NCBI GenBank assembly: GCA_010093995.1
Contig: ML992523.1
Coordinates: 82,266-103,548, forward strand
Reading direction: 5' to 3'
Source: Elsinoe ampelina
Lineage: Eukaryota
Length of the DNA: 21,283 nt
Shown: one piece after another, positions 1 through 21,283 of the stretch
Layout: the number at the start of each line of letters is the position of its first letter
How positions within the stretch are numbered: the first letter of the stretch is position 1
The notes under the pieces: generated by a model
Databases searched by the model: none
Told to the model about the DNA's origin: nothing
What the model saw: only the letters and a program-made list of their open reading frames with translations
Position numbers and translations under genes: made by a program

Positions 1-543
1 TACTAAATGTCTACTCTCTCTAAAGCTATAAAGCCTTAAGTTATTATACCTATAGGATATATAGCTATTTAATAACTTATATTACTTAGTCTTTATAGAC
101 TATATTCTTATTAAATGTTATATAGGGTAATATAATAATCTTTCCCTTCTAGGCTTACTAAGTATAATACTAATAGAGTATCTAGATAAGGTAATTAGTT
201 ATTAAGTTATTCTATATACTAATATACTAACTAAGTAGTACTCTAGCTTAAAATTTATATAATTTAGAAACATGTTAGTTATAGATATAGGCTCTATAGC
301 TAAAGCATCTAATATAAGTTAATAAGACTAGCCTATTATTATTAAGAAGATTCTTTCTTAGCTCTTATATAGGGATCTTCTTAGTTTTAATATAGGTAAT
401 TCTATTACTAATATAAATTATAAACTTTATAACTATATACTAGAGTTTAAGAAGTGCTCTATAATTAATAAAGATATACCTTATTCTAAGAATAACTACT
501 TTATTAGTAGCCTTAGATTTACTATTTTAGTATTAAGTATTAG
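1..543 (-). pseudogene. Ty1/copia retrotransposon (host element): C-terminal part of integrase, RIP-degenerate
   Basis: The minus strand de-RIPs to T-Q-Y-Q-N-G-K-S-E (QNG..E catalytic Glu), LW...VYISNR, IRCFGCRAYVH, KFQARA..GRYIG and TPHVTFDE, all typical of copia integrase/SH3. It reads on in frame from the 20776-21283 segment once the hAT and one TSD copy are removed. Confidence 0.85.
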
Positions 544-569
544 TAGTATAACTATTAGAGCAAGGTCGG
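544..569 (+). repeat. hAT left terminal inverted repeat
   Basis: TAGTATAACTATTAGAGCAAGGTCGG versus the reverse complement of the right end, TAGTATAACTATTAGGGCGGAGTTAG. The first 15 bp are identical and the 6 differences are all transitions. Confidence 0.9.
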
Positions 570-579
570 CCCCTTTAGG

Positions 580-810
580 TTTAGTACTATACTAGAGTTT
601 AGGTTAGCCTCTAGCTAGCGTAGTGCCGCTAAGAGCTTAGTAGTACTAGTACTAGCTCCGTACTATAGCTATAATAGCACTATACTAGTACTAGGTATAG
701 GTTAAGTTATATATATTCTAGACGTAGTATAGTACTAGGTTAGGTCGGTAGATAAGTAGTATAGTACTATTAAGTCCTTAGTGTACTTTTACTAGCACTA
801 TACTAGAGTT
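580..810. repeat. hAT left subterminal array of short TAGTAC/TAGCAC/GTGCC-type motifs
   Basis: Dense TAGTACTA, TAGCACTA and TAGTGCCG copies in both orientations just inside the TIR. hAT elements are known to carry subterminal transposase-binding repeats. Confidence 0.6.
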
Positions 811-2027
811 ACTATTCTTATAGTAAATTCTTATAGTAACTACTATGTTCTATAACTCTTATTACTTTTCTGCTCTAAATACTTAAAGTTATAGTAGGTA
901 AAGAATACTAGAGAGAAGCAAAAGTTATTAATTATTAACTCTTATATATAATTATAACCTAATAGTAATTTATAGAAGATTAACCTAATTAATATTATCT
1001 ATATAACTCTTATAAGTCTATTTTATATACTTAGCTAGTAAGCTATATACTACCTAGAACTAATACCTTATTATCTTATTATCTACTTGATCTAGAGAAT
1101 ATTCTATCCTTAGTAAGTTTACCCTTATATAAATTATAACTCTTAACTAGTAAACTAAAGTACTAAAGCTATTAGGTAGAGTCTAAGACTAGAATAATTA
1201 GTTCTAGGTAGTTTAGCCTTTCTACTAACTTATAGTACAGTTGCGGATTGCCTTAATACTATTAGATTACTAGTTAATAGTAAGTATAAGGCTATCTAGG
1301 GCCTTAATCTTTGCCTAAAGGTTGTTAATAAATTTATAGTAAGTAATATTAGCCTAACGAATAATAGAGAGGCAAGTAGTAGATATAGTAGTAGATTTAC
1401 TTAAATTCTAGCAACTATTAGTATAAGTTATACTATAGCGACGTAAAGGTATACTAGATAGTTATTTAAATGTTTCTAAGGAGAGAAAGAAGTAACTTAG
1501 CTAATAATCTACTTATATCTCTTAGTATAATAATAGCTATTGTTTAATAATAGCTATTATTAGTATTGTTGTTTTTTTATAATAGATAATAGCTATTATT
1601 TATATTATTGTTCTTATAATAGGTAATACTAGATATATATACCTTTTAGTTACTATTTCTTCTTCTTTCTCTTAAACCTCTCTTTCTTATTGTTTAATAC
1701 TTTCTTCTATAATATCTTCTTCTTATACTTAACTCTACCTCGACCTAGTAGATCTAATTCTCTTTTAGCCTTATAAGATAACTCCTAGTAACTACGCTAG
1801 GCCCTTATACCTACGCTAGTTTAAAGCCTATATCTACTATATAACTCTTATATATCTTAACTTTAATAATAACTACAAAATCTAAGCTAAATATATCTAT
1901 AATAACTATAGAGGTTCGGTACTTCGCTATAAAGCCTACTATACTTATAATACTCCTTATAACTTTATAGGTGTTTCTAATCTAATCTTTCTTTATAATC
2001 TAATAAATATTAGTATAATATCTTATA

Positions 2028-2228
2028 TGTTAAGAATATAGCTCTCTCTAGATAATTAGGCTATAAAGTTATATAACCTTAAGTTATATAATACTAAGGC
2101 CTAGAGATTTATAGCTATTCTTTCTTCTAGTAGATAGACTCCTTAATTAATTAACTTGTCTATTACCTAATTAGTATATAATTAGTTCTATATAATATTC
2201 CACCCCTAAACGTGCCTTCTACTTAATA
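2028..2228 (+). repeat. copia 5' LTR (201 bp)
   Basis: TGTTAAGAATATAG...CTACTTAATA; direct repeat of 7185-7385 with 12 differences by manual count, all transitions. Confidence 0.97.
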
Positions 2229-2242
2229 GGTTATAAGCCTAG
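2229..2242 (+). promoter_or_regulatory. copia primer-binding site (half-tRNA-iMet type)
   Basis: GGTTATAAGCCTAG lies immediately after the 5' LTR and de-RIPs to GGTTATGRGCCCAG, the internal tRNA-iMet PBS type used by copia-like elements. Confidence 0.8.
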
Positions 2243-2344
2243 AGCTATAGTATAAGTATAGGATTGTATATACTATAGTTAAGTATCTACGTTATTAAAA
2301 TTAGGCCGGATTTTATTAGTATTCTCCTCTATTTCTCCTCTATT

Positions 2345-5300
2345 ATCTTAATCTTAGATAGATTAGTAAAGGTAGTATAAAGCGTAAAAGACTAGTTACT
2401 TAGTACATTAAGTAGAATATATTAAGACGTCTACTATAGATTTATTTCTATAATTGTATAATAGCTGCTATTTATTAGCTATAAACAACTAAACAATATT
2501 TGTTTTATTACTGTTTTCTCTCTTAAGATTAAGCACCTATTAATCTTATTAACAATTATCTAGTTAAGACTAGTATAAAGATCTTAATACCTAGAAGAAT
2601 TAACTTAAAGGTTATTAACCTCCGGATCTCGACCTTTATCTATTTATTTACTAAGTTCTTTTCTACTCTAGAACTTATCTTTAGCTATAGAAGACAATAA
2701 TACCTAATTAAAGTAGCTAGTACCTATACTCTCTAAAGATAACTATAAGAAGTAGTTCTAATAAATAGAGCTCTAGCTTATATTAAAGAAGGTGTTATAG
2801 ACTCTTACTTCCCTTACTAAACTATTAGTAATAACTCTAGAGTTATTATTAACTTCCTTATTTAACTCCTAGTATTTTCCTCTATTAGTAGAGAAGAATA
2901 GTACTACCCTTTACTAGATCTATAGATATATCTCTAAGAGAGATTAAGAGATAATTTAGAAATAGTAGTAGGCTAAGCTAGCTTAGGAGAAGCTAAAGAG
3001 CAAGTATATAAAGTAGATAGGTATATAGGTAAGACAACTTTAGAAAGAATTTATAATATATACTATAAGTAATAATATAACTATCTTAGATACCTAGTTA
3101 TACCTAACTATATTAGGAAGGAGAATTAATAGGTCTTTAGAGATTAAGTAATACTCCTTACTAATAACAAGAATTTAGAGACTACTTAGTACTCTTTTAG
3201 CTTTATAGTTAACTATAAGAGATGCCTTAGATACTTAACTCTACCTTAGTATAGATAAGATCTATAACATTCTTAAAGAAAAGAAAGTATAAAAGGAAGA
3301 AGGGGAATCTACTATATTTATAAGAGGTAGACTATAACAGAGAACTAGTAGAAGCTTAAATTATATATGTATCTTATATAAGGAACCTAGATACTCTATA
3401 TTAAGGTGTCCTTATCTCTAATAAGCTAAGAAGTATATCTAGCTATCCTATAGAGTTACTAAAAGGAGTAGCCCTATAAGAAGATAGTTACCTAAGTGCT
3501 AGAAACTACTTAAACTTATAAGATAGCTTACTAAGAGAATAGACTCCCTTAAAGTAGCTAAATTAAGAAGGAGAGGTAAAGCCTATTTAGCTACTAAGAG
3601 TAGTTTATTATTAACATCTCTATCTCTACTACTAGAAGTTCTACCTAGGAATAAAGAGCTTAAAACTATAGGTTCTACATTAGAGGTTTAAGGTAAGCTT
3701 CTACATTATTAGTAGATACTTAACTCTAGAGTATCTAACTATATAATAGATAAGCTAACTCTCTTTAGGGGCCTATTAAGTAAGATTTACACTTAATAGA
3801 TCTAGGTTAGAGAGAGTTACTTTTAGTTATAGTTAATAGGAACTATAGTTATTAAGACTAAGAAGGGAGATAAGATAAAGGTATAGGCTCTTTATATACC
3901 TAATCTTAGTATTAATTTAGTCTCCTATTATAAGCTATACTTAGATTTAGGCGTTTCTAGAGTTTTTAATTTAAATTCTTTTCTTGTCCTTAATTAGTAG
4001 AAGTAACTATTACTTAAAGCTAGAATTTAAAGGGGGGTATATATTATCTAATTCCTCTTTAAGTAATTAGCTAATTAAAAGCTGTATTTTAGATCTAAGC
4101 CTAGCTTAATTCTAGATCTAGCTAATTAGGATTTAGTATTCCTTACTACCTAGCTTATAATTATATTATAGACTAAGTATACACATCTAACCTAGGATAA
4201 GTAATAAGAGAATCTTATTAACTTAGGACCTAATAACTCTAAGATAGAGTATTAGCTCTAGTATAGGAAATTTACTTACCTTAGAATTAAGAAGCTTAAG
4301 AATCTTTATAAAGTTATAACCCTTAAGAAACCTATTAACCTAAACTATAATCTATCTATTCTATATAAGGTCTGTTCCCTTACTAAGATAAGGAATAGAA
4401 GAGGTAAAACCTTATAGAGAAGACTAGAGGTTCTTTAGCTTATCTATACTAATATCTATAGCCTAATTAAAGTAAGTAGAGAAGGATTTAGATACTTCCT
4501 AGAGCTTATAGATAGCTACTTAAGAATAATATAGATTAGTCTACTTAAGATAAGAGATAAAGCTCTATAAAGGCTTATTAAGTAGAAGCTAAGAGTTAAG
4601 AAGGAAAGTAATACTAAGGTTAAGGTTACTAGATTAGATAATACTAGTAAACTTAATAAGATCCTAAAGTAGTAGAAGCGCTAAGAAGGTATCTATTATA
4701 TAACTACTAAGTTATATAATTTAATTTAGAATAGACTAGTAAAGAAAGGTATCTAAACCTTAGAGAATAGTATAAGAGCAATACTTAAGGACTTAAGGAT
4801 ACTAAATAAGTTCTAGCCTAAAGTAGTTTAGGTAGATATATATCTAAGGAATAGAATAGTAACTAGACCTATAATTAATAATAAGTAAGTTATACCTATT
4901 AAGGCCTATATAGGCATTAAGCTATTAGTTAATTATATTAGGGTCTAGGGCTATAAGGTATATACCTATATAAACCTAAAGTCCCTTCCTATATATAGAA
5001 GAAAAGACAAGCTTATAGATAGAAGAAAAGTAGAAGTATTCCTTAGCTATATAAATAGAACTAACAGGATATACAAGATATAGGCACCTAATAGAAAGGT
5101 AGTAATTATATTACTAAATATTAAATTCTCTAAGTTTAAGAAAGGTAGTAATATTAATCTTAGTATTAGAATTAATACTATAAGTAATTAAGCACTAGTT
5201 AGGAGACTAGTTAGTAGACTAACTTAGATTTAGACTAAGGTTAGATCTAGGATAGACTAACTAAATTAGCCTATTTAGAATAAAGCACCTATAGGGAGAA

Positions 5301-7155
5301 TCTTTTTATATATTAAGATCCTAAGAGTTAACCCTATTAACATTATAGATTTCTAACATAGAAAAGAGCTAATAGTTTAATCTTTACTAACTAACTATAT
5401 AAGTTAATTACTTAAGAGATTAAGAGATAATAACTCTAATAATAAAGGCTCTAAAGCTAAGTACTATAGAGCTTTTATTACTAAGTATATTAATTAGCAA
5501 GATAAGGTTAATAAGATTACTATAATAGCCTCTATTAAGTAATATGTCCTAATCCTAAGGGACTACTATAAGGCTATTACTAATCTAGTATAGGAAAGTA
5601 AATAGTAGAAAGTAATTAATATAGAGCTTAATACTCTATACTTAAATAATACATAGGAAGAGGTTATTCCTCTAAAGGGATCTAACTTAGTAATATCTAA
5701 ATAGGTCTTTAATGTTAAGTATAACATAGATAGCTCTATTAAAAAGTTTAAGGTTAGACTAGTTACTAGAGGCTTCTTATAGAAGTATAGTATTAACTAT
5801 AAAGACATATTTATACTAATAGTTAGAGTAGACATACTTAGACTATTCTTTACTATTATATATATACTTAACCTTAAGTATTATTAGGTAGATGTTAATA
5901 ATACCTTTATAGAATTCTTTCTTTATAAAAAGATCTATATAAGGCTACTACCTAGACTAAAGATTAGTTCTAGATTTGCCTTCCGGATTCTAAGGAGCTT
6001 ATATAGACTTAAGTAAGCTACTAGAGACTAGAACTAGTACTATATCTCTAAGCTCCTAAAGCTAAGCTTTACTTAAAGTAAAGTAGACCTTTATCTTCTT
6101 ATATACTATAATAAGAAGATTATTCTTTTAGTTTATATTAATAATATACTATTTGTAGCATAAAGTAAAAAGAACATCTAGTAGTTTAAGCAAGAACTTA
6201 GTAAGATCTTTAAGATTAAAGATCTTAGCAAGGTTAATAAAGTTCTTAGAGTTAAAGTTATAAGAGATAGATAATAAAGCACCTTAAGACTTAATTAAAC
6301 CTACTATATAGATAATATGCTATAGAGGCTTAATATAACCTCTAATAAGGTTACTTTAACAAAGTAGCTAATAGATAATAAGCTCCCTTAAAGAGCTTAG
6401 GAAAATAATATAAGGTTTAGTAGAACTAAGTACTTATATACTATTAGAAGCTAGATATACCTTAGTACCCTAATAAGGCTAGATACTACCTTTGCCTTAG
6501 GAAGGCTAAGTTAGTTTATAGCGGATCTAATAGATAGTTATACTATTAAGATAAAGAGGATATTAAGATATATTAGATTAACTAAAGATCTTAGTATTAT
6601 ATTTAGAAGGAATAGGAATAAGACTCTTAAGAGATACTCTAATTTAGACTATACCTTAGATAAGTTAGATAGGGTCTCTATCCTTAGATATGTCTTTATA
6701 CTTATAAGTAGTTCTATTAGCTAGATAAGTAGGAAGTAGAAGTCTGTTTTAACCTCTACTATAGAGGCTAAATATATAGTAATATACTCTTATATAAAGA
6801 GATTATAGTTCCTGTCTTAGTTACTAAGAGATATAGGCTATTATAAGATAGTTAGGCAATTACTATAGAGGCTAACTATAAGAGAATCTTAGAAAGTAAT
6901 AATAAGATTACTCTTTACTACTAGGATTAATAGTAATAACTAAGTAGCTCTTTTACTTATAAAAGAGCTATATACTTATAAAAGGGTAAAGTACATTAAT
7001 ATTGCTTACTACTACGTTAGGAGGCTATAGAGAGACTAGAGGATTTAAGTAGAGTTTATAAGAATAGTAGACATAGTAGCTAATAGGTTAACTAAGCTAT
7101 TATAAGGTTAGATCTTTATAAGGTTTATAAAGTAACTTAGCTTATTATTAACCTA
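2345..7155 (+). pseudogene. copia gag-pol polyprotein, single frame, many RIP stops (ends approximate)
   Basis: All motifs lie in one frame: zinc knuckle C-I-L-C-K-E-P-G-H-S-I-L-R-C (3368-3409), protease WILDSGASNHM (3713), integrase LIHTDICGP (4439), RT KFKARLVARGFSQKYGIDY (5744) and VYVDD (6131), RNase H GYSDSDYA (6632), KQKSVSTSTTEAEY, KHIDIAYH, DMVADGLTKP (about 7070). Confidence 0.95.
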
Positions 7156-7184
7156 ATAGCTTATCTATAGGAGCTAAGTAGGAG

Positions 7185-7385
7185 TATTAAGAATATAGCT
7201 CTCTCTAGATAATTAGGCTATAAAGTTATATAACCTTAAGTTATATAATACTAAGGCCTAGGGATTTATAGCTGTTCTTTCTTCTAGTAGATAGACTTCT
7301 TAATTAATTAACTCGTCTATTACCTAATTAGTGTACGATTAGTTCTATATAATATTTCACCTCTAAACGTACCTTCTACTTAACA
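7185..7385 (+). repeat. copia 3' LTR (201 bp)
   Basis: TATTAAGAATATAG...CTACTTAACA, preceded by the purine-rich GGAGCTAAGTAGGAG (degenerate PPT). Confidence 0.97.
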
Positions 7386-8146
7386 TTATAGACTAATAAT
7401 ATCTTTAACCTAATTAATATATAGTGCACTATTAATTGTCTTATTCTTAGTAGAAGAGTAGATCTACTCTTACTCTTTACTATACGCTATAACGTTAAAC
7501 GTAAGTAGAAGGAGTTAGATTATATCGATAATAGTAATAATAGTATTTCTTCTAATAACTAATCTAATTAAAGTAGCATAGTTAAAGCGTTAGCGAGCTA
7601 ATAGCTTTAGATAGTTATTAATAATATAGACTTATACTTTATAAAGACTTAATTACGTTACCTCTTCCTATAAGTAACTAAAATTAACTATAATAATAGT
7701 ATATATAAGCTCTTAAAGTAGAAGTGTTTATATTACCTCTAGCTATACTAGTAGTTATATTACTACCCTAGGTAGTACTATTAATACTAGCGGTAGAAGT
7801 ATCTCCCTCGTTGTTCTCTTTACTATTAGTATTATTCTAGAAAGTAACTTAACTATTATTAGGCTTAAATCTAGTAAGAAAGTTAGAAGTATAATAAGGT
7901 AGATATTAGTAATAGCATAGAAAGTAGCGTTAGTAATAAGTTAGCTAAGGTCGTAGGTACTATAGTAGAGATAGTTATTAAGGTTAATAATAAGAGAAGT
8001 AGCGCGGAGATTAGTTATAGCTTTAGCCTTTATATTATAGTTAATCTATATAATTTTCTTATTAACGTTTTTATAAGTAAATCTAGTATAACTAACGTAG
8101 ATATAAATATAGTTATATTAAAGATACTAGCGAGTAAGGGAATAAG

Positions 8147-8609
8147 TATTACGAACTAGTAGGATAGCTAGAGCGTAGGGATATTAGAACTAATTAAACT
8201 ACTAGAGTTATTACGTAACCTAGCCCGACGTTTATCTAGTTCTTTATCTTCTCTAGTAGCTCTACTTTAGAGACTATAGAGCGCGTAGGTTACTAGTAGA
8301 TATATACTCTATACTACCCCTAGCTTTCGCTACGGAGTATATAGAGTATATAGAGTATATAATAGAGAATATATATATATAAGAATAGTCCTTACCTTAT
8401 ATAAGTACTATAGTTAACCTTGTCTAGATAGCGAACACTAGTATTACTAAGGCTAGCCTTTATAATACTATTTAATTGTACTTTATTATCTATAAGACAT
8501 ATCTTCTCTAACTCTTACCTTAGTACTATACTACTATAGAAGTAGAACTACCTCGTTCTTAGCTTAGCTTAGACTACTAGCGTAGGCTATGTTTAGACAG
8601 TTCGTAACA
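8147..8609 (+). repeat. gypsy 5' LTR (463 bp)
   Basis: TATTACGAACT...AGTTCGTAACA (terminal inverted ends); direct repeat of 14699-15161 with about 41 differences by manual count, all transitions, no indels. Confidence 0.97.
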
Positions 8610-8626
8610 TTTTAACTACCCTTACT

Positions 8627-10708
8627 ATAGTATAGTATACTACGAGGTTAATAAGTAACTCTTACTTTAAGTTACTATTAGTATCTTTAATCGCTAGTAA
8701 GCTAGGAAGACTTACTATTAACGATATATCTACTACTAGTTTAACCTCGGGCAAATATAGAAGGTCTCTTAGTATAGAGGAGAGACGAAGTAAGCCTAAG
8801 CTAGAGGTAGAACTCTTCTATAGGGACTATACCTACTTAAGGCGCTTTCTTGTTTAACTTAAAGCCTTCTTTACTCTAGAGAGAGATAAATACGCTAACG
8901 ATATAGTAAAGGTTCTCTATACTAGAATATACCTTAAAGGCGCTACCTTCGAGTAGTTTAAGCCTTATATAAGTAGCTACCTAGACGGATAACTAAGTCT
9001 AGATATAAAGGCTATCTTTAAGAGTTTTAGTATCTTCTAAGCGAAGATTAGGTAAGTCTTTAATATATCTAATAAGGAACGTATTACTATAATAAAGATT
9101 CGACAACTACGATAACGTAGGTCTATAGCCTAGTACTATTTCTAGTTCTAATAACTCGTAATATACCTAGACTAGAATAATAGTACTAAATATTTAGTAT
9201 TCTACTAAGGACTAAGCGACTTAGTTAAAGACTAAATAATACCTAAGCTGTCTAATAGCCTCTAAGAACTAGTAGATACTATAATTACTATTAATAACTA
9301 ACTTTATAAACAACATATAGAACGTTATAGAGAATATAAGGTAAATACTAGATATATACGTTCCTCCCGGAACTATAGAGACTCTATAGAACTTAACGCT
9401 ATACGCGAAGGTTGCCCCTTATAGGTAAAGGGCTAAAGTTACGAAGGAAAGTTTCTTAGTAGAAAAGAGAGAGAGAAATATAGATAAGATAACTTATATT
9501 TTAAGTATAAAAGACTTAGGTATTAGGCTAGGGACTACTAGTAAAGGGCGCTAGCTAATAGATTATATATAATAGTTGCCGGGCTAGTAGAGAAAAAGGC
9601 TAATACTACTATAGAAGACCTAATAACCTTTAGTATAGGTAAGGAAATATAAAAGAAGTCTACGACGACTTAAGAGGTAATAGAATTCTCTCTAGATGTT
9701 ATACTTAATATCTCTACGACTAATAGTAAACAATAAAGCTAACACGTAATACTATTATAGATAGCATATTATAATAACTCTTATTATATTTACTTATTAG
9801 ACAAGTAGGGATCTAGTTAGTTCCTATATAAGCTACCTAAGCGTAGGTAACTAACGAGATAGCTAGACTAGGAACCTAACCTAGAAGAGCTCTCTATAAT
9901 TAGTAGTAACATTAACTAACCTTAGAAGGTAGTTAGCAATAATTACTAATATACAATTATTAAGACAAAGTATTAGAATATAAGTACTATATAACAATAT
10001 AGTAGCCTTACCTTTAGCTCTTATAGTATACTATAAGGAAAGGTATATTATATATCGCTCTAGAAATGTATAAATCTAGATTATAAATAGTACTACTCTA
10101 TCTACTTATATAATGTACTTAGAGAAGACACTATTAGTCTCGAATATACTATAGACTTCTTAGTAATTAAGATAGGTAGTACTATTCCCTATAGCTAAGT
10201 ACGAGAGTATACTCGATGTAGCCTTACTAACTATAACTATATAGAGAGCAATAGCGATAAAGAGAAATATAACAAGAAATATACCGAATAACTATAGTAT
10301 AATAATATAAATAAGGACTTATCTAACAACGACGATATACTACTACTAGGTAGACGACTTAAAGTATACCTTATAGAGATATAGAGGAATTATATAATAA
10401 TATACACCTACTACTAGAATAGGATATAATAAGATAAATCTATATAACTTACTTTTATCTTTAATACTAACACCTAGCTATGCCTAGAGGGAATAGTTAT
10501 ACTAGTATAGGTATATAACACTACTTAGTATAACTAGTAGAGAATTATTAGACTTTATAGTTATTAAGGAACGTAAGTACTAGAAGTTTACCTTACTATA
10601 TTAAGTAGTAATAAGACACGACTTGCCTAATAGATATAGTACTAATAGTAGATACGTATAGAAAGGGATTAGCTACTTATCTAGGGAGCTACAATAATAA
10701 AAAACTAG
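8627..10708 (+). pseudogene. gag: chromovirus Gag with long C-terminal extension (start approximate)
   Basis: One frame: LFxGD..HLRRFLVQLKAFF (about 8810), YLKGAAFEWF, FYQGLSD.VKD, GDPMELDA (9377), zinc knuckle CFKCGRLGHQARDC (9497-9538), HxxLSWTACYDDSCxxHLSDKQGSGWFP (9743-9826); ends AAA AAC TAG. Confidence 0.9.
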
Positions 10709-10740
10709 TAAGTTATTACCTAATAAGGTAAGATAATAAC
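10699..10740 (+). promoter_or_regulatory. -1 programmed ribosomal frameshift signal
   Basis: Heptamer A AAA AAC (10699-10705) is correctly phased in the gag frame, followed by TAG. After a 6-nt spacer comes a potential stem GTTATTACC...GGTAAGATAATAAC. Pol lies in the -1 frame. Confidence 0.85.
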
Positions 10741-13700
10741 ACTAGCTAAAGCCTTAGTATAATAAAGATTTATATATTAAATTACTTTATACTAGAAGTC
10801 TAGATATAAGAAAATAAGGTAAGAGTAATAATAGATTTAGGAGCTAACTATAGCTATATCTCTATAATAGTTACTAATTAGCTTAAACCTTATTAATATT
10901 AGAAGGAGTTACTTTACCTACTTACTATAGCGGATAGAACCTCTATAGGAAAGGACAGGAAAGTTACTTAGGAACTATAAAACGTTATAATCTAAATCGA
11001 AATATATATAGAAAGACAATTAATCGATATAGTTAACATATAGTATAATATAGTACTTAGTATAGACTAGCTTTAATAATATAATCTAGACGTAGACTAG
11101 ATTAAAGAAATACTTAAATTCCCTAAGTATAATTATAGAATATAGAGAGTATAATTAGCTCCGCGAATACTAACTATAAGAATAGTATAAGTATAACTAA
11201 TAGTTAGAGCTATCGCTAGCGTAAGTAATTAAGTACTTCCGCTAGAATATAAAGACTTCGAGGACTTATTTAAAGAAAGAGAAGGTATCGTAGCCTTACT
11301 CTAATATAAACTATAGAATTACGAAATACCTTTTAAAGAGAGTAAATCCCTAATACACTATTAAGGTCTTATACTACTATTAAAATAAGAGAAGAATATT
11401 CTTAAGAACTATATTAATAAGTACTTACTTAAAGGATTTATACAACTATTAAAATTACCTATTATGTATAGAGTACTTTTTACACTAAAAAAGGATAGAA
11501 CGTTATAAATATATATTAATTACTAGAAACTTAATATACTTACTAGGAAGAATCGCTATCCCCTACTAAGGATTAATAAACTTTAAGACTAACTACTTAG
11601 AGCTAAATAGTTCACTATAATTAACATTAGAGATGCCTATTATTAAGTATAAATAAAGGAGGGCAAGGAGTAGAAAACAGCTTTTAGGACGTAATAGAGT
11701 CTATATAAGTACCTCGTTATACTCTTTAGGTTAACTAATACTCCTATAACCTTCTAAGAGTTAATTAATAATACTCTATAAGAATACCTTAATAACTTTA
11801 TCTTAGTATATTTAGACAATATTATTATCTTCTTAAAGATGTATAATAAACATATAAGACATATTTATAAAGTGCTACGGAAACTAAAAGAAAAAGACCT
11901 ACTAGTAAAGCTCTCTAAGTATAAGTTTTATAAATATAAGATACAATTTCTAGGCTATATTATATCTACTAATAGTATTAGACCTAATCTAAAGAAGATT
12001 AAGTTAGTAAACAACTAGCTAGAACCTATAATAGTTAAGGAGGTTTAAGCGCTACTAGGATTCTTTAACTACTACTACAAATTTGTTAAAGGATTCTCTA
12101 AGGTAGCTATACTAATATCTAACCTTACAAAAAAGGAAACTAGCTTTGTCTTTAACAAGAAGTATAGGTAGGCCTTTAAGGAGCTAAAGCTTAGACTTAT
12201 AATAGTACCTATCCTAGTACTCTTCGACTTAGACTAATAGGTACTACTAGAGATAGATACCTTAGACTTTATAATAGAAGCGTATCTAGCGTAGAAGAAT
12301 ATAGAAGAATAATACTACCTAATTGTATACTACTTACGAAAAATAACTAGACCTAAACTTAACTACAATATATATAATAAAGAGTTACTTGCGATTATAG
12401 AGGCATTCTATAAATAGAGAGTATACCTAGAAGAGATAACCTTACTAGTATAAGTCTACACCGACTATAAGAACCTTCTATATTAGACAATAACTAAGGT
12501 TCTTAATAGATAATAGGTTCGATAGTTAAAAACACTTATAAGCTATAACTTTTAGATCTACTATATTAAGGGATTAGAGAATAGTAGAGTAGACGCTCTT
12601 AGCTAATAACTAGATTACTTAAAGAATATAACAATAATAGAGGCCTCTATACTAAAGTAGTAAGATAGTGCTTTAGTCTATAAGTACCCGAAGGTAGAGT
12701 AGTTATGTAGCCTTACCTAGGAGCTTATATAAGAATAGAAATAAGAAATTATTTAAATATACTATAATAACCTAACGGTAGAACATAGCGGGATTAATAA
12801 GACTATTAAACTTATTACATAAAACTACTTATAGAAAGAACTCCGAAACAATATTAAGACGTATATCGCCGCCTACGATATATGCTGCAAGTCTAAGCAC
12901 TTATAATACAAGCTATATAGCCTATTATAACCTCTACTACCACTAGACAAACTATAGTAATTAGTTATAATAGACTTTATAGGACCTCTACTACTATTAG
13001 AAGAACCTCTTATAGGTGTAAAGTATAATAGTATTCTAGTCCTAGTAGATAGGTTTATAAAGTATTACTACTTCGTACTATATAAGATAATAGTAACTAC
13101 CGAGGATATAGCCTTTACCTTCCTCTAAACAATTGTTTTATAATATAAAGTACTATAAGACCTAATAACTAATAGGGATAAGCTATTTACATTACAATTC
13201 TAGTAATTATTTATAGACTTACTAGGAGTTAAATATAAGCTATTAACCTCCTTTTATCTATAAACGAATAGATAAACTAAATAGGCAAATAAAGTACTAG
13301 AGTAGTACCTATAATACTACCTAAACTATAAGTAAGACTTATAGGTAACACTATTACTACTCGCGGAGCTTGCTATTAATAATAGAAAGTTAGTAAATAG
13401 AATTTTACTATTCTATATAAACTATAGAATATACCTAGATCTATACTATAATACACTCGGAATTAAGCTAATATCTAAGAATATTAACATATTAGTAGCT
13501 AACATTAAGAAACTATATAACTAGCTATACTACGATATAGTATTTATATTATAAAGAATAGTAGAGTTTACTAATTAGAAGAGAATTACGGGACTAATTC
13601 TATAGAAGGGAGAGAAAGTTTACCTCCTTAGTAAAAACATTAAAACGAAATAACTAAGTAAGAAACTTAACTATACTAAACTAGAACCCTTTAAGATTCT

Positions 13701-14099
13701 AGAAAAGAAAAATAAGAACGTATATAAACTAGAACTACCGAGACATATAAGAATCTATCTAGTCTTTTATATATCGCTACTAGAGAAAGTACTATAGAAT
13801 ACTATACCTAGACCTATCGAACTAGATAAAGAAATATAGGAGCTATAGTACAAGATTAAAAGAGTTTTACGCTATAAACTTATAAAAGAAAAACGCTACT
13901 ATCTTATTTACTAGAAAGGACATTAGTATAGTAAAGTAATATAGGAACTAGAGAAGTACCTTACCTTATAAGTAATTCTAGATTACTAGATTAAGAACCT
14001 ATCCTAAGTAAACTAACTAGATAGACCTAGCACTTCTAATACTAAATAAAAACAAGAACGCCTAAGGAGAATTACTTAGCTAATAGAAGCACCTTAATC
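10699..14099 (+). pseudogene. pol: chromovirus Pol (protease, RT, RNase H, integrase, chromodomain) in the -1 frame relative to gag (3' end approximate)
   Basis: One frame: AMIDSGAN (Asp at 10834), IDIRDAYYQ, YLDD (11809), LETDASD (about 12247), NYDIHDKELLAI, VYTDHKNL, SVTMDFI (12961), ITDRDKLF, FHPQTDGQTER, GPF (13684), IHPVFHISLLE, chromodomain YEIERVL...YYLIHWKG...ATWEP (13849-13950). Confidence 0.95.
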
Positions 14100-14624
14100 G
14101 TTACTAAATAGAGAACTCTAGTTAGAGTTAGGCATAAATAATTACTAATTCTATAGTAGGATAGAATCTACTGACAATAATATTTCCTTCTACTCTAGAA
14201 CTTAAATATAAGTCTCCTCTAGAGAGATTACTTTCTCCGCCTTATTCTCTAATTTCTATATCTCTTCGCGTAGGTAAAGCTTATTACCTATAGCTCTTTA
14301 ATAAGCCTCTTTTGCCTTTTTATAAGCCTCTTTAGCTTCCTTTCTAGTAGCCTTAGCTATAACTAATTCCTTTCGTAAATAAATATACTTAGACTAGAGA
14401 CGCTACTATTCCGATTTTGTTACTTAAATATTATAACCTAAGTAGTTACTTATAATATACTAGCTATAGATACCTAACCGAATATAGACCTTATAATCTA
14501 GCCTCTTCGATTTATAATAAGAATAAGCCTATAGTATATTAGTTCTAAATAGTTTAATAAACTCTAAGAGATTCTTTCGTATAGATATACTAGATTTACT
14601 ATGCCTTTAACAACTAGGAGGCAT
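14076..14624 (-). pseudogene. Antisense accessory ORF of the chromovirus (about 180 aa): six-Cys Zn-cluster-like domain plus coiled coil
   Basis: ATG at 14624. Six TAT codons (TGT after de-RIP) are spaced C-x2-C-x6-C-x8-C-x2-C-x7-C (14525-14433), followed by VTKSEWQRL and an E/K/A/R-rich helical region. Confidence 0.75.
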
Positions 14625-14698
14625 ATTTAGTATATAGCGTATATAGATAAGGAGAGATACTTACTTATTAGAACAACTCGATTAAAGAAGAAAAGTAA

Positions 14699-15161
14699 TG
14701 TTATAAACTAGTAAGATAGCTAAAGCATAGAGACGTTAGGACTAATTAAACTACTAGGGTTATTACGTAACCTAGTCTAACGTTTACCTAGTTCTCTATC
14801 TTCTCTAGTAGCTCTACTCTAGAGACTATAGAGTATATAGGTTACTAGTAGACATATACTTTATACTGCCCTTAGCTTTCGCTACGGAGTATATAGAGTA
14901 TATAGAGTACGTAATAGAGGATATATATATATAGAAATAGTCCTTACCTTATATAAGTACTATAGTTAACCTTGTCTAGATAGTAAATACTAGTATTACT
15001 AAGGCTAGCCTTTATAATACTATCTAATTGTACTTTATTATCTATAAGACATACCTTCTCTAACTCTTACCTTAGTGCTATACTACTATAGAAGTAGAAC
15101 TACCTCGTTCTTAGCTTAGCTTAAACTACTAGCGTAAGCTATATTTAGACAGTTTATAACA
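14699..15161 (+). repeat. gypsy 3' LTR (463 bp)
   Basis: TGTTATAAACT...AGTTTATAACA, followed by the TSD ATAAG. Confidence 0.97.
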
Positions 15162-15292
15162 ATAAGCTTCCTTAGGGTAGCTAACAAAGAAAGACTATTA
15201 GTATTAGTAGGTAGAATTATATATAGTAATAAAGAAGGTACGCGTAGAAGTGCTTTAGAGTAAGTATTAGTATAGATACTATAAGAGTGTTA

Positions 15293-17885
15293 TTACTTAG
15301 AGGCTATTAACTAGATATGCTTAGAATACTAGCCTCTAACCTTAGTAATAGTATATAGTAGATCTTTGTCCTTATTATACTCTTCTTTCTCGTTAATCTC
15401 TTTATTACTTAAACTATAGATAGTAATATCTCTAAAGTTGTTACTTATACTATCTATTCCGCTATTAGTATTATTATTAGTAGTAGTAAAACTGTCTATC
15501 TTAGCTAATTAAATGTTTTAAAGATTGTTTTTTACTAGCTTAGAGACTATAATTTATTAAATTATCTACGGAAGTAGTCTATACCTTTAATTGCTAATAA
15601 TATTCTTTACTATATTAAAAACACATTTAATACTTACGCTAGCGATTAGTATTATAAGAACATTATAAGTAATATAAGCTAGTTATAGAAATAAGTATTT
15701 ATTTTCTTTCTACTAAGAAAGAATATTAAATTCTAATATTTCCTATATAGGCGAAGTTCTAAGGTAATTCTTCTCTTCTATCCTTATTATATAGATATTA
15801 CTCTACCCTTACAAAAGTATATTATCTTAGCTAGATACTAGAGGTATAAAGCTACTCTTTATATTTAATAAGGAAGGCTTCTTAAACTAGTAAGTAATAG
15901 ATAAGGCTAGTAGAGGAGGTAGGAGAGTAGTTTAAGAAGAATAGTTATTATTATAGTAATTAAGGTAGTTAAGAAACTATTTATAGTAAAGTAATTTAAA
16001 ATATAGTTCCTACGAAGTATACTTATATATACTAAGTTTCTAAGTTAGATTTAAGATTATACTATAATTAAATAGAAAACCTTAACCTCTACTTGTTTAC
16101 TTATAATACTTAAAAAGCTTAGTATAACTAGCTTTTACTACATTTTATATAACTAATAGCTAGTCTAAGTTATTATTCTCTTTCTAAGTAGACTTAACTA
16201 CGTTAAGGAAGTTAAAAAGAGTATTATACATAAGCTATATATATTATACTAATAGTATATAAGACTAACTTAGCTAGTAAGTTATATTCTTAAAATTCTC
16301 TAGTATTTAGATAATAATCTTTAGATATACCTATTCGGTATAGCCGAGGTAAAGGCGTATTATATCTATATAATTAATAGATACTATATCTTAATTAGCT
16401 AGTACTTTGTTAGTTTAGAGCTTATATATAATTACAATCTCCGTGTTAAGCTATTTATTAATAATTAGTTAAAGTTTAATAGCTCGCTTATATATATTAT
16501 ATATCGAGTTCTAATAGGTATAAATGTCTCTAACGACTAAGAGTTATTTATAAGGAGGTAGATGTACTTAAAGGGATTTAAAGTGTTAGTAGCGTTAAGA
16601 GAATTAGTTAATTATAATACAAATTATATAGAGCTTTAAAATTAGTTAAAAAACTATAAGAAAGAACTATAAGAAATATAACTTACTTTATAAAGGGAAT
16701 TTAGAACTAATAGAGTTATTTAAATATTATAGAGATACTACTTCTCGAGCTTATTAGCTTTCTTATTGTCCTTAGTAGTTTCTAGCTATAGGGCTTAAAT
16801 AATATTTTATATAATAAGATTAATTACATAGGCTAGATATAGAATTATATTCTTAATAGAGGACTAGTATATACTCTTTTTCTTAAGACCTTATTATACT
16901 TTAGATTATAGAGTGTTATTGTTACTTATATTATCTACTATAATAGCGAGAAGATATATATTAATCTTTTTTTTATTTAGAACTCTTAGTAGTTCTATGC
17001 TAAGTATAACTCTAGTATACTATCTACTAATTAGTATAAAATCTAGTAGACACTTACGTACTTACTAGTTATTATTAATATAGTATACCTTTATAGCTAT
17101 AAAACTTAGATAGTTATTCGTAGACTAGCTATCTAGCGTAATTAAAACTTTTATCTAACTACTAAGATTAGTAAGAAGATTAGACTAAATGTCCTTATAG
17201 TGCTCTTTTAATAGCTTTAAGGCCCGTATCTAACCTAGAATATTAGTATATAGCTAGAGGAAATATATAAATTAGAGAAAGAAGAAATTATTAACTATTT
17301 AGAATAACTAATTACAATTAATAAGGACTTTAATAAGCTCTTTTTTAAATTGTTCTAGGGAGAATTATAGTATATAGAATATAGTACTAGTAGTATTTAC
17401 TTTTAATTATATTAGAGCTATCTAAGCTACTAATTATTTATAGCTAGGAGATTTTATATTCTAGTAGCTTTAGCATCTAAGATGTTTTATTAGGTGTTTA
17501 TTACTAATTAAGTTCGTTATTAGGTGTTATAAAGCTCTACTATAGTAGAGACAATATATAAGAGGTATTCTATTAGTAAGCTTAGCACCTTTATTAAAGT
17601 TAGCCTAAATAACTCTATAGCGAGTTATAGAATTCTAGTTTAGTAGGTTTCGTATTTCGCTAACTCTTAATTCGCTACCTATTAATATTATAGACTACTA
17701 TATTTTCTAGGCTTATATAGCTAGCTATTCTTTAAGTAGTATATCTAGTTAGTAGGGCAAATAGCTAATAATTTTAATAGTTTTATAGAATTAAGTAGAG
17801 GATAAATTATTCTAGTAATTAATATAGAACTCTTTAAGCTTATAGAAGAGAGGTAGTAGTAGCGTAATAACTTTTAAAAGTATCT
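15293..17885 (-). pseudogene. hAT transposase, RIP-degenerate, one intron at 16686-16634 (ends approximate)
   Basis: BED finger CLHC...HLIKHL (17553-17480), TLDGWS (Asp at 17133), VDNASNN (16935), CLAHVINL, RDICTRWNSTYDM (about 16530-16495), and dimerisation domain WWKENE..FPQLA.IA.DVLAIPIASVSVExVFN (15715-15610), then an acidic tail. A 53-bp GTAAGT...CTAAT...AAG intron exactly accounts for the frame change. Confidence 0.93.
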
Positions 17886-18099
17886 ATAGTTAAGAATTAA
17901 CTAAGTCTTTATTAAATACTAACATTTTAAGAGTAGAGATATAGAATATTACTAGCTATATAACAAGAAGTAGAAGACTATAAGAATACTCTATAAGAAT
18001 TTATTAGCTACTCTTAATTTGTAGATTAAAAAAATTTTAATAGTATAAAACTAAAAAGCTACTAAAACTATAGTTTAATTTTCCTAACTTAAGATTAAT

Positions 18100-19371
18100 C
18101 TATTTATTCTTATCTATATTATTCTTACTCTTACTTTTCTTATTATTATTATTACTCTTATCTATTGCCTTATTATTATCTTTATCCTAATTCTCTTTAT
18201 TAGAATTATTAAAGTCTCTAGTAGTAACTACCTTATAGTATATTTTAGCTACTTCCTTAGTCTTATACTTATTAGGTTCCTTATTAAGAAGGTTCTTAAT
18301 CTTAGAGTTATTCTTAACTTCTTCTTTAACCTTATTATTACTATACTTAATATAGTAATTATTAGATTTAAGTAAAATATTATTATTCTTATACTTAAAT
18401 TCTAGTTTAGGAGTAGATTTATATTTGCTTTAATAGATTAGTATATAACTATAAGAAATAACTATAAGAAATAATATATATCTAATTATCTACCTATACT
18501 ACTTAGAGTTTAGTAGGTGTTATATTCTTAATAAACTTCTTAAACTTAGCTTAGTTACTATTGTTATAGTTACTAGTATTATATAGTAAATTAACGCTAT
18601 TATAGTAGATCTTATAGGTCTATTTCTTAAGAATTCTACTAGTGCTAAGAAGATATTTTACTTAGTAATTTAGAAATATATTTGTCTTATTATAGAGTGC
18701 CTTCTTTATATAATTAGTAAAGAGTTACTTATAGTAAAGAAGAGTATTAGCTTTATAAATACTACTTTATTTTTAGTAGATAGATATAAACTTATCCTTT
18801 AACTATTCCCCTATATAGAATTAGTAAATATACTATAAGAATATACTATAAGAAATATACTACTCTACTAGGTATAATAGTAAGTCTCCGCTATCTTCTT
18901 ATATACTATATTAAAGGTAGCTTCTTTTTCCTTATCGAATATTACTTAGAATTCCTTAGAGTTTTTAAGTTTTACCTTAAGTATATATTTTATAGAGCAA
19001 TTAGTATTACTAGTAGTAGTAAGAGCTTTCTCCTCTATACTAGCTTATATAGTATAATCTCTTTACTAAATAGCTTACTAGGTATTACTAAGCTATACTT
19101 TCTACTATAGAATTCTAAGAGAGTAGCTATAGTAAAGAGTTCTAGTATTCTAAGAGCGATTTTTAATCTAGTATTTAATCTTATTAGCCTCGGAATTAAA
19201 ACCCTATAATCTAGTTAGTATTTAACTATAAGAAGCATCTATAAGAATTACTTCTATTATAGTAAGAATTACTTTCTCTTCCTTAGTTATTTCTTTAGTC
19301 TTAATTACTAGAGTATTAGTTATCTCTTTCTCTTTACTAAAGGTTTACTAATCTATAGAATTAGTAGACAT
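18100..19371 (-). pseudogene. Spliced accessory gene of unknown function inside the hAT, with acidic (D/E-rich after de-RIP) C-terminus
   Basis: ATG at 19371; a 120-bp first exon; intron 19251-19204 (GTAATT...TACTAAC...TAG); intron 18860-18811 (GTATAT...TACTAAT...TAG); probable intron about 18493-18428; AAT/AAG/GAT-rich tail ending at TAG 18102-18100. The frames of the middle exons were not fully resolved. Confidence 0.6.
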
Positions 19372-19747
19372 TATAGATTAAGAATTAGTAGTAATTTATA
19401 AGAGAAGGTAGAATATTAAGTATAATAGAGAGTAAGATATAAGATATAAGTTTTATAAGGAAAAGATAAGAAGAGAAGAATTTAGTATTCCTTATATATA
19501 TAGTAAATAGAGTAGCTAGAAATATAAGTAATAATAGGTATTAATTCTATTATTATACTAATATAAAGTTATTAATATTATTAATATAAAGTTGTTATAG
19601 TAGAGAATAATAATACAAAATTCATATTCTATATACTATTATAAATTCCTTAATAAGGCTTAATATCTTACTCTTAGTATTTTTGCCTTACTCTTCTTTA
19701 CCTTTATAAATAAATTTTAATAATTAATTTAACAAATTTACGTAGCT
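19372..19747. promoter_or_regulatory. Putative bidirectional promoter between the accessory gene (-) and the H3-like gene (+)
   Basis: A 376-bp gap between divergent start codons, with TATA-like boxes (about 19493 and 19640) and pyrimidine-rich leaders on each coding strand. AT-richness weakens the TATA evidence. Confidence 0.45.
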
Positions 19748-20329
19748 ATAGCTCGTAAGAAGTAAGTAACACCTCTAAAAAGAGTAAAGCTAAGAAAGTA
19801 AGACACTAAGAAAACTACTACTAAAAAGCCTACTATAGGTAGTTATATAATAAAATTTAAACTAGTATTAACTAGACAAATTTGCTAGGTAAAGAGCTAT
19901 AGGTTTAAGCTAGATAGTTAGTTTCTTATAGTAAATTCTTATAGTCTTATATCTAATATAGTATAGCTATTACTCTCTAAGAGATTTATCGCTACTAGAA
20001 GACAACTAAACTTCTTATATATAAGCTTCTTTTCTCCTATATTATTTATAACATTACGTAAGATATTAAGTTAACACTTATAAGTAGAGATTTATACTTT
20101 ATGCTAGATACTATTAAGTGTCTCTAGGAAGTAAGTAAGGTAATACTAGTAGAATATTTCGAAGGTATATTAACTATATATTTAGAATATATAATACCTT
20201 ATACTAATAACTATAGTAGACTATAATCTTAACGCTATCTATACTAAGCGTTATACTATTATATAGAAAGACTCTTAGCTTACTAGGAAATATTATAATA
20301 AGTACTACCTACTTACTTTCTCTAATTAG
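19748..20329 (+). pseudogene. Histone H3-like gene captured in the hAT (3 exons: 19748-19916, 19967-20164, 20220-20329)
   Basis: De-RIP translation: MARKKQ...KPRKQ...[75 protein letters not shown]|DCNLNAIHAKRxTIMQKDSQLARK, collinear with the histone H3 fold. Both introns have GT, a CTAAT branch site and TAG, and both restore the frame. Confidence 0.93.
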
Positions 20330-20439
20330 TAAGATCTCTTCTCTATAATACTATAAGAATAGACTATAAGAAATAGGTAAGTGTATTTTTACATAGACTA
20401 GACTATTAAATTTTCTTTCTATAGACTTATTATAATGCT

Positions 20440-20740
20440 AAAGTATAGTATAGTAACTATAGTTACCTTAAAGCCTAACTAAGGTATAGTACTATAACGT
20501 AGTATAATACTAGGATTTAACTCTAGTACTAATTTAGTATAGTACTATTATAGTATAGTATAGCGCTATTATAGTATAGTACTATTCTTGCTTATCTATA
20601 GTATAGTACTAGTGCTAGTATAGCTTAGCGTAGTACTAGTACTAGTACTAATATAGTAGAGTATAGAGCTAGTACTATTTAGTTTAGCACTAGGTACCGA
20701 CTTACTAAGAACAGCTCTATACTAGTACTAGAGTTAGCCT
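20440..20740. repeat. hAT right subterminal array of short TAGTAC/TAGTAT/TAGCAC motifs
   Basis: Many copies, e.g. TAGTATAGTACTA, TAGTGCTAG and TAGCACTAGGTACCG, mirroring the left array. Confidence 0.65.
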
Positions 20741-20749
20741 TTAGCTACT

Positions 20750-20775
20750 CTAACTCCGCCCTAATAGTTATACTA
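20750..20775 (-). repeat. hAT right terminal inverted repeat
   Basis: CTAACTCCGCCCTAATAGTTATACTA, followed directly by the TSD AGTATTAG. Confidence 0.9.
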
Positions 20776-21283
20776 AGTATTAGATATAGAGATATTCTAT
20801 CTCTACTCTTTAAGATAAATAGCTATTACTAGTTTATAGTTCTTAAATTTATCTCCTCTATTAGAGATAAAGATAAATAAAAGCTTATTATAGACTATTT
20901 TATTCCTTATATAAATAAGTTTAATTACTACTAGTATATTACTCTTAAGGAAGAGAATAGTAATAAACTTATACTTACTTTTACTATATATTACAAAGAG
21001 AAAGTATTTATAGCTCTTACTTAACTATAGGTTAATAAGACTAATAAGGTCTAGATAGAGCTTATTTAGTAAGTACTTTAGTATATCTCTTAGTTCTCTT
21101 AATACTACTCTCTATGTCTTTAATATAGTATATAGTTTATAGTAGCTAAGATCTAATATTTAAAGTTCTTCTAATCTAATAGCTTAACTTTTAGTAAGAG
21201 AAAGAATAGTATTACTAACATAGCTTAACCTCTAGTACTATCTTTCTAATATTAGCTTTTAAGTAGTTATAATAGCTAGATTT
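20776..21283 (-). pseudogene. Ty1/copia retrotransposon (host element): integrase core, first two catalytic Asp regions, RIP-degenerate
   Basis: The minus strand de-RIPs to L-D-K-L-H-L-D-L-I-G-P-I, G-H-K-Y-F-L-F-V-T and I-S-D-G-G-G-E-F. It joins 1-543 across the AGTATTAG duplication. Confidence 0.85.

Follow-up and report, generated by a model that had tools for sequence, protein, structure and literature searches.

A shared core motif in nearly all short introns of a RIP-saturated hAT transposon hints at a splicing signal of the element's own

How does one exact, two-part word come to recur in three unrelated genes of a single transposon, and at which level would it act? The question is raised by a 21,283-nucleotide stretch of DNA (the window, 21.3 kb), in which the dyad TTCTTATAG-N4-TTCTTATAG has eight exact matches, all in the three pieces of a hAT element. 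A first-pass annotation of the same DNA had described the dyad and offered two mechanisms for it, a protein-binding site in DNA and a splicing switch in RNA.

The host element spans positions 556-20763, is RIP-saturated and is split by two nested LTR retroelements. It is a member of the hAT superfamily, as first annotated, with the target site duplication (TSD), the terminal inverted repeats (TIRs) and the dimerisation domain all present. The 8-bp TSD reads ATAACTAT on the left (548-555) and ATAGTTAT on the right (20764-20771), with two differences that are both RIP-type transitions, and the first 14 nt of the TIRs differ by transitions only. The Pfam domain Dimer_Tnp_hAT (PF05699) scores 25.2 bits against a cutoff of 21.4 (E 1.4e-5, stops read as X), and phmmer returns 50 matches, with fungal hAT transposases down to 1e-36. 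The element and its genes are laid out as follows.

556..569, plus strand: left TIR, adjoining the TSD at 548-555
1957..7716, no strand: nested LTR retroelement 1, dyad-free and outside the feature
8081..15161, no strand: nested LTR retroelement 2, dyad-free and outside the feature
15401..17925, minus strand: hAT transposase gene, ATG at 17925, dimerisation domain at about 15545-15772, many RIP stops
18100..19371, minus strand: accessory ORF, ATG at 19371, stop-free stretch of 80 aa at 18187-18429
19745..20300, plus strand: histone H3-like gene, RIP-damaged, two introns, 5-aa insertion relative to H3
20750..20763, minus strand: right TIR, adjoining the TSD at 20764-20771

The accessory ORF has no homologue by word-indexed search and no atlas neighbour, and its Pfam search gave only a sub-threshold match to DUF7891 (E 0.063). 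Within the window, tblastx detects no further H3-like copy, and no Rfam family reaches its gathering score. Composition dominates the self-BLAST under lenient scoring, so that its usable result is the LTR pairs.

The eight dyads are distributed over the ends, the introns and one leader of the element.

815..836, plus strand: copy 1, subterminal at 259 bp from the left end, with neither CTAAY nor AG at the usual spacing
16654..16675, minus strand: copy 2, within the transposase intron
17978..17999, minus strand: copy 3, in the transposase 5' leader, with AG 22 nt after the dyad and the ATG 30 nt beyond
18449..18470, minus strand: copy 4, within putative intron 3 of the accessory ORF
18833..18854, minus strand: copy 5, within putative intron 2 of the accessory ORF
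19226..19247, minus strand: copy 6, within putative intron 1 of the accessory ORF
19923..19944, plus strand: copy 7, in H3-like intron 1, the sole internal plus-strand copy, in the sole plus-strand gene
20351..20372, minus strand: copy 8, subterminal at 391 bp from the right end

All eight annotated coordinates were reproduced exactly, and the invariant half-sites, the 13-bp period and the 4-nt spacer of varying letters (TAAA, TTCT, AGTA, TTAT, TATA, ATGC, TAAA and TCTA) are seen in 8/8. The annotated placement also stands, with one copy upstream of the transposase (30-50 nt before the ATG) and two subterminal copies, 1 and 8, that are mutually inverted and similar for a few bases past the dyad. 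Copy 8 lies about 50-70 nt past the H3-like coding end, is antisense to that gene and is followed by CTAAT after 21 nt. The TIR sequence is unrelated to the dyad.

Dinucleotide-preserving shuffles of the window, a comparison already named in the annotation, contain a dyad in 0 of 100 cases. The half-site occurs 22 times, against 2.69 ± 1.72 in the shuffles; 16 of these occurrences form the dyads, and the six singles (2743, 3474, 5774, 11174, 11776 and 12465) all lie within the nested LTR elements. As Markov models of order 1-3 predict 3.0-5.2 half-sites, the singles are at chance level. A scan allowing up to three mismatches adds two three-mismatch matches (0.98 expected) to the eight exact dyads, and none with one or two mismatches is present in the window; exact copies beside chance-level matches mean that decayed dyads are absent. 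The dyads are confined to the hAT pieces 556-1956, 7717-8080 and 15162-20763, about 7.4 of 21.3 kb or ~35% of the window, a placement with a probability by area share of (0.346)^8, ~2e-4. The ~13 kb of equally RIPed nested retroelements hold no dyad. The restriction to the hAT, with single half-sites only in the retroelements, was thus correctly annotated. The dyad word in its present form contains neither CpA nor TpG and therefore cannot be altered by RIP, so that its invariance since inactivation is expected; the signal is its recurrence, not its invariance. Among the 40 variable places listed, of 265 across other copies of the family, none falls in a dyad, the nearest being 17968 and 18001.

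The dyad keeps a set distance to splice signals. The branch-point word CTAAY starts 7-8 nt after the dyad in five of the eight copies, for which the window frequency of CTAAY (0.0070 per position) gives P(≥5 of 8) = 2.8e-8, and an AG ends 20-22 nt after it in six of eight. Copies at 815, 17978 and 20351 are without the CTAAY geometry. Orientation follows gene direction, in agreement with the annotation: the six dyads with a known gene strand are all in sense (6/6). In 5/8 copies the dyad sits between donor and branch point in sense orientation, with homology supporting two of these introns. The dyad-bearing introns, putative ones included, are 53-78 nt long, and the distance from donor to dyad ranges from 9 to ~34 nt.

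16634..16686, minus strand: transposase intron (53 nt), in which 5 nt separate GTAAGT from the dyad and 8 nt the dyad from CTAAT, with a last 7 nt ending AAG
17956..18011, minus strand: putative 5'-UTR intron or lone acceptor module, read from signals only, weak donor GTAGCT, no CTAAY
18428..18493, minus strand: putative accessory-ORF intron 3, 66 nt, GTAGAT, dyad, CTAAT, AAG, signals only
18811..18863, minus strand: putative accessory-ORF intron 2, 53 nt, GTAGTA, dyad, CTAAT, TAG, signals only
19204..19272, minus strand: putative accessory-ORF intron 1, 69 nt, GTAATT, dyad, CTAAC, TAG, signals plus in-frame ORF continuation
19889..19966, plus strand: H3-like intron 1, 3' end fixed, 5' end uncertain with donor candidates at 19843, 19889 and 19903
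20165..20216, plus strand: H3-like intron 2, GTATAT, CTAAT, TATAG, no dyad; H3 homology changes frame here

The annotation had placed five dyads in introns of three genes, and the evidence differs between them. For the transposase intron both sides are confirmed, its exons bordering 16634-16686 exactly: in tblastn, residues 91-402 of a homologue (P0004) match 17634-16684 and residues 417-623 match 16636-16025, with a shift of reading frame across the intron. The homologue carries 16 additional residues at the junction, which read like a retained intron and show, judged by eye, no trace of a dyad. Since the intron position is common to this distant homologue, the intron is not newly gained. For H3-like intron 1, homology supports the 3' side, as similarity to H3 begins at ~19966-19969, right behind TATAG; the N-terminal tail exon has no PDB match by phmmer, which makes the 5' side a by-eye reading. 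The three accessory-ORF introns are read from splice signals and frames, and the frames do not close cleanly.

Sequence around the dyad is conserved to a lesser degree than the dyad. The surroundings of the branch point outside the dyad have an identity of 0.43, against 0.32 ± 0.05 in 126 control CTAAY..AG contexts (P = 0.03), and two introns have a similar 5' part before the dyad (GTAAGTTATAT and GTAGTATAT). Folding of six dyad-bearing modules, in their RIPed state, gives z-scores of -0.84 to +0.98 and no stable fold. Flanks that are slightly above controls, together with a varying spacer and donor distance, suggest constraint on the dyad words rather than on the whole intron.

Taken with the sense orientation, the set distances to CTAAY and to the AG favour the RNA-level mechanism of the annotation. 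With moderate confidence, the dyad is interpreted as a pyrimidine-tract-like, acceptor-like RNA element common to the introns of this hAT, its function being inferred. The dyad would be the conserved core of an intron module belonging to this hAT family, in which two pyrimidine-rich, acceptor-like 9-nt words lie 13 nt apart between donor and branch point, 7-8 nt before CTAAY and 20-22 nt before the 3' AG. Introns with this module would occur in all three genes, including the H3-like one that was captured. The site of action would be the pre-mRNA. There the dyad, presumably read as RNA and bound by protein, could recruit one splicing factor in a sequence-specific way, at the place where fungal polypyrimidine tracts normally sit. 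Removal of most introns of the element would then depend on that factor. As the copy in the window is dead through RIP saturation, the proposal concerns the ancestral active element.

Several observations run against the RNA reading. Three of the five 'intron' dyads lie in an ORF that has no homologue. H3-like intron 2 is dyad-free, and so is the putative retained intron of P0004. Of the three copies without the CTAAY geometry, two are subterminal and mutually inverted, as a DNA-binding site would be. Exact 9-mers at a strict 13-nt spacing are also seen more typically with dimers that bind DNA than with splicing factors known to bind RNA.

A DNA-level site is a rival reading that is considered unlikely. 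The dyad would be a direct repeat for a dimeric protein encoded by the element, either the BED finger of the transposase or the accessory-ORF product; that such a site would serve transposition, autoregulation of the element's promoters or chromatin marking from non-coding space is likewise improbable. The exclusive occurrence of the dyad in about a third of the window, the exact 9-mers at a fixed period with a free spacer, the inverted copy inside each subterminal region with similarity slightly past the dyad, and the copy just before the transposase ATG speak for such a site. A DNA-binding site would not explain why the branch-point word (P ~3e-8) and the AG follow at set distances, nor the 6/6 agreement with the gene strand, and the TIRs hold no related sequence. 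Sites of hAT transposases are expected in subterminal regions, as with the short repeats near the ends of Ac. The dyad does not cluster near both ends, with 2/8 copies subterminal, and these regions are filled with a different, palindromic word.

582..769, no strand: left subterminal array of palindromic TAGTACTA, 6 sites
20487..20730, no strand: right subterminal array of TAGTACTA, 10 sites

Of the 27 window sites of TAGTACTA, 16 fall within 300 bp of one end or the other, a 48-fold enrichment and the usual pattern of hAT subterminal repeats. By its sequence distribution, TAGTACTA appears to be a better candidate for the transposase-binding site than the dyad, which also speaks against the DNA mechanism of the annotation.

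Passive shared ancestry is another doubtful, though not negligible, explanation, in which the introns were copied within the element or from a host family of introner-like elements and the dyad is a functionless remnant. Some copying mechanism is required, since an 18-base word cannot originate eight times independently, and both the similar 5' parts of two introns and the slight likeness of the 3' halves fit such copying. Neutral decay should not leave 16/16 half-sites perfect beside near-background flanks, and the old position of the transposase intron also argues against this reading. Introner-like elements are described in the available text of PMC4457414 as spread in Dothideomycete genes, at times several per gene; those in the available text of PMC3609843 differ from the hAT introns, which are short (53-78 nt) and show no stable fold. 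Shared ancestry and function are compatible, and we think that copying plus constraint is the likeliest history. A different transcript-level signal, such as intron-mediated enhancement or a termination or decay signal, would also account for the sense orientation (6/6) and the intronic location, yet it does not predict a fixed branch-point distance and is regarded as quite improbable. Dinucleotide counts lead to the estimate that some three quarters of the TpA in DNA so saturated with RIP arose from CpA or TpG. Were the first TpA of the half-site a former TpG, its ancestral form would contain the yeast Nab3 and Nrd1 words. Chance, as a composition artefact of TA-rich, RIP-saturated DNA, has a negligible probability: RIP inflates TA-rich words, the single half-sites in the retroelements are at chance level, and one unrelated RIPed metagenome contig family has one dyad, but the shuffle, retroelement, mismatch and CTAAY-coupling counts refute it.

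The reading as an RNA element can be set beside known systems. Fungal polypyrimidine tracts, from 2004 work cited in PMC5677156, are like the dyad in intron position, pyrimidine-rich core (TTCTT in the dyad) and sense orientation; in the available text of that source, 83% of tracts in Fusarium lie between donor and branch site, likewise in five other fungi, and a tract is quoted as a run of 6 or more bases that lacks A and includes 3 or more T. The pyrimidine core TTCTT of the dyad measures 5 nt and becomes 6 nt long if a T or C precedes it, as in 6/8 first and 3/8 second half-sites. Ordinary tracts, as far as that text describes them, vary in sequence, length and number, whereas the dyad consists of two exact 9-mers at fixed spacings in three unrelated genes, and each half has an acceptor-like TAG at its end.

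In Dothideomycetes, introner-like elements (PMC4457414, PMC3609843, both in their available text) are likewise a case of unrelated genes that carry related introns, with several in one gene, and the fungal class is probably common to both, that of the hAT being inferred from literature on H3-carrying hATs. Introner-like elements are longer than regular introns and stably folded in the available text of PMC3609843, whereas the hAT introns are short, have no stable fold and share the 22-nt core only. Their copies, in this window, lie in one transposon, and the position of at least one of these introns is old. Against the ~80% or higher whole-intron identity of introners, the hAT introns reach 0.43 around the branch point outside the dyad (0.32 in controls), with 5' lengths of 9 to ~34 nt. 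Flanks barely above controls and the missing fold indicate that they are not typical introner-like elements.

The subterminal repeats of hATs resemble the dyad as an element-restricted short word with an inverted copy inside each subterminal region; unlike such repeats, 6/8 dyads are located internally, in association with splice signals. The P element retains its third intron somatically through pseudo-splice-site decoys. By analogy the logic may be similar, with decoy splice-like words near a transposon intron that are bound by the deciding factor. In the P element the control concerns a single intron, relies on pseudo-donors in an exon and operates in an animal host; that of the hAT would involve an intronic pseudo-acceptor pair in most introns of a three-gene fungal element known from sequence. 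Comparable elements are the RIPed, H3-carrying hATs of Mycosphaerellaceae (Dhillon et al. 2019, PMC6710886), which in the available text are likewise large, RIP-saturated and high-copy, with an 8-bp TSD and an H3-like gene; their H3 copy is described there as intron-less, whereas the H3-like gene of the window is interrupted twice. The six consensus sequences published there, in a text where words split at line ends can be missed, contain one half-site and 0/6 window 12-mers.

Multi-gene, intron-bearing transposons depend on host splicing for every gene, and one exact word common to all its introns, set at a constant distance from the branch point, would compactly tie such an element to one factor. 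A more far-reaching version, a private splicing code in which one factor, possibly the accessory-ORF product, switches all introns of the three-gene hAT together, is speculative and rather unlikely. If true, the transposase, the accessory protein and the histone variant would be turned on and off jointly, and the switch might confine activity to one life-cycle stage or help transcripts evade defences that sense poorly spliced transposon RNA. The acceptor-like word would lie in the stretch just upstream of the branch point, which the U2 snRNP must occupy. The half-site may also resemble the part of U2 snRNA that adjoins its branch-point-binding region. A shared intronic word that ties the element to one factor would be a fungal counterpart of the splicing control of the P element. 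The presence of the motif in nearly all short introns suggests a splicing signal of the element's own. It also bears on intron origin and spread in Dothideomycetes, as introns with a common core occur in genes that are unrelated to each other, including a histone gene captured from the host, and at least one of the three genes has its intron at an old position. In practical terms, the dyad followed after 7-8 nt by CTAAY and then by AG provides a search key for annotating the family.

Searches beyond the window place the exact dyad in at least 115 metagenome stretches, nearly all single matches in unrelated DNA. Among the matches listed, similarity to the window does not extend past the immediate surroundings of the dyad at any locus (longest 66 nt, 79%), and no locus matches the 50 transposase homologues. 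Two of the matches were set aside: a RIPed fungal repeat (L009/L092), which has one dyad but lacks a hAT domain, is treated as chance, and a satellite (L087), whose half-site-based unit measures ~24 nt, is treated as unrelated. An antisense ORF through the dyad at 18833 found no matches in the protein collection. Among the papers listed as containing the 9-mer string, none deals with fungal transposons; several are lists of primers or reports on human splice sites. Two possible RNA runs with the same species label yielded 2 and 1 stray contigs, each of which continues into sequence unlike the window, and hence essentially no cover of the element. The family is present in high copy number, with 2340 and 3254 matching short contigs in two DNA runs.

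The dyad, TTCTTATAG-N4-TTCTTATAG, matches the window exactly eight times, at 815-836 (+), 16654-16675 (-), 17978-17999 (-), 18449-18470 (-), 18833-18854 (-), 19226-19247 (-), 19923-19944 (+) and 20351-20372 (-), and none of 100 dinucleotide-preserving shuffles contains a match. The 9-mer half-site TTCTTATAG occurs 22 times, compared with 2.69 +/- 1.72 in the shuffles; 16 occurrences belong to dyads and the remaining six are singles, all inside the nested retroelements and near the Markov expectation of 3.0-5.2 (orders 1-3). A search allowing up to three mismatches added just two 3-mismatch matches (0.98 expected), so the copies are all-or-none. When the eight copies are aligned with 60-nt flanks, the invariant positions are the two 9-mers and a T after the second, and the spacer is variable. 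The first-pass annotation had described these eight places and strands, the lone half-sites in the retroelements, and constant half-sites around a changing spacer, all of which were recovered. The present half-site contains neither CpA nor TpG and hence can no longer be altered by RIP. That it has stayed invariant since inactivation is thus no surprise; what calls for an explanation is the eight-fold recurrence of an 18-base word. Chance is excluded as the source of the dyads; the pattern is real and far from random.

The host of the dyads is a hAT transposon split by two nested LTR retroelements.

Features of the window
556-20763: hAT host element, in three pieces, about 7.4 kb
582-769: left array of the octamer TAGTACTA, 6 sites
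1957-2587 with 7108-7716: LTR pair of nested retroelement 1
8081-8609 with 14625-15161: LTR pair of nested retroelement 2
16634-16686, minus strand: transposase intron; GTAAGT, 5 nt, dyad, 8 nt, CTAAT, 7 nt ending AAG
20165-20216, plus strand: H3-like intron 2, 52 nt, GTATAT ... CTAAT ... TATAG, without a dyad, at the H3 frame switch
20487-20730: right array of TAGTACTA, 10 sites

The assignment to hAT is based on a Pfam hAT dimerisation domain on the minus strand, with stops read as X (25.2 bits, cutoff 21.4), and on a 400-residue minus-strand stretch that matched 50 proteins (best 1e-36), read as fungal hAT transposases. The whole window is RIP-saturated (TpA/ApT 1.86; (CpA+TpG)/(ApC+GpT) 0.14; GC 22-32%). 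The first 14 nt of the element ends (556-569 and 20750-20763) are inverted repeats that differ by transitions only, and the flanks at 548-555 and 20764-20771, ATAACTAT and ATAGTTAT, are an 8-bp duplication with two RIP-type transitions; RIP thus struck both ends, even the duplicated target, differently. In two DNA runs, 2340 and 3254 short contigs align to the window stretch at 80% identity or more, making the host a high-copy family. The contigs in both runs differ from the window mostly by A>G and T>C, so at those sites RIP has gone further in the window copy than in the others. Two possible RNA runs gave essentially no coverage of the stretch. Summed contig depth over 15023-15214, in the right LTR of nested element 2, is about 15 times that of the hAT, with loose ends at 15161; this LTR family is therefore far commoner than the hAT, and 15161 is an insertion boundary. 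Contigs in both runs also bridge 17469-19080 and 19023-20208 with 17 and 22 filler letters, which indicates internally deleted hAT-family derivatives lacking the accessory ORF or the H3-like region.

All eight dyads lie within the hAT pieces and none in ~13 kb of equally RIPed retroelement sequence, a placement with a probability of (0.346)^8, or about 2e-4, by our own arithmetic; the reported confinement to the hAT therefore holds. Subterminal regions are the usual location of hAT transposase sites, as in Ac and its relatives. Here they are filled by the palindromic octamer TAGTACTA, with 16 of its 27 window sites in the two terminal 300-bp regions (48-fold enrichment), and this word probably descends, through RIP, from the subterminal repeat that the transposase of this hAT bound. 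The dyad was rejected as the obvious subterminal repeat, its two subterminal copies lying farther in, 259 and 391 bp from the ends.

Three genes of the element carry dyads. In the minus-strand transposase, tblastn places residues 91-402 of P0004, a database hAT transposase homologue, on 17634-16684 and residues 417-623 on 16636-16025; an ATG at 17925 shares the frame of the upstream match. The two exons are in different frames, separated by a gap of exactly 53 nt that holds one dyad. P0004 has 16 extra residues (about 403-418) exactly at this junction, and their possible codons include branch-point-like and acceptor-like words. Their sequence suggests that the gene model retains an intron here, in which case the position of this intron would be old. 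No dyad was seen in this putative intron, judged by eye from the residues only. The H3-like gene matches histone H3 residues ~46-107 in one frame (E 4e-5 against PDB chains; Pfam Histone E 0.026, below cutoff) and ~104-131 in another (E about 0.1). Its H3 homology starts straight after the TATAG at 19966, that is, after the module of the dyad at 19923. A lysine-rich stretch 130-220 nt upstream, for which phmmer returned no match, may be the histone tail and hence the 5' exon of that intron. Relative to H3, the gene (19745-20300) shows two interruptions and a 5-residue insertion. The minus-strand accessory ORF has an ATG at 19371, an 80-residue stop-free stretch at 18187-18429, and three dyads in stretches that also hold donor-like GTs, CTAAY and AG. 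A word-indexed protein search and the atlas neighbours gave no homologue, and the proposed boundaries do not close all frames, so its three introns are putative and are named from splice signals.

The first-pass annotation is thus largely right on anatomy. Its count of five dyads in introns of three genes stands by homology for the transposase and on the 3' side for H3-like intron 1, and is suggested by signals for the three in the accessory ORF. Two of the five dyad introns (16634-16686 and 18428-18493) end in AAG rather than YAG. AAG acceptors are uncommon in fungi, and RIP cannot create them out of CAG; a weak acceptor beside a strong acceptor-like dyad may be meaningful.

The position of the dyads relative to splice signals is tightly constrained. 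The branch-point word CTAAY starts 7 or 8 nt past the dyad in five of eight copies (P = 2.8e-8 for at least five, with a window-wide background of 0.0070 per position). An AG ends 20-22 nt past the dyad in six of eight; one of these is the copy at 17978 in the transposase leader, whose AG precedes the ATG by 30 nt. Wherever the gene strand is known, in six copies, the dyad has sense orientation, and the sole internal plus-strand dyad is within the sole plus-strand gene, so orientation does follow gene direction. Between donor and dyad the spacing is loose, at 9 to about 34 nt, so the dyad keeps its place relative to the branch point and acceptor rather than the donor, as part of a larger module with both.

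This location is exactly that of the fungal polypyrimidine tract, which mostly precedes the branch site, on its donor side (83% of tracts in Fusarium; such a position is also reported for five other fungi). By the available text of PMC5677156, 91% of introns have CTRAY as their branch site and about 94% end in YAG; RAG acceptors make up about 6% in Fusarium. Each half of the dyad resembles a brief pyrimidine stretch closed by an acceptor-like TAG. As a text string, the 9-mer is also present in human splice-site reports, going by their titles, consistent with its acceptor-like look and nothing more. The favoured, though unproven, reading, drawn from sequence patterns, is that the dyad acted at the RNA level; on the pre-mRNA it would have formed a sequence-specific platform for one splicing factor, common to most introns of the element. 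U2 snRNP proteins contact the 20-25 nt that precede a branch point, and a factor on the dyad could either aid or block U2 binding. Such exact words, so regularly spaced, point to a dedicated reader more than to a generic tract. Eight independent origins of an 18-base word can be dismissed, so copying must have occurred, possibly through intron duplication or conversion between introns, after which the words would be kept as the rest of the intron drifted. The copy at 17978 has a poor donor and that at 20351 faces inward from the right end; speculatively, each could serve as the acceptor when a leader farther upstream is spliced in over a long range, resembling the alternative splicing of multi-gene plant transposons. 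The dyad bears on known kinds of phenomena, namely intronic splicing elements, intron families and transposon self-regulation.

Of the two mechanisms originally offered, the RNA-level one is strengthened by the coupling to splice signals and strand, and a DNA-binding site is less favoured. The latter would fit the exclusivity of the dyad to the element, the strict half-site spacing, the one inverted copy near each end and the copy upstream of the transposase ATG, but it leaves that coupling unexplained and is considered unlikely. Passive shared ancestry of the introns, with no function for the dyad, is likewise unlikely; the 14 nt around the branch point outside the dyad are only slightly more alike than in controls (identity 0.43 versus 0.32 +/- 0.05, P = 0.03, 5000 resamples of 126 control CTAAY..AG contexts from the window), and ancestry fails to account for 16 half-sites, all perfect, next to flanks that are almost random. 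Introner-like elements, as the available texts describe them (PMC4457414, PMC3609843), are near-identical to one another, exceed regular introns in length and fold stably. A typical element of this kind was rejected given the weak flank likeness, modules of only 53-78 nt, and folds no better than shuffles (z -0.84 to +0.98 in six dyad-bearing stretches).

An H3-capturing, RIP-inactivated hAT family is known from Pseudocercospora fijiensis and five relatives; its H3 copy is described as an intron-less retrocopy, and the available text reports no internal repeats (PMC6710886). In contrast, the H3-like gene of the window is twice interrupted, reflecting either a different capture or later intron gain. 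In the accessible text of the six published consensus sequences, where a word broken across two lines would escape notice, the half-site occurs once and six 12-mers from the window do not occur; the window family is thus of the same kind, yet none of the published consensus families. A metagenome scan for the dyad gave chance-level occurrence among the matches listed. Two metagenome contigs, L009 (2491-2512) and L092, represent one RIPed fungal repeat with a single common dyad followed by an AG-ending tail of ~25 nt; this repeat showed no hAT domain and a weak gag match only. Another, L087 (746 nt), is a satellite whose ~24-nt unit is built from the same 9-mer, with graded variants including TTCTCGCAG, TTCTTGTAG and TTCTCACAG that resemble steps of CpG/CpA decay leading to TTCTTATAG; a link with the hAT is improbable.

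Follow-up and report, generated by a model that had tools for sequence, protein, structure and literature searches.

The window, a 21,283-nt stretch of Elsinoe ampelina DNA (contig ML992523.1), carries a copy, killed by RIP, of the antisense gene that a chromovirus lineage of ascomycetes has as its third gene. LTR retrotransposons are usually held to need only gag and pol, and antisense extra genes have already been described for Boty of Botrytis and for a handful of plant families. Such an antisense gene can now be given a defined protein family, with hundreds of members, a fixed position and, as substitution patterns indicate, strong purifying selection. Its proteins are recognizable by their layout, in which a six-Cys zinc-cluster-like domain precedes a long helix that is predicted to dimerize and an acidic aromatic tail, so that concrete tests become possible. 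In practical terms, what the window holds is a RIP fossil rather than a working gene. The first-pass annotation had proposed that the chromovirus in this window encodes an antisense GAL4-type DNA-binding regulator with a coiled coil, transcribed from the 3′ LTR; overall, this interpretation is partly supported.

The host element is a RIP-mutated chromovirus

A complete, RIP-mutated chromovirus was found at positions 8147-15161, flanked by a 5-bp target-site duplication. Its recognizable features are:

8142-8146 and 15162-15166: target-site duplication ATAAG
8147-8609, plus strand: 5′ LTR, with the first TG mutated to TA and the end ...GTAACA
11572-11964, plus strand: pol reverse transcriptase (RVT_1, PF00078, E 6.7e-15), RIP-degraded
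12154-12546, plus strand: pol RNase H (PF17919, E 2.7e-15; PF17917, E 4.4e-14)
12736-12900, plus strand: pol integrase zinc-binding domain (H2C2, PF17921, E 2.7e-06)
13609-13791, plus strand: pol integrase C-terminal SH3 domain of the Tf2-1 type (PF24626, E 4.9e-11)
13849-13965, plus strand: remnant of the chromodomain with which pol ends, from a local alignment to the Chromo part of the pol of locus L004
14684-14695, plus strand: polypurine tract (PPT) directly 5′ of the 3′ LTR, read from the sequence
14699-15161, plus strand: 3′ LTR, start TGTTAT and end ...ATAACA

The 5′ LTR is 91.7% identical to positions 14706-15161 over 456 nt. The reverse transcriptase match covers residues 1146-1276 of a read-through frame (frame of 8137), and in a tblastn search the intact pol of L004 matched window positions 11236-13791 (E 2.3e-110). 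Pfam Chromo gave no match in the window copy at E≤0.1, and it was present in 10 of the 10 relatives tested. At the place that corresponds to the PPT and the LTR edge, relatives carry AGAAGGGGGAT followed by TGTTAC. The element is therefore a chromovirus, as judged from the LTR pair with its duplication, the order of reverse transcriptase, RNase H and integrase, and the chromodomain remnant that was found by alignment.

The whole window bears the marks of RIP. In every 1-kb bin the TA/AT ratio is 1.6-2.3 (about 1.9 as the overall figure) and (CA+TG)/(AC+GT) is 0.07-0.22, that is, TpA is in excess and CpA and TpG are depleted; the GC content is 0.21-0.32. Thousands of contig pieces in the sequencing runs of the source genome match the region, and the genomic copies differ nearly wholly by transitions, which account for 175 of the 181 variable places in run X1. 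The 40 variable places listed, out of 191, include no middle base of the six Cys codons described below. Two runs provisionally taken as RNA, X3 and X6, gave no match to the stretch, a result with no bearing on expression. No open reading frame of at least 60 aa was detected anywhere in the window.

The antisense frame is a decayed copy of a conserved gene

As had been claimed, an ATG is located near the 3′ LTR on the minus strand (14624-14622, 74 nt from the first base of the LTR, whose TG is at 14699-14700), six TAT codons are found downstream of it (codons 34, 37, 44, 53, 56 and 64, with the spacing x2, x6, x8, x2, x7), and these are followed by a stretch rich in E, K, A, R and L. The frame is organized as follows:

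14076-14624, minus strand: antisense accessory gene (aORF), 183 codons with 17 stops, RIP-inactivated
14433-14525, minus strand: six-Cys region of the aORF, codons 34-64, in which the six Cys and His47 are now TAT
14175-14417, minus strand: predicted long-helix or coiled-coil region of the aORF, codons about 70-150, from the alignment and from models of a relative
14118-14141, minus strand: remnant of the C-terminal motif L-x-L-S-P-x-T-W of the aORF, in which the W is now TAG

By itself, the Tyr pattern is not above chance in the DNA of this window. Its loose form (Y-x2-Y-x6-Y-x5-12-Y-x2-Y-x6-8-Y) occurs at 9 starts over the six frames, and Tyr accounts for 8-11% of the codons in each of these frames. 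We then compared the frame as a whole with known proteins. A phmmer search against 1.84 billion representatives gave 10 matches at E≤1e-3 (best 8.8e-14), to fungal proteins of about 190 aa, and the alignment to these relatives is collinear over about 170 residues, from Met1 to the C-terminal motif. Conversely, tblastn with one relative, P0001, matched window positions 14594-14196 (E 3.3e-17). The six Tyr of the frame sit on columns in which the relatives have an invariant or nearly invariant Cys, and a seventh sits on a conserved His; each of these TAT codons is a single G>A or C>T step away from TGT or CAT. Stops of the frame align with Trp or Gln columns of the relatives.

The extent of this agreement was measured on the 84 columns whose conservation reaches ≥70% among 112 relatives. 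In 34 of them the window has the identical codon, and in 59 its codon is either identical or reachable by C>T or G>A changes. Codons drawn at random from the window reached a mean of 14.2 and a maximum of 26 (2000 draws), and other contiguous placements reached at most 27 of the 84 (5918 placements). On these comparisons, the antisense frame as a whole lies far beyond chance. The reconstruction of six Cys from TAT codons also proved correct, because five of these positions are invariant and the sixth is Cys in 99% of the 112 relatives. What the window retains of the gene is no more than a fossil, in which the six Cys, the His and several Trp and Gln codons have been mutated by C>T or G>A, and owing to this RIP inactivation the copy is unable to make a protein.

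In related elements, the intact gene and pol are arranged tail to tail

The family comprises 272 proteins at E≤1e-3 among the 8000 that were scored, and 93 shorter forms were listed. Its named members, with Hortaea werneckii and Cercospora kikuchii among their hosts, come from Dothideomycetes and from one species of Chaetothyriales, and an atlas look-up of the family gave Ascomycota clusters. In intact elements the protein has about 170-215 aa. It begins with a conserved helix (SST-RRK-L-x-FI-x-FG), continues with a motif of six Cys and one His (C-x2-C-x6-C-K-V-H-V-R-S-G-x-C-x2-C-x6/7-C), then with a single helix about 80 residues long, and closes with an acidic stretch and a C-terminal aromatic motif (L-S-P-x-T-W ... 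F-W). Among 31 distinct intact ORFs, dN/dS was 0.03-0.14 in 5 out of 5 informative pairs, the mark of strong purifying selection on the antisense gene. No longer relative (371-2000 aa) was found among 7999 scored proteins, and this speaks, as weak evidence, against a host-factor origin.

The first-pass annotation had suggested a search for homologues in antisense between the chromodomain and the PPT of other fungal chromoviruses, and homologues were found at 61 metagenome loci, 53 of which had enough flank to be tested. In 50 of these 53, the intact gene and a chromodomain pol met tail to tail. When all 61 loci are counted, the C-terminus of pol was right behind the gene on the opposite strand in 50, and 8 of the remaining 11 have ≤155 nt left. 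The three testable loci that departed from this arrangement are L036, which is rearranged, and L037 and L038, which lack pol. The adjacent ORFs had the order PR-RT-RNaseH-integrase-SH3-Chromo in 10 out of 10 cases tested, and the upstream ORFs were gag in both cases tested. On the other side of the gene, the reverse complement of a PPT and an LTR start was found 45-161 nt ahead of the ATG in 36 distinct upstream regions. Hence, the intact gene runs from near the PPT/3′ LTR edge towards pol, and its end meets or overlaps the region that codes for the chromodomain. In the window as at those 50 loci, the additional ORF is situated within the interval that separates the end of pol from the PPT/3′ LTR, and is encoded on the other strand; the relatives have kept it open among copies and families, and in the window copy it is closed by its 17 stops. 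Together with the homology, the 50 loci establish that the antisense frame is a real retrotransposon gene, as had been proposed.

When pairwise identities were compared between the gene and the C-terminus of pol, the Spearman coefficient was 0.07 over 325 pairs, with agreement in the closest pairs; because this comparison used only about 140 aa of pol, a segment too short for the deep pairs, it carries no conclusion on co-divergence.

The upstream regions have a further feature in common. A hairpin of 5-9 bp with the loop TCC(T/C) is located directly beside the PPT in 33 of the 36 distinct regions. Its arms co-vary (22 distinct stems), and G.T pairs are favored on the gene's own strand (17/36 vs 3/36 for A.C). 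The hairpin was not recognizable by eye in the RIP-mutated copy of the window. A TATA-like motif 42-59 nt ahead of the ATG was considered as a general promoter element and rejected, since it was present in only 18 of the 36 regions.

The Cys region has Zn2Cys6 spacing and a putative Zn2Cys6-like fold

The GAL4-type nature of the cluster, which had been deduced from the spacing of the six codons, was supported as to the spacing. The relatives fall within the PF00172 consensus (C-x2-C-x6-C-x5-12-C-x2-C-x6-8-C), and the spacing C-x2-C-x6-C-x8-C-x2-C-x6-8-C is exact at 52 of the 61 loci. Membership in the Pfam family did not follow: none of 112 members reached the gathering cut-off of Zn_clus (21 bits), 22 of them matched at E≤1 (best 0.037), and in a set of 10 members two matched, with E-values of 0.22 and 0.42 (12.1 and 11.2 bits). 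The Pfam search of the members gave no other family at its cut-off, and a sequence profile compared with PDB chains gave nothing significant, the best match being a Gfh1 coiled coil (E 0.018); LAC9 scored E 1.1. UniRef gives three Cercospora members and one Elsinoe member the automatic name "Zn(2)-C6 fungal-type domain-containing protein".

In the AF2 model of P0001 (pLDDT 83.5), short helices are predicted at residues 40-45 and 59-63, each following a C-x2-C, and a long helix spans residues 75-156. Most of the first 23 Foldseek rows were Zn2Cys6 DNA-binding domains, and no Foldseek match had E≤0.001. With VIA-align, residues 36-72 superposed on Leu3 (rmsd 1.6 Å over 35 residues), LAC9 (1.8 Å over 33) and Hap1 (2.1 Å over 39), with Z-scores of only 2.1-3.6 for Zn2Cys6 chains; the superposition on Gal4 gave an rmsd of 1.9 over 34 residues, with 29% identity. 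A wide search independent of Foldseek with the domain-only model listed 11 rows, none of them a Zn2Cys6 chain (best Z 2.9). The matches of the modeled fold to Zn2Cys6 domains are weak, if consistent.

The second half of the claim, a dimerizing coiled coil behind the cluster, stood in part. A long helix does follow the Cys region, and the homodimer model passed its controls, with a score of 0.48 vs 0.00 for the best of 3 controls. The runs shared at least 82% of contacts, with a partner pLDDT of at least 81. Of 30 proteins whose solved form is a pair of one chain, 21 reached the same mark, and of 23 solved as single chains none did (for eukaryotes, 17 of 29 pairs and none of 30 single chains), counts that are only roughly valid as a calibration because the dimer run included zinc and made no use of an alignment. 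The modeled coiled coil is antiparallel, with contacts 88-130, 95-123, 109-109 and 116-102, and this arrangement would place the Cys domains at opposite ends, unlike in GAL4-type factors.

GAL4-type factors (Gal4, Ppr1, Hap1, Leu3, Put3, Pho7, LAC9) bind two zinc ions and, as dimers, recognize DNA half-sites of the CGG type. As a whole, the family shares with them the six-Cys spacing and, in the models, short helices after C-x2-C and a Cys region that superposes at 1.6-2.1 Å over 33-39 residues and is followed by a helical dimerization region. It differs from them by scores below the Pfam cut-off, by the extra invariant His, by a length of only about 190 aa without the fungal-specific middle homology region, by the antiparallel orientation of the modeled coiled coil, and by being encoded by a retrotransposon rather than by a host locus. 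We know of no classical Zn2Cys6 domain with the K-V-H-V-R-S-G motif and its invariant His.

Alternative explanations and proposed role

The TAT codons and the charged stretch could be a product of RIP codon skew in DNA that was never a gene. The 9 starts of the Tyr pattern, the high share of Tyr and the lack of any ORF of at least 60 aa in the window are what such an origin would leave, but it would account neither for the E-value of 8.8e-14 against 1.84 billion proteins, nor for a collinear alignment of about 170 residues in which 59 of 84 columns agree against at most 27 in the controls, nor for intact relatives in the matching place of other elements. Chance is thus refuted by homology and synteny, and we give it practically no credit. 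It is also very improbable that the frame is a one-off capture or nested insertion of a host gene fragment or mobile element, and not a regular part of the chromovirus. For such an event would speak the space between chromodomain and PPT, which, with about 650 nt, exceeds what is usual in Ty3/gypsy elements, and the loci L037 and L038, which carry the gene with no pol nearby; against it are the tail-to-tail pol at 50 of 53 loci, in subfamilies whose identity to the query is only 33-51%, the conserved PPT/LTR edge upstream of the gene, the thousands of contig pieces of the region in the runs of the source genome and, as weak evidence, the absence of longer host-type relatives of 371-2000 aa.

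A more serious alternative, unlikely in our view, accepts a real retrotransposon gene and holds that its product is not a GAL4-like DNA-binding transcription regulator: the Cys domain would form a zinc module of its own kind, with RNA, single-stranded cDNA or a host protein as its ligand, and the antiparallel rod would serve as an adaptor during the assembly of particles, reverse transcription, the handling of the PPT or the targeting of integration. One possible target is the co-varying hairpin that adjoins the PPT (33/36 regions, 22 stems, G.T over A.C). The Zn_clus scores (below the cut-off in 112/112 members), the antiparallel dimer model and the invariant His with its K-V-H-V-R-S-G motif agree with this alternative, while the nearest solved structures to the Cys region, almost all of them Zn2Cys6 DNA-binding domains, argue against it, as does the automatic Zn(2)-C6 name in UniRef. 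The acidic and aromatic C-terminus, which we take to resemble an activation region, was also counted against it.

The joint explanation that we prefer, and consider probable, is that of a RIP-killed antisense chromovirus gene for a Zn2Cys6-like, dimerizing, LTR-driven accessory factor. According to this explanation, the Cys motif would fold as a Zn2Cys6-like cluster with two zinc ions, the long helix would form a homodimer (antiparallel by the model), and the gene would be driven in antisense from or through the 3′ LTR, as the short distance between ATG and LTR suggests. The product might act in the nucleus as an accessory factor that binds nucleic acid and regulates the expression or replication of its own element, in the manner of retroviral accessory regulators. 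HBZ of HTLV-1 is a nuclear accessory factor that dimerizes and whose gene, antisense in its retroelement, has its transcription start in the 3′ LTR, and it can serve as a working analogy for this mechanism; it differs in being a bZIP protein of a vertebrate retrovirus, with no relation to the present family in sequence or fold. More tentatively, a widespread ascomycete chromovirus lineage may possess, in its own antisense zinc-cluster factor, a self-encoded switch that acts on the LTR or on the PPT-side hairpin and controls transcription, reverse transcription or silencing of the element, a proposal that we regard as conceivable but doubtful. If it were true, the gene would correspond, in retrotransposons, to the accessory regulators of retroviruses, and Zn2Cys6 domains might have passed between it and its hosts in either direction.

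Relation to known antisense genes

The brtn gene of Boty was reportedly described by Zhao et al. (2011, Virology 417:248). Like the window gene, brtn belongs to a fungal Ty3/gypsy element that has a chromodomain, and is read in antisense from the space that separates pol and the 3′ LTR, so that an antisense gene at a comparable position had already been published, as stated in the available parts of four papers (PMC7264820, PMC8365987, PMC4227169, PMC5987419). Among these, the accessible text of the Monilinia paper reports a single transcript with matches to both BRTN and a truncated Pol, consistent with genes that overlap tail to tail. The likeness to brtn is drawn from position and orientation. 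The word "brtn" is absent from the text supplements of PMC8365987, and no BRTN or Botrytis name was found among the 120 listed of the 272 family matches or among the 93 shorter forms, most entries in both sets being nameless. The antisense ORFs of plant elements such as Grande, RIRE2 and Retand, which are conserved within families (PMC7264820, PMC11963269, in the portions available), also match the window gene in position and orientation. They belong to plant, mostly non-chromovirus lineages, and their descriptions in those portions do not mention a zinc-cluster motif. The literature searches gave no paper in which a Zn2Cys6-like protein is connected with an antisense gene of a retrotransposon. 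In public annotations, the members of the family are listed as hypothetical or as ordinary host Zn(2)-C6 proteins, so that the counts of fungal transcription factors are inflated and the transposon origin of these proteins is hidden.

The antisense frame lies between the chromodomain and the polypurine tract of a degraded chromovirus

Throughout its 21.3 kb the window is made up of AT-rich repeat remains that bear the marks of RIP (GC 0.21-0.32), and every 1-kb bin had a TA/AT ratio of 1.6-2.3 and a (CA+TG)/(AC+GT) ratio of 0.07-0.22. No ORF of at least 60 aa was present in any of its frames. The remnants of three mobile elements (copia-type, hAT and Ty3/gypsy) were recognized.

Mobile-element features of the window
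2030-7383: copia-type LTR element, RIP-degraded, RVT_2 in a plus-strand frame; LTRs at 2030-2226 and 7187-7383, 95% identity
8142-8146 and 15162-15166: target-site duplication ATAAG (5 bp), flanking the chromovirus
8147-15161: complete Ty3/gypsy chromovirus, 7015 bp, with LTR pair and target-site duplication
8147-8609 and 14699-15161: chromovirus LTRs, 91.7% identity over 456 nt, termini TGTTA...TAACA
about 13849-13965: chromodomain remnant after the SH3 of pol, located by alignment to an intact relative
14076-14624, minus strand: antisense frame (aORF), 183 codons
14684-14695: polypurine tract (PPT), adjoining the 3′ LTR
about 15545-15772, minus strand: remnant of a hAT transposase C-terminal dimerisation domain (PF05699, E 1.6e-05)

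Because the ATAAG duplication is present on both flanks, the chromovirus is a complete insertion that was mutated later. When stops were read through, a Pfam search revealed RVT_1, RNase H, Integrase_H2C2 and a Tf2-1-type SH3, in this order, in one plus-strand frame; Pfam Chromo was absent from this copy at E<=0.1. The aORF lies within the ~650 nt that separate the chromodomain from the PPT. Further along (16632-19247), a short motif, ..CTATAAGAA..CTATAAGAA.., was repeated at at least four places (repeat families D3 and D4).

The aORF as the fossil of a real gene

The aORF starts with an ATG at 14624 on the minus strand, 74 nt from the LTR edge; its codons 34, 37, 44, 53, 56 and 64 are all TAT and a charged stretch follows them, as the first-pass annotation had observed. 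The frame is interrupted by 17 stops in 183 codons. The accompanying caution that such TAT codons could be fortuitous was justified for the pattern alone, since Tyr accounts for 8-11% of the codons in all six frames of the window and a loose six-Tyr pattern has nine starts in it.

When the read-through aORF (stops as X) was compared by phmmer with 1.84 billion representative proteins, 10 matches were obtained at E<=1e-3 (best 8.8e-14), all of 175-211 aa, and the alignment was collinear from Met1 to the conserved C-terminal motif. The six Tyr fell on six Cys columns of the relatives, which bears out the six cysteines that had been reconstructed, Tyr47 on the conserved His of C-K-V-H-V-R-S-G-x-C, and the in-frame stops on Trp or Gln columns (e.g., S-E-W became S-E-stop). 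Of the 84 columns conserved in at least 70% of 112 relatives, the window codon was identical to the consensus in 34; when the columns that C>T/G>A changes alone would explain were counted as well, the number rose to 59. Random window codons gave a mean of 14.2 and a maximum of 26 (2000 draws), and 5918 other contiguous placements in the window a maximum of 27. A chance frame is ruled out by the regular position, the selection and the homology of the gene across chromovirus loci, and the aORF, judged by these alignments, is the fossil of a real gene. A public relative, P0007, likewise resembles a product of RIP: Tyr replaces Cys at four of the six positions, and the N-terminus is extended by a long unrelated segment.

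Copies of the element are very numerous in the source genome (2876 and 2011 contig pieces at 80% likeness in two sequencing runs) and differ from one another almost exclusively by transitions. At 14518, in aORF codon 36, which is among the 40 of 191 variable places listed, most other copies carry C on the plus strand (depth 13755/18705 in run X1), so that this codon reads TGT and, in this lineage, Cys1 and Cys2 enclose a further, seventh Cys.

The antisense gene is a regular component of this chromovirus lineage

Sixty-one loci of the antisense gene were recovered from metagenome contigs. In 50, pol followed directly on the opposite strand with its SH3-chromodomain end, so that the homologues lie in antisense between the chromodomain and the PPT of other elements. 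Among the other 11, eight have at most 155 nt of sequence left, and one (L036) is rearranged. An intact antisense gene with the PPT/LTR edge upstream was present in L037 (5087-5695) and L038 (7977-8585), the same sequence in two assemblies, and no pol was found within 6-8 kb on either side (L038 lies on a 115-kb contig); this copy may be a solo remnant or a domesticated one.

The adjacent long ORFs encoded protease-RT-RNaseH-integrase-SH3-Chromo in 10/10 tested, and the upstream ORFs a gag with a zinc knuckle in 2/2. The antisense gene and pol converge, with stop codons ranging from 142 nt apart to a 185-nt overlap (commonly 90-110 nt of overlap). The reverse complement of the PPT and LTR start (AGAAGGGGGAT followed by TGTTAC) was located 45-161 nt before the ATG in 36 distinct upstream regions, and its RIP-mutated equivalent in the window 74 nt from the ATG. 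The frame was intact in most of the 61 loci (31 distinct complete ORFs), and the five pairs whose synonymous divergence was usable all had a dN/dS of 0.03-0.14. Given this fixed context, the intact frames and the dN/dS values, the antisense gene belongs regularly to this chromovirus lineage and is under selection. A one-off capture, which we considered, was rejected in view of the recurring tail-to-tail arrangement with pol, the PPT/LTR edge and the selection.

In seven loci (L008, L011, L013, L014, L017, L029 and L032), the two ends of the contig carried an exact repeat of 123 or 127 nt. The element had been assembled there as a circle through one collapsed LTR, which may be an artefact of assembly or may point to one-LTR circles.

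Family members and known antisense genes

With a profile of nine intact matches, 272 of 8000 scored proteins reached E<=1e-3, and a profile of the N-terminal domain retrieved 93 shorter forms. No relatives of 371-2000 aa were found, although this is weak evidence. Named members occur in Cercospora kikuchii (three loci on three large contigs), Elsinoe australis (on a 6264-nt contig), Hortaea werneckii (16 contigs), Bathelium mastoideum, Lithohypha guttulata and Cladosporium fusiforme; leaving the last aside, four of these species are Dothideomycetes and one belongs to Chaetothyriales. Four members bear the automatic UniRef name 'Zn(2)-C6 fungal-type domain-containing protein'.

As an antisense accessory gene of a fungal chromovirus, the aORF is of an already known kind. 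Published reports describe extra antisense genes between pol and the 3′ LTR in the plant elements Grande, RIRE2, Retand and PvRetro13, and brtn, such a gene in the chromovirus Boty of Botrytis and Sclerotinia (PMC7264820, PMC8365987, PMC4227169, PMC5987419). By these descriptions, brtn is of the same kind as the aORF (antisense, in the pol-3′ LTR interval). No BRTN-named entry was among the family matches listed, which is weak evidence against close homology, and no paper in the literature searched assigned a zinc-cluster-like protein to an antisense gene of a retrotransposon. Judged by these descriptions, the family, the extent of its occurrence and its likeness to zinc clusters do not appear to have been described as such.

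A probable Zn2Cys6-like domain followed by a predicted long helix

The consensus protein begins with M-P, a short variable stretch and S-S-T-x-R-R-x-x-L-x-x-F-I-x-x-F-G-x-x-M, continues with the Cys motif C-x2-C-x6-C-K-V-H-V-R-S-G-x-C-x2-C-x6/7-C-D-V-R-V-T-x-S-E-(W/F)-x-R-L, and ends with a long heptad-like region, A-E-E-A-I-x-V-E-E, an acidic stretch and L-x-L-S-P-x-T-W...F-W. An AlphaFold2 model from 112 sequences (mean pLDDT 83.5) had helices at 17-31, two short ones inside the Cys region (40-45 and 59-63) and an unbroken one at 75-156. The structural part of the first-pass interpretation, a six-Cys motif followed by a long helix, was thus right.

The evidence for Zn2Cys6 family membership is mixed. 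None of the 112 members matched Pfam at its cut-offs; Zn_clus appeared below its cut-off in 22 at E<=1 (best 0.037), and FpoO, DUF5651 and DUF3716 gave equally weak matches. A PDB sequence search returned nothing significant, and Foldseek gave no match at E<=0.001 with the full or the domain-only model. Zn2Cys6 DNA-binding domains (among them Pho7, Leu3, Hap1, Gal4, Ppr1, Put3, AlcR, Cep3 and LAC9) predominated among the first 23 Foldseek matches of the full model and among the 21 of the domain-only model. With VIA-align, residues 36-72 superposed on Leu3, LAC9, Hap1 and Pho7 at an rmsd of 1.6-2.1 A over 33-39 residues (Z 2.1-3.6); no Zn2Cys6 chain was among the matches listed in a wide search independent of Foldseek (best Z 2.9). 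As the Cys spacing agrees and the modelled fold is consistent, we read the domain as Zn2Cys6-like, although it misses the curated Pfam threshold. Of the GAL4-type cluster proposed earlier, the Cys spacing holds, but GAL4-family membership is not established.

The homodimer model passed its controls, with a score of 0.48 against 0.00 for the best of three controls. The pass mark was reached by 21/30 proteins whose solved structure is a pair of one chain and by 0/23 solved as single chains (eukaryotes: 17/29 and 0/30), counts that hold only roughly, as the dimer was modelled with zinc and without use of the alignment. The runs agreed in at least 82% of contacts, with a partner pLDDT of at least 81. 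The contacts (88-130, 95-123, 109-109 and 116-102) are those of an antiparallel coiled coil whose dyad lies near residue 109, an arrangement that would place the two Cys domains at opposite ends. In contrast, the coiled coil of GAL4 is short and parallel.

Proposed role and a hairpin beside the PPT

The position, orientation and conservation of the antisense gene are shown, as are the Cys motif and helical rod of its product and, as a model, the dimer. From the closeness of the ATG to the LTR edge we infer that the promoter of the gene, or at least its upstream elements, lies in the 3′ LTR in reverse orientation. A TATA-like motif occurred between the PPT and the ATG in only 18 of the 36 upstream regions. 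A basic N-terminus, a zinc module, a dimerising helix and an acidic aromatic tail are what would be expected of a small nuclear nucleic-acid-binding regulator, and because of this architecture we favour an element-encoded protein that would regulate the transcription or replication of its own element; HBZ, the antisense 3′ LTR factor of HTLV-1, offers an analogy. The functional part of the earlier interpretation is to this extent plausible. A transcription-type role on double-stranded DNA would have slightly less than an even chance, and a role on RNA, on cDNA or as an adaptor is rather unlikely. Since the gene in the window is a fossil, nothing of the proposed function can work there.

Directly beside the PPT, in the interval from the LTR edge to the antisense ATG, a hairpin was found in 33 of the 36 distinct sequences (e.g., L010:284-300, in the alignment of upstream regions). 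Its stem of 5-9 bp closes a TCC, TCCT or TCCC loop and co-varies (22 distinct stems). On the strand of the antisense gene, G.T pairs occurred in 17/36 and A.C in 3/36; the 22 stems and the large excess of G.T over A.C indicate that the hairpin is under selection as a structure of the antisense RNA or of the minus-strand cDNA. That it is the target of the antisense protein is a speculation.

Follow-up and report, generated by a model that had tools for sequence, protein, structure and literature searches.

Positions 15173-20752 of the analysed stretch (21,283 nucleotides of Elsinoe ampelina DNA, hereafter the window) very probably correspond to a single copy, inactivated by RIP, of a hAT transposon with three genes, whose family was originally reported from Pyrenophora tritici-repentis (Ptr). 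The element is 5,580 bp long. Its minus strand carries the remnants of a transposase and of a "central ORF", and close to its right end lies a divergently oriented gene similar to histone H3 (H3L). As a dead copy, it adds a member to the Ptr hAT-H3L transposon kind rather than founding a class of its own. The original prediction had mentioned H3-like genes associated with hAT elements in Ptr, and had allowed that the class may not be wholly new: the precedent exists, and this kind of element is already described in Manning 2013 (PMC3538342).

A histone gene on a transposon is unusual, and the role of H3L has been a question since 2013. The window adds a RIP-killed member of the hAT-H3L kind from another fungus. 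New here are the evidence for an older and more diverse family, in which the three-gene layout and the fold are conserved and the H3L introns shared, and an unexplained intron family bearing paired 9-mers. The features identified are reported in Table 1; loci indicated by L and a number are relatives of the element found on metagenome contigs, described below.

Table 1. Features of the hAT-H3L element, in window coordinates
Feature	Position	Strand	Evidence and remarks
Proposed left terminal inverted repeat, TAGGGTAGCTAA	15173..15184	+	11/12 bases match the reverse complement of 20741-20752; the lone mismatch is a transition
hAT transposase remnant, RIP-inactivated	15539..17634	-	Pfam, Ptr P0180 and L036 alignments
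Transposase intron, paired 9-mer core 16654-16675	16634..16686	-	exact core; GTAAGT upstream, CTAAT and AG downstream
Paired 9-mer core upstream of transposase remnant	17978..17999	-	exact core; intron-like flanks, without branch site
Central ORF remnant, conserved second gene without known domain	18253..19041	-	weak L036 exon matches
Paired 9-mer cores between central-ORF exons	18449..18470, 18833..18854	-	exact cores
Paired 9-mer core upstream of central ORF	19226..19247	-	exact core
H3L exon 1	19748..19916	+	ATA in place of the start codon; N-terminal tail divergent; 3 stops
H3L intron 1	19917..19966	+	50 nt; phase 1 in T45-equivalent codon; paired 9-mer core 19923-19944
H3L exon 2	19967..20164	+	histone fold alpha-N to alpha-2; 4 stops; 5-codon loop 1 insertion
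H3L intron 2	20165..20219	+	55 nt; phase 1 in D106-equivalent codon
H3L exon 3	20220..20329	+	alpha-3 and C-terminal extension; 2 internal stops and terminal TAG
Paired 9-mer core, antisense just downstream of H3L stop	20351..20372	-	exact core
Right subterminal array, short TAGTACTAG-like repeats	20497..20731	.	direct reading and self-matches
Proposed right terminal inverted repeat, reverse complement TAGAGTAGCTAA	20741..20752	-	likeness to left end and to ends of relatives

Structure and identity of the H3-like gene

The region 19748-20329, on the plus strand, contains a three-exon, RIP-damaged H3-like gene, and the exon coordinates and splice junctions originally proposed (19916/19967 and 20164/20220) were the same on re-reading. 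Both introns start with GT, end with AG and contain a CTAAT branch-like site. The spliced frame measures 477 nt, corresponding to 159 codons; it includes 10 stop codons (6 TAG and 4 TAA), 9 of them internal and 1 terminal, and no frameshift is found across 158 codons. The tail encoded by exon 1 ends with R-F-K-x-(G), the same as in one of the intact lineages (lineage A, see below), while exon 3 carries the family hallmarks N110, S124, Y130 and Y131, with a C107-compatible codon. From the stop codon to the proposed right end at 20752 the distance is 423 bp, in keeping with the first estimate of about 450 bp.

When exon 2 was compared to solved structures, with X in place of stops, the best match had an E value of 2e-5, and all of the 60 rows shown were histone H3. 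The same exon matched the Pfam Histone family (PF00125) with an E value of 0.0032 and 18.1 bits, under the 26.4-bit cut-off, as RIPed sequence; exons 1 and 3, each searched alone, gave no Pfam match. A transition-aware alignment to canonical H3 was evaluated over 118 codons, a codon being defined as transition-compatible if the H3 residue may be obtained from it by reversing T-to-C or A-to-G changes. Identical codons were 49, compatible ones 44 and incompatible ones 25; the first two classes add up to 93/118, as compared to a mean of 22.9 (sd 3.8, maximum 34) in 1000 shuffles, which bears out the match to H3 after transition-only reversal, as claimed in the original prediction. The presence, within a hAT transposon, of an H3-like gene with two real-looking introns is confirmed at the sequence level.

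No further H3-like stretch was found across the window, nor was H3L found beside the paired 9-mer located at 815-836. Exon 2 was also compared to a set of 1.8 billion representative proteins, obtaining 14 matches at E<=0.001; the four inspected are duplicated canonical H3, and none of them is a closer relative. Exon 2 fits canonical H3 at 47/60 positions and the Ptr H3L at 44/60, the latter counted by eye. Since the two fits are about equal, membership of the family rests on hallmark sites, introns and context, rather than on overall identity.

Extent and gene content of the hAT element

The exact right end of the element was set on the basis of the 12-bp inverted repeat and of the likeness to the ends of relatives. 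The end of the intact L003 element, TAGGCTGGCAAA, and those of L007 and Ptr, TACGCTGG(T/C)AAA, all resemble the window ends, which fit terminal repeats of the TA(C/G)GCTGG(C/T)AAA type found in the family; two positions differ from L003 beyond transitions, and 2/12 bases differ from the Ptr ends in the same way. The resulting size fits the near-5.6-kb size of the family. A search for inverted ends in purine/pyrimidine code performed no better than on shuffles, and the ends are therefore based on the exact letters and on the relatives. Units similar to those of the right subterminal array are found at the left end, between 15194 and 15283. An 8-bp target-site duplication was not recognisable in the flanks 15165-15172 and 20753-20760, where 2/8 bases are identical, or 6/8 allowing transitions; it may have been lost through RIP and nested insertions. 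A Ty3/gypsy element, bounded by LTRs at 8147-8609 and 14699-15161 and by a 5-bp duplication (ATAAG), ends 11 bp to the left of the proposed hAT end. One contig joins 15159 to 20801, with 21 letters on its shorter side; it was rejected as an empty site because the sequence from 20801 is unlike the sequence following the 5' LTR.

The transposase was recognised on the minus strand by Pfam Dimer_Tnp_hAT (PF05699), at about 15545-15772, with an E value of 1e-5 and 25.6 bits versus a cut-off of 21.4; in a Pfam scan of both strands of 15162-19753, nothing else reached E=1. The Ptr protein P0180, described as "Dimer-Tnp-hAT dimerization containing protein", aligns on the same strand in two segments, 17340-16675 and 16636-15575 (E=1.2e-54), and its C-terminus is identical, by eye, to the translation of the left end in the published Ptr consensus. 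Among 47 transposase matches at E<=1e-20, the named relatives come only from Ptr, Boeremia exigua and, weakly, Rhizophagus. The transposase exons of L036 map in order to 17634-16684, 16624-16022 and 15730-15539. The aligned transposase frames contain 54 in-frame TAA or TAG per 576 codons.

Two of the four exons of the L036 central ORF could be placed in the window by weak matches, in order: exon 4 at 18381-18253 (E=1e-4) and exon 2 at 19041-18877 (E=6.6e-6); the other two were sought in the window and not detected. A central-ORF exon had no match among proteins of the "longer" length class, which is weak evidence. The L036 H3L maps at 19969-20184 of the window.

Intact relatives on metagenome contigs

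Metagenome contigs were searched by using the Ptr form of the 9-mer pair as pattern, obtaining 121 stretches, many of them surely due to chance; out of 119 pattern loci, 11, located on 9 contigs, include an H3-like gene. Open H3L genes were identified within the loci by a generic GT-AG search. They fall into four lineages: A (L036 and L047, 145 aa), B (L026 and L008, 150 aa), C (L003, 144 aa) and D (L007 and L006, 164 aa). H3L frames are open in all four, with a G+C content of 42-45%, unlike the RIPed window. The order transposase, central ORF, H3L is found in L003, L007, L036 and L047, that is in three of the four lineages; L026 and L008 contain central ORF and H3L, lineage B having no transposase in the 12 kb examined. 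In Pfam, L036 matches Dimer_Tnp_hAT with an E value of 3.6e-18 and Histone with an E value of 5.1e-27 (95 bits for its H3L). The transposases of the relatives are 44-65% identical to that of L036. These loci share with the window the three-gene layout, the hallmarks, the intron places, 9-mer pairs within introns and close to the ends, and related terminal repeats.

The phase-1 intron at D106 is present in 4/4 intact lineages, at the same place as in the window; the phase-1 intron at T45 is found in lineages B, C and D (3/4), lineage A being without intron 1. At least 3/4 of the intact H3L proteins are unlike H3 in 16 alignment columns. In the window, 7 of these columns are compatible with the H3L state, and at 4 of the 7 (C107, N110, S124 and Y130) the window codons exclude the canonical residue. 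The 5-codon insertion in loop 1 of the window H3L is found in 0/4 intact lineages. The A-R-K-S context at K9 is altered in 4/4 lineages, and A-R-K at K27 is retained.

The matches of the L036 H3L in a set of 5.8 billion proteins are dominated by canonical H3, with only its own cluster, P0018, being distinct. In a quick tree the 4 H3L proteins were separated from 49 H3 of canonical length by a branch with SH-aLRT 98; the tree, which includes no named Pezizomycotina H3 and no CenH3, has very long H3L branches, and the separation is open to long-branch attraction. Within the H3L fold, pN ranges between 0.24 and 0.28 and pS between 0.68 and 0.88 among the four intact lineages; the ratios, 0.15-0.18 where computable, are rough because synonymous sites are saturated. 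With pN well below pS, H3L appears to be maintained by selection in the family, and the values fit purifying selection. As far as can be judged from these sequences, the intact relatives suggest that the element has retained H3L over a long time, rather than carrying it as a transient by-product of capture.

Paired 9-mers and the origin of the introns

The paired 9-mer found in intron 1 occurs in 8 exact copies in the window, and in 10 if up to 3 mismatches are allowed, as compared to 0.98 +/- 1.03 in shuffles. Five of the exact pairs are on the minus strand of the element: the transposase accounts for two, one within its coding remnant and one upstream, and the central-ORF region for three. 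The others are located one in H3L intron 1, one in antisense after the H3L stop, and one outside the element, at 815-836. In 7/8 pairs a GT is found 3-21 nt upstream (5-12 nt in five of them), with a CTAAY and an AG end downstream, except for the branch site at 17978; the pair at 815-836 has no upstream GT. The two transposase alignments are separated exactly at core 16654-16675. From the extent of the alignment, the core at 17978-17999 may be part of a possible 5' leader intron. In intact loci, paired 9-mers are similarly found between exons, together with inward-facing arrays near both ends; at the place corresponding to the antisense core downstream of the H3L stop, L036 features a tandem array of the motif (5984-6044, minus strand). 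A literature search on introners and hAT elements returned nothing on a paired-9-mer intron family. Introner-like elements are defined by nearly identical introns spread over many unrelated genes of the host, whereas the paired-9-mer introns were examined within the element.

The original prediction had taken the retained introns as an argument for DNA-level capture, a reading which these data do not sustain: the core of intron 1 is common to the five intron-like sites on the minus strand, and lineage A lacks this intron. Taken at face value, the intron marks reported by Yun and Nishida 2011 for 24 fungi, none of them Dothideomycetes, place an intron at D106 only in Basidiomycota. The second H3-like copy of Pseudocercospora fijiensis contains a 16-residue insertion not present in the H3 of its host, according to Dhillon 2019 (PMC6710886); the consensus, read by eye, shows it to be a 49-nt interruption at D106. 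Lineage A, the D106 survey and the P. fijiensis insertion together indicate that the introns are no sign of capture of a host genomic H3: they belong to the H3L lineage and to the element.

An independent and recent capture, at the DNA level, of the host's own intron-bearing H3 by an unrelated hAT is very unlikely. The introns do have GT-AG ends and branch sites, and intron 1 is at most 2 codons away from a canonical Aspergillus H3 site, such sites being marked near A7 and P43 (Yun and Nishida 2011, marks at face value). Yet the H3L hallmarks and the C-terminal extension are common to four other lineages and unlike canonical H3, both intron places are shared family-wide, the second one at a site marked outside Basidiomycota in none of the fungi surveyed, intron 1 contains the element's own paired 9-mer core, and the transposase is homologous to that of Ptr.

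Comparison with known elements and with CenH3

The Ptr element is 5.6 kb long and contains a hAT transposase, a central ORF and H3L between inverted ends; about 26 near-identical copies are reported, with ESTs, in Manning 2013 (PMC3538342). Its consensus was taken from Additional file 2 of Dhillon 2019 (PMC6710886), and H3L was compared by eye, not by tool. The window element is like the Ptr one in size, of about 5.6 kb, in its homologous transposase (see the P0180 alignment above) and, by eye, in the order and orientation of the genes. By the same reading, both introns of the Ptr H3L fall in the same codons and phase as in the window, intron 1 is built in the same way (9-mer, 4 nt, 9-mer, branch site), and the two H3L share S68, Y103, N110, S124, Y130 and the C-terminal extension as derived characters. 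The two elements differ in their state, the Ptr copies being, in the published account, nearly identical, unmutated and expressed (ESTs), whereas the window copy is RIP-saturated and dead. They further differ in one base of the 9-mer, beyond RIP changes, and in the H3L protein, the window having the 5-codon loop 1 insertion and a different tail.

A literature search for further reports of hAT-H3L found only Manning 2013 and Dhillon 2019. The latter describes a hAT-borne H3-like sequence in six Mycosphaerellaceae, with all copies RIPed, interpreted by the authors as a retrocopy of the host H3 without introns. It is very improbable that the window element belongs to this family, known from elements of about 9.5 kb in hundreds of RIPed copies. 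Like the window, these elements are amplified, confined to AT-rich blocks and RIP-killed, and the second H3-like copy of the P. fijiensis consensus is interrupted, by eye, at the same two places as H3L. They contain, however, one or two H3-like copies, versus the single H3L in 5.6 kb of the window, have no paired 9-mer in common with it, and end differently (TAGACCCC in P. fijiensis, TAGAGGTTAG in Cercospora zeae-maydis); moreover, the P. fijiensis copy has neither N110 nor S124 (by eye). The comparison with the published consensus sequences was made by look-up of short strings and by eye only. Of the first 10 short strings of the window, one 9-mer alone was found in the seven consensus sequences; the window form of the 9-mer occurs once in the consensus file and the Ptr form 11 times, the four passages inspected all being Ptr.

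CenH3/CENP-A resembles the window H3L in having diverged from H3, with its tail rewritten and loop 1 extended. The fungal CenH3 rows in the alignment of Yun and Nishida 2011 show R-W-Q-S after loop 1; at the position of the W, the codon of the window H3L is TTT (F), which transitions cannot produce from TGG, and F, M or I is found in the intact H3L. CenH3 is a single-copy centromeric gene, whereas H3L is a multi-copy transposon gene. A CenH3 identity was rejected for the window H3L on these two grounds.

RIP damage and copy number

RIP consists of C-to-T and G-to-A changes in repeats and makes no indels. The G+C content of the window ranges between 22 and 35% throughout, and in every part tested the indices have values typical of RIP: TpA/ApT is 1.78-1.97 and (CpA+TpG)/(ApC+GpT) is 0.07-0.15, the usual thresholds being about 0.89 and about 1.03, respectively. 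All internal stops in the H3L and aligned transposase frames (63/63) are TAA or TAG. When the window was compared to other copies in run X1, 314 transition and 10 transversion sites were found; most differences are A/T in the window and G/C in the other copies, which places the window copy among the more mutated.

In two DNA runs from one sample, summed contig depth is even across 15269-20620 and far higher on both flanks; it climbs in the bin 20621-20843, and a loose contig end is found at 20774. At each of three listed H3L sites, the less mutated letter is present in 6 to 11 contigs per run. Deletion forms are also seen among the contigs, such as one skipping 19023-20208. Two runs presumed to be RNA gave 2 contigs and 1 contig, respectively, all aligning in part, which is uninformative on expression. 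The even depth and the several contigs per site indicate that H3L is part of a multi-copy repeat. A one-off insertion, which the original prediction had named as evidence against its claim, is thus not borne out: H3L lies within a repeated element, and relatives carry it too.

That a functional histone variant is still produced from the window copy, for instance by read-through or because its stops are assembly errors, has hardly any probability and is already contradicted by the sequence. Such a reading can appeal to the frame, unshifted over 158 codons; since RIP makes no indels, however, an intact frame is uninformative on function, and against it stand the nine internal stops, the lost start codon and the position of this copy among the more mutated ones. 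As all three genes are now pseudogenes, this copy has no activity left and is simply AT-rich repeat DNA.

Chance resemblance to H3, for which the low complexity of this AT-rich region speaks and nothing more, is practically impossible and already refuted by an alignment score of 145 against 16.5 +/- 2.2 in 100 codon shuffles (maximum 22; reversed H3, 17), by the match to solved structures reported above, and by neighbour genes collinear with those of intact relatives.

Possible role of H3L

The RIP-inactivated hAT-H3L copy of the window is explained by a course of events in which homology, gene order, intron places, RIP damage and multi-copy state are observed, and past mobility and the order of events are inferred. 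An active element would move by hAT cut-and-paste with H3L aboard as a resident gene; the family would have multiplied in the Elsinoe ampelina genome, and RIP would then have struck.

The role of chromatin modulator or anti-silencing variant, put forward in the original prediction, stays putative. A wider reading, in which hAT-H3L is an old and diverse family keeping a working H3 variant and a conserved acidic central-ORF protein as a self-serving chromatin module, is tentative and rather doubtful; one possibility is that such a module might mark or shield new insertions against silencing based on H3K9 methylation. The intact relatives make the purpose of the transposon's own histone testable with real sequences.

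Most introns of the three genes contain the paired 9-mer, in the sense of the gene, and it also occurs in the inward-facing arrays near both ends. Its distribution makes it a candidate binding site, which could couple splicing or expression of the element genes to the transposase; alternatively, it could be the trace of intron gain within the transposon. In terms of annotation, H3-like matches in AT-rich fungal repeats of this type are transposon cargo, and no extra host histone genes.

Intron structure of H3L and the paired 9-mer

The introns of the histone H3-like gene (H3L) of the hAT copy lie at the codons equivalent to T45 and D106. In the second H3-like copy of the P. fijiensis consensus element, inspected by eye in Dhillon 2019 (PMC6710886, Additional file 2), intron-like stretches break the same two codons; the stretch at D106 is 49 nt long, which fits the "16-residue insertion" of that paper. 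The captured gene is called intronless in that paper.

A core in which the same 9-mer stands twice, with a 4-nt spacer, is common to most introns of the element's transposase, central ORF and H3L, and its orientation follows the sense of the gene holding each intron (Table). The motif is also found in loci L036, L003, L007 and L040 and, in intact elements, arrays of it lie near both ends, pointing inward. No description of such an intron core was found in the literature searched. The core may serve as a binding site, or may be a relic of intron gain within the transposon.

Features located in the window
Feature	Position	Strand	Remarks
Ty3/gypsy retrotransposon, RIPed	8147-15161		LTRs and Pfam domains
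Ty3/gypsy LTRs	8147-8609, 14699-15161		~92% alike; TGT...ACA ends
Paired 9-mer cores	16654-16675, 17978-17999, 18449-18470, 18833-18854, 19226-19247	minus	
Paired 9-mer core	19923-19944	plus	
Paired 9-mer core	20351-20372	minus	
197-bp direct repeats	2030-2226, 7187-7383		95% alike; 5.2 kb apart
TAGTACTAG-like array	630-840		array resembles subterminal array of hAT; span includes the paired 9-mer at 815-836
Separate, far more abundant repeat	about 20774-21283		right of hAT

Central ORF and H3L tails

The central ORF (window 18253-19041; 3620-5129, minus strand, in L036) is conserved across 7 loci, with 40-49% identity per exon, and matches no Pfam family. In L036, a metagenome-contig locus of an intact relative, the C-terminal part of its product is a long acidic stretch. 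In two other such loci (L026 and L008) the ORF still adjoins H3L, though no transposase is seen. That the protein is a histone partner is only a guess.

In all four intact H3L proteins aligned (L036, L026, L003 and L007) the A-R-K-S context of K9 is changed, and A-R-K is retained at the place of K27. Intact H3L tails evolve fast, with pN values of 0.34-0.58, and this pattern of altered K9 and retained K27 contexts may therefore be without meaning.

Deletion derivatives and neighbouring repeats

Contigs from two DNA runs of one sample bridge window positions 17469-19080 and 19023-20208, with 17 and 22 other letters at the joins. Deletion derivatives of the hAT-H3L element are therefore present in that genome, one of them without most of H3L.

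The Ty3/gypsy element, which lies to the left of the hAT with 11 bp between their ends, is accompanied by a 5-bp duplication (ATAAG) and contains Pfam matches to RVT_1, RNase H, an integrase zinc finger and Tf2-1 SH3. The repeat right of the hAT has a contig depth 6-10 times higher and a loose end at 20774, and showed no likeness to the Ty3/gypsy element when the two were compared. The 197-bp direct repeats probably represent the LTR pair of a further, smaller retrotransposon. The TAGTACTAG-like array is followed by an exact paired 9-mer (815-836), and neither a transposase nor H3L comes next; this feature is probably the terminus of a truncated or deleted relative.

What the first reader, a model, noticed from the sequence alone, without database searches (positions are those of the whole stretch)
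19748..19916. H3-like N-tail keeps K4 but has lost the K9 ARKS silencing site
Seen: the tail reads A-R-K-K-Q-[A/V]-T-P-[P/L]-K-R..., so K4 and PRKQ are kept but position 9 is Pro/Leu and no ARKS motif is present. The K27 context is ambiguous ([A/T]-K-K-P), and the tail is longer than in H3. Knowledge: H3K9me3 by DIM-5 directs HP1 binding and DNA methylation of RIPed transposons in filamentous fungi. Inference: nucleosomes containing this variant could resist heterochromatin formation, a plausible counter-defence.
Basis: inference. Interest (0 to 1): 0.7.

Follow-up and report, generated by a model that had tools for sequence, protein, structure and literature searches.

The report
Dead transposon histone lacking silencing lysine
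This is a mutation-killed copy of a known kind of fungal jumping gene that carries its own histone H3-like gene, whose tail really lacks the lysine that fungi methylate to silence repeats, which fits but does not prove an anti-silencing role.

Summary
The stretch is exon 1 of a RIP-destroyed histone H3-like (H3L) gene in a 7.85-kb hAT transposon (544-20775, TIRs, 8-bp TSD, 22 close copies). It belongs to the published Pyrenophora H3L-hAT family (same two introns, same intron motif); this scan has noted the element before elsewhere in this genome. The K9 loss is real: RIP cannot remove a lysine, and no reversal rebuilds the DIM-5 site in any of four families. Intact relatives mostly lack it too (24 of 27). 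But K9 is lost no more often than R8, S10 or A15, K4 is kept in only 9 of 22, and every copy here was RIP-killed, so targeted loss is not shown. Not found in my paper searches: the H3L gene sits head-to-head with a helical partner gene in hAT, Helitron and PIF/Harbinger contexts, with dispersed 12-13-bp-spaced motif doublets (8 here, 0 expected), an architecture like plant VANC anti-silencing. Ectopic H3 K9L/K9R de-silences Neurospora, so counter-defence is plausible (about 0.4) and testable.

The parts
19748..19916 (+). H3L exon 1: N-terminal tail to G44 equivalent (the finding); RIP-broken, no K9, no DIM-5 site
19917..19966 (+). H3L intron 1 (50 nt, phase 1 in the T45 codon), holds a motif doublet
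   Evidence: same position and doublet type in Pyrenophora H3L
19967..20164 (+). H3L exon 2: alphaN, alpha1, loop 1 (+5 residues), alpha2; 45 of 60 host-H3 residues RIP-compatible; Q68 replaced by S/P
20165..20219 (+). H3L intron 2 (55 nt, phase 1 in the D106 codon)
   Evidence: same position in Pyrenophora H3L
20220..20329 (+). H3L exon 3: loop 2, alpha3 and short extension; 21 of 29 host-H3 residues RIP-compatible; end uncertain because TAG may be a RIP product
18883..19095 (-). Conserved exon of the head-to-head partner gene (three-helix basic protein, no known family); full extent not defined
   Evidence: HMM of 8 intact partners, iE 7.5e-6
15534..17623 (-). RIP-broken hAT transposase (approximate limits, mapped from an uninterrupted copy)
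   Evidence: PF05699 above cut-off in two copies; tblastn to intact L131 transposase E 4e-21
544..560 (+). Left terminal inverted repeat, preceded by 8-bp target-site duplication (536-543)
20759..20775 (-). Right terminal inverted repeat, followed by identical 8-bp TSD (20776-20783)
815..836 (-). 13-bp-spaced motif doublet CTATAAGAA x2 (1 of 8)
16654..16675 (+). motif doublet (2 of 8)
17978..17999 (+). motif doublet (3 of 8)
18449..18470 (+). motif doublet (4 of 8)
18833..18854 (+). motif doublet (5 of 8)
19226..19247 (+). motif doublet between partner and H3L (6 of 8)
19923..19944 (-). motif doublet inside H3L intron 1 (7 of 8)
20351..20372 (+). motif doublet just downstream of H3L (8 of 8)
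2028..7385 (.). Nested later insertion with terminal direct repeats, TG...CA ends and 5-bp TSD (LTR-retrotransposon-like); not part of the hAT
8147..15160 (.). Second nested insertion with terminal direct repeats and short TSD (LTR-retrotransposon-like); not part of the hAT

Best explanation
Shown: a dead copy of an old, transposon-resident H3 variant gene (Pyrenophora H3L family) in a hAT element that multiplied recently and was then destroyed by RIP; its tail had no K9 and no DIM-5 site before RIP; intact relatives are kept by purifying selection and travel with a head-to-head partner gene and dispersed motif doublets. Inferred: while the element was alive, H3L paired with host H4 and entered nucleosomes, the partner protein bound the doublets in introns and spacers and so concentrated H3L or open chromatin on its own element, and the resulting nucleosomes were poor substrates for DIM-5/HP1/DIM-2, delaying silencing locally while sparing the host. 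The tail need only stay basic and lack a working R8-G12 site, which would explain drift rather than one fixed substitution. The defence does not stop RID-type RIP. The identity is about 0.97 certain; the confidence given is for the mechanism.
For: Element: TIR, 8-bp TSD, PF05699. Family: both introns and an intron-1 doublet match Pyrenophora H3L and not host H3 or CenH3. K9: RIP-reversal tests in four families; R-K-[ST]-T-G in 3 of 27 intact tails. Selection: dN/dS 0.18 and 0.19 in the fold, 0.21-0.46 in the tail, for the closest intact pairs; DNA-, H4- and H3-H3-contact residues (numbers recalled: R63-F67, R83, H113, K115, R116, T118, D123, L126, A127) are RIP-compatible. Module: a transposase gene lies next to H3L in 10 of 15 loci of 2 kb or more (7 hAT, 2 Helitron, 1 PIF); partner homologues in all three contexts; doublets 8 vs 0 expected, at 2 or more places in 12 of 18 intact loci and 0 of 8 host gene loci; the same 13-bp TGTGATAA doublet in a hAT (L131) and a PIF (L148) locus that share the partner type. 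Precedents: PMC3248561 (ectopic K9L/K9R de-silences; R8-G12 needed by DIM-5), PMC5735166 (VANC binds motifs in non-coding TE DNA). Host has pre-SET, chromo-shadow, three DNA-methylase and CXC-preSET loci.
Against: K9 is not depleted below background and is lost no more than R8, S10, A15, K4, K27 or K36 (all Fisher p>0.15). L144, in the same weak clade as the window's gene, keeps ARKSTGG. All family-A copies examined are RIP-dead, so the gene did not protect against RIP, although one RIP route needs DIM-5/HP1 (10.1101/115501, abstract). Family B shows no doublets. Nothing here shows that the partner binds DNA or histone, or that H3L enters chromatin. C110 and L130 of the H3-H3 interface are changed.
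Confidence: 0.4

Rival explanations
1. H3L is a functional element-encoded histone, but its job lies in the fold, not in lacking K9: unstable or CenH3-like nucleosomes that ease transposase access, or steer insertion. The tail drifted because its marks are irrelevant.
For: Fold more constrained than tail; K9 loss indistinguishable from loss at other tail positions; variable loop 1 (+0 to +5 among the four families) and S at 68 as in host CenH3.
Against: F84 is kept, unlike host CenH3 W; the tail is still under purifying selection (dN/dS 0.21-0.46) and keeps the G-G-K-x-P-x-K block in 18 of 27 while the adjacent R8-S10 is mostly lost (partly circular, the block is the anchor).
Confidence: 0.3
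2. H3L acts genome-wide as a dominant poison or decoy: mixed into bulk chromatin it lowers H3K9me3 and DNA methylation everywhere, with no targeting by the partner.
For: One ectopic copy of K9, S10, T11, G12 or K14 mutant H3 lowers methylation globally in Neurospora (PMC3248561, passages); tens of copies per genome.
Against: Costly to the host and helps rival elements; does not explain the conserved partner and element-specific doublets.
Confidence: 0.15
3. Functionless passenger: a captured host H3 transcript decaying inside a hAT, as read by Dhillon et al. 2019; the tail changes are decay.
For: All copies here are dead; Dhillon et al. found only RIP-inactivated copies in six genomes (PMC6710886).
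Against: Own two introns conserved over very divergent elements; open frames, splice sites and dN/dS about 0.2 in intact relatives; four families here share introns and fold but not tails; shared partner gene.
Confidence: 0.07

Closest known systems
H3L gene of the 5.6-kb hAT 'transduplication' element of Pyrenophora tritici-repentis (Manning et al. 2013, PMC3538342)
   Same: hAT with TIRs, transposase, central ORF and H3L; both introns at the same codons; 13-bp-spaced TTATCACAG doublet in intron 1; lengthened tail with K4 and no ARKS at 9; shared fold signatures (S68, YFE-D-C-N, KDSQLAR-YY/YF end).
   Different: Here 7.85 kb, every examined copy RIP-dead, tail sequence unrelated in detail, loop 1 five residues longer, doublet spelled CTATAAGAA. 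In the passages I read the paper notes tail insertions and possible chromatin effects but not K9, the doublets or other transposon superfamilies.
RIP-inactivated hAT-borne H3-like copies in Mycosphaerellaceae (Dhillon et al. 2019, PMC6710886)
   Same: hAT, 8-bp TSD, tens to hundreds of copies, all killed by RIP, host H3 intact.
   Different: They read the gene as an intron-less retrocopy of host H3; this gene has two introns of its own, and their '16-aa insertion' equals a 48-nt intron (7 of 22 intact loci have a 48-nt intron 1 plus L149; their Cercospora consensus shows both introns, read by eye). The words tail, lysine and chromatin do not occur in their main text.
VANC anti-silencing system of Arabidopsis VANDAL transposons (Hosaka et al. 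2017, PMC5735166)
   Same: Element-encoded accessory protein plus short motifs repeated in non-coding parts of the element, motif differing between related elements.
   Different: VANC binding and demethylation are shown; here both are inferred. No histone gene in VANDAL as far as the abstract and section read say; no homology to VANC was tested.
Canonical fungal H3 and CenH3 (host genes L031, L036/L032)
   Same: Histone fold; 66 of 89 host-H3 residues RIP-compatible; S68 and long loop 1 recall CenH3.
   Different: Different intron positions from both; tail without K9; F84 kept; host has its own intact single H3-H4 pair and CenH3.

Membership tests
hAT DNA transposon | Short terminal inverted repeats | tested here: met
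   544-560 and 20759-20775, 16 of 17 matching
hAT DNA transposon | 8-bp target-site duplication | tested here: met
   identical 8-mers at the window copy; matching 8-mers in most full-length copies shown
hAT DNA transposon | hAT transposase with C-terminal dimerisation domain | tested here: met
   PF05699 25.8 and 23.9 bits (cut-off 21.4) in two sister copies
Pyrenophora-type H3L-hAT element | H3-like gene inside the TIRs | tested here: met
Pyrenophora-type H3L-hAT element | Introns in the T45 and D106 codons | tested here: met
   versus Figure S3 text
Pyrenophora-type H3L-hAT element | Central ORF between transposase and H3L | tested here: inconclusive
   a partner gene lies there; I did not compare it with the Pyrenophora central ORF itself
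Pyrenophora-type H3L-hAT element | Grouping with Pyrenophora/Pyrenochaeta H3L proteins in a tree | tested here: inconclusive
   clade support 74/93, below threshold; bootstrap not settled
Canonical histone H3 | Invariant tail with ARKS at K9 and K27 | tested here: not met
CenH3/CENP-A | Long loop 1 and non-Q at 68 (criteria recalled) | tested here: met
   +5 residues, S/P at 68
CenH3/CENP-A | W at 84 as in the host CenH3; orthology with host CenH3 (introns, tree) | tested here: not met
   F84 kept; host CenH3 has other introns and does not group with it (weak tree)
CenH3/CENP-A | Centromeric localisation | not testable with these tools
   needs ChIP or imaging
VANC-like sequence-specific anti-silencing system | Element-specific motifs repeated in non-coding parts of the element | tested here: met
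   (not seen in family B)
VANC-like sequence-specific anti-silencing system | Element-encoded protein binds the motifs and removes silencing marks | not testable with these tools
   partner has no Pfam, PDB or Atlas assignment
DIM-5 substrate | R8-K9-S10-T11-G12 site (PMC3248561) | tested here: not met
   cannot be rebuilt in families A-D

The most novel reading that the evidence does not exclude
Fungal DNA transposons of at least three superfamilies (hAT, Helitron, PIF/Harbinger) exchange a mobile anti-silencing cassette made of their own histone H3 variant that DIM-5 cannot methylate, a sequence-specific partner protein, and 12-13-bp-spaced binding doublets sown through the element's introns and spacers, so that the element builds heterochromatin-resistant nucleosomes on itself: a histone-based counterpart of plant VANC.
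Probability: 0.3. Interest if true: 0.85.

Novelty: new member of a known kind. Interest (0 to 1): 0.52.

Why it matters
The element class is published, and this copy is dead. What matters is the reinterpretation: the gene is not a decaying host retrocopy but an old, selected, transposon-owned histone variant that comes with a partner gene and element-specific DNA doublets and turns up beside three kinds of transposase. If the cassette counters H3K9 methylation, it would answer how DNA transposons persist against heterochromatin in RIP-proficient fungi, would be a transposon-encoded histone used as counter-defence (none turned up in the searches), and would offer a natural tool for sequence-specific de-silencing. 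Intact versions exist (Pyrenophora H3L, L131, L145, L149), and the Neurospora hph reactivation assay makes the test direct.

Tried and rejected
RIP artefact as the cause of K9 loss: rejected. CenH3 orthology: rejected on introns and F84. Retrocopy of host H3: rejected on introns. Specific selection against K at 9: not supported. A third intron in 19839-19888: no donor/acceptor pair with good consensus keeps the frame, but not excluded. RNA: no RNA holder listed and four guessed-RNA runs gave no laid contigs; no evidence either way. Word-indexed homologue searches: one search found nothing, one search was swamped by canonical H3 (only P0187, P0194 new), one search gave 5 hits. Intron pattern in viral contigs: 0. 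Partner identity: no PDB sequence hit, no Pfam family over cut-off, Atlas best 0.88 with low recognition, Foldseek none, VIA best Z 7.1 on generic helical hairpins; these do not exclude a known fold. H3L-H4-partner complex prediction was not run, so binding is open. The exon-3 part was out of register and was redone; the alignment held a wrong L131 segment and was redone with A4; the anchor for P0026 fell on a second motif (A at 9), the first gives R. Two un-RIPed hAT-domain loci of the host (L159, L160) have no H3L, partner or 12-13-bp doublets, a control of only two. Paper searches listed no study of H3L tails, of H3L beside Helitron or PIF transposases, or of the doublets; most subscription papers are not in the library, and 19 of 31 supplements of PMC3538342 were not searched.

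Full report
Observation. The window is AT-rich (19-35% GC) with strong RIP indices throughout. The finding, 19748-19916, is exon 1 of an H3-like gene. A DNA search of the own genome gave 22 places at 91-100% identity and 18 more at 67-80% among 40 scored. In 19 aligned copies 158 of 166 variable columns are C/T or A/G. Allowing every C>T and G>A reversal, residue 9 can only be P or L, lysine is possible only at 3, 4, 10, 13, 16, 20, 21, 25, 26, 35, 48, 53, and no R-K-[ST]-T-G can be rebuilt; one A-R-K-T is formally possible but needs a change in a context mutated at 3% to be fixed in all 19 copies. A lysine codon stays lysine under RIP, so the loss is older than RIP. PRKQ is a reconstruction (CTA and TAA in 19 of 19). 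No copy has ATG and each has at least two stops in the tail.

What it is. The gene has two introns, 19917-19966 in the T45 codon and 20165-20219 in the D106 codon; host H3 has introns at R8 and A114 and host CenH3 elsewhere. Of host H3 residues, 45 of 60 in exon 2 and 21 of 29 in exon 3 are RIP-compatible, a lenient measure. The gene lies in a hAT element at 544-20775 with TIRs and an identical 8-bp TSD, split by two LTR-like insertions; the hAT dimerisation domain passes the Pfam cut-off in two sister copies. Five full-length copies differ by 6.4-7.6% transitions but 0.03-0.14% transversions: a recent burst, then RIP. Three further H3L families (B, C, D) share both introns and the fold but have different tails; none can have K9 or the DIM-5 site (12, 8 and 5 copies tested).

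Known relatives. Manning et al. 2013 (PMC3538342; passages, supplement search and Figure S3 text) describe a 5.6-kb hAT with transposase, central ORF and an intact, EST-supported H3L. Its sequence has the same two introns, a TTATCACAG doublet 13 bp apart in intron 1, K4, T at 9 and Q at 27 (read by eye). Dhillon et al. 2019 (PMC6710886; parts 1-4 of 7, passages, first part of supplement 2) describe RIP-killed hAT-borne H3-like copies in six Mycosphaerellaceae as intron-less retrocopies; their Cercospora consensus shows both introns by eye. The window's gene is therefore a new, dead member of a published kind. Earlier notes of this scan reached the same identification on other copies (after I had found both papers).

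Intact homologues. A pattern built on the T45 intron found 22 metagenome loci, all divergent H3-like genes with GC 34-51%; a second intron near D106 was called in 15 of 22, is apparent in 3, absent in 1 and untestable in 3. The pattern demands conserved KPG and VALREI, so it favours conserved folds, and the organisms are unnamed. With five proteins this gives 27 tails: K9 kept in 5 of 18 that can be anchored (5 of 22 counting from Met), R8 6 of 18, S10 4 of 18, T11 10 of 18, A15 5 of 18, K4 9 of 22, K27 7 of 15, K36 11 of 27; K14, K18 and K23 are anchors and their retention is circular. A full R-K-[ST]-T-G is in 3 of 27 (L142, L144, and displaced in L150), any ARK[ST] in 7 of 27. Among ten relatives chosen by tree or partner type only L144 keeps the site. 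K at 9 does not differ from the tail background of 18.5% (p=0.36) nor from the other lysines. dN/dS is 0.18 (L134/L147) and 0.19 (L140/L150) in the fold and 0.46, 0.45 and 0.21 in tails; three more pairs are near saturation. The tree places the four local families with Pyrenophora, Pyrenochaeta, L131, L144 and L145 at weak support, 74/93 (35 rows, L133, L143, L146 left out as broken or short). So the gene is selected, the DIM-5 site is dispensable and usually gone, and targeted removal is not shown.

The module. Of 15 loci of 2 kb or more (90 of 138 long ORFs sent to Pfam), six have the hAT domain and a seventh a homologous transposase, two have Helitron helicases, one a PIF/Harbinger DDE domain, five none. 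A head-to-head partner gene recurs in hAT, Helitron and PIF loci and in the window at 18883-19095 (iE 7.5e-6) and families C and D (family B only weakly). It models as three helices (pLDDT 84) and has no assigned family. The window holds eight doublets of CTATAAGAA at 13-bp spacing, none expected, all in the hAT parts and one inside H3L intron 1. A motif-blind test finds 12- or 13-bp doublets at two or more places in 12 of 18 intact loci and 0 of 8 host gene loci; the word differs between elements, but hAT L131 and PIF L148, which share the partner type, share TGTGATAA. That points to the partner rather than the transposase as the binder (inference). I did not define the ends of the Helitron and PIF elements.

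Mechanism. [quoted passage not shown] K9L, K9R and K9A are what many H3L tails carry. VANC proteins bind motifs repeated in non-coding parts of their own transposons and remove silencing (PMC5735166; abstract and one section). The host has single pre-SET, chromo-shadow and CXC-preSET loci and three DNA-methylase loci (orthology to DIM-5, HP1, SET-7, DIM-2, RID inferred). My best reading (0.4) is a locally targeted, methylation-resistant nucleosome. Against it: the statistics above, the ARKS-keeping relatives, the missing doublets in family B, and the death of every copy by RIP, although one RIP route depends on DIM-5 and HP1 (10.1101/115501, abstract). Rivals: a fold-based role with a drifting tail (0.3), a global poison (0.15), a passenger (0.07). 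Expression, incorporation and binding are untested.

Verdict. Observation confirmed; interpretation partly supported. The element is a new member of a known kind. The selected, cross-superfamily H3L-partner-doublet cassette was not found in my searches and makes the counter-defence idea directly testable. Interest 0.52; novel case 0.3 at 0.85.

Noticed in passing
L140:2305-8383 and L150:29-3019: Two-intron H3L plus partner next to Helitron Rep/helicase genes, convergent in both; the L140 tail has four tandem P-R-x-T-G-G-K repeats, each with R at the K9 place.
   Followed up: partly
L148:247-3504: H3L, partner and TGTGATAA doublets beside a PIF/Harbinger DDE transposase; doublets flank the transposase gene.
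   Followed up: partly
L151:6001-10379: H3L with partner-like ORFs next to a 646-aa SAP-domain ORF and a NUMOD3 ORF on an 83-kb contig; possibly a fourth element type (KDZ-like, recalled, untested).
   Followed up: no
L136:1938-2116: H3-like gene whose tail is near canonical but has lost both K9 (A) and K27 (N), lacks the D106 intron and has no transposase in the 3.8-kb contig.
   Followed up: no
window 544-2027 and 7386-8146: The left 2.3 kb of the hAT shows codon-like periodicity but no Pfam hit or match to the intact loci; may hold further RIP-broken genes that make this element longer than the Pyrenophora one.
   Followed up: partly
window 2028-7385 and 8147-15160: Two LTR-like elements nested in the hAT; the same two families also interrupt other copies (e.g. 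L058-L060).
   Followed up: no
PMC6710886 supplement 2, Cercospora consensus: By eye: one intron-less and one two-intron H3-like region, and a recurring short motif also inside intron 1.
   Followed up: partly
L159:5440-5898 and L160 near 5250: Two un-RIPed hAT dimerisation-domain frames in the host genome without H3L or partner; possibly domesticated or single-copy.
   Followed up: partly
P0040, P0222: Canonical H3 predictions that read into introns at the D106 and T45 positions, so these intron sites also occur in some ordinary H3 genes and may point to the donor lineage.
   Followed up: no
family A alignment, 19600-20400: RIP here also hits CpG and CpC (22-26% at variable sites) besides CpA (76%), CpT rarely (3%).
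   Followed up: partly
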